A stretch of DNA of 64,000 nt. It comes from Escherichia coli 042 (lineage in GTDB: Bacteria > Pseudomonadota > Gammaproteobacteria > Enterobacterales > Enterobacteriaceae). Positions 1-64,000 of the stretch are shown one piece after another. The position numbers and the translations under genes were made by a program. Under the pieces are notes generated by a model. The model saw only the letters and a program-made list of their open reading frames with translations, was not told where the DNA came from and did no database searches. How positions within the stretch are numbered: the stretch's first letter is position 1; every line of letters begins with the position of its first letter. The stretch is from the NCBI RefSeq assembly GCF_000027125.1, contig NC_017626.1, one strand, 5' to 3'.

Positions 1-2556
1 CTGGCGGGAGGCTTTAACGGACCGGTACTCCCGGTGACGCCAGCCTGGAAAGCGGTGTTGGGTGTGTTGGCCTGGCCGGATATTGCCAGCTTGCCCTTTA
101 CACCCGACCTTGCGGTTTTATGTACTAATGCCAACCGTAATCTTGTTCTTCTGGAAGAGCTCGGCGAGAAAGGCTGTAAAACCTGCATTATTCTTTCCGC
201 CCCGGCATCGCAACATGAAGATCTCCGCGCCTGCGCCCTGCGCCATAACATGCGCCTGCTAGGACCAAACAGTCTGGGCTTACTGGCTCCCTGGCAAGGT
301 CTGAATGCCAGCTTTTCGCCTGTGCCGATTAAACGCGGCAAGCTGGCGTTTATTTCGCAATCGGCTGCTGTCTCCAACACCATCCTCGACTGGGCGCAAC
401 AGCGTGAGATGGGCTTTTCCTACTTTATTGCGCTCGGCGACAGCCTGGATATCGACGTTGATGAATTGCTCGACTATCTGGCGCGCGACAGTAAAACCAG
501 CGCCATCCTGCTCTATCTCGAACAGTTAAGCGACGCACGACGCTTTGTTTCGGCGGCCCGTAGTGCCTCTCGCAATAAACCGATTCTGGTGATTAAAAGC
601 GGACGTAGCCCGGCGGCTCAACGTCTGTTGAACACCACGGCAGGAATGGATCCGGCGTGGGATGCGGCTATTCAGCGTGCCGGTTTGTTGCGGGTACAGG
701 ATACTCACGAGCTGTTTTCGGCGGTGGAAACCCTCAGCCATATGCGCCCGCTGCGTGGCGACCGGCTGATGATTATCAGCAACGGTGCTGCGCCTGCCGC
801 GCTGGCGCTGGATGCCTTATGGTCACGCAATGGCAAGCTGGCAACGCTAAGCGAAGAAACCTGCCAGAAACTGCGCGATGCACTGCCAGAACATGTGGCA
901 ATCTCTAACCCGCTCGATCTACGCGATGACGCCAGCAGTGAGCACTATATTAAAACGCTGGATATTCTGCTCCACAGCCAGGATTTTGACGCGCTGATGG
1001 TTATTCATTCGCCCAGCGCCGCTGCTCCCGCAACAGAAAGTGCGCAAGCATTAATTGAAGCGGTAAAGCATCATCCCCGCAGCAAGTATGTTTCTCTGCT
1101 GACGAACTGGTGTGGCGAGTACTCCTCGCAAGAGGCACGACGATTATTCAGTGAAGCCGGGCTGCCGACCTATCGCACGCCGGAAGGAACCATCACTGCT
1201 TTTATGCATATGGTGGAGTACCGGCGTAATCAGAAGCAACTACGCGAAACGCCGGCGTTGCCCAGCAATCTGACCTCCAATACCGCAGAAGCGCATCTTC
1301 TGTTGCAACAGGCGATTGCCGAAGGGGCTACGTCGCTTGATACCCATGAGGTTCAGCCCATCCTGCAAGCGTATGGCATGAACACGCTCCCCACCTGGAT
1401 TGCCAGCGATAGCACCGAAGCGGTGCATATTGCCGAACAGATTGGTTATCCGGTGGCGCTGAAATTGCGTTCGCCGGATATTCCACATAAATCGGAAGTT
1501 CAGGGCGTCATGCTCTACCTGCGTACAGCTAATGAAGTCCAGCAAGCGGCAAACGCTATTTTCGATCGCGTAAAAATGGCCTGGCCGCAGGCGCGGATCC
1601 ACGGCCTGTTAGTGCAAAGTATGGCTAACCGTGCTGGCGCTCAGGAGTTGCGGGTTGTGGTTGAGTACGATCCGGTTTTCGGGCCGTTGATCATGCTGGG
1701 CGAAGGCGGTGTGGAGTGGCGTCCTGAAGATCAAGCCGTCGTCGCGTTACCACCGCTGAACATGAACCTGGCCCGCTATCTGGTTATTCAGGGGATCAAA
1801 AGTAAAAAGATTCGTGCGCGCAGTGCGCTACGCCCATTGGATGTTGCAGGCTTGAGCCAGCTTCTGGTGCAGGTTTCCAACTTGATTGTCGATTGCCCGG
1901 AAATTCAACGTCTGGACATTCATCCTTTGCTGGCTTCTGGCAGTGAATTTACCGCGCTGGACGTCACGCTGGATATCGCGCCGTTTGAAGGCGATAACGA
2001 GAGCCGGCTGGCAGTGCGCCCTTATCCACATCAGCTGGAAGAGTGGGTAGAATTGAAAAACGGTGAACGCTGCTTGTTCCGCCCGATTTTGCCAGAAGAT
2101 GAGCCACAACTTCAGCAGTTCATTTCGCGAGTCACCAAAGAAGATCTTTATTACCGCTACTTTAGCGAGATCAACGAATTTACCCATGAAGATTTAGCCA
2201 ACATGACGCAGATCGACTACGATCGGGAAATGGCGTTTGTAGCGGTACGACGTATTGATCAAACGGAAGAGATCCTCGGCGTCACGCGTGCGATCTCCGA
2301 CCCTGATAACATCGATGCCGAATTTGCCGTGCTGGTTCGCTCGGATCTCAAAGGGTTAGGCTTAGGTCGACGCTTAATGGAAAAGTTGATTACCTATACG
2401 CGAGATCACGGACTGCAACGTCTGAATGGTATTACGATGCCAAACAATCGTGGCATGGTGGCGCTGGCCCGCAAGCTCGGGTTTAACGTTGATATCCAGC
2501 TCGAAGAGGGGATCGTTGGGCTTACGCTAAATCTTGCCCAGCGCGAGGAATCATGA
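1..2556 (+). CDS. patZ: Protein lysine acetyltransferase Pka/PatZ (YfiQ), 5' partial: reading frame is open from window position 1
   Basis: Long ORF whose translation matches the recalled PatZ sequence (NDP-forming acyl-CoA synthetase-like region plus C-terminal GNAT); frame open upstream of the first Met at 34. Confidence 0.9.
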   Translation: MAGGFNGPVLPVTPAWKAVLGVLAWPDIASLPFTPDLAVLCTNANRNLVLLEELGEKGCKTCIILSAPASQHEDLRACALRHNMRLLGPNSLGLLAPWQGLNASFSPVPIKRGKLAFISQSAAVSNTILDWAQQREMGFSYFIALGDSLDIDVDELLDYLARDSKTSAILLYLEQLSDARRFVSAARSASRNKPILVIKSGRSPAAQRLLNTTAGMDPAWDAAIQRAGLLRVQDTHELFSAVETLSHMRPLRGDRLMIISNGAAPAALALDALWSRNGKLATLSEETCQKLRDALPEHVAISNPLDLRDDASSEHYIKTLDILLHSQDFDALMVIHSPSAAAPATESAQALIEAVKHHPRSKYVSLLTNWCGEYSSQEARRLFSEAGLPTYRTPEGTITAFMHMVEYRRNQKQLRETPALPSNLTSNTAEAHLLLQQAIAEGATSLDTHEVQPILQAYGMNTLPTWIASDSTEAVHIAEQIGYPVALKLRSPDIPHKSEVQGVMLYLRTANEVQQAANAIFDRVKMAWPQARIHGLLVQSMANRAGAQELRVVVEYDPVFGPLIMLGEGGVEWRPEDQAVVALPPLNMNLARYLVIQGIKSKKIRARSALRPLDVAGLSQLLVQVSNLIVDCPEIQRLDIHPLLASGSEFTALDVTLDIAPFEGDNESRLAVRPYPHQLEEWVELKNGERCLFRPILPEDEPQLQQFISRVTKEDLYYRYFSEINEFTHEDLANMTQIDYDREMAFVAVRRIDQTEEILGVTRAISDPDNIDAEFAVLVRSDLKGLGLGRRLMEKLITYTRDHGLQRLNGITMPNNRGMVALARKLGFNVDIQLEEGIVGLTLNLAQREES

Positions 2557-2666
2557 GTAAGGTACTGGAAATGTTGACCACTTAATCGGGACTGGTGTTA
2601 TTATTGCCCGCTTATGTCGTCTGCATTGCACAGAGGACCCTTCAATGAACAGAGAAGAAATGCACT

Positions 2667-4025
2667 GTGATGTTGTCAAAATTTAAGCGTAATAAACATC
2701 AACAACACCTTGCCCAACTACCCAAGATTTCTCAATCAGTTGATGATGTCGATTTCTTTTACGCTCCCGCCGACTTCCGGGAGACGCTGCTGGAAAAAAT
2801 AGCCAGCGCGAAGCAGCGCATTTGCATTGTCGCCCTGTATCTCGAACAGGATGACGGTGGCAAAGGCATTCTGAACGCGTTGTATGAGGCTAAAAGGCAG
2901 CGTCCGGAACTGGATGTGCGGGTGCTGGTCGACTGGCATCGTGCACAACGTGGACGCATTGGCGCTGCGGCATCTAACACTAACGCTGACTGGTACTGCC
3001 GCATGGCGCAGGAAAATCCGGGCGTAGATGTTCCGGTTTATGGCGTTCCAATCAATACCCGTGAAGCCCTTGGTGTTCTGCACTTTAAAGGCTTTATCAT
3101 CGACGATAGCGTACTTTATAGCGGTGCCAGCCTGAACGATGTTTACCTGCATCAGCACGATAAATATCGCTACGACCGTTATCATCTTATCCGTAACCGT
3201 AAGATGTCAGACATTATGTTTGAATGGGTTACACAGAATATTATGAATGGCCGCGGCGTTAATCGTCTGGATGATGTTAATCGGCCAAAAAGCCCGGAAA
3301 TCAAGAACGATATTCGTCTGTTCCGCCAGGAGCTGCGTGATGCCGCTTATCATTTCCAGGGCGATGCCGACAACGATCAGCTTTCCGTAACGCCGTTGGT
3401 AGGTCTGGGGAAATCGAGTCTGTTGAACGAGACCATTTTCCATCTTATGCCTTGTGCCGAGCAGAAACTAACCATCTGCACACCATACTTCAACCTGCCA
3501 GCAATCCTTGTGCGCAATATCATCCAGTTACTGCGCGAAGGGAAAAAGGTCGAAATTATTGTTGGTGATAAAACCGCGAATGACTTCTACATTCCGGAAG
3601 ATGAACCTTTCAAGATAATTGGCGCATTGCCTTATCTCTATGAGATCAATCTGCGTCGTTTCCTGAGCCGTTTGCAGTATTACGTCAATACTGACCAGTT
3701 AGTGGTTCGGTTATGGAAAGATGACGACAACACCTATCACCTGAAAGGGATGTGGGTTGATGATAAGTGGATGTTGATCACCGGTAATAACCTGAACCCG
3801 CGCGCCTGGCGTCTGGATCTGGAAAACGCCATTTTGATCCACGATCCGCAACTGGAGCTTGCGCCACAGCGAGAGAAAGAACTGGAGCTGATCCGCGAGC
3901 ATACCACCATCGTTAAGCACTATCGCGATCTGCAAAGTATTGCCGATTATCCGGTGAAGGTTCGTAAACTCATCCGTCGTTTGCGCCGTATCCGCATCGA
4001 CCGATTAATTAGCCGCATCCTGTAA
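2667..4025 (+). CDS. pssA: Phosphatidylserine synthase
   Basis: 452-aa ORF; translation matches recalled PssA; conserved position after patZ. Confidence 0.92.
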   Translation: MMLSKFKRNKHQQHLAQLPKISQSVDDVDFFYAPADFRETLLEKIASAKQRICIVALYLEQDDGGKGILNALYEAKRQRPELDVRVLVDWHRAQRGRIGAAASNTNADWYCRMAQENPGVDVPVYGVPINTREALGVLHFKGFIIDDSVLYSGASLNDVYLHQHDKYRYDRYHLIRNRKMSDIMFEWVTQNIMNGRGVNRLDDVNRPKSPEIKNDIRLFRQELRDAAYHFQGDADNDQLSVTPLVGLGKSSLLNETIFHLMPCAEQKLTICTPYFNLPAILVRNIIQLLREGKKVEIIVGDKTANDFYIPEDEPFKIIGALPYLYEINLRRFLSRLQYYVNTDQLVVRLWKDDDNTYHLKGMWVDDKWMLITGNNLNPRAWRLDLENAILIHDPQLELAPQREKELELIREHTTIVKHYRDLQSIADYPVKVRKLIRRLRRIRIDRLISRIL

Positions 4026-4029
4026 TCAC

Positions 4030-4058
4030 AACCCCGTCCTGTACGGGGTTTGTTTTTT
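4030..4058 (+). terminator. Rho-independent terminator after pssA
   Basis: GC hairpin aaccccgtcctgtacggggtt followed by a T-run. Confidence 0.7.
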
Positions 4059-4070
4059 GGAGGCCACGTT

Positions 4071-4394
4071 TTGCGTATTCTTTTTGTCTGCTCGCTATTG
4101 TTACTTTCTGGATGCAGCCATATGGCTAACGATAGCTGGAGCGGGCAGGATAAAGCTCAACACTTTATCGCCTCGGCGATGCTTTCCGCCGCCGGAAATG
4201 AATATGCACAGCATCAGGGGATGAGTCGCGATCGCAGTGCCACTTTCGGGCTGATGTTCTCTGTTGGGCTGGGCGCGTCAAAAGAACTTTGGGATAGCCG
4301 CCCCGAGGGGAGCGGCTGGAGCTGGAAAGATTTTACCTGGGATGTCGCCGGTGCAACTACCGGCTATACCATCTGGCAACTGGCGCATCACTAA
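4071..4394 (+). CDS. yfiM: Lipoprotein YfiM
   Basis: ORF with lipobox LLLSGC; probable TTG start at 4071 giving 107 aa (the track ORF starts at 4050). Confidence 0.75.
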
Positions 4395-5689
4395 AGACGC
4401 ATCCCTTTTCCTTTACGGTGCAATGTTAGTGAAACCAGAAACGCCACCACGGCCATCAAGGTCACATACCAGAAGAAGGCTGTTTCCATTCCTATTGATT
4501 TCAGTGACAACGCTACGTACTCTGCTGAGCCACCAAATATCGCATTAGCGACGGCATACGACAGACCAACACCTAATGCGCGAACCTGGGCCGGGAACAT
4601 TTCAGCCTTCAGTATTCCACTGATTGAAGTATAAAAACTCACTATCAGCAGGGCGCACATCACCAGACCAAAAGCGGCATAAGGCGAAGAAACGTTCTGC
4701 AATGCTGAGAGAATAGGAACGGTAAAAATGGTTGCCAGAGAACCGAAACATAACATTGAGGTACGACGACCAATCTTATCCGACAGCGCGCCAATAAGTG
4801 GTTGAATAAGCATGAATACAAACAATGCGGCAGTCATAATGCCACTCGCCACGTTGGCATGCATTCCCGCAGTATTTACCAGATACTTCTGCATATAAGT
4901 GGTGAAGGTATAGAAACAAAGGGAGCCCGCAGCGGTAAAACCGAGAACCATGATGAATGCACGGCGATTGCGCCATAATCCTTTCAGAGATCCAGCTTCT
5001 TTTAAAGCGCGTGTTTCTTGTTGTGAAGTTTCATCTAACTGACGACGTAACCACAACGCCACAACAGCTAACACAGCTCCTAACGCGAAAGGAATACGCC
5101 ATCCCCACTCTCTAAGTGCAGCGTCTTCCATGGTGTGTTGTAAAACCACGACAACCAGTAGAGCTAGCAGTTGCCCGCCGATCAACGTCACATACTGAAA
5201 TGATGCGTAAAAACCTTTGCGCCCTTCAACGGCAACTTCACTCATATAGGTGGCGCTGGTGCCATATTCTCCGCCAACGGATAATCCCTGGAATAAACGA
5301 GCAAGAAGCAATAATGCCGGAGCCCAGGTACCGATTGTTTCGTAGCCTGGCAAACAGGCGATAACCAGTGAGCCGAAACACATCATACACACCGATAACA
5401 GCATCGATTTTTTGCGACCATGTTTATCTGCTATGCGGCCAAATAGCCAACCGCCTATCGGGCGCATCAGAAATCCCGCAGCAAAAACACCTGCTGTTTG
5501 CAGTAGTTGAGTCGTCGTGTTCCCGGAAGGGAAGAAGATGTGGGCGAAGTAGAGTGAACAGAACGAGTAGACATAGAAATCGAACCACTCGACCAGATTA
5601 CCTGAAGAGGCCCCCACAATTGCCCAAATGCGGCGACGAGTATCACTACTTGTCAGTTTGCTGTCTGCCGTTACAGTACTTTCAGCCAT
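4391..5689 (-). CDS. kgtP: Alpha-ketoglutarate permease (MFS transporter)
   Basis: 432-aa polytopic membrane protein; translation matches recalled KgtP. Confidence 0.92.
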
Positions 5690-6011
5690 GCCATTATGTC
5701 TCCTGCCGTAATCCGATGCTTTTGTCGGTCGCTGTTGTTTATTTTTTTGGCAAAGAAAATGTTATACATTTGTTGCATATCATTATGCAACCTTAACCAT
5801 GAATTTAGTTAGCAGGAAAATGGTTATTAAGGAGCTTAAGGATAGATTTCTGGTAAGGAGGAAGTATGGAAGTGGGCAATTTGGGGAAGCCGTATTCGCT
5901 GTTGAATCTGGCTTATGTGGGGGGATAATGCGGATATTTACACTCGCCGCAACTCTTCGTAGGTCGGGTAAGACGCGCCAGCGTCGCATCCGGCCTTCTT
6001 CTGCTCCAGCG

Positions 6012-6039
6012 CAAAAAGGCCATCCTGACGGATGGCCTT
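6012..6039 (-). terminator. rRNA operon terminator
   Basis: Hairpin aaggccatcctgacggatggcctt with T-run on the minus strand directly downstream of 5S rRNA. Confidence 0.75.
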
Positions 6040-6051
6040 CTGCTTAATTTG

Positions 6052-6171
6052 ATGCCTGGCAGTTCCCTACTCTCGCATGGGGAGACCCCACACTACCATC
6101 GGCGCTACGGCGTTTCACTTCTGAGTTCGGCATGGGGTCAGGTGGGACCACCGCGCTAAGGCCGCCAGGCA
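6052..6171 (-). rRNA. rrfG: 5S ribosomal RNA
   Basis: 120-nt reverse-complement match to the E. coli 5S sequence (atgcctggcagttccctactctcgcatgggg ... ccgccaggca). Confidence 0.95.
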
Positions 6172-6262
6172 AATTCTGTTTATCAGACCGCTTCTGCGTT
6201 CTGATTTAATCTGTATCAGGCTGAAAATCTTCTCTCATCCGCCAAAACATCTTCGGCGTTGT

Positions 6263-9166
<2,904 letters not shown>

Positions 9167-9359
9167 TCACAACCCGAAGATGTTTCTTTCGATTCATCAT
9201 CGTGTTGCGAAAATTTGAGAGACTCACGAACAACTTTCGTTGTTCAGTGTTTCAATTTTCAGCTTGATCCAGATTTTTAAAGAGCAAATATCTCAAACAT
9301 CACCCGAAGATGAGTTTTGAGATATTAAGGCAGGTGACTTTCACTCACAAACCAGCAAG

Positions 9360-9435
9360 TGGCGTCCCCTAGGGGATTCGAACCCCTGTTACCGCCGTGA
9401 AAGGGCGGTGTCCTGGGCCTCTAGACGAAGGGGAC
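9360..9435 (-). tRNA. gltW: tRNA-Glu in the 16S-23S spacer
   Basis: 76-nt reverse-complement match to tRNA-Glu (tggcgtcccctaggggattcgaacccctgttaccgccgtgaaagggcggtgtcctgggcctctagacgaaggggac). Confidence 0.95.
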
Positions 9436-9520
9436 GTATCAGCCTGCTTCGCAAGACGCCTTGCTTTTCACTTTCTATCAGACAATCTGTGTGAGCACTG
9501 CAAAGCACAGTTCTTTAAGG

Positions 9521-11062
<1,542 letters not shown>

Positions 11063-11243
11063 AAAAGTTTGATGCTCAAAGAATTAAACTTCGTAATGAA
11101 TTACGTGTTCACTCTTGAGACTTGGTATTCATTTTTCGTCTTGCGACGTTAAGAATCCGTATCTTCGAGTGCCCACACAGATTGTCTGATAAATTGTTAA
11201 AGAGCAGTGCCGCTTCGCTTTTTCTCAGCGGCGCGGGGTGTGC

Positions 11244-11271
11244 ATAATACGCTTTCCCGCTACAGAGTCAA
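11244..11271 (-). promoter_or_regulatory. rRNA operon promoter P2
   Basis: On the minus strand TTGACT, 16-bp spacer, TATTAT, upstream of 16S. Confidence 0.7.
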
Positions 11272-11360
11272 GCATTTTTTGCTTTTCTCTGTTGAGATTC
11301 TCAGGAGAACCCCGCTGACCCGGCGGCGTGTTTGCCGTTGTTCCGTGTCAGTGGTGGCGC

Positions 11361-11388
11361 ATTATAGGGAGTTATTCCGGCCTGACAA
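11361..11388 (-). promoter_or_regulatory. rRNA operon promoter P1
   Basis: On the minus strand TTGTCA, 16-bp spacer GGCCGGAATAACTCCC, TATAAT; the canonical rrn P1 core. Confidence 0.8.
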
Positions 11389-11469
11389 GCGAAAAATATA
11401 AAAACTTTATCGTTCGCTCATTTTTCAGGCAAAACATCTTAAATATAGTCTTTTCCGTCTAATTTATAG

Positions 11470-11498
11470 ACAAAAACGAGCCCCGAAGGGCTCGTTTT
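11470..11498 (-). terminator. clpB terminator
   Basis: Hairpin aaacgagccccgaagggctcgttt with T-run on the minus strand just past the clpB stop. Confidence 0.75.
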
Positions 11499-11502
11499 AT
11501 CA

Positions 11503-14076
11503 TTACTGGACGGCGACAATCCGGTCTTCATTAACTTCCAGGCGAATAACTTTACCCGGAACCAATTCACCAGACAGTATTTGCTGTGCCAGCGGGTTTT
11601 CGATCTGCTGCTGGATAGCACGTTTCAGAGGACGTGCACCATAGACCGGATCGTAACCGTTCTCGCTCAGCAGTTTCAGCGCCTCGTCAGAAATGTGGAT
11701 TTCATAACCACGTTCTTCCAGACGTTTGTACAGACGTTTCAACTGAATCTGCGCAATCGACGCAATGTGCTGTTCACCCAGCGGATGGAAGACCACCACT
11801 TCATCGATACGGTTAATGAATTCCGGACGGAAGTTATGGCTTACCACACCGAGCACCAGCTCTTTCATGTGCGCATAATCCAGTTCACCGAAGCGTTCCT
11901 GAATCAAATCGGAACCGAGGTTAGAGGTCATAATGACAACCGTATTACGGAAGTCGACCGTTCTCCCCTGCCCGTCAGTCAGACGCCCATCATCCAGTAC
12001 CTGCAACAGAATGTTGAAGACATCCGGATGCGCTTTTTCCACTTCATCCAGCAGTATGACGGAATACGGACGACGACGCACCGCTTCGGTCAGGTAGCCA
12101 CCTTCTTCATAACCGACATATCCCGGAGGCGCACCAACCAGACGAGACACCGAGTGTTTCTCCATAAACTCGGACATATCGATACGGACCATCGCCTCGT
12201 CGCTATCAAACATAAAGTTCGCCAGCGCCTTACAAAGCTCAGTTTTCCCCACACCCGTTGGGCCGAGGAACAGGAATGAACCAATCGGGCGATTCGGGTC
12301 AGCAAGCCCTGCGCGGCTACGACGAATAGCGTTAGATACCGCATCAACCGCTTCGTTCTGACCAATAACGCGATGGTGCAGCTCTTGCTCCATACGCAGC
12401 AGTTTTTCGCGCTCGCTTTCCATCATGCGAGAAACCGGAATCCCCGTCCAACGCGCCAGCACTTCAGCAATTTCGGCGTCGGTCACTTTATTACGCAACA
12501 GACGCATAGTTTTGCCTTCGAGCTGCGTTGCGGCTTCCAGTTGCTTTTCCAGTTCCGGGATTTTGCCGTATTGCAGTTCAGACATCCGCGCCAGGTCCCC
12601 CACACGGCGAGCCTGTTCAATAGCGATTTTCGCCTGTTCCAGTTCCGCTTTAATGGTCTGCGTACCAGAAAGCGATGCCTTCTCTGCTTTCCACTCTTCT
12701 TCTAACTCAGAGTACTGACGTTCTTTGTCGCTCAGTTCTTCGTTGAGCATATCCAGACGTTTTTTACTGGCTTCATCAGACTCTTTCATTAACGCCTGTT
12801 GTTCCAGTTTGAGCTGGATGATACGGCGATCGAGTCGGTCGAGTTCTTCTGGTTTTGAGTCAATCTGCATACGAATGCTGGATGCTGCTTCATCGATCAG
12901 GTCGATGGCTTTATCCGGCAGCTGACGGTCAGCAATGTAGCGATGTGACAACGTCGCCGCTGCAACAATTGCCGGGTCAGTAATTTGCACATGGTGGTGC
13001 AGCTCGTAACGTTCTTTCAGGCCACGCAGAATCGCAATGGTATCTTCAACAGAAGGCTCGGCAACAAACACTTTCTGGAAACGACGTTCCAGCGCAGCAT
13101 CTTTTTCGATGTACTGGCGATATTCGTCAAGCGTCGTGGCACCTACGCAGTGCAATTCACCACGCGCCAGCGCCGGTTTCAGCATGTTTCCGGCGTCCAT
13201 TGCGCCATCTGCTTTACCCGCGCCGACCATGGTATGTAATTCGTCGATAAACAGGATGACGTTGCCTTCCTGTTTAGCAAGATCGTTAAGTACGCCTTTT
13301 AAACGTTCTTCAAACTCACCGCGATATTTCGCCCCAGCCACCAGCGCGCCCATATCCAGCGCCAGTACGCGGCGGCCTTTCAACCCTTCCGGCACTTCGC
13401 CGTTGATGATACGCTGCGCCAGACCTTCAACGATGGCAGTTTTACCGACGCCTGGTTCACCAATCAGTACCGGGTTATTTTTAGTACGACGTTGCAGCAC
13501 CTGAATGGTACGGCGAATTTCTTCATCACGACCAATCACCGGATCGAGTTTACCCTGTTCGGCTCGTTCGGTAAGGTCGATGGTATATTTTTTCAAAGCC
13601 TGACGTTGGTCTTCAGCACCTTGATCGTTCACGCTTTCACCTCCACGCATTTGTTCAATCGCTTGAGTAATGTTGGCGGTGGTCGCCCCTGCTGCTTTCA
13701 GGATGTCGGCCAGCGTGCCGCGAGACTCAAGTGCCGCCAGAACGAACAGTTCTGACGAGATAAAGTTATCACCACGTTTTTGCGCCAGCTTGTCGCAAAG
13801 ATTAAGAACGCGCACCAGATCCTGTGATGGCTGGACATCACCACCAGTACCTTCAACCTGCGGTAAACGATTTAATGCCTGATTGATATCTGTGCGCAAC
13901 TGGCCAGCATTAATGCCAGCGGATGTTAATAAAGGACTAACCGAACCCCCTTCCTGATTCAGCAGGGCGCTCATTAAATGAAGTGGTTCGATGAATTGGT
14001 TGTCGTGCCCGAGTGCAAGTGATTGGGCATCGGCAAGAGCAAGCTGGAATTTATTAGTAAGACGATCCAGACGCAT
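11503..14076 (-). CDS. clpB: Disaggregase chaperone ClpB
   Basis: Translation [11 protein letters not shown]... with two AAA+ modules (GEPGVGKT and GPTGVGKT Walker A motifs); the track ORF begins 4 codons upstream at 14088. Confidence 0.93.
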
Positions 14077-14205
14077 AACTCCTCCCATAACGGATCAAAG
14101 TTGCTACTGGAGATTAAATGAGGTCATCCCTCAATTATTCAAGGTTATTGACCAGATTAATGTGAAAAGAAAATCACGCGTACCGGATCGTCTTGATTCT
14201 TTAGG

Positions 14206-14937
14206 TTATATCAGCCAAATGAAACTTGCCATACGACCGGTGGTCTTGTCGCGACGATAAGAGAAGAAAGTCTCATTTTCCGTATATGTACAACGGTCAC
14301 CGCCGAAAATTTGTTCGACACCGACGTTCGCCAGACGCTGCCGGGCAAGGAGATAAATATCCGCCAGATACTTATCACCATGCTGAATGAAAGCTGTACT
14401 CGCTTTGGCGTCTACTGCCATAAACGCCTCGCGAACCTCCGCCCCCACTTCAAACGCGCGTGGACCAATTGCCGGCCCTAACCAGGCGAGAATATTTTCC
14501 GGATTATCAGCAAAACAGGAAACCGTCTCTTCCAGCACGCCTGAGCACAGTCCACGCCAGCCAGCATGAGCGGCGGCGACTTCCGTTCCCGCTCGATTGC
14601 AAAACAGCACGGGGAGGCAGTCGGCAGTCATCACTGCGCAAACCGTGCCCGGCGTGTTGCTATAAGAGGCATCTGCTCGTTTTGAGGCATAAGGTTCGCC
14701 AGTAAGCTTAAGCACATCTTTGCCGTGTACCTGCTCAAGCCAGACCGGTTTTGAAGGCAAACTGCCCGCAGCAAAAAGTCGCTTGCGATTCTCCTCAACG
14801 TGATCCGGGTTATCGCCACAATGAGCACCGAGGTTGAGCGAGTCATACGGGGGCAAGCTCACGCCGCCGATACGAGTGGAGCTACAGGCCGCAACACCTT
14901 TTGGCAGCGGCCACTGCGGGACAATCAGCTTACTCAT
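14206..14937 (-). CDS. pgeF: Purine nucleoside phosphorylase/laccase-domain protein YfiH
   Basis: 243-aa ORF in conserved position between clpB and rluD. Confidence 0.88.
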   Translation of the reverse strand: MSKLIVPQWPLPKGVAACSSTRIGGVSLPPYDSLNLGAHCGDNPDHVEENRKRLFAAGSLPSKPVWLEQVHGKDVLKLTGEPYASKRADASYSNTPGTVCAVMTADCLPVLFCNRAGTEVAAAHAGWRGLCSGVLEETVSCFADNPENILAWLGPAIGPRAFEVGAEVREAFMAVDAKASTAFIQHGDKYLADIYLLARQRLANVGVEQIFGGDRCTYTENETFFSYRRDKTTGRMASFIWLI

Positions 14938-15914
14938 AACCAGTCCACTTCATCCTTATGCTCTTCGAAATCGGCGCGCATCACCTCAATCAGCTCCACC
15001 ATATCTTGTGGAATAGGCGCATGCCATTCCATTTCGATGCCGGAGATCGGGTGATAAAGACGCAGCATGGTTGCATGTAGCGCCTGGCGGTCAAACTTAC
15101 GCAGCGTGGAGATAAACGCTTCCGAAGCACCTTTTGGCGGACGCGGACGGCCACCATAAACCGGATCGCCCACCAGCGGATGAGTGATATGGGCCATATG
15201 CACGCGGATCTGGTGCGTACGTCCGGTTTCCAGACGCAACCGCAGACGCGTGTGCACACGGAAGTGTTCCATGATGCGATAGTGAGTGACCGCCGGTTTG
15301 CCCATGGGATGTACCGCCATGTGAGTACGTTTGGTCGGGTGGCGGCTGATTGGTTCATCTACTGTACCGCCAGCGGTCATATGACCAATTGCCACCGCTT
15401 CATACTCACGAGTAATTTCACGCCGTTGCAAAGATTCGACTAAACGCGTCTGAGCCGGAACGGTTTTTGCCACAACCATCAGGCCGGTGGTGTCTTTATC
15501 CAGACGATGGACGATGCCCGCACGCGGTACATCGGCAATGGGCGGATAATAATGAAGCAACGCATTCAGTACCGTGCCATCCGGGTTACCCGCGCCAGGA
15601 TGTACCACCAGGTCGCGTGGTTTATTAATGACGATGATATCTTCATCTTCATAGACGATATCCAGCGGGATATCCTGCGGTTCAAAACGCGCTTCTTCTT
15701 CAATCTCAGCGTTGATGGCAACCTGCTCGCCACCCAATACTTTTTCTTTCGGCTTATCACAAACTTTGCCGTTAACCAGCACGCGCTGGTCGAGGATCCA
15801 TTCTTTTATTCGCGAACGTGAATAATCCGGGAACATTTCGGCCAAAGCCTGATCTAAGCGTTGACCGAGTTGGTTTTCGGACACCGTTGCAGTGAGCTGT
15901 ACTCGTTGTGCCAT
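14934..15914 (-). CDS. rluD: 23S rRNA pseudouridine synthase RluD
   Basis: 326-aa ORF with HRLDKDTTG pseudouridine synthase motif; 4-bp overlap with pgeF. Confidence 0.92.
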   Translation of the reverse strand: MAQRVQLTATVSENQLGQRLDQALAEMFPDYSRSRIKEWILDQRVLVNGKVCDKPKEKVLGGEQVAINAEIEEEARFEPQDIPLDIVYEDEDIIVINKPRDLVVHPGAGNPDGTVLNALLHYYPPIADVPRAGIVHRLDKDTTGLMVVAKTVPAQTRLVESLQRREITREYEAVAIGHMTAGGTVDEPISRHPTKRTHMAVHPMGKPAVTHYRIMEHFRVHTRLRLRLETGRTHQIRVHMAHITHPLVGDPVYGGRPRPPKGASEAFISTLRKFDRQALHATMLRLYHPISGIEMEWHAPIPQDMVELIEVMRADFEEHKDEVDWL

Positions 15915-16048
15915 ATATACTGCTTCTTCGTTTATCGTTGGGGTTTTACGGCTTTGCCGTTTAATATAGTGTGCTATTGTAGCTGGTCTTAACCGGGAGC
16001 AGGAACAGAGAATCTCCCGTATTACATTTTGAGGAAAGTCAAAACGTC

Positions 16049-40722: not shown

Positions 40723-41204
40723 TCAGACACTTCCTGAAGTGAATATCCTCAAGGAACCATTATTAAATATAATATTAAATGTAGATTGTCAAATATATTT
40801 GAATATTTATTAAAAATATATTCACAACGACCAATCACAAATAAATTTAATCCCCCATAAATAATTAGAGGATCAAACCAAGTTCCTGATGCCTTATCTC
40901 TTTTATATCTCATGGTATATGTCTGAATGTCAAAACATGGTATATAACAACCAGAGAGCATTTTTATAGGCTGCTATTATCTGACACTCCTTTCCCCGTT
41001 GCTGTTTCCTATAAAAGAGCCAGAGATAGATAATAGCATTTTTATTTCTATCTTATTCACTCTGGATCGCTCGGCTCACAGCTTATTGGGGCGCTCGGAA
41101 CATCAACATAGGATAAAATACCTACCATTTAAATAAATCATAAGATTATACATGTCAAGATAAAGCATGAAATTATATATAGGTTTATCACGGCTATAGA
41201 TACT

Positions 41205-41516
41205 TCACTCCTGCCTCCCAATCATATCCCCAAGAAACCTTTTTCCTCGTAATTTTAATCTTGCTTTATCTTCAATGCTAATATTCGATAATTGTAATAT
41301 CAGTCCTAATATTAACTCCTTATCTACCTCTTCTACTTTACAGCCCATAGCTTTAGCTACCTCAGCACCAAGGATGATCTTCAAGCGTGTCTCTGCGCTC
41401 TTGGATAGAGATTTTTCTTTACTCTTAAGGCGATTCAGACGCATTTGAGCTGATGCTATTTTTTGCTTAATGGTTTTTTCTGATCTCGGCTTTCTACCTT
41501 TATCATCCGTATTCAT
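41205..41516 (-). CDS. Small basic protein, TraD/MobC-like relaxase accessory candidate
   Basis: 103-aa ORF with motif ETRLKIILGAEV resembling the TraD-type (R/K)TRRKI.LGG signature; divergent from the relaxase gene; SD aggaaaag. Confidence 0.5.
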   Translation of the reverse strand: MNTDDKGRKPRSEKTIKQKIASAQMRLNRLKSKEKSLSKSAETRLKIILGAEVAKAMGCKVEEVDKELILGLILQLSNISIEDKARLKLRGKRFLGDMIGRQE

Positions 41517-41633
41517 AATTACTTTTCCTTCTAGTTGTCAAAAACATGGAATACAATTAAAAAAGGAAAAGGTCAAACCATAGGCAGAAGGTTGAATACT
41601 TTTTATTCCAGATTAAATAACGCAGCGCGAGAT

Positions 41634-41693
41634 GATTGTTCAAAACAATCACATTGCTGGAACAGGGTTCATCCCTGTTAATGATAGGATTCA
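41634..41693. repeat. Copy A of a repeated element of about 58 bp with two internal inverted repeats
   Basis: gattgttcaaaacaatcacattgctggaacagggttcatccctgttaatgataggatt; nearly identical copy at 56962-57018. Confidence 0.7.
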
Positions 41694-42124
41694 TCTCAAA
41701 AAATGATGTTTTGGTTTTAAAAATATGATATTAGTAAGCTCAAAATAAAAACATGCAACACATACGAATGCAGTCACTAACATTAATTACCTGATACTCT
41801 CCGCGTTACTTATTTTATTGAATCAATGAAAACAATTTTACCTCTTGCTTTTTGACTCTGATTTCTGGTCTTAACCTGTGAATTGTGCAACACATAAAAG
41901 TATTTATAATTTTCACTATTTATTTTAAATTCTGCTTTCCCGCCTTACGGCGAGAGACTAATTTAACTACTTTTGCCCTTACGGGCGTTTTCTAAACACC
42001 AGAATCCAATATTATTATCCTACCTCAACCGTTTATCCGATTCCTACCTTTTTAATTTCACAGTCTGTAAAACTAGAGCTATTATTTAACTATAGAAAAA
42101 CATAAAACATTGTCGTTATTTTTA

Positions 42125-42236
42125 GCTCCTTTAGGAGATATAAAAATAAAGCAATGCCCACCTATACACTGCTACGCAGTGTGTGGGGTCTACCGACGGT
42201 TGCCTGCCGCAGGCTAACACCGTTTCCTTCGGAAAC
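42125..42236. promoter_or_regulatory. Candidate origin of transfer (oriT): cluster of inverted repeats
   Basis: IRs ctcct-tt-aggag, acactgc-tac-gcagtgt, gcctgc-c-gcaggc and gtttcc-ttc-ggaaac in a GC-richer patch between the divergent TraD-like and relaxase genes. Confidence 0.45.
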
Positions 42237-42351
42237 AAGGTCAACGTCAACACCAGAGTTTTTCTTACGAAAAACTAAAACCAGCTGAGTCGTATTGGAG
42301 ATTTATATTTTGGTTTGATATTTAAATTTATTTTGAGGTTGTTTTTATTAT

Positions 42352-43860
42352 ATGGCTATTTTTCATCTGGATTTTAAAATTGTGAAACGTTCTGAAGGCA
42401 GATCTTCCGTTGCGAAAGCTGCCTATCATGCTCGTACACGTATAACAGATGAAAGAACAGGTGATACCTATGATTATAGTCGCCGTACCGATTTATACGG
42501 ACATTTCATATTAGCACCAATTAATGCTCCAGAACATATCGTGAAAGACTCTACAGCATTGTGGAATGAAGTTGAAAGAGTTGAGCGCCAGAGCAATGGT
42601 CAAACATCCCGTTATTTCGATGTTGCCATACCTGCCGAGTTAAACAATGACGACAAGAAAAGACTTGTCCTTGAGTATTGTCAGAAAAATTTCGTTGATA
42701 AAGGCATGATTGCCGATATCGCTTTCCACGATCTTGATAGCGATAATCCTCATGCTCACGTTATGTTGACATTAAAAACCATAGGCCCTGAAGGTTTTGG
42801 TAAAAAAGAAAGAAGCTGGAACGACAGAAAAATGTCTGTTATATGGCGTGAATCATGGGCATCTATGGCTAACAGCTACCTTGCTGCCGCTGGCTCGTCA
42901 GAACGTATTGACCATCGTTCTCTTCAGGCCCAGCATGAAGAGGCATTAGAAAAAGCGGCGGTAGCTTTAGATAATGAAGAAAAAGCGCTATGGCTTGCTA
43001 AAGCCGCTGAAACAAACCGTCCTCCAATGAAGCGTATCCATAGTGCCAAATGGCGTAGTAAAGCAGCACAAGAGCAAAGAGCAGCAGAACAGGCTGTTCG
43101 TGATGCTGCCAAGCAGGAAGCGGTTGAAGTCTACAAGACTTTCAGCGAACTTGATCTTGAAATCGTCGTTGATGTCAGAAGCTTCACCGTGGCTGCTCTT
43201 GCTGAACCAGAAGAGATTGTATTACCAGAAACGCGCTCCGGCTCTTCTTCTCATGAAGCACAAAGTCCTGTATTGGTAGCGCCTATTCCTCATACTCATG
43301 TGCGTGGAGTTAAATCTTACCGCGATAAAGAAAAAGTGAGTAAAGTTGTCATTAATAATATATCAGAACCAAATGTTGCTGATGCTGACATAAACACTCT
43401 TTGGAAAACATCTCCATCTAAAACCAAAAATATGGCATCCAAAAGTACCGCTGAAAGTGTTAAAAGGAAACAGGCTAATCCGCGTCAGGATAATATCTTT
43501 AAACGCTTTACAACGCTTTTGATCGGTTTCTTCAAAGAGAAATTTATATGGGCTAAGAAGAAACCTGATCCTACCGAGATTGAACATGACAGGCATGTAG
43601 CAGAAAATTACGTCTTTGATGAAGTGCTGGGTGTCTATGTATCACGCGCTGACCATGAACAACGAGCCAGATTCAACGGTGATGATAAAGAGTTCTCTGG
43701 TTACAAGCCAACACCTGATGAGATTAAGCGTTTTCCAAGCCGTCTAGCTAATACAGCACAAACTGATAGAGAGCTCGACTACATGCCTTCGCTCGTGGCT
43801 GATAAGAAATCGTTAGCACCTAAATTGAAACCAAATGCTCCCTATAAAAATAGATTATAA
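42352..43860 (+). CDS. MobA/MobL-family (MobQ-type) relaxase
   Basis: N-terminal relaxase signatures: AKAAYHARTRITDERTGDTYDYS (catalytic Tyr region), LWNEVERVERQSNGQTSRYFDVAIPAEL and the histidine triad HDLDSDNPHAHVM; SD gaggt. Confidence 0.85.
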   Translation: MAIFHLDFKIVKRSEGRSSVAKAAYHARTRITDERTGDTYDYSRRTDLYGHFILAPINAPEHIVKDSTALWNEVERVERQSNGQTSRYFDVAIPAELNNDDKKRLVLEYCQKNFVDKGMIADIAFHDLDSDNPHAHVMLTLKTIGPEGFGKKERSWNDRKMSVIWRESWASMANSYLAAAGSSERIDHRSLQAQHEEALEKAAVALDNEEKALWLAKAAETNRPPMKRIHSAKWRSKAAQEQRAAEQAVRDAAKQEAVEVYKTFSELDLEIVVDVRSFTVAALAEPEEIVLPETRSGSSSHEAQSPVLVAPIPHTHVRGVKSYRDKEKVSKVVINNISEPNVADADINTLWKTSPSKTKNMASKSTAESVKRKQANPRQDNIFKRFTTLLIGFFKEKFIWAKKKPDPTEIEHDRHVAENYVFDEVLGVYVSRADHEQRARFNGDDKEFSGYKPTPDEIKRFPSRLANTAQTDRELDYMPSLVADKKSLAPKLKPNAPYKNRL

Positions 43861-44097
43861 ATGATAATATAATTCCCAAAAATATATCTTTCCCCTAAAG
43901 ATTGACCATATCATATACTAAATAACATCATGACTATATTCCTAAGTACTCAAAACCTTGAATTCTATCAACTAAAATGGTATATTATTTTGTTTTTTTG
44001 ATTTTCAATTGCATTGTGATAAGATATTTCATACATTGATTGAGAATATTAAAGAAACGATAATGTATCTTACTTTCATCAATTAGTCGAGGTTATC

Positions 44098-44628
44098 ATG
44101 TCAACTCCTGAGGATGCTTTCAAAAAAAAATTACTAGCTGCTCAACAAGAAAAAGATGAACTTGTTAGGAAAAATCAAATTGATGCAGAGCGTAAAAAAC
44201 AAATCATTGCTGAAAAAATTAGTTTTTATCAAAAACACCAAAATGATTTCATACAACAAGTTATTGAATGGGCCAGTAGTGCAGATTTAAATATCTCATC
44301 ACTTAACATTAGTTATTACGATTATGGTCATTTATTTCAAACAACAGGCATAAGCATTGAATATGATGGTAAAAAAGTTCAGTTTATTCCGCAAGGAGTA
44401 GAACGTGGAACTTTTCTAGGTATCATAAAATTAGATTTTACTAACGCAAATTCATTCATTCAATACTATTTCGGTTTGTCTGCCAATAAAAATGAAGCCG
44501 AACCATATTGGACTTTTGTTCAATATGATACTCAAAACCCTAGTGCTTGGCAGGAAAACTCAAAGCGCATGTCAAAAGAGCTATTCTTTGAAATAATTGA
44601 AAGTATATTACTTCCACCAAAATCATGA
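44098..44628 (+). CDS. Hypothetical protein (176 aa)
   Basis: ORF with SD gaggt upstream; no recognisable motif. Confidence 0.55.
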   Translation: MSTPEDAFKKKLLAAQQEKDELVRKNQIDAERKKQIIAEKISFYQKHQNDFIQQVIEWASSADLNISSLNISYYDYGHLFQTTGISIEYDGKKVQFIPQGVERGTFLGIIKLDFTNANSFIQYYFGLSANKNEAEPYWTFVQYDTQNPSAWQENSKRMSKELFFEIIESILLPPKS

Positions 44629-44947
44629 ATATTGAATATTAGAAAAGCACTCAAGCAGTGCTTTTCTAAATACCATACTCATTTCATTATAAATGAACCT
44701 CGATTTTAATAATTTATACCCTGCCCCCATAATCTTTAATTGCCATATTTATTAATACTGAGATTTAAGCTGTGAGATATATATTTAATATAAAACCACG
44801 ATCGTGTGATAAGACGTTTTCTATATTTACTGGAAATATTAAAATCAAACTCTCCGCTTAAACATAACATTATCATTTATGCCTTGCTATTGGTAAGTAT
44901 TAATTTTTTATCTATACAAGAATCTATTATTCAGATAAAGATTCATC

Positions 44948-45208
44948 TTATTCCGCCCTGTCATAAAAATAAAATGACCAAGCATCACAGAACCATTTAA
45001 TATTTTTATCATCAGATGGATATTCATATCCTTTAAGATTCTCTTTGAGAAAAGATATTTGTGATGGCATCAGCATCCCAACAAGTATCTTTATTAGATC
45101 TTCTGAAGGATATTTATCAAACTCATCTCTGTTAATACCTGTTTTTTCTTCAATGATCACTGAAGCTTTAACTATCTCACATAAAACATCATCTTTTTTA
45201 TTTCTCAT
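44948..45208 (-). CDS. Hypothetical small protein (86 aa)
   Basis: ORF with strong SD aaggaga before the internal ATG (MRNKKDD...); the track ORF is longer. Confidence 0.5.
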   Translation of the reverse strand: MRNKKDDVLCEIVKASVIIEEKTGINRDEFDKYPSEDLIKILVGMLMPSQISFLKENLKGYEYPSDDKNIKWFCDAWSFYFYDRAE

Positions 45209-45379
45209 TATTATCTCCTTTATTGTTTTATATTTAATACCATATAAACAATAAATGTCAAAAATATTTAAAGACAATTTAAGAACAATCAACCCTGAAT
45301 GTATTTGATATGTTGTTCAATACAATAAGCCCTGTATCAAACAGGGCTATATGAATTAAAGGTTACAGATTAAAAAAAC

Positions 45380-46030
45380 TTACCAGCTATCATTATTTCG
45401 CTTTTCAATTGCATCACGATAACGCTGTTGTTCCACAACATCCAGATTTGGATCAAATAACACACTTGATCCTTTCACAGCAATATCGGCATCAATCTCT
45501 GATTGGGGAGCATAGGCCTTATAACCATTAGGCTGTGAAGTGGCTGTGCGGATATATGTCCCATAGTGTTTCCCATTCATAGAACAACCGATGTAAGCCA
45601 ACAGGCAGGCAAACAGGAAAAAGAATGTCCATACTGTATTATAGCCGTTAATCGTATATCCACTTCCATTCACATCTGAAAACACGCCATTAAACCTGAC
45701 CGCATAGACAATCAGGAACGATGAAAGGATAACGGTTCTGCTTTTACCAACAGTTAAATGTTTACGCACAAATTTCACTGTTGGTAGTAGAGTGACCATA
45801 AAAAGAGCGATAGCAACACATACCAGCCATATAGGAAACAGTCCATATTTTTGTGTAATGTTCTGCGATACCGTCACCAAGGACAGCACCAAGAAGGCGT
45901 TGAGCAGAAAAAGTCTGACCGCCATCCATACCTTCACGTTCTTTTGCGTCTTACGGAGAAACAGCATCGGAGTCAGTGATGGTATGTTCATCAGCAGACC
46001 GATGATAAGCACCCAATAGATAGAGTTCAT
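45380..46030 (-). CDS. Hypothetical integral membrane protein (216 aa)
   Basis: Several hydrophobic segments; SD aggaag; last gene of a three-gene minus-strand operon. Confidence 0.6.
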   Translation of the reverse strand: MNSIYWVLIIGLLMNIPSLTPMLFLRKTQKNVKVWMAVRLFLLNAFLVLSLVTVSQNITQKYGLFPIWLVCVAIALFMVTLLPTVKFVRKHLTVGKSRTVILSSFLIVYAVRFNGVFSDVNGSGYTINGYNTVWTFFFLFACLLAYIGCSMNGKHYGTYIRTATSQPNGYKAYAPQSEIDADIAVKGSSVLFDPNLDVVEQQRYRDAIEKRNNDSW

Positions 46031-46046
46031 AGCGTTCTTCCTGTAA

Positions 46047-46601
46047 TTACCGGGCTTGCCAACCGTTATTGATTTTCACCAGAACAATTTTGGCTTCTTC
46101 TGGTTCAGACATCCCTTTCACGCCAGAGAAGGCATTTTTATCAACCCAGCCCGGCACGCCATCCAGTTTCCACGTATAGGTCACTTGCGTCATTTTAACG
46201 CCATTACCCTCACTCGGTTCAGTCCAGCTTTTAACCTCAGCTACGGCACGGTGACCAACACAGGCACCATCTTTACGATCCCAAAACTCAACCTCTTGGC
46301 CTTTGTCTGTTACTTCCAGAACATCTACGCTGCTAAAGCCGTTAGGTTGCTGCGAAACATCAAGCAGTCCCTGATTAGCCAGACCTTTCAAGATTTCATC
46401 ACTGGCACTGTATCCAGCAGAACGATAGCCATGGTTGACCTTAACCGGAAAACCTTTATTGAACGTAAAGTCATTGTCCTGAAGGGAGTAGCAGACCTTA
46501 GATTTTGATATATGCTCGTTTATCGCTTTCTCAAAGTCGCCTTTTTCACCGCAGCCTGATAACAACACGGCAAGTCCTGCAATGACTAAAAATTTACTCA
46601 T
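46047..46601 (-). CDS. Hypothetical lipoprotein (184 aa)
   Basis: Signal peptide with lipobox LLSGCG; SD aaggaa. Confidence 0.65.
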   Translation of the reverse strand: MSKFLVIAGLAVLLSGCGEKGDFEKAINEHISKSKVCYSLQDNDFTFNKGFPVKVNHGYRSAGYSASDEILKGLANQGLLDVSQQPNGFSSVDVLEVTDKGQEVEFWDRKDGACVGHRAVAEVKSWTEPSEGNGVKMTQVTYTWKLDGVPGWVDKNAFSGVKGMSEPEEAKIVLVKINNGWQAR

Positions 46602-46615
46602 GGTTCTTATTCCTT

Positions 46616-47194
46616 TTAATGATTGATAGTGCCGTTTCTCAGAACAACCAGACGAACTGGCATATCGGCATTGTTTACTGTGGCGAAGCCACGAACTTCG
46701 AAGTTGTTGACTGTTCCAGTGACACTGACTTTCTGGCCTTTCTTGTAAGTAAGAACCGCATCATCAATACCAGAGTAGTAATCCAGCCAGACCATCCCGC
46801 CGCAGTAGCTTGTATCGGCTGTTTTAAAGAGCAGATAATAATTAGGGGCTGATTTGGGCATTCCCGTCATCATATCGCTGGCACTTCTGCCCTTCGTAAC
46901 CTCAAGAACAGTGGCATTGGTGATAGCGATCCTTTTGCCAGTCCATTTTTTTTCTGCTGCCATCGCATTTTCTTCATAGTCTTTGCAGACAGCACCAAGG
47001 CCAGTAATGGACGTCGCTGGACCACTATCCTGACCGGAAGCTGAAACCCGCAGCGCTTTATCAACGGTGCTGTTCAATGATGCCAGTGAAGAGTTAATTG
47101 CCCCATTAACGCTATTCACGCCTTCGTTGAGTTGCTGGCAGCCAGAAAGAAACACCAGAGAGATCGCCAGTGGTAAGAAGTTATGTCCTTTCAT
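46616..47194 (-). CDS. Hypothetical lipoprotein (192 aa)
   Basis: Signal peptide with lipobox FLSGCQ; SD gaggaa. Confidence 0.65.
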   Translation of the reverse strand: MKGHNFLPLAISLVFLSGCQQLNEGVNSVNGAINSSLASLNSTVDKALRVSASGQDSGPATSITGLGAVCKDYEENAMAAEKKWTGKRIAITNATVLEVTKGRSASDMMTGMPKSAPNYYLLFKTADTSYCGGMVWLDYYSGIDDAVLTYKKGQKVSVTGTVNNFEVRGFATVNNADMPVRLVVLRNGTINH

Positions 47195-47319
47195 TTATTC
47201 CTCAAGGATTTAGTCAGATTCGTATACCCCAATCCCGGCGCACTGACCTATAGATCAGGAGTTATCGTCTAATCAATTGATAGAATTGAATTATTTTTAG
47301 TGTTCGTCACATCGTTTAA

Positions 47320-47452
47320 ATCGATCGATATAAAACAAATGATAGACTCAGGCTATCATAGATAATATATCGATCGATAATATCAATTAAAAAACCGATC
47401 GATAAATCACTTTCAATCGTTAATGCCTATCAATATAAATTTATCGATCGAT
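47320..47452. repeat. Four copies of palindromic (A)TCGATCGAT(A), each with a GATC site, plus an IR TGATAG-N7-CTATCA
   Basis: Copies at 47320-47330, 47369-47379, 47395-47404 and 47442-47452 in the divergent intergenic region. Confidence 0.75.
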
Positions 47453-47529
47453 TTTACAGATCATTTTGCTTGAGTATGTTGGCACTGGCGGCTATGCTGG
47501 GCTGAGATAAAGCAGTAAAACAGAGAGGG

Positions 47530-47985
47530 ATGAGCATGGAAAACAACAACGAGCGAAGCTCTATGGAAATCTTCGAAAAAGATCAAAAAATCGCTTTTGT
47601 TGACTCGTTCAGCGATGCTGCTTTGTCTTACGAATACGAACAGGCGGGCTTCACCATTAATTTAATGCAACGCTCGGTTCTTCTCTTTAACCATAATATA
47701 AAGAAAAACGTAACTGCCAAGCAGTTGCGTAAAAATAATATAAAGAATAACGTAATGTCTTCGACATTGCGTAAAAATATGAACAGCACATTTATATATT
47801 CATATAACAACATCAGGGAAATCAACTACTCGCTGCCTGATTGCAGATCCGATGATGCCGAGAACTGTATTATGATTGATGATGTATTAAATCCAGTCTG
47901 GACGTTCAGGGTTCCATCTCACGCACATTATATTTGCGAGCAATGGGTGGAAGTATTTAATAACCATATTTTCTTTGACCCATAA
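47530..47985 (+). CDS. Hypothetical protein (151 aa)
   Basis: ORF with SD gaggga; AT-rich. Confidence 0.55.
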   Translation: MSMENNNERSSMEIFEKDQKIAFVDSFSDAALSYEYEQAGFTINLMQRSVLLFNHNIKKNVTAKQLRKNNIKNNVMSSTLRKNMNSTFIYSYNNIREINYSLPDCRSDDAENCIMIDDVLNPVWTFRVPSHAHYICEQWVEVFNNHIFFDP

Positions 47986-48110
47986 ACAAAGTATTAAGCA
48001 AAAGGAAAATAAATATCTGACTAATGATATTAATTAATAGAATTATTTGCTTTTTAGCAAATTAATGTTTAATTATATACACATAGAATAATTGATATCG
48101 AGGTATATTT

Positions 48111-48581
48111 ATGTCTGGGAAAAATCCTTTTTGGAATTATGATTATAATGCGGCGCAACGTAATAGAGAAATTGTAGACTCTTACCAACAGGCAAATGAG
48201 GCAAGGCTGGATTCTCAACAGGCGCAGTTTGAAGCGTCTATGGCTAATGACAGGGTTAGCAGAATACAGATGCAGTTGAATAACACAATCAATAGCCATA
48301 AGAAGGTTGTGGCTGATTATGAGCAACGTCTTGAAGAATATAAACAAAATTTCTTTCGTGTAGCTTTACATAAAAACATTCTCTTCAGAACGGTTCGCAG
48401 ACTTCAGGAGGAATGGCCGGATAAAAATGAATTCATCCTTGATGAAATGCAAAGACAAAGAATTTTGTGTAATCAGCAGGACTATAGAGAAAGATGGTGG
48501 AATGCCATAAAAGATAATAATCTTGCTGACGATTATCTTGAGTTTCCATTTCCTAATAGAGAGATAAAAAACAAACCATAA
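48111..48581 (+). CDS. Hypothetical protein (156 aa), predicted coiled-coil
   Basis: ORF with SD gaggta; Gln/Arg-rich heptad-like sequence. Confidence 0.55.
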   Translation: MSGKNPFWNYDYNAAQRNREIVDSYQQANEARLDSQQAQFEASMANDRVSRIQMQLNNTINSHKKVVADYEQRLEEYKQNFFRVALHKNILFRTVRRLQEEWPDKNEFILDEMQRQRILCNQQDYRERWWNAIKDNNLADDYLEFPFPNREIKNKP

Positions 48582-48695
48582 TAAGTAATTAACTATTCGT
48601 TCATAACATTATATTTATTTTAATAAGACACTAACCTGCTGTGTCTCCTAAAAACACGCCTATACATCAACCATCCATTTTATGGAATACTCATC

Positions 48696-48974
48696 ATGAC
48701 AACTACTTTGCATCCAAATTACGTTGTTGTATCAAAGCTAATATCTAAGTTTGACATTACACATGATAGTAGAGATGAGAATATTAATATCTTGATTTCT
48801 GTCATTTATGACTTGGATAACGGCAATACAATCGAATACTACATTAATAATCAGGAAGAGGCCGAGAAAAAATGCATTGAGAAAAACAGATTTTCAAGGA
48901 AATTTAAAAACCGCATTGATAATATATCACCTGAAGAAATCCGCTCGGCTAAAGATAATCACAAACCCAAATAA
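48696..48974 (+). CDS. Hypothetical protein (92 aa)
   Basis: ORF only; weak SD. Confidence 0.4.
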   Translation: MTTTLHPNYVVVSKLISKFDITHDSRDENINILISVIYDLDNGNTIEYYINNQEEAEKKCIEKNRFSRKFKNRIDNISPEEIRSAKDNHKPK

Positions 48975-49097
48975 TAAATTTGAACTCAGGATGGAACTAA
49001 TGTCTATACCGTATAATGTATTGATTTTGTGCACAGGAACGATTAAAACTATGATGTTATTGCTTGTATTCTTTACCACAAACATTAGGGAAATCGC

Positions 49098-49505
49098 ATG
49101 TCTGATGCTTTAAAGATCATCAACAATATTCGTACTCTCCGTGCTCAGGCTCGTGAACTGACACTCGAAACCTTGGAAGAGATGTTAGAAAAACTCACTA
49201 TCGTTGTAGAAGAACGTCGTGAAGAAGAGGCCTCATTTCTAAAACAGCAGGAAGAGAAACAGGCCAAGCTGGAAGCATTCCGTCAGAAGTTGTTGGAAGA
49301 TGGCATAGACCCGGCAGAGTTGCTTTCAACTGTTAGCCCATCTTCTTCCAAGACAGGAGCGAAACGCGCCCCACGTCCAGCTAAGTATAAATATGTTGAT
49401 ACCGATGGTTCGGAAAAGACGTGGACAGGTCAGGGCCGAACTCCTCGTGCTATCGCTGCTGCGCTCGAAGCCGGTAAGACACTGGAAGATTTCGAGATCA
49501 AGTAA
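49098..49505 (+). CDS. H-NS family nucleoid-associated protein (island-encoded paralogue)
   Basis: 135 aa; [33 protein letters not shown]... and C-terminal DNA-binding motif TWTGQGRTP, very close to recalled H-NS/StpA. Confidence 0.9.
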
Positions 49506-49517
49506 TCTTCATACCAT

Positions 49518-50066
49518 ATGTCTACCAAATCCGCTCATTTTTCTTGGGCGGGTTTGTTGAACCAACCTACAGGGATTAACATGCCAATAAAAGAGTTCTT
49601 AATTATGAAATCAAAAGCCTTTATTAACTTCATGCGCACTGAACTAAAAAACACATTTACAACTTCTCCTTGCGAAAATAAATTAAGAAAGGCTATTTTT
49701 ATTTTTTCTTTATTAAATGCCTTAAATATCATAGGTTATTACATCCTCACATATAGTATGCAAATCCTGTTCCTGTTGCCTATTATTTGGGGAGGGTTAT
49801 TAGCACACGGGACTTACAAACGCTATGGAGATTTGCTTAGATCTGGTTCTGATTGTGCTCTTTTTCTGGTGGCTACTATTACATCAGCATATCTCGTCAT
49901 TAACACAGCAAGTGATGATGTCGATTTTTTTGAAAAGCATATGATAAATGGATTAGGTTTTTTGATTACATATGTTTTTGCTGTAGCTGCATCCGTTCGT
50001 TTTTATATCAGTGCAATAGATTTATATAATAGCTTTATTTCTTTTAAAAAATCAAAAGAAAAATGA
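49518..50066 (+). CDS. Hypothetical membrane protein (about 160-182 aa)
   Basis: Hydrophobic segments; start codon uncertain. Confidence 0.45.
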   Translation: MSTKSAHFSWAGLLNQPTGINMPIKEFLIMKSKAFINFMRTELKNTFTTSPCENKLRKAIFIFSLLNALNIIGYYILTYSMQILFLLPIIWGGLLAHGTYKRYGDLLRSGSDCALFLVATITSAYLVINTASDDVDFFEKHMINGLGFLITYVFAVAASVRFYISAIDLYNSFISFKKSKEK

Positions 50067-50324
50067 AATCACTCATCCTTAGAGTCCATATCTGCCCTGA
50101 GGATGATATACCAAAATACATGTATAAAGATAAACAATAAATTAAATGCATAAACCTTTTGATTCATTGCTATTAAGTTCACAAAAACACTCACAATAAG
50201 AAATAAATAGTTCTTTTTTCTATGTTCTTTTAGATACCTGATGAATAACATAATAACCTCCATATTGAAAATATGGAAATTATTTAACATCTATCATTAA
50301 TAAGTCAAGGCAGTCTACAGGAAT

Positions 50325-64000: not shown

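What the first reader, a model, noticed from the sequence alone, without database searches (positions are those of the whole stretch)
41205..43860. Mobilisation module: MobA/MobL relaxase, TraD-like accessory gene and candidate oriT, with no mating-pair genes in view
The relaxase N-terminus carries the catalytic Tyr region and histidine triad HDLDSDNPHAHVM. Between it and the divergent small basic gene lies a patch with four short inverted repeats (42125-42236), as expected for oriT. The island therefore looks like an integrative mobilisable element that depends on a helper conjugation system.
Basis: partly seen in the sequence, partly recalled or inferred. Interest (0 to 1): 0.6.

Follow-up and report, generated by a model that had tools for sequence, protein, structure and literature searches.

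The report
Genomic-island mobilisation module with oriT

Summary
ORF 42352-43860 is a MobQ-family relaxase with Tyr25 and the H126/H134/H136 triad. ORF 41205-41516 is a Ti-type TraD accessory protein. The last 200 bp before the relaxase gene is a structured patch that chance does not explain.

Across 40 Enterobacterales species the patch is conserved and shows compensatory changes in its hairpins. Through a close relative it aligns with the experimentally validated oriT of the MOBQ4 plasmid ColE9-J. By homology with the RSF1010 nick site, I predict nic between 42187 and 42188 on the + strand.

The module lies in a low-GC island of about 26 kb at ssrA, with a P4-like integrase. The island is a relative of the published ROD21-like (EARL) islands, where a MobA/MobL relaxase plus TraD is a known conserved module. 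The finding is therefore a new member of a known kind.

The claim of no mating-pair genes in view is wrong. The island carries divergent TraY (DotA) and TraW (IcmX-like) homologues at 50325-54609. It has no ORF of the size of a T4SS ATPase or coupling protein apart from TraY, so it still needs a helper, probably an I-type one.

No function has been tested. Deleting the ROD21 relaxase homologue did not change that island's transfer.

The parts
41205..41516 (-). traD-like relaxosome accessory gene (103 aa, basic), transcribed divergently from the relaxase gene
   Evidence: Pfam TraD PF06412 at 1.1e-12. It is 48% identical to the TraD of a 4-kb Klebsiella MobQ plasmid and 38% identical to MobC of the MOBQ4 plasmid ColE9-J. 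PGAP names the identical protein 'conjugal transfer protein TraD'.
41872..41892 (.). Conserved 21-bp box TAACCTGTGAATTGTGCAACA; function unknown
   Evidence: Conserved in most of 33 loci. Not tested further.
41935..41990 (+). Two small GC-rich hairpins, CCCGCC-TTAC-GGCG(A/G)G and GCCC-TTAC-GGGC. The second is terminator-like in this window.
   Evidence: Only one pair covaries, so the role is unresolved.
42057..42085 (+). Sigma-70-like promoter (TTCACA-17-TATTAT) reading toward the relaxase gene. It would place oriT in the mRNA leader.
   Evidence: 10 of 12 consensus matches. Both hexamer regions are conserved in the locus alignment. The number of promoter-like sites in the region is not above chance.
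42116..42149 (.). AT-rich palindrome enclosing GCTCC-TTT-AGGAG. It is specific to one clade and absent from the ROD21-like clade.
42157..42187 (+). oriT recognition hairpin. Outer stem CCCAC/GTGGG (42157-42161 with 42183-42187), bulge CTAT, inner stem ACACTGC/GCAGTGT (42166-42172 with 42176-42182), loop TAC.
   Evidence: Alignment A2. Three inner-stem pairs show changes on both sides. ColE9-J oriT and the Klebsiella p6 plasmid have the same architecture.
42187..42188 (+). Predicted nic site: GTGTGGG|GTCTACC
   Evidence: Inferred by alignment to ColE9-J GTGTGCG|CCCTGCG and RSF1010 TAAGTGCG/CCCTCCC (nick position from the table in PMC4814816's companion source PMC4814116). Not mapped experimentally.
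42188..42197 (+). 3-bp stem GTC-TACC-GAC immediately 3' of the predicted nic
   Evidence: Two of the three pairs change on both sides (GTC/GAC to CCC/GGG) in 4 loci, and all cells are paired.
42202..42214 (+). Hairpin GCCTG-CCG-CAGGC
   Evidence: Nearly invariant in 41 sequences, 97.5% of cells paired.
42222..42236 (+). Optional hairpin GTTTCC-TTC-GGAAAC
   Evidence: Present in about half of the loci and absent as a clean indel in the rest. Probably dispensable.
42240..42251 (+). Direct repeats GTCAAC GTCAAC (2 to 4 copies in relatives); candidate protein-binding iterons
42257..42276 (+). Hairpin or palindrome AGTTTTTC-TTAC-GAAAAACT
   Evidence: The stem is invariant while the loop varies (TTAC, TTGC, TTTC, TGAC, TCAC) across 40 loci.
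42352..43860 (+). MobQ-family relaxase. The catalytic domain spans about residues 1-200. The C-terminal 300 aa match no known domain.
   Evidence: dN/dS is 0.02-0.19 for the N-domain and 0.10-0.34 for the C-part against 28 species.
50325..51578 (-).
   Evidence: hhalign of a 54-sequence profile against IncI TraW gives probability 99.2%, E 1.4e-19. The AF2 model has pLDDT 86. Its only meaningful PDB fold hit is 9ngy_AP1, a chain of the DotA-IcmX protochannel (probability 1.00, E 9e-3, TM 0.34).
51949..54609 (-). DotA/TraY-family membrane protein; same island
   Evidence: TIGR04346 at 419.7 bits against a cutoff of 100. PDB DotA 9ngy at 4.7e-42. Only 21-24% identical to plasmid TraY proteins.
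35384..37142 (+). Island left end: ssrA (tmRNA, 35384-35746) followed by a P4-like tyrosine integrase (35871-37142)
   Evidence: ARAGORN. NCBIfam NF007246 at 442 bits against a cutoff of 434. GC falls from about 0.50 to 0.32-0.42 between about 36 and 62 kb.

Best explanation
The interval is a complete MOBQ-class DNA-processing (Dtr) module of a chromosomal island integrated at ssrA.

Proposed mechanism:
- The relaxase recognises the hairpin at 42157-42187 on the + strand.
- It cuts the + strand next to the hairpin, predicted between G42187 and G42188, using Tyr25 and a metal held by H126/H134/H136. It stays covalently bound to the 5' end.
- The small basic TraD/MobC-type protein, made from the divergent gene, assists relaxosome assembly at the neighbouring repeats.
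- A conserved promoter upstream of oriT probably makes the relaxase gene autoregulated.
- The island has no coupling protein and no T4SS ATPases, so the nucleoprotein must be handed to a co-resident conjugative element.
- The helper is most likely an I-type (IncI/L/M, MPF_I) system. That system is the best helper for the nearest plasmid relatives (MOBQ4), and the island carries its own TraY/TraW homologues.
- Transfer would start at 42188 and run toward the relaxase gene.

Shown here: the gene families, the active-site residues, purifying selection, hairpin conservation and covariation, and homology of the core to a validated oriT.

Inferred only: the exact nic, the helper type, the direction of transfer, and mobilisation itself.
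For: Relaxase identity and active site.

Purifying selection: intact ORFs in 28 species with N-domain dN/dS of 0.02-0.19.

TraD family and homology to MOBQ4 MobC.

Structured patch: z = -5.55.

Conservation: 791 of 5426 complete E. coli genomes carry the intergenic region, as do 40 Enterobacterales species.

Covariation: 8 pairs with changes on both sides, against 2.0 +/- 0.9 in shuffles (0 of 500 reach the observed value) and 0-2 in slid controls.

Homology to a validated oriT: the core of the relative L021 aligns to ColE9-J 7097-7147, inside the validated 178-bp oriT, at E 7.5e-5, and to the Klebsiella p6 plasmid at 4.2e-5 (PMC6856555).

Nick-core similarity: GTG(G/C)G(G/C)(T/C)CT resembles the RSF1010 core GTGCG/CCCT (PMC4814116).

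Uniqueness: the core occurs once in the window.

Helper type: MPF_I plasmids are the best helpers of MOBQ4 plasmids (PMC6856555).

Need for a helper: apart from TraY, no island ORF is large enough to be a T4CP or VirB4.
Against: No experiment exists for this island.

In ROD21, the studied relative whose relaxase domain is about 75% identical, deleting the relaxase homologue SEN1980 did not change the roughly 1e-8 transfer frequency. That transfer depended on the F-like plasmid pSLT (PMC3976249, PMC6035254).

The window's own core gives no significant direct BLAST hit to ColE9-J oriT, so the link runs through a relative.

The nick core matches the MOBQ consensus only in part (5 of 8 bases 5' of nic and 4 of 7 bases 3' of it).

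I found no convincing attR, so excision competence is unproven.

The nearest sequenced strain carries only an IncFII plasmid whose traG is disrupted by IS elements, so it has no I-type helper.
Confidence: 0.75

Rival explanations
1. The module is a vestige. It is retained on the island but does not contribute to the island's transfer, which occurs by other routes such as cointegration or Hfr-like mobilisation by a plasmid.
For: Deleting the ROD21 relaxase homologue left transfer unchanged (PMC3976249). The nearest strain has no suitable helper. No attR was found.
Against: The ORFs are intact and under strong purifying selection in 28 species. Compensatory changes in the oriT hairpins are not expected in decaying DNA. 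The ROD21 assay used only an F-like helper at about 1e-8, whereas the relatives' best helpers are I-type (PMC6856555).
Confidence: 0.12
2. The hairpin patch is mainly a regulatory leader or operator, acting as RNA structure or as palindromic protein sites that control relaxase expression, and is not an origin of transfer.
For: A conserved promoter-like site at 42057-42085 would transcribe the patch as a roughly 260-nt leader. Covariation alone cannot distinguish RNA stems, ssDNA stems and symmetric protein sites.
Against: The patch is homologous to a fragment shown to act as oriT in ColE9-J (PMC6856555). An RSF1010-like nick core sits next to the hairpin. Most loops are 3 nt (TAC, TTC, CCG), which I judge more typical of DNA hairpins than RNA ones. 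There is no Rfam match. The two roles are not exclusive: in R1162-type systems the oriT and the mob promoters overlap (my knowledge, not checked here).
Confidence: 0.08
3. The relaxase and oriT serve mainly for rolling-circle replication and maintenance of the excised island rather than for transfer.
For: Related islands carry a RepL-type maintenance gene. Relaxase-driven replication is known for some integrative elements (my knowledge, not checked here).
Against: Nothing here supports replication directly. The nearest relatives are mobilisation modules of plasmids that have their own separate replicons (PMC6856555).
Confidence: 0.04
4. The island is self-transmissible through an unrecognised minimal secretion system built around TraY and TraW.
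For: TraY/DotA and TraW/IcmX homologues are present.
Against: No candidate ATPase, coupling protein, secretin-like core or pilin of suitable size lies in the roughly 26-kb island. Most relatives of the module lack TraY/TraW within 10 kb.
Confidence: 0.01

Closest known systems
Mobilisation module of ROD21-like (EARL) genomic islands of Enterobacteriaceae (PMC6035254)
   Same: A MobA/MobL (MOBQ) relaxase with a divergent TraD homologue on an excisable low-GC island. The island also has a P4-like integrase, full-length and truncated H-NS homologues, a SEN1982-type lipoprotein and DUF6387. The relaxase domain is about 75% identical to the Salmonella Enteritidis protein. The upstream oriT core is shared.
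   Different: This island sits at ssrA, not tRNA-Asn. Its integrase is only 31-35% identical to those beside tRNA-Asn or tRNA-Phe copies. It has TraY/TraW instead of the PilS/PilV-like genes reported for ROD21. In the papers I searched, no oriT had been delineated for this family.
MOBQ4 mobilisable plasmids (ColE9-J, pIGWZ12/pE2022_4; PMC6856555)
   Same: A relaxase with Y25 and an H-x7-H-x-H motif, a small divergent accessory gene (MobC, homologous to this TraD), and oriT in the intergenic region. The architecture matches: outer stem, TTAT/CTAT bulge, inner hairpin, then GTG.G...CT. MPF_I plasmids are their best helpers.
   Different: The relaxase domains are only 47% identical, whereas MOBQ4 members average 84%. 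The element is chromosomal, not a plasmid. The intergenic region is 835 bp rather than 178 bp. The C-terminal part is unrelated, with no SogL-like region.
RSF1010/R1162 MobA-oriT (MOBQ1)
   Same: The HUH relaxase fold and catalytic residues. A hairpin lies 5' of a G-rich nick core, TAAGTGCG/CCCT against TGTGTGGG/GTCT (PMC4814116).
   Different: The relaxase match to the solved R1162 domain is weak (E 8.9e-7). There is no primase fusion. The accessory protein differs (TraD-type rather than MobB/MobC). The nick lies 5 nt from the inner stem rather than 8 nt.
Ti-plasmid Dtr system (TraA relaxase, TraC/TraD, oriT; MOBQ2)
   Same: The relaxase N-domain scores 180 bits on TIGR02768 TraA_Ti. The accessory protein belongs to the Ti TraD Pfam family.
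   Different: The score is below the TraA_Ti cutoff because the helicase part is missing. No TraC was recognised and there is no cognate T4SS.
SGI1-type integrative mobilisable elements that encode replacement mating-pair subunits (analogy only)
   Same: A non-self-transmissible island that carries its own versions of a few helper T4SS components next to its own relaxosome.
   Different: The helper class differs (IncC, MPF_F) and so do the proteins (TraN/TraH/TraG, MpsA). Nothing here shows that TraY/TraW are incorporated into a helper machine. The SGI1 details are from my own knowledge.

Membership tests
MOBQ relaxases (MobA/MobL, NCBIfam MobQ) | The N-terminal domain matches the family HMM above the curated cutoff | tested here: met
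   NF041496 at 259.7 bits against 200. Pfam PF03389 at 3.5e-55.
MOBQ relaxases (MobA/MobL, NCBIfam MobQ) | Catalytic Tyr in motif I, and an H-x-D/E...H-x-H metal triad in motif III | tested here: met
   Y25 and H126/H134/H136 align with NES and with R1162 Y25 and H112/H120/H122. D90 aligns with R1162 E76, but Y88 replaces E74.
MOBQ relaxases (MobA/MobL, NCBIfam MobQ) | Site-specific nicking and covalent attachment at a cognate oriT | not testable with these tools
   Needs an in vitro cleavage assay or primer extension.
MOBQ4 clade (PMC6856555) | High identity of the first 300 residues to the clade (84% on average within it) | tested here: not met
   47% identity over 212 residues to ColE9-J MobA. 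It is a relative, not a member.
Origin of transfer (oriT) | Lies next to the relaxase gene, between the divergent relaxase and accessory genes | tested here: met
   The core at 42150-42214 lies 138 bp upstream of the relaxase start codon.
Origin of transfer (oriT) | A conserved inverted repeat 5' of a conserved nick core, maintained in evolution | tested here: met
   Homology to the validated ColE9-J oriT through L021 at E 7.5e-5.
Origin of transfer (oriT) | Confers mobilisation in cis | not testable with these tools
   Needs a mating assay.
Ti-type TraD accessory protein (PF06412) | Matches the family HMM; a small protein encoded beside oriT | tested here: met
   1.1e-12 over residues 38-95. 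No NCBIfam model hit.
EARL (ROD21-like) island family | Integration at a tRNA-Asn gene with the family's integrase and RDF module | tested here: not met
   The island lies 3' of ssrA. Its integrase is 31-35% identical to those of tRNA-Asn or tRNA-Phe copies and 83-86% identical to other ssrA copies.
EARL (ROD21-like) island family | Conserved MobA/MobL plus TraD module and H-NS homologues | tested here: met
   PMC6035254.
Integrative mobilisable element | Intact integrase with flanking att repeats, so that the element can excise | tested here: inconclusive
   The integrase is intact. Only an 8-bp match, GTTCAACT at 61945-61952, resembles the ssrA 3' end.
Integrative mobilisable element | Own relaxase and oriT but no complete mating-pair system or coupling protein | tested here: met
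   Only TraY and TraW homologues are present. No other ORF of T4CP or VirB4 size exists in 35.8-62 kb.
DotA/TraY and TraW/IcmX (MPF_I protochannel pair) | Homology to both partners | tested here: met
   TraY: TIGR04346 at 420 bits, DotA 9ngy at 4.7e-42. TraW: hhalign 99.2% against IncI TraW, with 9ngy_AP1 as the top fold hit.
DotA/TraY and TraW/IcmX (MPF_I protochannel pair) | Encoded within a complete I-type transfer region (traW-traX-traY-excA) | tested here: not met
   Compare the island with IncI plasmid pB7A_99. The small ORF upstream of traY is not demonstrably TraX.

The most novel reading that the evidence does not exclude
The island is a mobilisable element that brings its own version of the I-type 'protochannel' (TraY/DotA plus TraW/IcmX). 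These proteins would be inserted into a helper IncI/L/M mating machine. This could favour transfer of the island, or let it escape ExcA-TraY entry exclusion. It would be a counterpart for I-type systems of what SGI1 does to IncC plasmids with its own TraN/TraH/TraG. Alternatively, the pair could act against the helper, as a fertility inhibitor or as exclusion.
Probability: 0.2. Interest if true: 0.7.

Novelty: new member of a known kind. Interest (0 to 1): 0.4.

Why it matters
About one in seven complete E. coli genomes carries this module, always on the chromosome (787 of 5426). Islands in many enterobacterial pathogens carry it too. Yet its transfer origin has not been defined in the papers I could search, and the one genetic test used a helper that is probably the wrong one.

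The predicted oriT, nick site and I-type helper preference turn an annotation into a short list of bench tests. Those tests could explain how ROD21-like virulence islands spread.

The orphan TraY/TraW pair, if functional, would be a new way for a hitch-hiking element to manipulate its helper's secretion channel.

Tried and rejected
- Rfam scan of 41100-42500 at E up to 1: no family. No known RNA explains the hairpins.
- Direct BLAST of the window's oriT core against ColE9-J and the Klebsiella p6 plasmid: not significant because the hairpin arms differ. Only the relative L021 links them.
- MAFFT alignment with the R1162 oriT misaligned. That comparison was done by eye on the nick core only.
- My recalled RSF1010 nick position (after GCGCC) was wrong. 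I corrected it to GTGCG/CCCT from PMC4814116.
- TraW-like protein: no hit in Pfam, NCBIfam, PHROGs, single-sequence PDB search or profile PDB search. Only the profile-profile comparison and the fold search worked.
- ORF 54626-55150 as a TraX homologue: no similarity. The small ORFs upstream of traY-like genes in other loci are not alignable with one another.
- attR: no direct repeat of 11 bp or more, and no copy of the ssrA 3' end with up to 3 mismatches. Only 8-bp chance-level matches turned up.
- The upstream hairpins at 41935-41990 as an sRNA: one covarying pair, weak consensus energy, and no T-run in most relatives. Left open.
- I considered and rejected a self-transmissible element, because no ATPase or coupling protein is present.
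Full report
**Setting**

The window is E. coli chromosome. Positions 41000-44100 are 99.9% identical to isolate AHB1, NZ_OZ547150.1. ARAGORN finds ssrA (tmRNA) at 35384-35746. It is followed directly by a P4-like tyrosine integrase at 35871-37142 (NF007246, 442 bits against a cutoff of 434). GC content drops from about 0.50 to 0.32-0.42 between roughly 36 and 62 kb. The finding therefore lies inside a horizontally acquired island of about 26 kb at ssrA.

RefSeq annotation of the near-identical record lists, in order:
- the integrase
- a DUF3644 protein
- a DNA methyltransferase
- 'conjugal transfer protein TraD'
- 'MobQ family relaxase'
- several hypothetical proteins
- a SEN1982-family lipoprotein
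- an H-NS homologue
- a 'TraW family protein'
- a 'DotA/TraY family protein'
- a truncated H-NS
- an HTH regulator
- a DUF6387 protein

**Checking the observation**

ORF 42352-43860 (+) is 502 aa and contains IAFHDLDSDNPHAHVM. It matches Pfam MobA_MobL at 3.5e-55 over residues 17-196. It matches NCBIfam MobQ at 259.7 bits against a cutoff of 200. It also matches the solved relaxase domains of NES (4ht4, 4.8e-26) and R1162 MobA (2ns6, 8.9e-7).

In those alignments Tyr25 and H126/H134/H136 fall on the catalytic Tyr and the metal triad. D90 aligns with R1162 E76. These residues are conserved in 12 diverse homologues and in the full-length ORFs of 28 other species.

ORF 41205-41516 (-) is 103 aa and basic. 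It matches Pfam TraD PF06412, the small Ti-plasmid TraD and not the F coupling protein, at 1.1e-12.

As single-stranded DNA, 42100-42300 folds 5.5 standard deviations better than dinucleotide shuffles.

**Is the hairpin patch an oriT?**

The intergenic region occurs in 791 of 5426 complete E. coli genomes, always on chromosomes, at identities down to about 70%. A scan of one genome per species found the relaxase in 40 Enterobacterales species at 55-98% identity over the relaxase domain. These include Salmonella relatives, Yersinia, Pectobacterium, Dickeya, Serratia, Klebsiella and Brenneria.

Aligning the upstream DNA shows that conservation is concentrated in one block:

AATGCCCAC-CTAT-[hairpin]-GTGGG GTC-TACC-GAC GG TTGCCTGCCGCAGGC TAA

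This block is followed by:
- an optional hairpin, GTTTCC-TTC-GGAAAC, present in about half of the loci
- two to four GTCAAC direct repeats
- a hairpin, AGTTTTTC-loop-GAAAAACT, whose stem is invariant while its loop varies

The inner hairpin occurs in at least six sequence versions that keep pairing:
- ACACTGC/GCAGTGT
- ACACTCAC/GTGAGCGT
- ACGCTCAC/GTGAGCGT
- ACATTGC/GCAATGT
- ACACTC/GAGTGT
- ACGTCGC/GCGACGT

On the 41-sequence alignment, 8 of 32 pairs show changes on both sides. The control shuffles give 2.0 +/- 0.9, with 0 of 500 reaching the observed value. Structures slid by 1-3 columns give 0-2. The 3-bp stem GTC/GAC becomes CCC/GGG in four loci.

The nearest plasmid relatives of the relaxase are small enterobacterial MobQ plasmids (50-56% identity). 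A 3998-bp Klebsiella plasmid has the same layout of TraD, intergenic region and MobQ relaxase. The MOBQ4 plasmid ColE9-J has MobC, a 178-bp intergenic region and MobA. That 178-bp region was shown experimentally to act as oriT, and MobC was shown to enhance mobilisation (PMC6856555).

ColE9-J reads GTGCGCAC-TTAT-ACAATC...GATTGT-GTGCGCCCTGCGGGG. This is the same architecture: outer stem, 4-nt bulge, inner hairpin, G-rich core. The outer stem itself covaries with ours (CCCAC/GTGGG against GCGCAC/GTGCGC).

The window's own core gives no significant direct BLAST hit, because the arms differ. The core of its close relative L021 aligns to ColE9-J 7097-7147 at E 7.5e-5 and to the Klebsiella plasmid at 4.2e-5. 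The window's TraD-like protein is 38% identical to ColE9-J MobC and 48% identical to the Klebsiella TraD.

ColE9-J contains the canonical MOBQ nick core GTGCGCCCT. The RSF1010 nick is TAAGTGCG/CCCTCCC (table in PMC4814116). I confirmed that the RSF1010 oriT string I used exists at 100% identity in IncQ-type plasmids. Carrying this over gives GTGTGGG|GTCTACC in the window, that is between 42187 and 42188 on the + strand. This point is exactly the junction between the large hairpin and the 3-bp stem. It is a homology inference, not a mapped site. The core occurs once in the window.

A conserved sigma-70-like promoter (TTCACA-17-TATTAT, 42057-42085) reads through the patch toward the relaxase gene. 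The oriT therefore probably doubles as the mRNA leader or operator. No Rfam family matches.

**Is the module alive?**

Against 28 species, the relaxase domain has dN/dS of 0.02-0.19. The C-terminal part, which matches no known domain, has 0.10-0.34. The ORFs are intact and the active-site motifs are conserved. Decaying DNA would not show this pattern, nor the compensatory changes in the hairpins.

**Context and what is already known**

A MobA/MobL relaxase plus a TraD homologue is a published conserved module of the Enterobacteriaceae-associated ROD21-like (EARL) islands. The authors of that work already proposed that the relaxase recruits the island to a helper T4SS (PMC6035254).

The present island shares that module, the H-NS pair, the SEN1982-type lipoprotein and DUF6387. 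It is, however, integrated at ssrA, with an integrase only 31-35% identical to those beside tRNA-Asn or tRNA-Phe copies. Across species the same module sits on islands at three sites:
- tRNA-Phe (L002, L013)
- tRNA-Asn (L016, L041)
- ssrA (window, L009, L019, L021, L034)

The mobilisation module is therefore exchanged between integration modules. In the ROD21 papers I could read, oriT is mentioned once or not at all.

One experimental result counts against the interpretation. Deleting the ROD21 relaxase homologue SEN1980 did not change ROD21 transfer, which ran at about 1e-8 and depended on the F-like plasmid pSLT (PMC3976249). That experiment had no I-type helper. For MOBQ4 plasmids, the I-type plasmids R64drd11 and pCTX-M3 were by far the best helpers (PMC6856555).

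**The claim of no mating-pair genes**

ORF 51949-54609 (-) is a DotA/TraY-family protein. It scores 419.7 bits on TIGR04346 against a cutoff of 100 and matches Legionella DotA in PDB 9ngy at 4.7e-42.

ORF 50325-51578 (-) has no Pfam, NCBIfam or PDB sequence hit. However:
- A 54-sequence profile built from 105 remote homologues matches IncI TraW by hhalign at 99.2% probability, E 1.4e-19.
- An AlphaFold model (pLDDT 86) has as its only meaningful PDB fold match a 417-residue chain of the DotA-IcmX 'protochannel' structure, which I take to be IcmX (9ngy_AP1, probability 1.00, E 9e-3, TM 0.34). The fold match is modest.

In R64 and pCTX-M3, traW and traY are essential transfer genes, and TraY together with ExcA forms the entry-exclusion system (PMC6112013).

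The island versions are very divergent. TraY is 21-24% identical to plasmid TraY proteins, and TraW has no plasmid hit by tblastn except one copy of the same island. In E. coli they are found only on chromosomes, in 190 of 5426 genomes. They recur with the same kind of module:
- in a UPEC-type island with TraD, MobQ relaxase, RepL, an H-NS pair and DUF6387
- as a 37%-identical TraY next to TraD and a MobA_MobL relaxase in a metagenomic contig

Most relatives of the module lack them within 10 kb. They are therefore an accessory feature and not required for the module.

Apart from TraY, no island ORF is large enough to be a VirB4-type ATPase or a coupling protein. The island cannot transfer itself. 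The closest sequenced strain has a single plasmid, an IncFII plasmid whose traG is broken by IS elements.

**Verdict**

The thing itself is a new member of a known kind, already named as such by automatic annotation.

This analysis adds four things:
- a delineated oriT, with evolutionary support and a predicted nick
- a link to the validated MOBQ4 oriT
- a predicted I-type helper
- a correction: the island does carry two I-type mating-channel homologues

The most novel reading still open is that this pair is used to remodel or evade a helper's machine.

Noticed in passing
window 50325-54609 (-): An orphan pair of I-type T4SS 'protochannel' homologues, TraW/IcmX-like and TraY/DotA-like, sits on an island that has no other secretion-system genes. 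In E. coli the pair is found only on chromosomes (190 of 5426 genomes). It recurs beside MobQ/TraD modules in distant relatives.
   Followed up: yes
window 41872-41990: A conserved 21-bp box, TAACCTGTGAATTGTGCAACA (it contains TGTGA-N6-CAACA, loosely CRP-like), is followed by two small GC-rich hairpins that share CCTTACGG. All are conserved across genera but only one pair covaries. The function is unknown: possibly an accessory-protein site, a terminator or a small RNA.
   Followed up: partly
loci L002, L013 (tRNA-Phe); L016, L041 (tRNA-Asn); window, L009, L019, L021, L034 (ssrA): The same relaxase-oriT-TraD module rides on islands with three different integration sites and with integrases only 31-35% identical. 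This points to exchange between the mobilisation and integration modules.
   Followed up: yes
window 61890-62290: No convincing right-end attachment repeat was found. Only an 8-bp match to the ssrA 3' end (GTTCAACT, 61945-61952) is present. The right flank is a long minus-strand ORF (62281-63873, running toward the window's end), which I take from memory to be ypjA. The otherwise near-identical AHB1 record has glaH at the corresponding place instead.
   Followed up: partly
window 37164-40559: Between the integrase and traD lie a DUF3644 protein (37164-38501), a DNA methyltransferase (38836-39882, -) and a divergent 242-aa ORF (39831-40559). This may be a restriction-modification or defence cargo, in the position where ROD21 carries pilS/pilV-like genes.
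   Followed up: no
window 49098-49505 (+) and about 58423-58662 (-): A full-length H-NS homologue and a truncated one lie on the island, as described for EARL islands.
   Followed up: no
window 42222-42251 and alignment A2: The hairpin GTTTCC-TTC-GGAAAC is a clean presence/absence indel among relatives, and the GTCAAC repeat varies from 2 to 4 copies. The oriT periphery is therefore modular.
   Followed up: partly
L091 (NZ_OZ547151.1, the plasmid of the nearest strain): The only plasmid of the near-identical strain AHB1 is an IncFII F-type plasmid whose traG is interrupted by IS21-family elements. No I-type helper is present in that genome.
   Followed up: partly
window 9360-9435 (-): A tRNA-Glu gene lies in a stretch with strongly negative GC skew (about 6-11 kb). 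It is probably part of an rRNA operon. It was not examined and is unrelated to the finding.
   Followed up: no

What the first reader, a model, noticed from the sequence alone, without database searches (positions are those of the whole stretch)
41634..41693. A 58-bp element with two internal inverted repeats occurs twice, 15 kb apart, within the island
Copy A (41634-41693) and copy B (56962-57018) differ at two positions; each has GATTGTT-N4-AACAATC and CAGGG-N5-CCCTG. Both lie upstream of minus-strand genes (the TraD-like gene; the region preceding the Rep-like locus). This could be a shared operator or promoter module co-regulating mobilisation and replication functions, a small dispersed repeat, or a recombination site.
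Basis: seen in the sequence. Interest (0 to 1): 0.55.

Follow-up and report, generated by a model that had tools for sequence, protein, structure and literature searches.

The report
Repeated palindrome module in mobilisable island
A roughly 75-bp DNA module built around an invariant 21-bp palindrome occurs three times (not two) in this ROD21-like mobilisable island, and related islands across Enterobacterales carry it in the same places; it is a real, conserved cis-acting site whose binding partner is unknown, and it is probably not the island's main transfer origin, which I predict lies about 0.5 kb away.

Summary
The repeat is real. Copies A (41622-41700) and B (56950-57028) share a 52-nt core with 2 mismatches. 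A third, partial copy C (57091-57128) was missed.

The window is E. coli, and the island sits at ssrA. It belongs to the ROD21-like (EARL) family of MobQ/TraD mobilisable islands.

Every related island I examined, from nine other genera, has B followed about 141 nt later by C. The pair lies in a ~250-nt conserved noncoding module upstream of a rep-like gene, although those genes belong to three unrelated families. A is optional and sits next to traD.

The core palindrome IR1 (GTGATTGT-N5-ACAATCAC) never changes in sequence. The neighbouring stems IR2 and IR4 change by compensatory substitutions.

By positional homology with canonical MOBQ oriTs of related relaxases, the island's own nick site is at 42157-42187, not in A or B.

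My best reading (about 0.4) is a shared recognition and control module for a conserved factor, possibly the relaxosome proteins, linking the transfer and rep-like modules. Live rivals are secondary MOBQ-type nick sites, single-strand priming signals and a structured RNA leader.

It is a new variant of known kinds of site, of moderate interest.

The parts
41622..41700 (+). Copy A, the full element. Left flank GCAGCGCGAG; IR1 41632-41652 (ATGATTGT-TCAAA-ACAATCAC); GCTG 41656-41659; IR2 41662-41678 (ACAGGG-TTCAT-CCCTGT); TAATGAT; degenerate IR3 41686-41697. It lies 117 nt upstream of the traD-like ATG (41516) and 719 nt upstream of the mobQ ATG (42352).
56950..57028 (+). Copy B, the full element. 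GCAGCACTTA; IR1 56960-56980 (GTGATTGT-TCAAG-ACAATCAC); GCTG 56984-56987; IR2 56990-57006; IR3 57012-57025 (ATGGAT-TT-ATCCAT). The minus strand reads IR1 + TAAGTGCT GCTAC.
57091..57128 (+). Copy C, IR1 only: GCAGTGCTAA-GTGATTGTTT-A-AAACAATCAC-TTCGCTG, a near-perfect 10+10 palindrome. It is 141 nt to the right of B's IR1.
56890..57135 (+). Conserved B-C noncoding module. It holds an upstream block (about 56896-56945, TATAGCATTT..CTTAAACG..TATAGGAAAA.TATAT), B, IR4 at 57034-57047 (GCGGC-GATA-GCCGC, which covaries), a purine-rich spacer, and C. It is present in 761 of 5426 E. coli genomes.
42153..42190 (-). Predicted cognate MOBQ oriT core. This is not part of the repeat but is needed to interpret it. 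The IR is ACACTGC-GTA-GCAGTGT (plus-strand 42166-42182), followed on the minus strand by A + TAGGTGGG | CATT. The predicted nick lies between 42157 and 42156, 195 nt upstream of mobQ.
41205..41516 (-). traD-like gene (103 aa; PF06412 in homologues), a candidate relaxosome accessory protein.
42352..43860 (+). MobQ-family relaxase (502 aa). The relaxase domain is residues 1-196. The C-terminal 300 aa match no family and give no confident fold.
57693..58391 (+). Rep-like winged-helix ORF (232 aa) downstream of B-C, preceded by four 22-bp iteron-like repeats at 57392-57483.

Best explanation
The element is one copy of a family of cis-acting sites in the backbone of ROD21-like (EARL) mobilisable islands.

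Its core, IR1, is a sequence-invariant 21-bp palindrome (GTGATTGT-N5-ACAATCAC, bracketed by GCAGC and GCTG). I take IR1 to be the recognition site of a conserved, still unidentified sequence-specific DNA-binding factor. The island's own relaxosome proteins (the TraD-like protein, MobQ) are plausible candidates by analogy.

IR1 sites sit in the two large divergent intergenic regions of the backbone:
- A lies between traD and mobQ.
- B and C lie between a small leftward gene (lost in this window) and the rep-like gene.
One factor could therefore control or organise the transfer module and the replication/establishment module together.

IR2, IR3 and IR4 are short stems kept by compensatory change. 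They belong to the same module and probably act when the DNA is single-stranded or transcribed.

Shown: the three copies, their family-wide positions, IR1 invariance, IR2/IR4 covariation, independence from the type of rep gene, and a better candidate for the nick site elsewhere.

Inferred: that a protein binds IR1, which protein it is, and that the effect is co-ordinated control.
For: - Three IR1 sites against 0.3 expected.
- Identical layout in E. coli, Klebsiella, Salmonella, Hafnia, Serratia, Erwinia, Dickeya, Brenneria, Pectobacterium, Pluralibacter and Citrobacter.
- IR1 arms are invariant, or paired in 94% of cells, with a freely varying 5-nt spacer. This is the pattern of a site read by sequence.
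- The B-C module is conserved upstream of three unrelated rep-like gene families (14-33% identity), whereas the sequence to the right of C changes with the gene. The sites are therefore not Rep iterons.
- The module and mobQ occur in similar numbers of E. coli genomes, 761 and 806 of 5426.
- The relaxase domain is 94-98% identical among islands that share IR1.
- In the Serratia island the B-C-rep segment is inverted as a unit, which keeps B-C oriented with the rep-like gene.
- The nick site homologous to the canonical MOBQ oriTs of related relaxases is a different sequence, at 42157-42187.
- Precedents: Ti TraA/TraC/TraD autorepress the divergent promoters at oriT (cited in PMC4700958), and the pMV158 relaxase MobM regulates replication control (PMC5737340).
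Against: - No binder is identified.
- Promoter scans place no convincing sigma-70 promoter over IR1. My by-eye -10 candidates differ in spacing between A and B.
- C lies 385-570 nt from the rep-like start codons.
- The whole ~250-nt module is conserved more strongly than a promoter-operator region usually is. IR2 and IR4 covary with variable loop lengths, which points to a folded single strand rather than duplex recognition.
- The GCAGC/GCTG flanks are placed asymmetrically (5 nt against 3-4 nt), which a symmetric dimer would not explain.
- One B copy (L005) has a 22-bp instead of a 21-bp palindrome.
- A is absent from the CFT073-type clade although traD and mobQ are present.
Confidence: 0.4

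Rival explanations
1. A, B and/or C are additional MOBQ-type nick or termination sites, that is, secondary origins of transfer. They would be used by the island's MobQ or by a co-resident MOBQ relaxase, as in the dual oriTs of ICEclc and R6K.
For: - On the minus strand B reads IR1 immediately followed by TAAGTGCT|GC. Canonical MOBQ sites read IR + TAAGTGCG|CCCT (RSF1010 substrates in PMC4814116; consensus in PMC3832669; pSK41/pLW1043 site verified), so 7 of the 8 spacer bases match.
- Related plasmids pVR50F, pN18S0476 and p643bA show the same quasi-symmetric layout, with the nick on the strand antisense to mobQ.
- A has that orientation relative to mobQ.
- MOBQ relaxases are known for relaxed specificity (PMC5789077).
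Against: - The positional homologue of the canonical site is at 42157-42187 and reads TAGGTGGG|CATT.
- B, C and A show no significant alignment to it.
- The 8-nt spacer is not conserved in A (CTCGCGCT, CAATTTCT), and its T is not invariant in B (GAAGCGCT in CFT073).
- Directly repeated functional nick sites 141 nt apart (B and C) or 15 kb apart (A and B) would cause abortive or partial transfer.
- B is also found tandemly duplicated.
Confidence: 0.2
2. The module is a single-strand initiation signal (ssi/sso). Hairpins on the transferred or unwound strand would direct priming by host primase or the primosome, so that the incoming strand, or the lagging strand at the rep-like origin, becomes double-stranded.
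For: - Multi-hairpin single-strand folds have z-scores of -4 to -6 on both strands.
- IR2 and IR4 covary.
- An invariant CTG follows IR1 on both strands. On the plus strand the geometry (8-bp stem, 5-nt loop, 3-4 nt spacer, CTG) equals that of phage G4 stem-loop I (8-bp stem, 5-nt loop, 3 nt, CTG; primer start annotated at T3997).
- IR4 is 12/13 identical to the G4 stem-loop I core (12 of 500 shuffles reach the score).
- The module is independent of the rep-gene family.
- A lies about 0.5 kb into the predicted leading end of the T-strand and B-C lies next to an iteron-bearing origin-like region. These are the two places where plasmid ssi signals are known to occur (own knowledge).
- Cross-genus sequence constancy would fit a conserved host enzyme.
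Against: - IR1 is AT-rich and sequence-invariant without compensatory change, unlike a purely structural signal.
- The hairpin order differs from G4.
- Neither IR4 nor IR2 is followed by CTG.
- The Serratia inversion puts the other strand of B-C on the predicted T-strand.
- The MobQ C-terminal region shows no primase-like fold, so there is no RSF1010-type linked primase.
- ROD21 does not replicate autonomously under laboratory conditions (PMC10655114).
Confidence: 0.2
3. A and B are the 5' parts of long structured RNA leaders, or small RNAs, for mobQ and the rep-like gene. IR1-IR4 would act as RNA hairpins.
For: - The elements share the orientation of mobQ and the rep-like gene, including in the inverted Serratia segment.
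- Stems covary.
- Terminator-like hairpins are enriched in the B-C region, 7 against 0.8 expected.
- The mobQ-upstream 600 nt are also highly structured.
Against: - There is no Rfam match.
- IR1 arms do not covary.
- There is no clear strand bias in wobble pairs: 7 G.T against 17 A.C on the plus strand.
- No conserved promoter with a proper -10 lies upstream on the plus strand (by eye, from the alignment).
Confidence: 0.1
4. The repeat is a chance similarity, a dispersed selfish repeat, or the remnant of a duplicated gene fragment.
For: None beyond the AT-rich context.
Against: - No shuffle reaches the observed counts.
- The copies keep fixed positions in hundreds of genomes and ten genera.
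- There are no copies outside this island family, and the only four plasmid hits are island-like insertions.
- Indels in the IR2 loop exclude coding.
Confidence: 0.02

Closest known systems
MOBQ-type origin of transfer (RSF1010/R1162; pSK41/pLW1043 NES)
   Same: An inverted repeat directly abuts an 8-nt motif. B's minus strand reads TAAGTGCT where the canonical motif is TAAGTGCG. The flanks on the two strands are quasi-symmetric, as in pVR50F and p643bA. The site is associated with a MobQ relaxase whose closest solved relative is NES (4HT4, E = 4.8e-26).
   Different: The site positionally homologous to those oriTs is a different sequence at 42157-42187. The IR1 arms are unrelated to it. The motif decays in A and C. 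There are several direct copies per island, and B lies 5-15 kb from mobQ.
Multi-copy operators of mobile-element global regulators (RK2 KorA/KorB sites, AcaCD boxes) and relaxosome autoregulation at Ti oriT (TraA/TraC/TraD)
   Same: Short invariant palindromes are repeated in several intergenic control regions of a mobile-element backbone. One copy lies between divergent transfer genes.
   Different: No regulator is identified and promoter overlap is unproven. The sites are embedded in a larger module with covarying hairpins, and their flanks are asymmetric.
Single-strand initiation signals of the G4 type (phage G4 oric; plasmid ssi near oriV and oriT)
   Same: The stem-loop plus CTG geometry matches. 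The module has several hairpins. The copies are placed next to an origin-like region and in the predicted leading region. The module is independent of the Rep protein.
   Different: IR1 is AT-rich and sequence-invariant. The order of hairpins differs. Sequence similarity is limited to 13 nt of IR4.
Dual origins of transfer (ICEclc oriT1/oriT2; R6K)
   Same: Two similar sites lie kilobases apart in one integrative element, one near the relaxase region and one distant.
   Different: Here neither copy is the best nick-site candidate, a third copy exists, and function is untested.

Membership tests
MOBQ-type oriT nick region | An inverted repeat is followed at 0-1 nt by the 8-nt motif TAAGTGCG and then the nick. 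| tested here: inconclusive
   B minus strand matches 7/8 (TAAGTGCT). C matches 5-6/8. A matches 3/8 in this window and varies between islands. CFT073 B reads GAAGCGCT.
MOBQ-type oriT nick region | Positional homology with the oriT of related relaxases: about 100-200 nt upstream of the relaxase gene, on its antisense strand. | tested here: not met
   The homologous site is 42157-42187. The series runs TAAGTGCG (L143), TAAGTGGG (L140-L142), TAGGTGGG (window). A is 719 nt from mobQ and B is 13 kb from it.
MOBQ-type oriT nick region | Strand-specific cleavage by the cognate relaxase, and mobilisation of a clone carrying the site. | not testable with these tools
   Needs a nicking assay and mating experiments.
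Transcription-factor operator | A palindrome with conserved half-sites and fixed spacing, found at several regulated promoters. | tested here: met
   The arms are invariant or 94% paired. The spacer is 5 nt in all 29 distinct full copies but one. There are three sites per island in two intergenic regions.
Transcription-factor operator | Overlap with, or defined position relative to, a promoter, and a known binding protein. | tested here: inconclusive
   The promoter scan finds nothing at IR1. Candidate -10 boxes seen by eye differ in spacing between A (14 nt) and B (19 nt). No binder is known.
Rep-protein iterons / origin repeats | The repeat sequence changes with the initiator protein family. 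| tested here: not met
   B-C is conserved next to three unrelated rep-like families (14-33% identity). Separate 22-bp repeats at 57392-57483 are the iteron candidates.
G4-type single-strand initiation signal | Stable stem-loops with a CTG start site 3' of stem-loop I, and similarity to G4 oric. | tested here: inconclusive
   The stem/loop/spacer/CTG geometry matches for IR1. IR4 matches G4 stem-loop I at 12/13 (12 of 500 shuffles). IR1 is AT-rich and the hairpin order differs.
IncI1 (R64) oriT mimic | Sequence similarity to the helper plasmid's oriT (NikA repeat plus the ACATCCTG nick region). | tested here: not met
   Local alignment scores lie below the shuffled mean for both strands of A and B.
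ROD21-like (EARL) genomic island (context of the element) | A P4-type integrase next to a tRNA/tmRNA gene; an AlpA-type RDF with the adjacent ~850-bp DUF6387 gene; a MobQ relaxase and TraD homologue; an H-NS paralogue. | tested here: met
   tmRNA 35384-35746; int 35871-37142; traD-like and mobQ; two H-NS family genes; HTH 60281-60514; DUF6387 60655-61521. The family definition is in PMC6035254.

The most novel reading that the evidence does not exclude
The universal B-C module, and its optional copy A in the predicted leading region, is a single-strand origin for establishment. It would be a host-primed site that converts the incoming transferred strand of a relaxase-only island into duplex DNA before integration. 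That would make it the first such element defined for mobilisable islands of Gram-negative bacteria.
Probability: 0.2. Interest if true: 0.65.

Novelty: new variant of a known kind. Interest (0 to 1): 0.42.

Why it matters
ROD21-like islands carry virulence and defence cargo in Salmonella Enteritidis, in uropathogenic E. coli (the tcpC island of CFT073 has the same module) and in Klebsiella ST258. About 15% of complete E. coli genomes carry this relaxase.

The papers I could search define no transfer origin or other cis-acting site for the family.

This analysis gives two testable candidates:
- a predicted nick site 195 nt upstream of mobQ;
- a second, equally conserved noncoding module next to the rep-like gene, whose function is unknown.

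Finding what binds or processes IR1 would show how these islands couple transfer with establishment, and which helper functions they depend on.

Tried and rejected
- **Coding explanation.** A 33-codon minus-strand ORF spans B. It was rejected because A is in another frame and the IR2 loops differ in length.
- **Rfam.** Nothing above noise in either region.
- **Helper-plasmid mimicry.** The B-C query hits only 4 PLSDB records, all island-like insertions or mislabelled chromosomes. Similarity to R64 oriT is not significant.
- **"B is the primary oriT."** I held this view until one search showed the canonical-site homologue upstream of mobQ.
- **GCCCTTACGGG at 41975-41985 as the nick.** This 11/11 match to the pSK41 oriT lies on the wrong strand and at the wrong position relative to the homology series. 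It is the loop and stem of one of several TTAC-loop hairpins.
- **RSF1010-style relaxase-linked primase.** The MobQ C-terminal 302 aa has no Pfam, PDB or PADLOC match, and its AlphaFold model is poor (pLDDT 54, pTM 0.18), so I ran no fold search.
- **Host regulator motifs** (CRP, FNR, Fur, LexA, DnaA, MatP, SlmA and others). Compared from memory only; none fits.
- **Genome-contig scan.** Only about 12 of 120 loci were true hits.
- **More distant relative L140.** It has no IR1 in the 18 kb available.
- **Strand asymmetry of wobble pairs.** Weak, 17 against 7.
- **Crossover at a nick.** The mosaic of flank and core types at A has its junction inside the IR1 arm, not at a putative nick.

Full report
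**1. Observation**

The repeat finder pairs 41622-41704 with 56950-57032 at 81% identity over 83 nt. Inside 41634-41685 / 56962-57013 only two bases differ. Beyond that a 1-nt gap is needed and the copies diverge. An exact 27-mer is shared where none is expected.

The first inverted repeat was mis-described. The conserved form is GTGATTGT-N5-ACAATCAC (IR1), bracketed by GCAGC on the left and GCTG on the right. B has a third small palindrome, ATGGAT-TT-ATCCAT (IR3), which is degenerate in A.

Searching for IR1 finds a third site, C, at 57102-57120, 141 nt to the right of B. It has IR1 and both flanks but no IR2 or IR3. That makes 3 sites against 0.30 expected, and none of 100 shuffles reaches 3.

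**2. Context**

The window is E. coli chromosome, 100% identical to a RefSeq genome. A low-GC island (36-62 kb) follows the tmRNA gene at 35384-35746. It encodes:
- a P4-type integrase;
- a small TraD-like protein (41205-41516, minus strand), divergent from a MobQ relaxase (42352-43860);
- two H-NS paralogues;
- DotA/TraY-like and TraW-like genes;
- a 232-aa winged-helix "rep-like" ORF (57693-58391);
- an AlpA-type HTH next to a DUF6387 gene.

This is the gene set that defines the ROD21-like (EARL) islands (PMC6035254; PMC10763509), here inserted at ssrA. None of the papers I found defines an oriT or any other cis site for this family.

**3. Comparative picture**

The 101-nt A query matches 452 of 5426 complete E. 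coli genomes, with a median of two places per genome, all chromosomal. The 246-nt B-C module matches 761 genomes and the 5' part of mobQ matches 806.

I read 18 related islands: E. coli at the ssrA, phe, leu, asn and ser tRNA loci; a Klebsiella plasmid-borne copy; and Salmonella, Hafnia, Serratia, Erwinia, Dickeya, Brenneria, Pectobacterium, Pluralibacter and Citrobacter.

- All have B followed by C, 139-144 nt later (164 nt in three). The pair lies in a ~250-nt noncoding block that is 75-90% identical across genera.
- To the right of C the sequence changes with the downstream gene. That gene belongs to three unrelated families: the window type, a 233-aa type at 30% identity, and RepL-like at about 16%. 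B and C are therefore not Rep iterons. The window has its own 22-bp repeats at 57392-57483.
- A is optional. It is present at the traD-distal edge of the conserved mobQ-upstream block in one clade. It is undetectable in L006, L131 and CFT073, where traD and mobQ are intact.
- Some islands carry B twice (L121, L131, L135).
- In the Serratia island the B-C-rep segment is inverted as a unit.
- The CFT073 copy lies in the serU island that carries tcpC.

**4. Anatomy and variation**

I aligned 29 distinct full copies.
- IR1: the arms are invariant or nearly so, with three pairs that never vary and 94% of cells paired. The 5-nt spacer varies freely.
- IR2: 97% of cells are paired, three of six pairs show double changes (CAGGA/TCCTG, CAGTGC/GCACTG, CAGGC/GCCTG, GGAG/CTCC), and the loop is 2-5 nt.
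- IR4 (57034-57047): it shows G:C, T:A and A:T at the same pair in different islands.
- Overall, 8 pairs carry double changes against 2.5 in shuffles (0 of 500 shuffles reach this).

Each copy folds as a single strand into the expected hairpins on either strand, with z-scores of -4 to -6.

So IR1 is read by its sequence, while IR2 and IR4 are kept as structures. There is no clear strand bias in wobble pairs.

**5. Is it the origin of transfer?**

The relaxase domain is closest to NES of pLW1043 (4HT4, E = 4.8e-26) and to MobA of R1162. Canonical MOBQ sites are an inverted repeat followed by TAAGTGCG|CCCT (PMC4814116; PMC3832669; pSK41/pLW1043 sequence confirmed).

On the minus strand B reads IR1 + TAAGTGCT|GCTAC, which I first took for the nick region. 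The small plasmids whose relaxases are 40-48% identical (pVR50F, pN18S0476, p643bA) show that the canonical site lies 100-130 nt upstream of mobQ on its antisense strand. Their repeat carries quasi-symmetric flanks on the two strands.

Representatives at 53-71% relaxase identity settled the matter. The same position upstream of mobQ reads:
- ...GCGATGTA TAAGTGCG|CTCT (L143);
- ...GCAATGTA TAAGTGGG|CATT (L141, L142);
- ...GCGACTGTA TAAGTGGG|CATT (L140);
- ...GCAGTGTA TAGGTGGG|CATTGC (this window).

That last sequence is the near-invariant hairpin at 42161-42187, for which one island has a compensatory stem variant.

The island's cognate nick is therefore predicted between 42157 and 42156 on the minus strand, 195 nt upstream of mobQ. 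The traD side would enter the recipient first. A lies about 470-520 nt into that leading side.

A, B and C do not align significantly with this site. The 8-nt motif is variable in A and not invariant in B. Directly repeated functional nick sites would truncate transfer. I therefore do not file the element as the oriT, although weak or secondary use by a relaxase is not excluded.

**6. What it most likely does**

The facts to explain are:
- a sequence-invariant palindrome at three fixed places;
- two of those places in a universally conserved module, one optional;
- independence from the neighbouring genes on both sides;
- orientation kept with the plus-strand mobQ and rep-like genes;
- covarying stems alongside.

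The reading I rank first (about 0.4) is a recognition site for a conserved factor, placed in the two divergent control regions of the backbone, that ties the transfer and rep-like modules together. The relaxosome proteins are candidates by analogy with Ti TraA/TraC/TraD autorepression and with MobM of pMV158 (PMC4700958; PMC5737340).

The weaknesses of this reading are the lack of a binder, the inconclusive promoter overlap, the asymmetric flanks and the origin-like degree of conservation.

Three rivals stay open.
- **Secondary nick sites (0.2).** See section 5.
- **A single-strand priming signal (0.2).** IR1 + 3-4 nt + CTG has the geometry of phage G4 stem-loop I. IR4 matches the G4 stem-loop I core at 12/13. 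The two locations, leading region and origin-like region, are where plasmid ssi signals occur. Against this, IR1 is AT-rich and invariant, and the relaxase carries no primase-like domain.
- **A structured RNA leader (0.1).**

ROD21's RepL-like gene is not needed for replication, and that island stays at one copy per chromosome (PMC10655114). The "rep" label itself is therefore uncertain.

**7. Verdict**

The element is a new variant of known kinds of cis-acting site in a known island family. Interest is moderate (0.42). It would rise if the module proves to be a single-strand establishment origin or a second transfer origin.

Noticed in passing
window 42153-42190 (minus strand): Predicted cognate MOBQ oriT. 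The hairpin ACACTGC-GTA-GCAGTGT is followed by A + TAGGTGGG|CATT, with the nick predicted between 42157 and 42156. This rests on a graded homology series with canonical TAAGTGCG sites upstream of related relaxase genes. The papers I searched describe no oriT for ROD21-like islands.
   Followed up: yes
window 41750-42351: The whole ~600-nt block upstream of mobQ is nearly invariant across genera. It is packed with small hairpins, several with TTAC or TTCG loops (41939-41954, 41974-41987, 42202-42214, 42223-42237, 42256-42277). It also holds two TGCAACACATA repeats (about 41757 and 41887). It could be a long structured leader or relaxosome assembly region.
   Followed up: partly
window 56402-56482: Four tandem 21-bp units, each a CTGACT-N4-AGTCAG palindrome, lie just upstream of the 254-aa minus-strand ORF 55471-56235, which matches no family. 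They look like a centromere or operator array.
   Followed up: no
window 57392-57483: Four 22-bp iteron-like repeats (GTTATAG..CTATAAC) lie 210 nt upstream of the 232-aa winged-helix ORF. They are specific to this rep-like gene type.
   Followed up: partly
window 57034-57047: IR4 (GCGGC-GATA-GCCGC) covaries across islands. It is 12/13 identical to the core of phage G4 oric stem-loop I. On the minus strand it is followed by a T-rich run, which makes it terminator-like.
   Followed up: partly
L002, L006, L008, L121, L129, L132, L134, L138 (320-390 nt left of B); absent from window 56236-56950: A small conserved minus-strand gene (MNNIK..., 74-110 aa) is divergent from the rep-like gene in many related islands. 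It has been lost from this window's island, yet the B-C module is intact.
   Followed up: partly
window 41622-41640 compared with L002, L008, L129: Copy A is a mosaic. Two left-flank types (GCAGCGCGAGA and GCAGAAATTGA) combine with two core types (B-like, and CAGGC-TT-GCCTG) in all four ways. This indicates recombination within the IR1 arm.
   Followed up: partly
L138 (E. coli CFT073, serU island): The uropathogenic tcpC/TIR island of CFT073 belongs to the same family. It has B and C upstream of a RepL-like gene but no copy A.
   Followed up: partly
window 50325-54609: DotA/TraY-like (886 aa) and TraW-family genes sit in an island that otherwise lacks a conjugation apparatus. Related islands carry PilV/PilS thin-pilus genes. 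Together these point to dependence on IncI-type (MPF_I) helper plasmids.
   Followed up: no
window 42952-43857: The C-terminal 300 aa of MobQ are much less conserved than the relaxase domain (48-78% against 94-98% identity). They match no family and are predicted to be largely disordered or helical.
   Followed up: partly

Follow-up and report, generated by a model that had tools for sequence, protein, structure and literature searches.

A conserved lipoprotein and its alternative membrane protein partners in ROD21/EARL-like MobQ islands of Enterobacterales

Salmonella Enteritidis, Escherichia coli (uropathogenic strains included) and epidemic Klebsiella ST258 carry mobilizable islands of the ROD21 and ICEKp258.2 type, whose biology is understood only in part. 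The EARL family has been described as mobilizable islands in which a P4-like integrase, TraD, a MobA/MobL (MobQ) relaxase and an H-NS paralogue occur in synteny, and the genes considered here are absent from the conserved modules listed in the comparative study (PMC6035254). In ROD21 of S. Enteritidis, the SEN1981A-SEN1982 region includes a 264 bp 'membrane protein' gene, SEN1981A, lying 10 bp from SEN1982. Similarly, ICEKp258.2 of Klebsiella pneumoniae ST258 carries a 567 bp 'tRNA_anti-like family protein' gene, then a 552 bp gene near MobA, mis-named 'DNA-directed RNA polymerase'; these are the sizes of genes A and B described below.

A number of envelope lipoproteins encoded by conjugative elements, such as TraT of F and TrbK of RP4, are exclusion factors. 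Sfx of IncC plasmids, likewise a lipoprotein exclusion factor, is also found on mobilizable islands (PMC11493245).

The 64-kb stretch of E. coli chromosome analysed here (the window) carries, integrated at ssrA, a MobQ mobilizable island resembling those of the ROD21/ICEKp258.2 type. This shows the full synteny listed above and is alike in type to ROD21, EARL and ICEKp258.2, and it also includes TraW and DotA/TraY genes. Roughly 1.5 kb of variable genes separates its relaxase gene from a set of three genes, A, B and C (Table 1), which are the subject of this report.

Anatomy of the operon and its upstream region

A, B and C constitute one real, co-transcribed operon. The layout proposed in the earlier note was borne out in detail: the coordinates it gave agree exactly with the open reading frame list, with all three genes on the minus strand; the co-directional spacing is tight, at 14 nt between A and B and 16 nt between B and C; and a Shine-Dalgarno sequence precedes each start codon (GAGGA for A, AAGGA for B and AGGAAG for C). 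The products are, as it had described them, two lipoproteins and a polytopic membrane protein, with lipoboxes FLSG-C19 in A and LLSG-C17 in B, carrying Gln and Gly respectively at position +2, and about five hydrophobic segments in C. That these are genuine rather than chance reading frames follows from their low pairwise dN/dS ratios (0.08-0.19 for A, 0.10-0.22 for B and 0.22-0.29 for C) and from the hundreds of conserved homologue clusters found for each. No known RNA family was identified by Rfam over positions 44000-48200.

Table 1. Features of the operon and its surroundings in the window
Feature	Coordinates	Strand	Description
Gene A	46616..47194	minus	ORF, 192 aa; lipoprotein; first in operon when present
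Gene B	46047..46601	minus	ORF, 184 aa; lipoprotein, 'SEN1982 family'; conserved core gene
Gene C	45380..46030	minus	ORF, 216 aa; predicted inner-membrane protein, ~5 TM
Intrinsic-terminator-like hairpin	45328..45348	minus	AGCCCTGTTTGATACAGGGCT plus T-rich tail; 32 nt past C, operon end
MobQ-family relaxase gene	42352..43860	plus	NF041496 MobQ, E=1.6e-77; convergent with operon
Divergent intergenic region	47195..47529		between A and plus-strand gene at 47530

The divergent intergenic region contains four ATCGATCGAT-type palindromes (47320-47329, 47369-47378, 47394-47403 and 47443-47452) and seven GATC sites. Such a ATCGATCGAT cluster lies 5' of the first gene of the operon, whether this is A or B, in 30 of 32 related loci. 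The motif is restricted to that region in eight of nine island loci scanned in their entirety, the ninth (L002) having one extra match with a single mismatch; elsewhere in the window, the only matches are two with one mismatch each. The earlier note took this GATC-palindrome region to contain the promoter: the palindromes were confirmed, a simple scan detected no sigma-70-like minus-strand promoter there, and it is plausible as the promoter region of the operon. One further sequence upstream of A, GGTCAGTGCGCC, which we take to resemble the RSF1010 nick core, was considered as an oriT nick site and rejected; the likeness is attributed to chance because the sequence is kept only in near-identical islands and the window shows no enrichment of nick-core patterns.

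Predicted properties of the proteins

None of A, B, C and the 91-aa protein that can replace C (see below) matched an entry of Pfam, NCBIfam, PADLOC or PHROGs above threshold, and PADLOC-DB 2.0 in particular gave no match to any of the four at E<=0.1. The statement in the earlier note that no motif could be recognised therefore stands with respect to Pfam and NCBIfam, and the profile and structure searches it had suggested found no well-characterised housekeeping family. PDB sequences searched with the family profiles yielded no match to a solved structure.

The B family is uncharacterised in function and has no curated Pfam or NCBIfam model matching at cutoff. In an E. coli locus 99.8% identical to that studied here, RefSeq names the B product a 'SEN1982 family lipoprotein' (WP_000033071.1); as the scan with NCBIfam release 20 brought up no model of that name, the label probably derives from another type of rule. 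B is predicted to be a periplasmic lipoprotein, because the lipobox cysteine is kept in 86 of 87 diverse family members and a pair of cysteines, Cys37 and Cys114, is at least 90% conserved. Its structure was modelled with confidence (pLDDT 91), and the predicted fold joins an N-terminal part resembling a winged helix to a C-terminal sheet of NTF2/cystatin-like type.

Foldseek searches with this model found nothing at E<=0.001 in either the PDB or BFVD, and no close solved relative. Approximately 60-90 of about 165 B residues align, at 3-17% identity, with NTF2/cystatin-like domains such as those of cystatins, latexin, the VirB8-like proteins TraE, TraH and TcpC, and the colicin M immunity protein. 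B differs from these in adding the winged-helix-like subdomain, for which there are partial PadR-like matches of 43-46 residues, and in its conserved disulfide pair. Proteins matched with weak scores included RsgI9 and RsiV, and no clear domain-wide structural match was found between B and a VirB8/NTF2-like component of type IV secretion systems (T4SS).

Below cutoff, B matches the NCBIfam model for a putative type VI secretion system (T6SS) immunity periplasmic lipoprotein (NF045617; E=0.005, 16.9 bits against a cutoff of 43). Together with the variability of the N-terminal part of B, which would fit an arms race, this raises the idea that A and B are orphan immunity proteins directed against a periplasm-acting toxin, such as a T6SS effector or bacteriocin. 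Such a role seems improbable: the match spans only residues 4-43, mainly the signal peptide and the first 25 or so mature residues; a toxin gene is linked in none of the loci examined; and pairing with a membrane protein at a fixed backbone position would be atypical of orphan immunity genes.

Beyond its lipobox, A has a linker of about 45 residues, rich in Ser, Asn and Gly, and then a C-terminal domain; the family alignment shows Cys70 and Cys131 to be invariant. By profile comparison the C-terminal domain resembles, at a sub-threshold level, the OB fold of PF12869 (tRNA_anti-like), with an E value of 0.0019 and 18.2 bits against a 23.5-bit cutoff; all 20 members of the A family match this model below cutoff, the best with E=0.00036. 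The AlphaFold model of A is poor (pLDDT 44.9), and its order of one helix followed by strands is OB-compatible but unreliable. A also has a partial match, over residues 48-107, to PHROG 8545, 'superinfection exclusion Sie-like' (E=0.0018). A relationship to TcdC/Sie-like phage proteins was tried and rejected, as an hhalign comparison with ORF22 of phage A2 was negative (probability 0.5%) and a tblastn search of 50,697 phage records with A as query gave no match; more generally, phage genomes yielded no relatives of A or B.

The hydrophobic segments of C lie, by hydropathy, at about residues 4-25, 34-55, 63-85, 97-115 and 131-150. They are followed by a hydrophilic C-terminal tail of around 65 aa, conserved in the alignment and including the motif DIAVKGSSVLFDPNLDIVEQQRYRDAIEK, which the positive-inside rule would place in the cytoplasm. 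C has no family match in Pfam, NCBIfam or the PDB sequences.

Distribution, partners and mosaic structure of B

The related loci were retrieved with an alignment of the close B family, the deep alignment being too divergent for this purpose. B is present in all 39, from about 20 genera of Enterobacterales, and MobQ is nearby in 31, some 0.8-7 kb downstream of B; the position of the operon next to MobQ and TraD is constant across loci. Among complete E. coli genomes, 246 of 5,426 contain a match to the locus. The slot directly downstream of B is occupied by C in 17 of the 39 loci and in about 18 others by a gene for a 91-aa protein with a zinc ribbon and two transmembrane (TM) segments (Zn91), in either case after a gap of roughly 9-17 nt where the gene calls permit it to be read. 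C and Zn91 are mutually unrelated and are alternative partners of B in the same slot. A is an optional member of the operon, found in 10 of the 39 loci.

B and its downstream membrane partner are thus a conserved backbone module of ROD21/EARL-like MobQ islands, not random cargo. The earlier note was right in assigning the operon to an island and in leaving the family unassigned, but its term 'cargo' is wrong for the pair, given the universal presence of B, the proximity of MobQ and the shared upstream palindrome cluster; only A is optional.

At the level of sequence, B is a mosaic, in which the C-terminal third tracks the type of partner and the N-terminal part varies independently. C-partnered and Zn91-partnered B proteins are told apart without exception by eight residues (130, 134, 138, 171, 173, 178, 182 and 184), all in the C-terminal part (126-184, the N-terminal part being 18-125). 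The B of the window and that of L028, both C-partnered, are 54% identical in the N-terminal part and 88% in the C-terminal part, whereas the corresponding values are 87% and 64% for the window and L020, which differ in partner (C and Zn91), and 46% and 83% for L020 and L033, both Zn91-partnered. The pattern could also arise simply because the 3' end of B is physically joined to the gene beside it.

The B family reaches beyond the islands and comprises 650 clusters at 50% identity. Distant but full-length relatives are present on 620 plasmids, 492 of them conjugative and 53 mobilizable. For instance, they occur on IncX4 (MPF_T) and Klebsiella (MPF_I) plasmids, in maintenance regions outside the transfer operons, such as after topB-hha-hns, and as stand-alone genes with no adjacent membrane partner. 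On a metagenome contig and on a mobilizable Providencia plasmid of 9.6 kb, relatives of 44-47% identity adjoin a zinc-ribbon/2-TM gene, with the gene order reversed relative to the islands; in the plasmid, mobC and a putative relaxase gene follow shortly downstream of the pair. Most metagenome contigs with distant B relatives are too short to reveal their context.

The arrangement upstream of mobC in the Providencia plasmid, the constant place of the operon beside MobQ and TraD, and the TraW and DotA/TraY genes of the window's island would all suit a donor-side accessory that helps island DNA to use a helper mating channel, for example as a VirB8/NTF2-shaped periplasmic adaptor. We consider this distinctly unlikely, as the structural scores are low and generic, the IncX4 and Klebsiella relatives are located outside the transfer operons, and the chromosomal fusions described below have no conjugation link.

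An alternative with slightly better prospects, although still unlikely, is that the lipoproteins are host-interaction or virulence factors raising survival in animal hosts, for instance by resisting host antimicrobial proteins or proteases with a cystatin-like inhibitor fold. SEN1982 is listed among mouse liver and spleen colonisation genes in the transposon screen of Silva et al. 2012, as cited by two ROD21 papers (PMC6968874 and another), which give the homologue as needed for colonisation of both organs; this phenotype is second-hand, and polar effects are not excluded in the citing articles. However, the module is also found in plant pathogens (Pectobacterium, Dickeya and Brenneria), insect associates (Sodalis and Symbiopectobacterium), environmental enterics and small plasmids, and the cystatin match covers about 70-80 of 165 B residues at 3-11% identity, in a fold class that is generic.

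Some B relatives, in other bacteria, are fusions of the form FHA-TM-B or multi-TM-B, and one FHA-fused gene is near a Ser/Thr kinase gene. These suggest that the B domain functions on the periplasmic side of a membrane, in combination with a partner domain in the cytoplasm. C was compared with the multi-TM region of these fusions and rejected as a homologue (hhalign probability <1%).

Such architectures are consistent with B sensing a signal in the periplasm, for example envelope stress or the mating activity of a helper plasmid, and relaying it through C or Zn91 to the cytoplasm to alter island expression, excision or mobilisation. Both partners appear to have cytoplasm-facing parts, the zinc ribbon of one and the conserved tail of the other; the operon adjoins a conserved palindrome-rich control region; extracytoplasmic sensor domains of the NTF2-like type exist, including those of RsgI9 and RsiV; and strains proficient and deficient in excision differ in their transcription of ROD21 genes, in an assay that included SEN1982 (PMC6968874). 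Nevertheless, none of the operon's products has a DNA-binding or enzymatic domain that could serve as output, it is difficult to see how two unrelated partners would deliver a common output, and the stand-alone B genes of IncX4 and Klebsiella plasmids have no adjacent partner at all, leaving this a doubtful reading with a modest chance of being correct.

Proposed role and comparison with known systems

The exclusion, defence or colonisation roles suggested in the earlier note are possible. Our best guess, and a tentative one, is that the module combines periplasmic recognition with an exclusion-type conflict function. We infer the localisation of A, B and C, the interaction of B with its partner and the exclusion function itself in the following terms. 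The operon would be an envelope module of the ROD21/EARL-like MobQ island at ssrA, with B and the membrane protein encoded directly downstream (here C) as its core pair. B would be held near a membrane surface, as its fold begins about three residues past the lipid-modified cysteine; its C-terminal NTF2-like part would pair with the membrane partner, and recognition of a foreign component of the periplasm or envelope would fall to its variable, winged-helix-like N-terminal part. In an island-carrying cell, the module might then block or modulate the entry of DNA delivered by a conjugative mating apparatus or by phage injection machinery. A may act as an optional outer-membrane-anchored accessory, with its long linker bearing an OB-like head.

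The combination in B of a variable recognition part and a partner-linked part is typical of conflict and exclusion determinants. Also counted in favour of exclusion were the evidence that the operon is real and under selection, the backbone status of B, the palindrome clusters (30/32), the sharing of one slot by two partners, the persistence of the pairing in distant relatives, the fusions, the predicted periplasmic location of B, the bias towards mobile elements, the precedent of Sfx and the weak Sie-like match of A. By contrast, PADLOC, the phage genomes and the comparison with characterised exclusion proteins gave nothing in its favour, the islands do not themselves encode a complete T4SS, and the presence of B relatives in maintenance regions of plasmids with differing mating-pair types would be unusual for T4SS-specific exclusion. 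The E. coli +2 rule would assign both lipoproteins to the outer membrane, making direct contact of B with an inner-membrane partner harder, and the FHA fusions near a Ser/Thr kinase point to sensing rather than blocking.

A bolder proposal, which we regard as a long shot, is that the B domain represents a new periplasmic sensor that, with C or Zn91, detects a helper mating apparatus or pilus, or a competitor, so as to time excision and mobilisation or to block entry. If true, the islands would possess a trans-envelope device for 'helper-sensing' whose recognition and transduction parts can be exchanged.

What is new here is that a 'hypothetical lipoprotein' is a backbone gene with one of two membrane partners and a mosaic build, belonging to a family of at least 650 clusters that extends to IncX4 and Klebsiella resistance plasmids. 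Should the module control DNA entry or island behaviour, it would bear on the spread of resistance and virulence islands, and it could explain the attenuation of SEN1982 mutants reported in the citing papers.

Several described systems invite comparison. Exclusion lipoproteins such as TraT, TrbK and Sfx resemble A and B in being small envelope lipoproteins encoded by conjugative or mobilizable DNA; their site of action is the envelope of the recipient, and exclusion determinants with specificity regions are known. No sequence or fold relation to TraT, TrbK, Eex or Sfx was found for the operon proteins, which also differ in lacking an adjacent T4SS operon and in that B, in islands, has a membrane protein neighbour (C or Zn91, in 17 and about 18 of 39 loci). 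TcdC-type PF12869 proteins and their homologues in the int-cI slot of phages share with A a layout in which a membrane anchor leads through a stalk, helical or of low complexity, to an OB-like domain outside the cytoplasm, whereas the anchor of A is a lipid rather than a TM helix and its PF12869 match is below cutoff. A close counterpart is the SEN1981A-SEN1982 region of ROD21, in which the partner of B is apparently of the zinc-ribbon type. By comparison, the island described here is integrated at ssrA rather than at an Asn-tRNA gene, its B is partnered by the five-TM protein C instead of a small membrane protein, and its A is intact where that area of ROD21 has the pseudogene SEN1983.

Anatomy and island setting of the operon

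The operon consists of three genes, here termed A (a lipoprotein), B (the 'SEN1982 family lipoprotein' of RefSeq) and C (a membrane protein), occupying exactly the span stated in the earlier note, with the lengths it gave, all on the minus strand. Its other structural claims were likewise borne out. Both lipoproteins, when their sequences were read directly, possess canonical lipoboxes (MKGHNFLPLAISLVFLSG-C19 in A, MSKFLVIAGLAVLLSG-C17 in B), the genes are separated by only 14 nt (A-B) and 16 nt (B-C), and a purine-rich Shine-Dalgarno sequence precedes each start codon (GAGGA, AAGGA and AGGAAG for A, B and C, respectively). The polytopic nature of C is evident from approximately five hydrophobic segments, followed in the hydropathy profile by a hydrophilic tail of ~65 residues; this tail, along with the loops at residues 26-33 and 86-98 (Lys/Arg-rich), would be cytoplasmic by the positive-inside rule.

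Features of the operon and surrounding island in the window
Feature	Position	Strand	Remarks
tmRNA gene	35384-35746
Integrase ORF	at 35871
DUF3644 protein	37164-38501	+	right after integrase
DNA methyltransferase gene	38836-39882	-	after DUF3644 gene
83-nt repeat, one copy	41622-41704		traD-mobQ intergenic region
MobQ-operon interval	43861-45379		holds two small hypothetical genes
Terminator-like hairpin	45348-45328	-	just 3' of C
C	46030-45380	-	ORF, 216 aa
B	46601-46047	-	ORF, 184 aa
Antisense ORF	46056-46508	+	150 aa, wholly within B
A	47194-46616	-	ORF, 192 aa
Palindromes	47320-47452		spacing 49, 25, 49 bp; between divergent genes
TraW-family protein	50325-51578	-
DotA/TraY-family protein	51949-54609	-
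83-nt repeat, other copy	56950-57032		between genes 55471-56235 (-) and 57693-58391 (+)
530-aa ORF	62281-63873	-	right end of window

Purifying selection acts on all three genes, with dN/dS at 0.08-0.19 (A), 0.10-0.22 (B) and 0.22-0.29 (C), and their G+C contents (0.47, 0.46 and 0.42, respectively) are higher than the island average of 0.377 and lower than the 0.507 of the chromosomal flank. No Rfam families were found in the operon region. The antisense ORF is most likely spurious, as it is the frame of B on which purifying selection acts and which different genera conserve.

The window is part of an E. coli chromosome. The operon locus is 99.8% identical to that of E. coli strain AHB1, in which the island lies 3' of ssrA and encodes, in order, an integrase, a DUF3644 protein, a DNA methyltransferase, TraD, the MobQ relaxase, two hypothetical proteins, C, B, A, three hypothetical proteins, an H-NS paralogue, TraW, DotA/TraY, an HTH regulator and a DUF6387 protein. 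Matches to the locus, all of them chromosomal, were present in 246 of 5,426 complete E. coli genomes, and the full three-gene version in 22 genomes of this set. The DUF3644 protein of the window is a match to PDC-S19, a candidate defence family of PADLOC (E=2.6e-68). TraW and DotA/TraY are components of MPF_I/IncI-type mating pores, present in the window island without the rest of a T4SS; by analogy with SGI1, which remodels the apparatus of helper IncC plasmids (PMC11493245), they may remodel that of a helper plasmid. Two hairpins (GATTGTTCAAAACAATC and GGAACAGGGTTCATCCCTGTT) occur in the directly repeated 83 nt sequence (81% identity), possibly an oriT-like or regulatory element that has been duplicated. 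The 530-aa ORF is missing from the equivalent site in the closest E. coli locus, which has glaH after the island; hence the window strain differs at the distal junction.

Backbone and cargo across related loci

Searching species-representative genomes with a B family profile identified 38 loci in approximately 20 genera of Enterobacterales, to which three plasmid-borne copies were joined before the proteins of the window island were mapped onto all. Among the 39 loci with B, MobQ was encoded by 31, on the opposite strand downstream of B, TraD by 20, C by 17 and A by 10; those without MobQ were mostly short contigs or cut near B. The slot right after B is occupied either by C or, at ~18 loci, by Zn91, a 91 aa protein bearing a CPFC...CTGC zinc ribbon at its N terminus and two transmembrane (TM) helices, and the gap is ~9-17 nt wherever the gene calls permit a reading. 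The stretch between MobQ and the operon is variable, holding genes for an AAA ATPase and a DUF4435 protein in a Yersinia locus, TIR and TPR genes in ICEKp258.2, a 458-aa protein in locus L021, and spanning 9812-11885 in locus L002. This interval has the appearance of a variable hotspot, perhaps for defence genes. The earlier proposal that the operon is island cargo therefore fails for B and its membrane partner, which belong to the backbone, and A is an optional 5' add-on; the true cargo is next door, between MobQ and the operon.

The trio is also found, flanked by IS elements, on Klebsiella IncFIB/HI1B plasmids, with A truncated at its N terminus and B and C at 51% and 69% identity. Klebsiella plasmid CP110748, a conjugative IncFIB/HI1B plasmid, harbours a complete ROD21-like island (1387-20139), which has a DUF4868 protein with a small protein (Kiwa-like), a restriction-modification pair and a Vsr endonuclease beside its integrase. 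More distantly, tblastn detected 620 plasmids with full-length B relatives (25-29% identity), comprising 492 conjugative, 53 mobilizable and 75 non-mobilizable replicons. On IncX4 plasmids the relative comes after topB-hha-hns, in the maintenance region, and a solitary copy lies close to a toxin-antitoxin pair on the MPF_I plasmids of Klebsiella; all plasmid copies examined were lipoproteins.

At 30 of 32 loci, two to four ATCGATCGAT-type palindromes lie 5' of the operon's first gene, whether A or B, at -127 to -303. Eight of nine island loci scanned whole have no such cluster elsewhere, L002 having one extra match with one mismatch; the only other matches in the 64-kb window are two with one mismatch. 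Every palindrome includes a GATC (Dam) site, a CGATCG site and a pair of ATCGAT sites that overlap; the 335-bp intergenic region has seven GATC sites.

The three proteins and the pairing of B with its partner

The observation that no motif was recognisable in the proteins was upheld: B matches no curated model (Pfam, NCBIfam) and no solved structure by sequence, and C, with no family or structure match, has no relatives found outside islands and plasmid-borne island fragments. In A, a lipid anchor and a Ser/Asn/Gly-rich linker (~45 residues) lead to a domain resembling PF12869 (tRNA_anti-like OB). A scores 18.2 bits against this Pfam model, below the 23.5-bit cutoff, and all 20 members of its family likewise fall short of it; the AlphaFold model of A is unreliable. 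This layout is comparable to that of C. difficile TcdC, in which an anchor is followed by a coiled coil and then by a PF12869-like OB domain; phages encode TcdC homologues between int and cI (PMC3575817). A also weakly matches the PHROG 'Sie-like' family (E=0.0018); its profile gave no match when compared directly with that of the phage A2 protein, and no relatives of A were found in phages, such that kinship with TcdC and Sie-like phage proteins is a lead only.

An exhaustive profile search placed 650 clusters (at 50% identity) in the B family at E<=0.001, 125 of them at E<=1e-10. In five of ten longer members scanned, a cytoplasmic FHA domain comes first, then TM segments, with the B domain at the C terminus; one such fusion gene is close to a gene for a Ser/Thr kinase. 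In others, the B domain is preceded by a multi-TM region. Across 87 diverse members, the lipobox Cys is retained in 86, and Cys37, Cys114, Gly116, Trp152, Gly180 and Trp181 are each at least 90% conserved, in keeping with an oxidised periplasmic domain tethered to a membrane surface. The residue after the lipid-modified Cys (+2) is Gly in 42, Ser in 30 and Asp in five of these proteins, and most would be outer-membrane by the E. coli +2 rule; the IncX4 homologue has the classical Asp. An AlphaFold2 model from a deep alignment (pLDDT 91.1, pTM 0.82) predicts a helix right after the anchor, then a helix-hairpin unit (66-97) and a five-stranded antiparallel sheet.

Three observations tie B to a membrane partner. 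Two unrelated membrane proteins, C and Zn91, share one position beside B. Relatives at 44-47% identity adjoin a zinc-ribbon/2-TM gene in reversed order on a metagenome contig and on a 9.6-kb mobilizable Providencia plasmid, where the pair is just upstream of mobC and a putative relaxase gene. Residues 130, 134, 138, 171, 173, 178, 182 and 184 distinguish every B partnered by C from every B partnered by Zn91. B is a mosaic of two parts with discordant histories: over residues 18-125 and 126-184, identity is 54% and 88% between the window and L028 (both with C), 87% and 64% between the window and L020 (with Zn91), and 46% and 83% between L020 and L033 (both with Zn91). Hence the C-terminal third of B moves together with the partner gene, and the N-terminal part occurs as several freely recombining types, 40-55% identical. 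This arrangement fits a partner-binding part joined to a variable recognition part, although the same pattern could arise simply because the 3' end of B is linked to the neighbouring gene.

Candidate functions and known systems

Given that no homology assigns a function to the operon, this was weighed by context. The backbone position in mobilizable islands, the strong bias to conjugative and mobilizable elements, the variable recognition-like part of B and its nature as a periplasmic lipoprotein with an obligatory small membrane partner all point to an envelope conflict determinant. Lipoproteins that act as exclusion factors are well established, and mobilizable islands also encode one of them, Sfx (PMC11493245). 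Exclusion of incoming DNA, conjugative or phage, is tentatively favoured on this basis, but the operon has no similarity to any known exclusion protein and no PADLOC match, and B relatives accompany different mating-pair types, outside transfer operons. The FHA fusions hint instead at sensing. Among the rivals, a sensor-transducer governing island behaviour is not very likely. A virulence factor, the case for which is a transposon screen as cited in two papers, appears unlikely. The operon is still more doubtful as a donor-side transfer accessory, and improbable as an orphan immunity protein.

SEN1982 itself is a gene of ROD21, an excisable island of Salmonella Enteritidis, the gene table of which lists, in order, SEN1979 (TraD domain), SEN1980 (MobA/MobL), SEN1981A (264 bp, 'membrane protein'), SEN1982 (543 bp, lipoprotein), starting 10 bp past SEN1981A, and SEN1983, an 'exported protein' pseudogene (PMC3198454). 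Similarly, the ICEKp258.2 region of Klebsiella ST258 includes, near MobA, a 567 bp 'tRNA_anti-like family protein' gene followed by a 552 bp 'putative DNA-directed RNA polymerase' gene (PMC4943203), the sizes and order of which fit A and B; the polymerase name is a mis-annotation common to many B homologues. The genes were already known as hypothetical lipoproteins annotated in ROD21-like islands. The ROD21 and EARL island papers examined contain no description of B and its partner as backbone, of the two alternative partners, of the conserved upstream palindrome cluster, of the size and fusions of the B family, or of the fold and mosaic organisation of B. The operon most likely falls within the broad class of envelope determinants encoded by mobile elements.

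What the first reader, a model, noticed from the sequence alone, without database searches (positions are those of the whole stretch)
47320..47452. Four GATC-containing palindromes in a divergent promoter region
(A)TCGATCGAT(A) recurs four times in about 130 bp, plus an IR TGATAG-N7-CTATCA, between the lipoprotein operon (start 47194) and the 47530 gene. Clustered GATC sites in regulatory regions can mediate Dam-methylation-dependent, phase-variable control (as at pap or agn43), and H-NS family proteins are encoded nearby. The palindromes could equally be operators of an unidentified regulator.
Basis: partly seen in the sequence, partly recalled or inferred. Interest (0 to 1): 0.55.

Follow-up and report, generated by a model that had tools for sequence, protein, structure and literature searches.

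The report
Predicted double OxyR–Dam phase switch
The four GATC palindromes belong to a conserved control region of about 195 bp, built like the known OxyR-plus-Dam-methylation on/off switches (agn43, gtr, opvAB) and in part alignable to two of them; it lies between two divergent operons of a widespread mobile genomic island, so these island genes are probably switched on in only part of the cell population.

Summary
CGATCGAT occurs four times in 47320-47452 and once elsewhere in 64 kb. A fifth GATC lies at 47459.

The 10-bp palindrome is not the conserved unit. The palindromes are the GATC-bearing arms of an array of six matches to the OxyR half-site consensus ATAGnTnnnAnCTAT. The matches start at 47280, 47311, 47342, 47373, 47416 and 47447, spaced 31/31/31/43/31 bp.

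The module (47270-47465) lies in an EARL/ROD21-like island inserted at ssrA. It is present in 640 of 5426 complete E. coli genomes and in 20 other Enterobacterales species, while its flanks diverge.

Conservation follows the OxyR consensus position by position and only in that register. The bases that complete each GATC outside the half-sites are almost invariant.

The right half aligns to the P22 gtr switch (score 67; shuffled 19±3) and to agn43 (50; 18±3). Published opvAB half-site spacing is 32/41/32.

Best reading: a doubled, back-to-back OxyR/Dam epigenetic switch. It would control a leftward lipoprotein operon and a rightward operon that here includes an H-NS paralog. OxyR binding, methylation patterns, promoters and bistability are inferred, not shown. 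I found no prior description.

The parts
47270..47465 (.). Conserved non-coding module (about 195 bp, 28% G+C)
   Evidence: It aligns across 29 distinct sequences from E. coli and 20 other Enterobacterales species. Mean majority-base frequency is 0.83 in the module against 0.54 and 0.46 in the flanks.
47280..47294 (.). S1, OxyR-like half-site ATAGAATTGAATTAT (8/10)
   Evidence: It overlaps the predicted leftward -10/start region. Its invariance is partly forced by the search pattern.
47311..47325 (.). S2, half-site ATCGTTTAAATCGAT (8/10); GATC1 at its 3' end
   Evidence: It differs by one base from the agn43 half-site ATCGTTTATATCGAT.
47342..47356 (.).
   Evidence: T6 is kept in 24 of 29 and A10 in 25 of 29, although neither was part of the search pattern.
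47373..47387 (.). S4, half-site ATCGATAATATCAAT (8/10); GATC2 at its 5' end
   Evidence: T6 and A10 are conserved while n7-9 and n11 vary.
47385..47399 (.). Y, weak half-site AATTAAAAAACCGAT (5/10); GATC3 at its 3' end; overlaps S4
   Evidence: It aligns with the 3' part of gtr OxyR(A) and gtr GATC2.
47416..47430 (.). S5, half-site ATCGTTAATGCCTAT (8/10 here; 8-10 in homologs)
   Evidence: It aligns with gtr OxyR(B).
47447..47461 (.). S6, half-site ATCGATTTTACAGAT (7/10); GATC4 at its 5' end and GATC5 at its 3' end, 13 bp apart
   Evidence: It aligns with gtr OxyR(C), whose GATC3 and GATC4 are also 13 bp apart, and with agn43 GATC-II/III.
47323..47326 (.). GATC1
   Evidence: Kept in 28 of 29 homologs.
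47372..47375 (.). GATC2
   Evidence: Kept in 28 of 29.
47397..47400 (.). GATC3
   Evidence: Kept in 29 of 29.
47446..47449 (.). GATC4
   Evidence: Kept in 28 of 29.
47459..47462 (.).
   Evidence: Kept in 25 of 29. It is lost in four sequences that also have a poor rightward promoter prediction.
47470..47498 (+). Predicted rightward promoter: -35 TTGAGT 47470-75, 17-bp spacer, -10 TATGCT 47493-98
   Evidence: PWM scan. The best -10 falls +32 to +34 from GATC5 in 18 of 29 sequences. This is a prediction only. One search gave an overlapping alternative, TTTACA-N16-TATGTT.
47293..47320 (-). Predicted leftward promoter: -35 TTTAAA 47320-15 (inside S2), -10 AAAAAT 47298-93 (at the edge of S1)
   Evidence: PWM scan. 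The same position is the best hit in 19 of 29 sequences, with modest scores. This is a prediction only.
45380..47194 (-). Leftward operon: lipoprotein (192 aa, 46616-47194), lipoprotein (184 aa, 46047-46601), membrane protein (216 aa, 45380-46030)
   Evidence: ORFs with lipobox LSGC. In 27 of the 29 oriented homologous loci a homolog of one of the two lipoproteins lies directly left of the module; the other two loci hold too little left flank to tell. No informative family hits.
47536..50066 (+). Rightward gene string: 149-aa, 156-aa and 92-aa proteins, H-NS paralog (49098-49505), 182-aa membrane protein
   Evidence: H-NS, E 1e-53. This side varies between islands.

Best explanation
The region is a Dam-methylation/OxyR epigenetic switch of the agn43-gtr-opvAB kind. 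It is present as two back-to-back units in the divergent promoter region of an EARL (ROD21-like) genomic island.

Proposed working (inferred). Host OxyR, as a tetramer in its reduced binding mode, occupies pairs of neighbouring half-sites in the array S1-S6, which all lie roughly on one face of the helix. Several half-sites carry a GATC in their ATCG/CGAT arms. Methylation of these by host Dam would block OxyR, and bound OxyR would block Dam. Alternative occupancy patterns would therefore be copied to daughter cells as alternative methylation patterns.

OxyR on S1+S2 would cover the predicted leftward promoter of the lipoprotein operon. S5+S6 abuts the predicted rightward -35, which is the opvAB OBS-C/D position. 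The outcome would be heritable, reversible ON and OFF subpopulations for the envelope lipoprotein operon and, in this island lineage, for an operon that includes an H-NS paralog.

Shown here: the motif array, its spacing, its position-specific conservation, the GATC conservation and the sequence similarity to proven switches. Inferred: OxyR binding, methylation sensitivity, promoter positions, which state is ON, and bistability.
For: 1. Six matches to ATAGnTnnnAnCTAT start at 47280, 47311, 47342, 47373, 47416 (each 8/10) and 47447 (7/10), spaced 31/31/31/43/31. Five of the window's 44 sites scoring at least 8/10 lie within 140 bp. Shuffles of the module give a mean of 0.37 such sites, and none of 5000 reaches 5.
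2. Published opvAB half-sites are centred at -148, -116, -75 and -43, a spacing of 32/41/32, with four GATCs 'in a symmetrical pattern'. gtr and agn43 half-sites are 32 bp apart.
3. In 29 distinct homologs, forming 20 clusters at 90% identity, the four half-sites not constrained by my search pattern carry 1.85 bits at consensus-specified positions against 0.99 at n positions (p about 1e-8). The contrast is +0.86 bits in the true register and at most +0.27 at any offset from -8 to +8. S3 is 10/10 in 21 of 29.
4. The half-site spacing is kept to within 1 bp in all 29.
5. GATC1-5 are kept in 28, 28, 29, 28 and 25 of 29. The G or C that completes each GATC outside the 15-mer is kept in 25 to 29 of 29.
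6. Local alignment of the module to the P22 gtr control region scores 67 against a shuffled null of 19.2±2.8 (maximum 33). It runs over 78 bp and matches GATC3/S5/GATC4/GATC5 to gtr GATC2/OxyR(B)/GATC3/GATC4. Alignment to agn43 scores 50 against 18.4±2.6. The reverse-complemented left half against gtr scores 40 against 18.4±2.8.
7. OxyR binding, its blockage by methylation and the resulting phase variation are experimentally established for gtr, opvAB and agn43.
8. No LysR-type regulator is annotated or detected in the island, which fits a host factor.
9. The target operon encodes envelope proteins, as in the known cases.
Against: No methylation, binding or expression data exist for this locus, so everything rests on sequence.

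Half-site spacing is 31 bp, not the 32 bp of gtr, agn43 and opvAB.

The consensus is loose: 44 sites score at least 8/10 in 64 kb.

GATC3 lies in a poor half-site (Y, 5/10).

The invariance of S1 and of the ATAG/CTAT arms of S3 is partly forced by the pattern used to fetch the homologs.

The homologs are related sequences, not independent samples.

Promoters are predictions with modest scores, and two rightward candidates overlap.

The right-hand gene is not conserved, and four sequences lack GATC5.

The region is 28% G+C, so H-NS-type proteins probably bind it too.
Confidence: 0.7

Rival explanations
1. This is an ordinary OxyR-regulated divergent promoter. OxyR sites give a graded response, for example to peroxide, without heritable switching, and the GATCs are by-products of the ATCG/CGAT arms.
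For: The half-site array is the strongest signal. ATCG also occurs in half-site arms that do not form a GATC, namely the 5' arms of S2 and S5.
Against: The bases outside the 15-mers that complete each GATC are kept in 25 to 29 of 29 homologs. The arms stay ATCG/CGAT and do not drift towards the better-binding ATAG/CTAT. The right half aligns to gtr and agn43, where exactly these GATCs drive switching.
Confidence: 0.12
2. This is an operator array for a different regulator, either another LysR-type protein or an island-encoded protein such as the product of the variable right-hand gene. Any resemblance to OxyR sites is coincidental or convergent.
For: ATAG-N7-CTAT fits the general LysR T-N11-A box. 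The neighbouring small proteins have no assigned function.
Against: No LysR-type gene is annotated or detected in the island. The right-hand gene is not conserved while the module is. The module stays about 75% identical while island proteins fall to 48-60% identity, which suits a conserved host factor. S3 matches the OxyR consensus 10/10 in most homologs, including T6 and A10.
Confidence: 0.08
3. The region is a nucleation site for H-NS or the island's H-NS paralog. The palindromes would be high-affinity H-NS motifs (TCGATAAATT; consensus of Lang et al. 2007, recalled from memory) that silence both operons.
For: The reverse complement of site 4 is TCGATAAATT exactly and site 3 matches 9/10 in the window. 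The region is 28% G+C. H-NS and truncated H-NS genes lie in the island.
Against: A 10/10 motif is present in only 9 of 29 homologs. H-NS binding does not explain the 31-bp register, the invariant ATAG/CTAT arms, or the conserved T6 and A10. H-NS probably binds here as an additional layer, not as the reason for the architecture.
Confidence: 0.05
4. The region is a cis-acting DNA-processing site: a transfer origin, a replication origin with SeqA sequestration, or a pap-type Lrp/PapI switch.
For: It is an AT-rich, repeat-rich, strongly conserved non-coding block 3.5 kb from a MobQ relaxase gene, with a RepL-like gene in the island. Strain 98208 carries the module in a different, smaller gene context, next to an integrase and an AlpA-family gene and with no lipoprotein homolog beside it.
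Against: A separate conserved element lies directly upstream of mobQ (42146-42310). It has an inverted repeat with compensatory stem changes followed by an invariant stretch, which is the expected oriT place. The N7 spacers are hypervariable while the arms are invariant, so these are protein half-sites, not hairpins. GATC spacings of 49/25/49/13 are out of helical phase for SeqA. There is no 102-103-bp GATC pair as in pap.
Confidence: 0.03

Closest known systems
gtr (O-antigen glucosylation) switch of phage P22 and Salmonella (Broadbent et al. 2010, PMC2909390)
   Same: OxyR half-sites in a row, with the central one a perfect match and the outer ones carrying GATCs in ATCG/CGAT arms. There is a GATC pair 13 bp apart in the promoter-proximal half-site. 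The module's right half aligns directly over 78 bp.
   Different: gtr has 3 half-sites 32 bp apart, 4 GATCs and one promoter. Here there are 6 half-sites at 31/43 bp, 5 GATCs, a degenerate A-type half-site (Y), and a second, inverted unit facing a divergent promoter.
opvAB switch of Salmonella enterica (Cota et al. 2012 and 2016, PMC3350482 and PMC4856963)
   Same: Four half-sites spaced 32/41/32, against 31/43/31 for S3-S6. Strong sites (A, C) alternate with weaker GATC-bearing sites (B, D). Four GATCs are arranged symmetrically. The last half-site abuts the -35. With the predicted start, S3-S6 sit near -156/-125/-82/-51, against -148/-116/-75/-43.
   Different: I could not obtain the opvAB sequence, so only the published architecture was compared. 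This module has two more half-sites (S1, S2) that serve a divergent promoter, plus a fifth GATC.
agn43 (flu) switch of E. coli
   Same: The agn43 stretch TTTATCGATCgTTTATATCGATC matches module sites 4-5 almost base for base. ACGATCAATATC matches site 3 in many homologs. The half-site ATCGTTTATATCGAT differs from S2 by one base.
   Different: agn43 has one OxyR site (two half-sites, three GATCs) downstream of the start and acts only as a repressor site. It controls a single gene.
Phage Mu mom promoter (OxyR binds only when three upstream GATCs are unmethylated; from general knowledge)
   Same: The same pair of host factors acts on a mobile element.
   Different: mom is not known as a heritable bistable switch. 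No sequence comparison was made here.
pap-family Lrp/Dam switches
   Same: Clustered regulatory GATCs upstream of envelope genes.
   Different: The defining pair of GATC boxes 102-103 bp apart is absent, and the motifs are OxyR-type, not Lrp-type.

Membership tests
Dam/OxyR epigenetic phase-variation switch (agn43, gtr, opvAB) | Two or more matches to the OxyR half-site consensus ATAGnTnnnAnCTAT | tested here: met
   Six sites score 8, 8, 8, 8, 8 and 7 of 10 in the window. In homologs S3 averages 9.7 and S5 8.8.
Dam/OxyR epigenetic phase-variation switch (agn43, gtr, opvAB) | Half-site spacing that suits the reduced OxyR tetramer (32 bp centre to centre in gtr, agn43 and opvAB) | tested here: inconclusive
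   Spacing is 31 bp (32 bp at one step in 5 of 29 homologs), with 42-44 bp between the two units against 41 in opvAB. Whether OxyR tolerates one base less is unknown.
Dam/OxyR epigenetic phase-variation switch (agn43, gtr, opvAB) | GATC sites inside or at the edge of half-sites, kept by selection | tested here: met
   GATC1, 2, 4 and 5 overlap S2, S4 and S6. Retention is 25 to 29 of 29, including bases outside the OxyR 15-mer. GATC3 lies only in the weak site Y.
Dam/OxyR epigenetic phase-variation switch (agn43, gtr, opvAB) | Sequence relatedness to a proven switch | tested here: met
   Against gtr the score is 67 with a null of 19.2±2.8. Against agn43 it is 50 with a null of 18.4±2.6.
Dam/OxyR epigenetic phase-variation switch (agn43, gtr, opvAB) | A half-site pair that overlaps or abuts the promoter, with an alternative pair further away | tested here: inconclusive
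   Only predicted promoters are available. S1/S2 lie over the leftward promoter, and S6 ends 8 bp before the rightward -35. No start site has been mapped.
Dam/OxyR epigenetic phase-variation switch (agn43, gtr, opvAB) | OxyR binds, and Dam methylation prevents binding | not testable with these tools
   Needs gel shift or footprinting with methylated and unmethylated DNA.
Dam/OxyR epigenetic phase-variation switch (agn43, gtr, opvAB) | Opposite methylation patterns in ON and OFF lineages, and reversible bimodal expression dependent on dam and oxyR | not testable with these tools
   Needs methylation-sensitive sequencing and single-cell reporters. The papers searched held no such data.
pap-type Lrp/Dam switch | Two GATC boxes 102-103 bp apart within Lrp sites | tested here: not met
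   GATC start-to-start distances are 49, 25, 49 and 13. Pairwise sums are 74, 123, 62, 87 and 136, never 102-103 (the criterion is).
H-NS high-affinity nucleation site | Conserved TCGATAAATT-like motif | tested here: not met
   A 10/10 match is present in only 9 of 29 homologs.
EARL (ROD21-like) genomic islands (context of the module) | P4-type integrase beside a tRNA or tmRNA gene, MobA/MobL relaxase with TraD, and full-length plus truncated H-NS genes | tested here: met
   tmRNA at 35384-35746 and integrase at 35871. MobQ, TraD, H-NS and truncated H-NS in the near-identical island. The serU island of CFT073, named in the EARL paper, carries the same module.

The most novel reading that the evidence does not exclude
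A bidirectional epigenetic switch with more than two states is built into the backbone of a whole family of mobile islands (EARL/ROD21-like; serU island of uropathogenic E. coli). One array of six OxyR half-sites and five GATCs would couple two divergent promoters. Heritable subpopulations would then differ both in envelope lipoproteins (possibly exclusion or phage-resistance functions) and in an island-encoded H-NS paralog. That would gate silencing, excision or transfer of the island in a fraction of cells. Because conjugative entry produces hemimethylated or unmethylated DNA, the switch could also be reset on arrival in a new host.
Probability: 0.2. Interest if true: 0.75.

Novelty: new variant of a known kind. 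Interest (0 to 1): 0.6.

Why it matters
The papers read here name agn43, gtr and opvAB as the OxyR/Dam phase-variation switches; the Mu mom promoter is a further OxyR/Dam-regulated site I know of. These are model systems for bacterial epigenetic inheritance and bet-hedging. This locus would add a new one that is common: it occurs in about 12% of complete E. coli genomes, including CFT073, Nissle 1917, NC101, ATCC 25922 and O127:H6, and in at least 20 other Enterobacterales species. It sits in the conserved backbone of a mobile island, not in front of a cargo gene. It has a doubled, divergent layout. It suggests that part of the behaviour of ROD21-like islands, such as variable gene expression and H-NS paralog dosage, may be bistable. 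It also gives a directly testable prediction with standard tools.

Tried and rejected
RNA element: Rfam gave only two sub-threshold plant miRNA hits. The N7 spacers vary while the arms are invariant, with no compensatory changes.

oriT: rejected, because a separate conserved inverted-repeat element lies directly upstream of mobQ.

IHF: the left block CTATCAATTGRTTAA (reverse complement of about 47270-47284) fits WATCAANNNNTTR, a consensus I recalled from memory. It is equally well explained as S1 plus flank, and I did not pursue it.

Fur, FNR, CRP and DnaA boxes: checked by eye, no fit.

Phage collection: no homolog of the module by blastn. The similarity to gtr is visible only by direct local alignment.

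Function of the regulated proteins: NCBIfam, Pfam, PHROGs and PADLOC gave nothing firm. The 192-aa lipoprotein has a weak tRNA_anti-like OB-fold hit (E 0.007) and a weak 'Sie-like' PHROG hit (E 0.002). The AlphaFold model of that lipoprotein was too poor for a fold search (pLDDT 48).

opvAB sequence: not obtainable from the papers or their supplements, so only the published coordinates were compared.

Literature: searches for a prior description of this switch in ROD21-like or serU islands or in integrative conjugative elements found none. This is absence within the searched library only.

Full report
**Observation.** CGATCGAT gives 8 strand matches in the 64-kb window and 7 of them are here. 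Dinucleotide shuffles give a mean of 2.05 and never 8 in 100. TGATAG-N7-CTATCA is exact only at 47340-58. GATC starts at 47323, 47372, 47397 and 47446, spaced 49/25/49, and again at 47459. GATC is not enriched in the window overall. The region lies between a leftward lipoprotein gene (ATG 47194) and a rightward gene that RefSeq starts at 47536 in a near-identical island.

**Context.** The window is E. coli chromosome. An island is inserted next to the tmRNA gene (35384-35746). It carries an integrase, a TraD pseudogene, a MobQ relaxase (42352-43860), two lipoproteins and a membrane protein, an H-NS paralog (49098-49505), TraW-like and DotA/TraY proteins and a RepL-like protein. The near-identical island of strain 4/1-1 also has a truncated H-NS gene. 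[quoted passage not shown]

**The region is a conserved non-coding module.**
- A 451-bp query found the region in 640 of 5426 complete E. coli genomes.
- In 563 of them only query positions 121-318 (window 47270-47467) match, at about 75% identity, under no annotated feature. These include CFT073, Nissle 1917, NC101, ATCC 25922, O111:H8 and O127:H6.
- In CFT073 the match lies in the tcpC/serU island, again between a leftward lipoprotein gene and a rightward gene.
- A pattern containing no GATC (TTGATAGNATTNAATT-N42-54-TGATAGN7CTATC) found 20 further loci. They come from Pectobacterium, Yersinia, Hafnia, Erwinia, Enterobacter, Cedecea, Kluyvera and others.
- The alignment of 29 distinct sequences forms 20 clusters at 90% identity, with a median pairwise identity of 0.75. 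The module has a mean majority-base frequency of 0.83, against 0.54 and 0.46 in the flanks.
- In 27 of the 29 oriented homologous loci a homolog of one of the two lipoproteins lies directly left of the module; the other two hold too little left flank to tell. The right-hand neighbour varies. Strain 98208, aligned separately, has different short genes on the left.

**What is conserved is not the palindrome.** ATCGATCGAT is present at the four places in 9, 17, 2 and 4 of 29 sequences. GATC is kept in 28, 28, 29 and 28 of 29, and the fifth GATC in 25 of 29. The arms TGATAG/CTATCA are invariant while the 7-bp spacer varies freely. This is the signature of a protein half-site pair, not a hairpin.

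**Identification.**
- The agn43 control region of K-12 reads ACGATCAATATCtattTTATCGATCgTTTATATCGATCgataag. This is nearly the sequence of module sites 3, 4 and 5 in many homologs.
- That led me to scan with the OxyR half-site consensus ATAGnTnnnAnCTAT, as used in the gtr and opvAB papers.
- The window has 44 sites scoring at least 8/10. Five start at 47280, 47311, 47342, 47373 and 47416, and a 7/10 site starts at 47447. I call these S1 to S6.
- Their spacing is 31/31/31/43/31. In 5000 shuffles of the module none gave five such sites (mean 0.37).
- The spacing is kept to within 1 bp in all 29 homologs.
T6 is kept in 24 of 29 and A10 in 25 of 29, although those positions were not in my search pattern.
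- In the four half-sites not constrained by the pattern (S2, S4, S5, S6), consensus-specified positions carry 1.85 bits and n positions 0.99 (p about 1e-8). The result is the same with one representative per cluster.
- Sliding the register by any offset from -8 to +8 collapses the contrast from +0.86 to at most +0.27 bits.
- The G or C that completes each GATC outside the 15-mer is kept in 25 to 29 of 29. This argues that GATC itself is selected.

**Comparison with proven switches.**
- The P22 gtr control region has half-sites of 8, 10 and 8 of 10, spaced 32 bp. GATC pairs 13 bp apart sit in the outer sites.
- The module aligns to it over 78 bp with score 67, against 19.2±2.8 (maximum 33) for shuffles. 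The alignment matches GATC3, S5, GATC4 and GATC5 to gtr GATC2, OxyR(B), GATC3 and GATC4.
- Alignment to agn43 scores 50 against 18.4±2.6.
- The left half, reverse-complemented, also aligns to gtr, scoring 40 against 18.4±2.8. The module therefore looks like two gtr-like units back to back, with their distal half-sites (S4 and Y) overlapping.
- opvAB, as published, has four half-sites at -148, -116, -75 and -43. The first and third are perfect. The second and fourth are weaker and overlap GATCs. The four GATCs lie in a symmetrical pattern.
- S3 to S6 repeat that plan. With the predicted rightward promoter they fall near -156, -125, -82 and -51.
- For gtr, opvAB and agn43, the papers show that OxyR binds, that methylation blocks it, and that this produces phase variation.

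**Promoters (predictions only).**
- A PWM scan places the best rightward promoter at -35 TTGAGT 47470-75 and -10 TATGCT 47493-98. The -10 falls +32 to +34 from GATC5 in 18 of 29 sequences.
- The best leftward promoter is at -35 TTTAAA 47320-15 (inside S2, next to GATC1) and -10 AAAAAT 47298-93 (at the edge of S1). The same position is the best hit in 19 of 29.
- The four sequences that lack GATC5 also have poor rightward promoter scores. For the two of them whose locus extends far enough, no right-hand gene homolog lies within 1.7 kb.

**Rivals.**
- Island-encoded regulator: no LysR-type regulator is annotated or detected in the island.
- H-NS nucleation: the motif TCGATAAATT (recalled from Lang et al. 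2007) is exact in the window but in only 9 of 29 homologs. At 28% G+C, H-NS proteins probably bind as an extra layer.
- Transfer origin: a better candidate lies directly upstream of mobQ (42146-42310). It is an inverted repeat with compensatory changes followed by an invariant stretch.
- pap-type switch: the 102-bp spacing is absent.
- Known RNA family: none matches.

**Limits.** Nothing here shows binding, methylation state, transcription starts or bistability. The 31-bp spacing is one base short of the known cases. GATC3 lies in a poor half-site. The regulated proteins have no assigned function. I could not retrieve the opvAB sequence. I found no earlier description of this switch, including in the paper that defined the EARL islands. 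That holds only for the library searched.

**Verdict.** The locus is best described as a new, doubled and divergent variant of the OxyR/Dam epigenetic switch. It is widespread in the backbone of ROD21-like islands. Confidence is about 0.7.

Noticed in passing
window 41633-41651, 56961-56979, 57102-57120: A different palindrome, TGATTGTT-N3-AACAATCA, occurs three times: once in the traD-mobQ gap and twice about 600-730 bp upstream of the RepL-like gene at 57693. It looks like the operator of another island regulator.
   Followed up: no
window 42146-42310: A strongly conserved non-coding element lies directly upstream of mobQ. It has an inverted repeat (ACACTGC-TAC-GCAGTGT here, ACACTCAC-TTC-GTGAGCGT in other islands, so the stem changes are compensatory) followed by the invariant GTGGGGTCTACCGACGGTTGCCTGCCGCAGGCTAA. 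It is probably the island's oriT.
   Followed up: partly
window 38836-39882 (- strand): A 348-aa protein matches adenine-specific DNA methyltransferases (YhdJ/CcrM-like, E 8e-25). It is absent from the otherwise near-identical island of strain 4/1-1. Its target site and any link to the GATC switch are unknown.
   Followed up: no
L008 (E. coli strain 98208, NZ_CP173533.1 about 2339431-2339611): The module occurs here in a different, smaller gene context: short hypothetical genes, an IS1 remnant, and an AlpA-family gene and integrase within 2.7 kb, with no lipoprotein homolog beside it and no relaxase within the 5 kb fetched. It may be a remnant or a small mobilisable island.
   Followed up: no
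window 46616-47194 (- strand): The 192-aa lipoprotein directly controlled by the module has only weak hits: Pfam tRNA_anti-like OB fold (E 0.007) and a PHROG 'superinfection exclusion Sie-like' family (E 0.002). Its family is widespread in Enterobacterales and unnamed everywhere.
   Followed up: partly
L003 (E. coli O111:H8, NZ_CP077565.1): In this IS-disrupted copy of the island (IS1203 on both sides, relaxase truncated), GATC2 has mutated to GATT. This is the only loss of that site among 29 sequences and fits relaxed selection in a decaying island.
   Followed up: no
window 62281-63873 (- strand): A 530-aa ORF with an autotransporter beta-barrel domain (BafA/AIDA-like) lies near the right end of the window. 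No OxyR/GATC array was seen in the part of its upstream region that the window contains.
   Followed up: no
E. coli genomes: Some genomes, for example strains E7476, PA45B and 0H26, carry two copies of the module and so presumably two ROD21-like islands. If the switch is real, both copies would draw on the same OxyR pool.
   Followed up: no

Follow-up and report, generated by a model that had tools for sequence, protein, structure and literature searches.

The H-NS-Family Protein H-NS2 of Escherichia coli EAEC 042 and the AT-Rich ssrA Island That Encodes It

Third H-NS homologues shift which horizontally acquired genes a pathogen silences, and they can rescue the loss of H-NS. The stretch of DNA analyzed here (64,000 nt of Escherichia coli 042, contig NC_017626.1; hereafter the window) encodes an H-NS-like protein at positions 49098-49505, and the question that it raises is whether this protein is such a silencer and whether it would act on the genes of the host or on those of the DNA that carries it. 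The first-pass annotation, made from the letters alone, had taken it for an island-encoded, full-length paralogue of H-NS. As shown below, the role of the protein itself has already been established in the literature, and we add no new biology to it; the added value of the analysis is the genomic context of its gene.

Identification of the H-NS Homologue

The open reading frame and the ribosome-binding site in front of it are as follows:

49087-49091, plus strand: Shine-Dalgarno-like AGGGA, 6 nt before the hns2 ATG, read from the sequence
49098-49505, plus strand: hns2 CDS, ATG start, 135 codons and a stop, for an Hfp-clade H-NS-family protein (WP_001278198.1, EC042_2834)

The 135-aa product contains both halves of the H-NS family, an N-terminal oligomerisation domain and a C-terminal DNA-binding domain with the TWTGQGRTP/QGR AT-hook-like motif. 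Pfam (PF22470 and PF00816) assigns residues 1-77 to Histone_HNS_N (E 6.1e-25) and residues 96-134 to Histone_HNS (E 2e-16), and the structures matched in the PDB are the N-terminal domain of H-NS (3nr7, E 1e-25) and the C-terminal domains of StpA and H-NS, with E-values ranging from 1e-25 to 1e-12. The family match is far beyond chance, and the description of the product as a full-length H-NS-family protein of 135 aa is borne out by the reading frame, both Pfam domains and the PDB matches. The DNA-binding motif TWTGQGRTP, which had been pointed out in the first-pass annotation, lies intact at residues 108-116.

The protein aligns end to end with both NCBIfam equivalog models, H-NS (NF008193; E 1e-53, 180.9 bits) and StpA (NF007656; E 8e-50, 168.5 bits), yet its scores stay below the respective cut-offs of 211 and 202, and it is therefore neither H-NS nor StpA proper. 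By BLAST it is 64% identical to K-12 H-NS, 53% to StpA and 75% to the Hfp of the serU island, for which the reference was taken from the UPEC-like strain A0 34/86. The gene is identical over 408 of 408 nt to a CDS of strain 4/1-1 annotated as WP_001278198.1, and a CDS of isolate AHB1 has the same accession. Prieto et al. (2018, mSystems, PMC5861252) assigned this accession to H-NS2, which is encoded by EC042_2834 of EAEC strain 042, and published for it a similarity of 64.4% to H-NS and of 52.99% to StpA and a leucine at position 21; the BLAST identities to both proteins and L21 in the window agree with these values. By accession, identities, L21 and promoter geometry, we found no difference at the protein level from H-NS2 of EAEC 042. 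On this match, the product of 49098-49505 is H-NS2, a known and experimentally studied protein, and the original finding was correct but not new.

Residue Conservation and Placement in the Hfp Clade

We aligned H-NS2 with K-12 H-NS and StpA (NC_000913.3) and with three island-borne homologues, taking the functional roles of the H-NS residues, including the five basic linker residues and the dimer-dimer interface, from PMC7544231. The dimerisation residues R12, R15, L26, L30 and L33 are all kept, and so are K57 and the T110-P116 stretch with Q112, G113 and R114. A loss of DNA-binding residues, which had been named beforehand as evidence against a functional protein, is thus not what the alignment with H-NS, StpA and the island homologues shows. 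The differences from K-12 H-NS lie elsewhere: position 21 is L instead of C21, a residue specific to the H-NS clade (PMC7544231); position 117 is R117, where H-NS has A117; and the dimer-dimer interface has F and K at positions 61 and 64, versus the Y and M of H-NS. In the linker, three of the five basic residues are present (K89, R90 and R93), while S83 and G87 replace K83 and K87, and therefore the DNA binding of H-NS2 may differ from that of H-NS. According to Prieto et al. (PMC5861252), only a subset of H-NS genes is targeted by H-NS2. H-NS2 has its architecture of two domains, its dimerisation residues and its QGR motif in common with both K-12 proteins, whereas it differs from H-NS in L21 and the fewer basic linker residues, and in being accessory.

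In a neighbor-joining tree of 54 sequences rooted with StpA as the outgroup, and with HlpC and plasmid Hpp sequences left out, H-NS2 grouped with Hfp-type proteins, apart from H-NS, in 189 of 200 bootstrap replicates. Fitzgerald et al. (2020, PMC7544231) placed the EAEC 042 protein under Hfp and noted that hfp was renamed hns2 in that strain. By the 75% identity to Hfp versus 64% and 53% to H-NS and StpA, by the tree, by L33 and by the published listing, H-NS2 belongs to the Hfp clade. Position 33 is altered in all StpA proteins, and L33 is likewise not retained in HlpC (PMC7544231). Identity as StpA was rejected because of the sub-cut-off score, the 53% identity and the retention of L33; membership in HlpC was set aside on L33 and on the published placement of the 042 protein under Hfp, not on a direct comparison with HlpC sequences. 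The reading in the first-pass annotation holds on every point, with a caveat on the word "paralogue" alone: Fitzgerald et al. (2020, PMC7544231) argued that Hfp-type proteins are horizontally acquired homologues and not true paralogues of hns.

Published Function and Promoter of hns2

The checks that had been proposed for this gene are already in the literature, namely alignment with H-NS and StpA, a dendrogram including Hfp, complementation of hns and transcriptomics (PMC5861252, PMC7582179). In an MG1655 hns background, cloned hns2 restored the growth rate, and an hns hns2 double mutant did not grow at 25 °C (PMC5861252, PMC7582179). By RNA-seq, H-NS2 affects a subset of the H-NS-repressed genes, including genes elsewhere in the 042 genome (PMC5861252), and its overexpression lowers the expression of H-NS-repressed genes (PMC5861252, PMC7582179). 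H-NS2 hetero-oligomerises with H-NS (PMC5861252), and pulldowns with H-NS2 recovered H-NS, Lon and Hha (PMC5861252, PMC7582179). H-NS represses the gene, and an hns mutant shows up-regulation of H-NS2 (PMC5861252, PMC7582179); its transcript is about 80-fold below that of hns (PMC5861252). H-NS2 has been detected in FLAG-tagged form, and phenotypes of mutants have been described (PMC5861252, PMC7582179). Repression by H-NS2 was better at 37 °C (2020, Sci Rep, PMC7582179), whereas the Hfp of strain 536 is described as acting mainly at 25 °C; because the temperature dependence reported for these two relatives disagrees, extrapolation within the clade is not safe.

The published promoter has a -10 box that ends in C and a G start located 7 nt downstream of this box and 41 nt upstream of the ATG, and in the window TAAAAC together with G49056 alone satisfies both distances:

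49021-49026, plus strand: -35 hexamer TTGATT, at an inferred position 17 nt upstream of the -10 box
49044-49049, plus strand: -10 hexamer TAAAAC, placed from the published description
49056, plus strand: G, the transcription start as placed from the published 5' RACE

Selection in hns mutants yields a C>T substitution at the final base of the -10 box, with which H-NS2 expression increases. The weak promoter, including the final C of the -10 box, was invariant in all 13 related loci compared. A generic promoter scan did not report the hns2 promoter, which it missed because the -10 box ends in C. A perfect TATAAT is located at 49012-49017, 32 nt upstream of the weak -10 TAAAAC, and going by the published 5' RACE this is apparently not the promoter in use.

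A Conserved Gene Module around hns2

Three small genes upstream of hns2 (47530-48974) had been described in the first-pass annotation and are all present as described, and so is the open reading frame downstream, the membrane nature of which is probable from its hydrophobic sequence:

47530-47985, plus strand: small conserved ORF, first gene of the module upstream of hns2 (RefSeq start 47536)
48111-48581, plus strand: conserved 156-aa ORF, with only a marginal Pfam match to Nmad5 (E 6e-4)
48696-48974, plus strand: conserved 92-aa ORF
49518-50066, plus strand: variable, probable membrane ORF (182 aa); its start lies 12 nt past the end of hns2
50325-51575, minus strand: TraW-like protein
51949-54609, minus strand: DotA/TraY-family protein (NCBIfam TIGR04346, 419.7 bits, cut-off 100)

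Searches against Pfam, NCBIfam, PHROGs and the PADLOC families returned no match for the first of these ORFs and nothing convincing for the 92-aa ORF or for the ORF at 49518-50066. The 156-aa ORF was compared with the gene for DUF4756 in front of hfp on the serU island, and identity with it was ruled out (E 0.40).

In all 13 variants of the locus, three lipoprotein/membrane genes, the three small ORFs, hns2, the TraW-like gene and the DotA/TraY gene are kept, and the cargo that flanks this conserved block changes between variants: an ABC three-component system, ApeA, a (retron-like) reverse transcriptase with TIR, and Lamassu-like, SAVED/CBASS-like, DUF4238 and DUF4365 genes. The DotA/TraY and TraW-like genes adjoin hns2 and are conserved, on an island without the rest of a type IVB secretion/conjugation system.

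The ORF at 49518-50066 behaves differently. Its product is probably a multi-pass membrane protein, as read from its hydrophobic sequence, and hns2 and this ORF are possibly co-transcribed because there is no terminator-like site between them. The ORF is absent from the variants SaT040, EC0026B, L011, L012, L014, L015, L017 and L018 and present in some others. Many E. coli islands of this kind lose their homology to the window within about 30 nt past the stop codon of hns2 (49505-49535). This suggests a recombination breakpoint just after hns2, beyond which the membrane ORF has been replaced or is absent.

The ssrA Island and Its Mobility

The claim that the gene is island-encoded is confirmed: hns2 lies on an AT-rich island of about 26.4 kb that is integrated in the 3' end of ssrA and contains mobilisation genes. 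The GC content of the island is 37.7% versus 50.7% in the flank. Gene content follows what RefSeq annotates in a locus 99.9% identical to this one, together with our own profile searches, and an Rfam scan of the island reported the tmRNA only:

35384-35746, plus strand: ssrA (tmRNA), the integration target (ARAGORN; Rfam RF00023, 292.8 bits)
35733-35739, plus strand: attL, left crossover core CGCCAGC, inside the ssrA 3' end
35913-37142, plus strand: tyrosine integrase, CP4-57 IntA-like, 49% identical to K-12 IntA
37188-38501, plus strand: DUF3644/PDC-S19 candidate defence gene (PADLOC PDC-S19, E 2.5e-68)
38836-39801, minus strand: type II-like DNA methyltransferase (E 1.4e-102)
41205-41516, minus strand: traD-like gene (annotated by RefSeq in the 99.9% identical locus; homologous loci match Pfam TraD)
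42352-43860, plus strand: MobQ-family relaxase
46047-46601, minus strand: SEN1982-family lipoprotein, a ROD21 backbone gene (by annotation)
58423-58662, minus strand: truncated H-NS homologue of 79 aa with the N-terminal oligomerisation domain only, annotated as H-NS family
60281-60499, minus strand: small HTH protein at the position of SEN1998-type excisionases (RDF), by annotation; putative role from position only
60655-61521, minus strand: DUF6387 protein, conserved end gene common to the serU, IE3 and pheU-side islands
62112-62118, plus strand: attR, right crossover core CGCCAGC, marking the right end of the island

The junctions were placed by comparing the island with its family member in the yaeI gene of EC0026B and with the intact yaeI of K-12. 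No long direct repeat of the ssrA 3' end turned up on the far side of the island when up to 3 mismatches in 23 nt were allowed, and the island ends share only the 7-nt core CGCCAGC. The related island, with an integrase 85% identical to that of the window, sits inside yaeI in E. coli EC0026B/EC0026B_R1, at a pseudo-site, CCTCCCGCCAGC, resembling the end of ssrA; its junctions lie at 1580-1600 and 32340-32355 of L010 (NZ_OX460336.1). By these junctions the yaeI insertion is a case of secondary-site integration. From the comparison of the yaeI copy with the intact yaeI it follows that the island in the window measures about 26.4 kb and that the family has moved by site-specific recombination. 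The circular attP junction is predicted as …ACAGGGACGCCAGCTCCACCACTTTTTAG…. The genome of EC0026B_R1 (NZ_OX460336.1), a laboratory derivative of EC0026B, has hns2 in two places.

On its right side the island ends before glaH. There is no annotated gene between the last island gene and glaH (61860-62800), where the right junction falls, and a coding-like stretch on the minus strand at about 62260-62800 is possibly a gene remnant. On the left side, the position next to the integrase (37188-39801) holds variable cargo, and in sister islands it is occupied by different defence systems, among them the ABC three-component, ApeA, reverse-transcriptase/TIR and Lamassu-like genes.

The truncated gene at 58423-58662 and full-length hns2 lie in opposite orientations on the same island (minus and plus strand, respectively). 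The product of the former is 83% identical to H-NST of the EPEC island IE3. Among the residues whose roles in H-NST have been described (Ala16, which is essential, and R60 and R63; PMC3897749), it keeps Ala16 and has K at positions 60 and 63 instead of R60 and R63. We regard it as a putative H-NST-type antagonist of H-NS.

Distribution and Selection

A megablast search of the 2.9-kb region around hns2 (47400-50300) against 5426 complete E. coli genomes found it in 77 of them, on chromosomes only; with close alleles in 77/5426 complete genomes, H-NS2 is accessory in E. coli. The exact protein is present on at least 1000 contigs, and the cluster at 90% covers Klebsiella, Citrobacter, Salmonella, Cronobacter, Enterobacter and Raoultella. 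The same region gave no megablast match to the plasmids of PLSDB, and in a protein-level search the true plasmid homologues were at most about 63% identical to H-NS2; on these two results a plasmid origin of the hns2 allele was rejected. The single plasmid hit with 75% identity was a 4.8-Mb chromosome mislabelled as a plasmid. Pairwise comparison of three hns2 alleles (the window, SaT040 and EC0026B) gave dN/dS values of 0.03-0.11, the differences being mostly synonymous, and hns2 is under purifying selection. Because hns2 is carried by an ssrA-integrated, ROD21-like mobilisable island together with an H-NST-type gene and swappable defence cargo, its spread in E. coli, Klebsiella, Salmonella, Enterobacter, Citrobacter and Cronobacter is patchy.

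Discussion

The account that we favor, and consider very probably correct, is that hns2 encodes a full-length silencer of the Hfp clade on a mobilisable, AT-rich ssrA island, a weakly expressed co-silencer and backup that is itself repressed by H-NS. The N-terminal coiled-coil domain would form homo-oligomers as well as hetero-oligomers with the H-NS of the host, and the C-terminal QGR AT-hook-like motif would bind the minor groove of AT-rich DNA. Expression would be driven by the gene's own weak sigma-70 promoter (TTGATT-N17-TAAAAC) under repression by H-NS, at about 80-fold below hns. H-NS2 would in this way co-silence a subset of what H-NS targets, chiefly genes of horizontal origin, and on loss of H-NS it would serve as a dosage-sensitive backup. 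The biochemical and genetic steps have been published for this exact protein, and the same behavior in the window follows from sequence identity; any specific role of H-NS2 in the control of its own island we infer.

Such a role is at the center of a different explanation, according to which H-NS2 would be primarily a "stealth" or maintenance factor of the island, like Sfh on R27, which coats the incoming island, spares the titration of H-NS and controls the genes of the island (excision, transfer, defence cargo) and not those of the host. The low GC content of the island compared with its flank is consistent with this, as are the retention of the hns2 module in 13/13 variants while the surrounding cargo varies and the invariance of the weak promoter, and reviews have proposed such a role for EARL-encoded homologues (PMC6035254, PMC7074111). 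However, the effects of H-NS2 in the published RNA-seq extend to genes elsewhere in the 042 genome, and about 80-fold less transcript than that of hns means little protein for buffering. As the primary role of H-NS2 we consider this possible but not probable, and it would be compatible with the co-silencer and backup explanation and not exclusive of it.

What may be less documented, and is possibly undescribed, is the context of hns2: the ssrA site, the CP4-57-like integrase, the H-NST homologue encoded on the same island and the conserved four-gene hns2 module; the words "island" and "ssrA" are absent from both H-NS2 papers (PMC5861252, PMC7582179). A more far-reaching proposal, which we think unlikely and put forward as speculation, is that the ssrA element represents an undescribed lineage of ROD21-like mobilisable islands with a CP4-57-type integrase and a conserved core module, in which H-NS2 and the H-NST-type antagonist would form a silencer/anti-silencer switch over excision, transfer or the variable anti-phage cargo, beyond the backup of H-NS.

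That H-NS2 itself could be an anti-silencer, a dominant-negative protein that breaks H-NS filaments in the manner of H-NST or Ler, might be suspected from its hetero-oligomerisation with H-NS and from the F and K at the interface positions 61 and 64, but its DNA-binding domain is complete and its dimerisation residues are intact, for the role of antagonist the island has another gene, truncated and of the H-NST type, and the published complementation of the hns mutant, together with the lowered expression of H-NS-repressed genes upon overexpression, largely refutes this very improbable reading. A silent or decaying remnant without a function in the host, which the mosaic nature of the island (other versions hold frameshifted genes, e.g., a traD pseudogene in strain 4/1-1) and the low expression could suggest, is already refuted by the published FLAG-tagged protein and mutant phenotypes, and the intact reading frame, the low dN/dS and the exact protein on so many contigs leave it next to no probability.

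Comparison with Related Islands and Plasmids

Hfp (H-NSB) of UPEC 536 and CFT073, encoded on the serU island, belongs to the same clade as H-NS2, and the islands are related in MobQ, DotA/TraY and DUF6387; like the ssrA island, the serU island also has a truncated H-NS gene. Nevertheless, Hfp differs from H-NS2 at a quarter of its residues, the integration sites are serU versus ssrA, and the positions of the two genes are different, hfp following RepL and DUF4756, and hns2 following three unrelated small ORFs near the TraW-like and DotA/TraY genes.

The EARL (ROD21-like) islands and IE3 of EPEC have traD, the MobQ relaxase, the SEN1982-family lipoprotein, the small HTH gene and DUF6387 in common with the ssrA island. 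In ROD21-like islands SEN1998 is the RDF (PMC8844411), and the HTH gene of the window was counted as an RDF-like member of the backbone by its position, not by comparison with SEN1998. The GC content published for EARL islands is 35.7-39.2%, compared with 37.7% in the ssrA island, and EARL islands likewise contain full-length and truncated H-NS homologues, in opposite orientations. The shared backbone, the low GC content and the presence of both types of H-NS homologue are thus found here, whereas integration in an Asn-tRNA gene, which defines EARL islands (PMC7074111), is replaced by integration in ssrA, and the integrase is not the P4-like enzyme of the ROD21 type, being 32% identical to the integrase of the Asn-tRNA island of MB51 (an island with a ROD21-like backbone, the comparator used in place of SEN1970 of ROD21) versus 49% to CP4-57 IntA. 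The ssrA island lacks the type-IV pilin genes that many EARL islands typically have, and contains DotA/TraY and TraW-like genes instead. In lacking EARL-defining features the ssrA island is much like the serU island (PMC7074111).

Sfh/HppH of IncHI plasmids (R27, pSf-R27) are also full-length, horizontally carried homologues on AT-rich mobile DNA for which a stealth role has been proposed, but published phylogenies (PMC7544231) put the plasmid homologues in a clade different from that of Hfp, and they are at most about 63% identical to H-NS2.

Between traD and mobQ, in what is likely the oriT region, lies an 83-nt sequence (41622-41704) that recurs at 80-85% identity about 15 kb away, at 56950-57032 and 57091-57131, upstream of an ORF (57693-58391) at the position that is held by RepL in related islands. 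The recurring sequence, with the inverted repeat TGATTGTTCAAAACAATCA inside it, could be a duplication of oriT or else a site bound by a protein.
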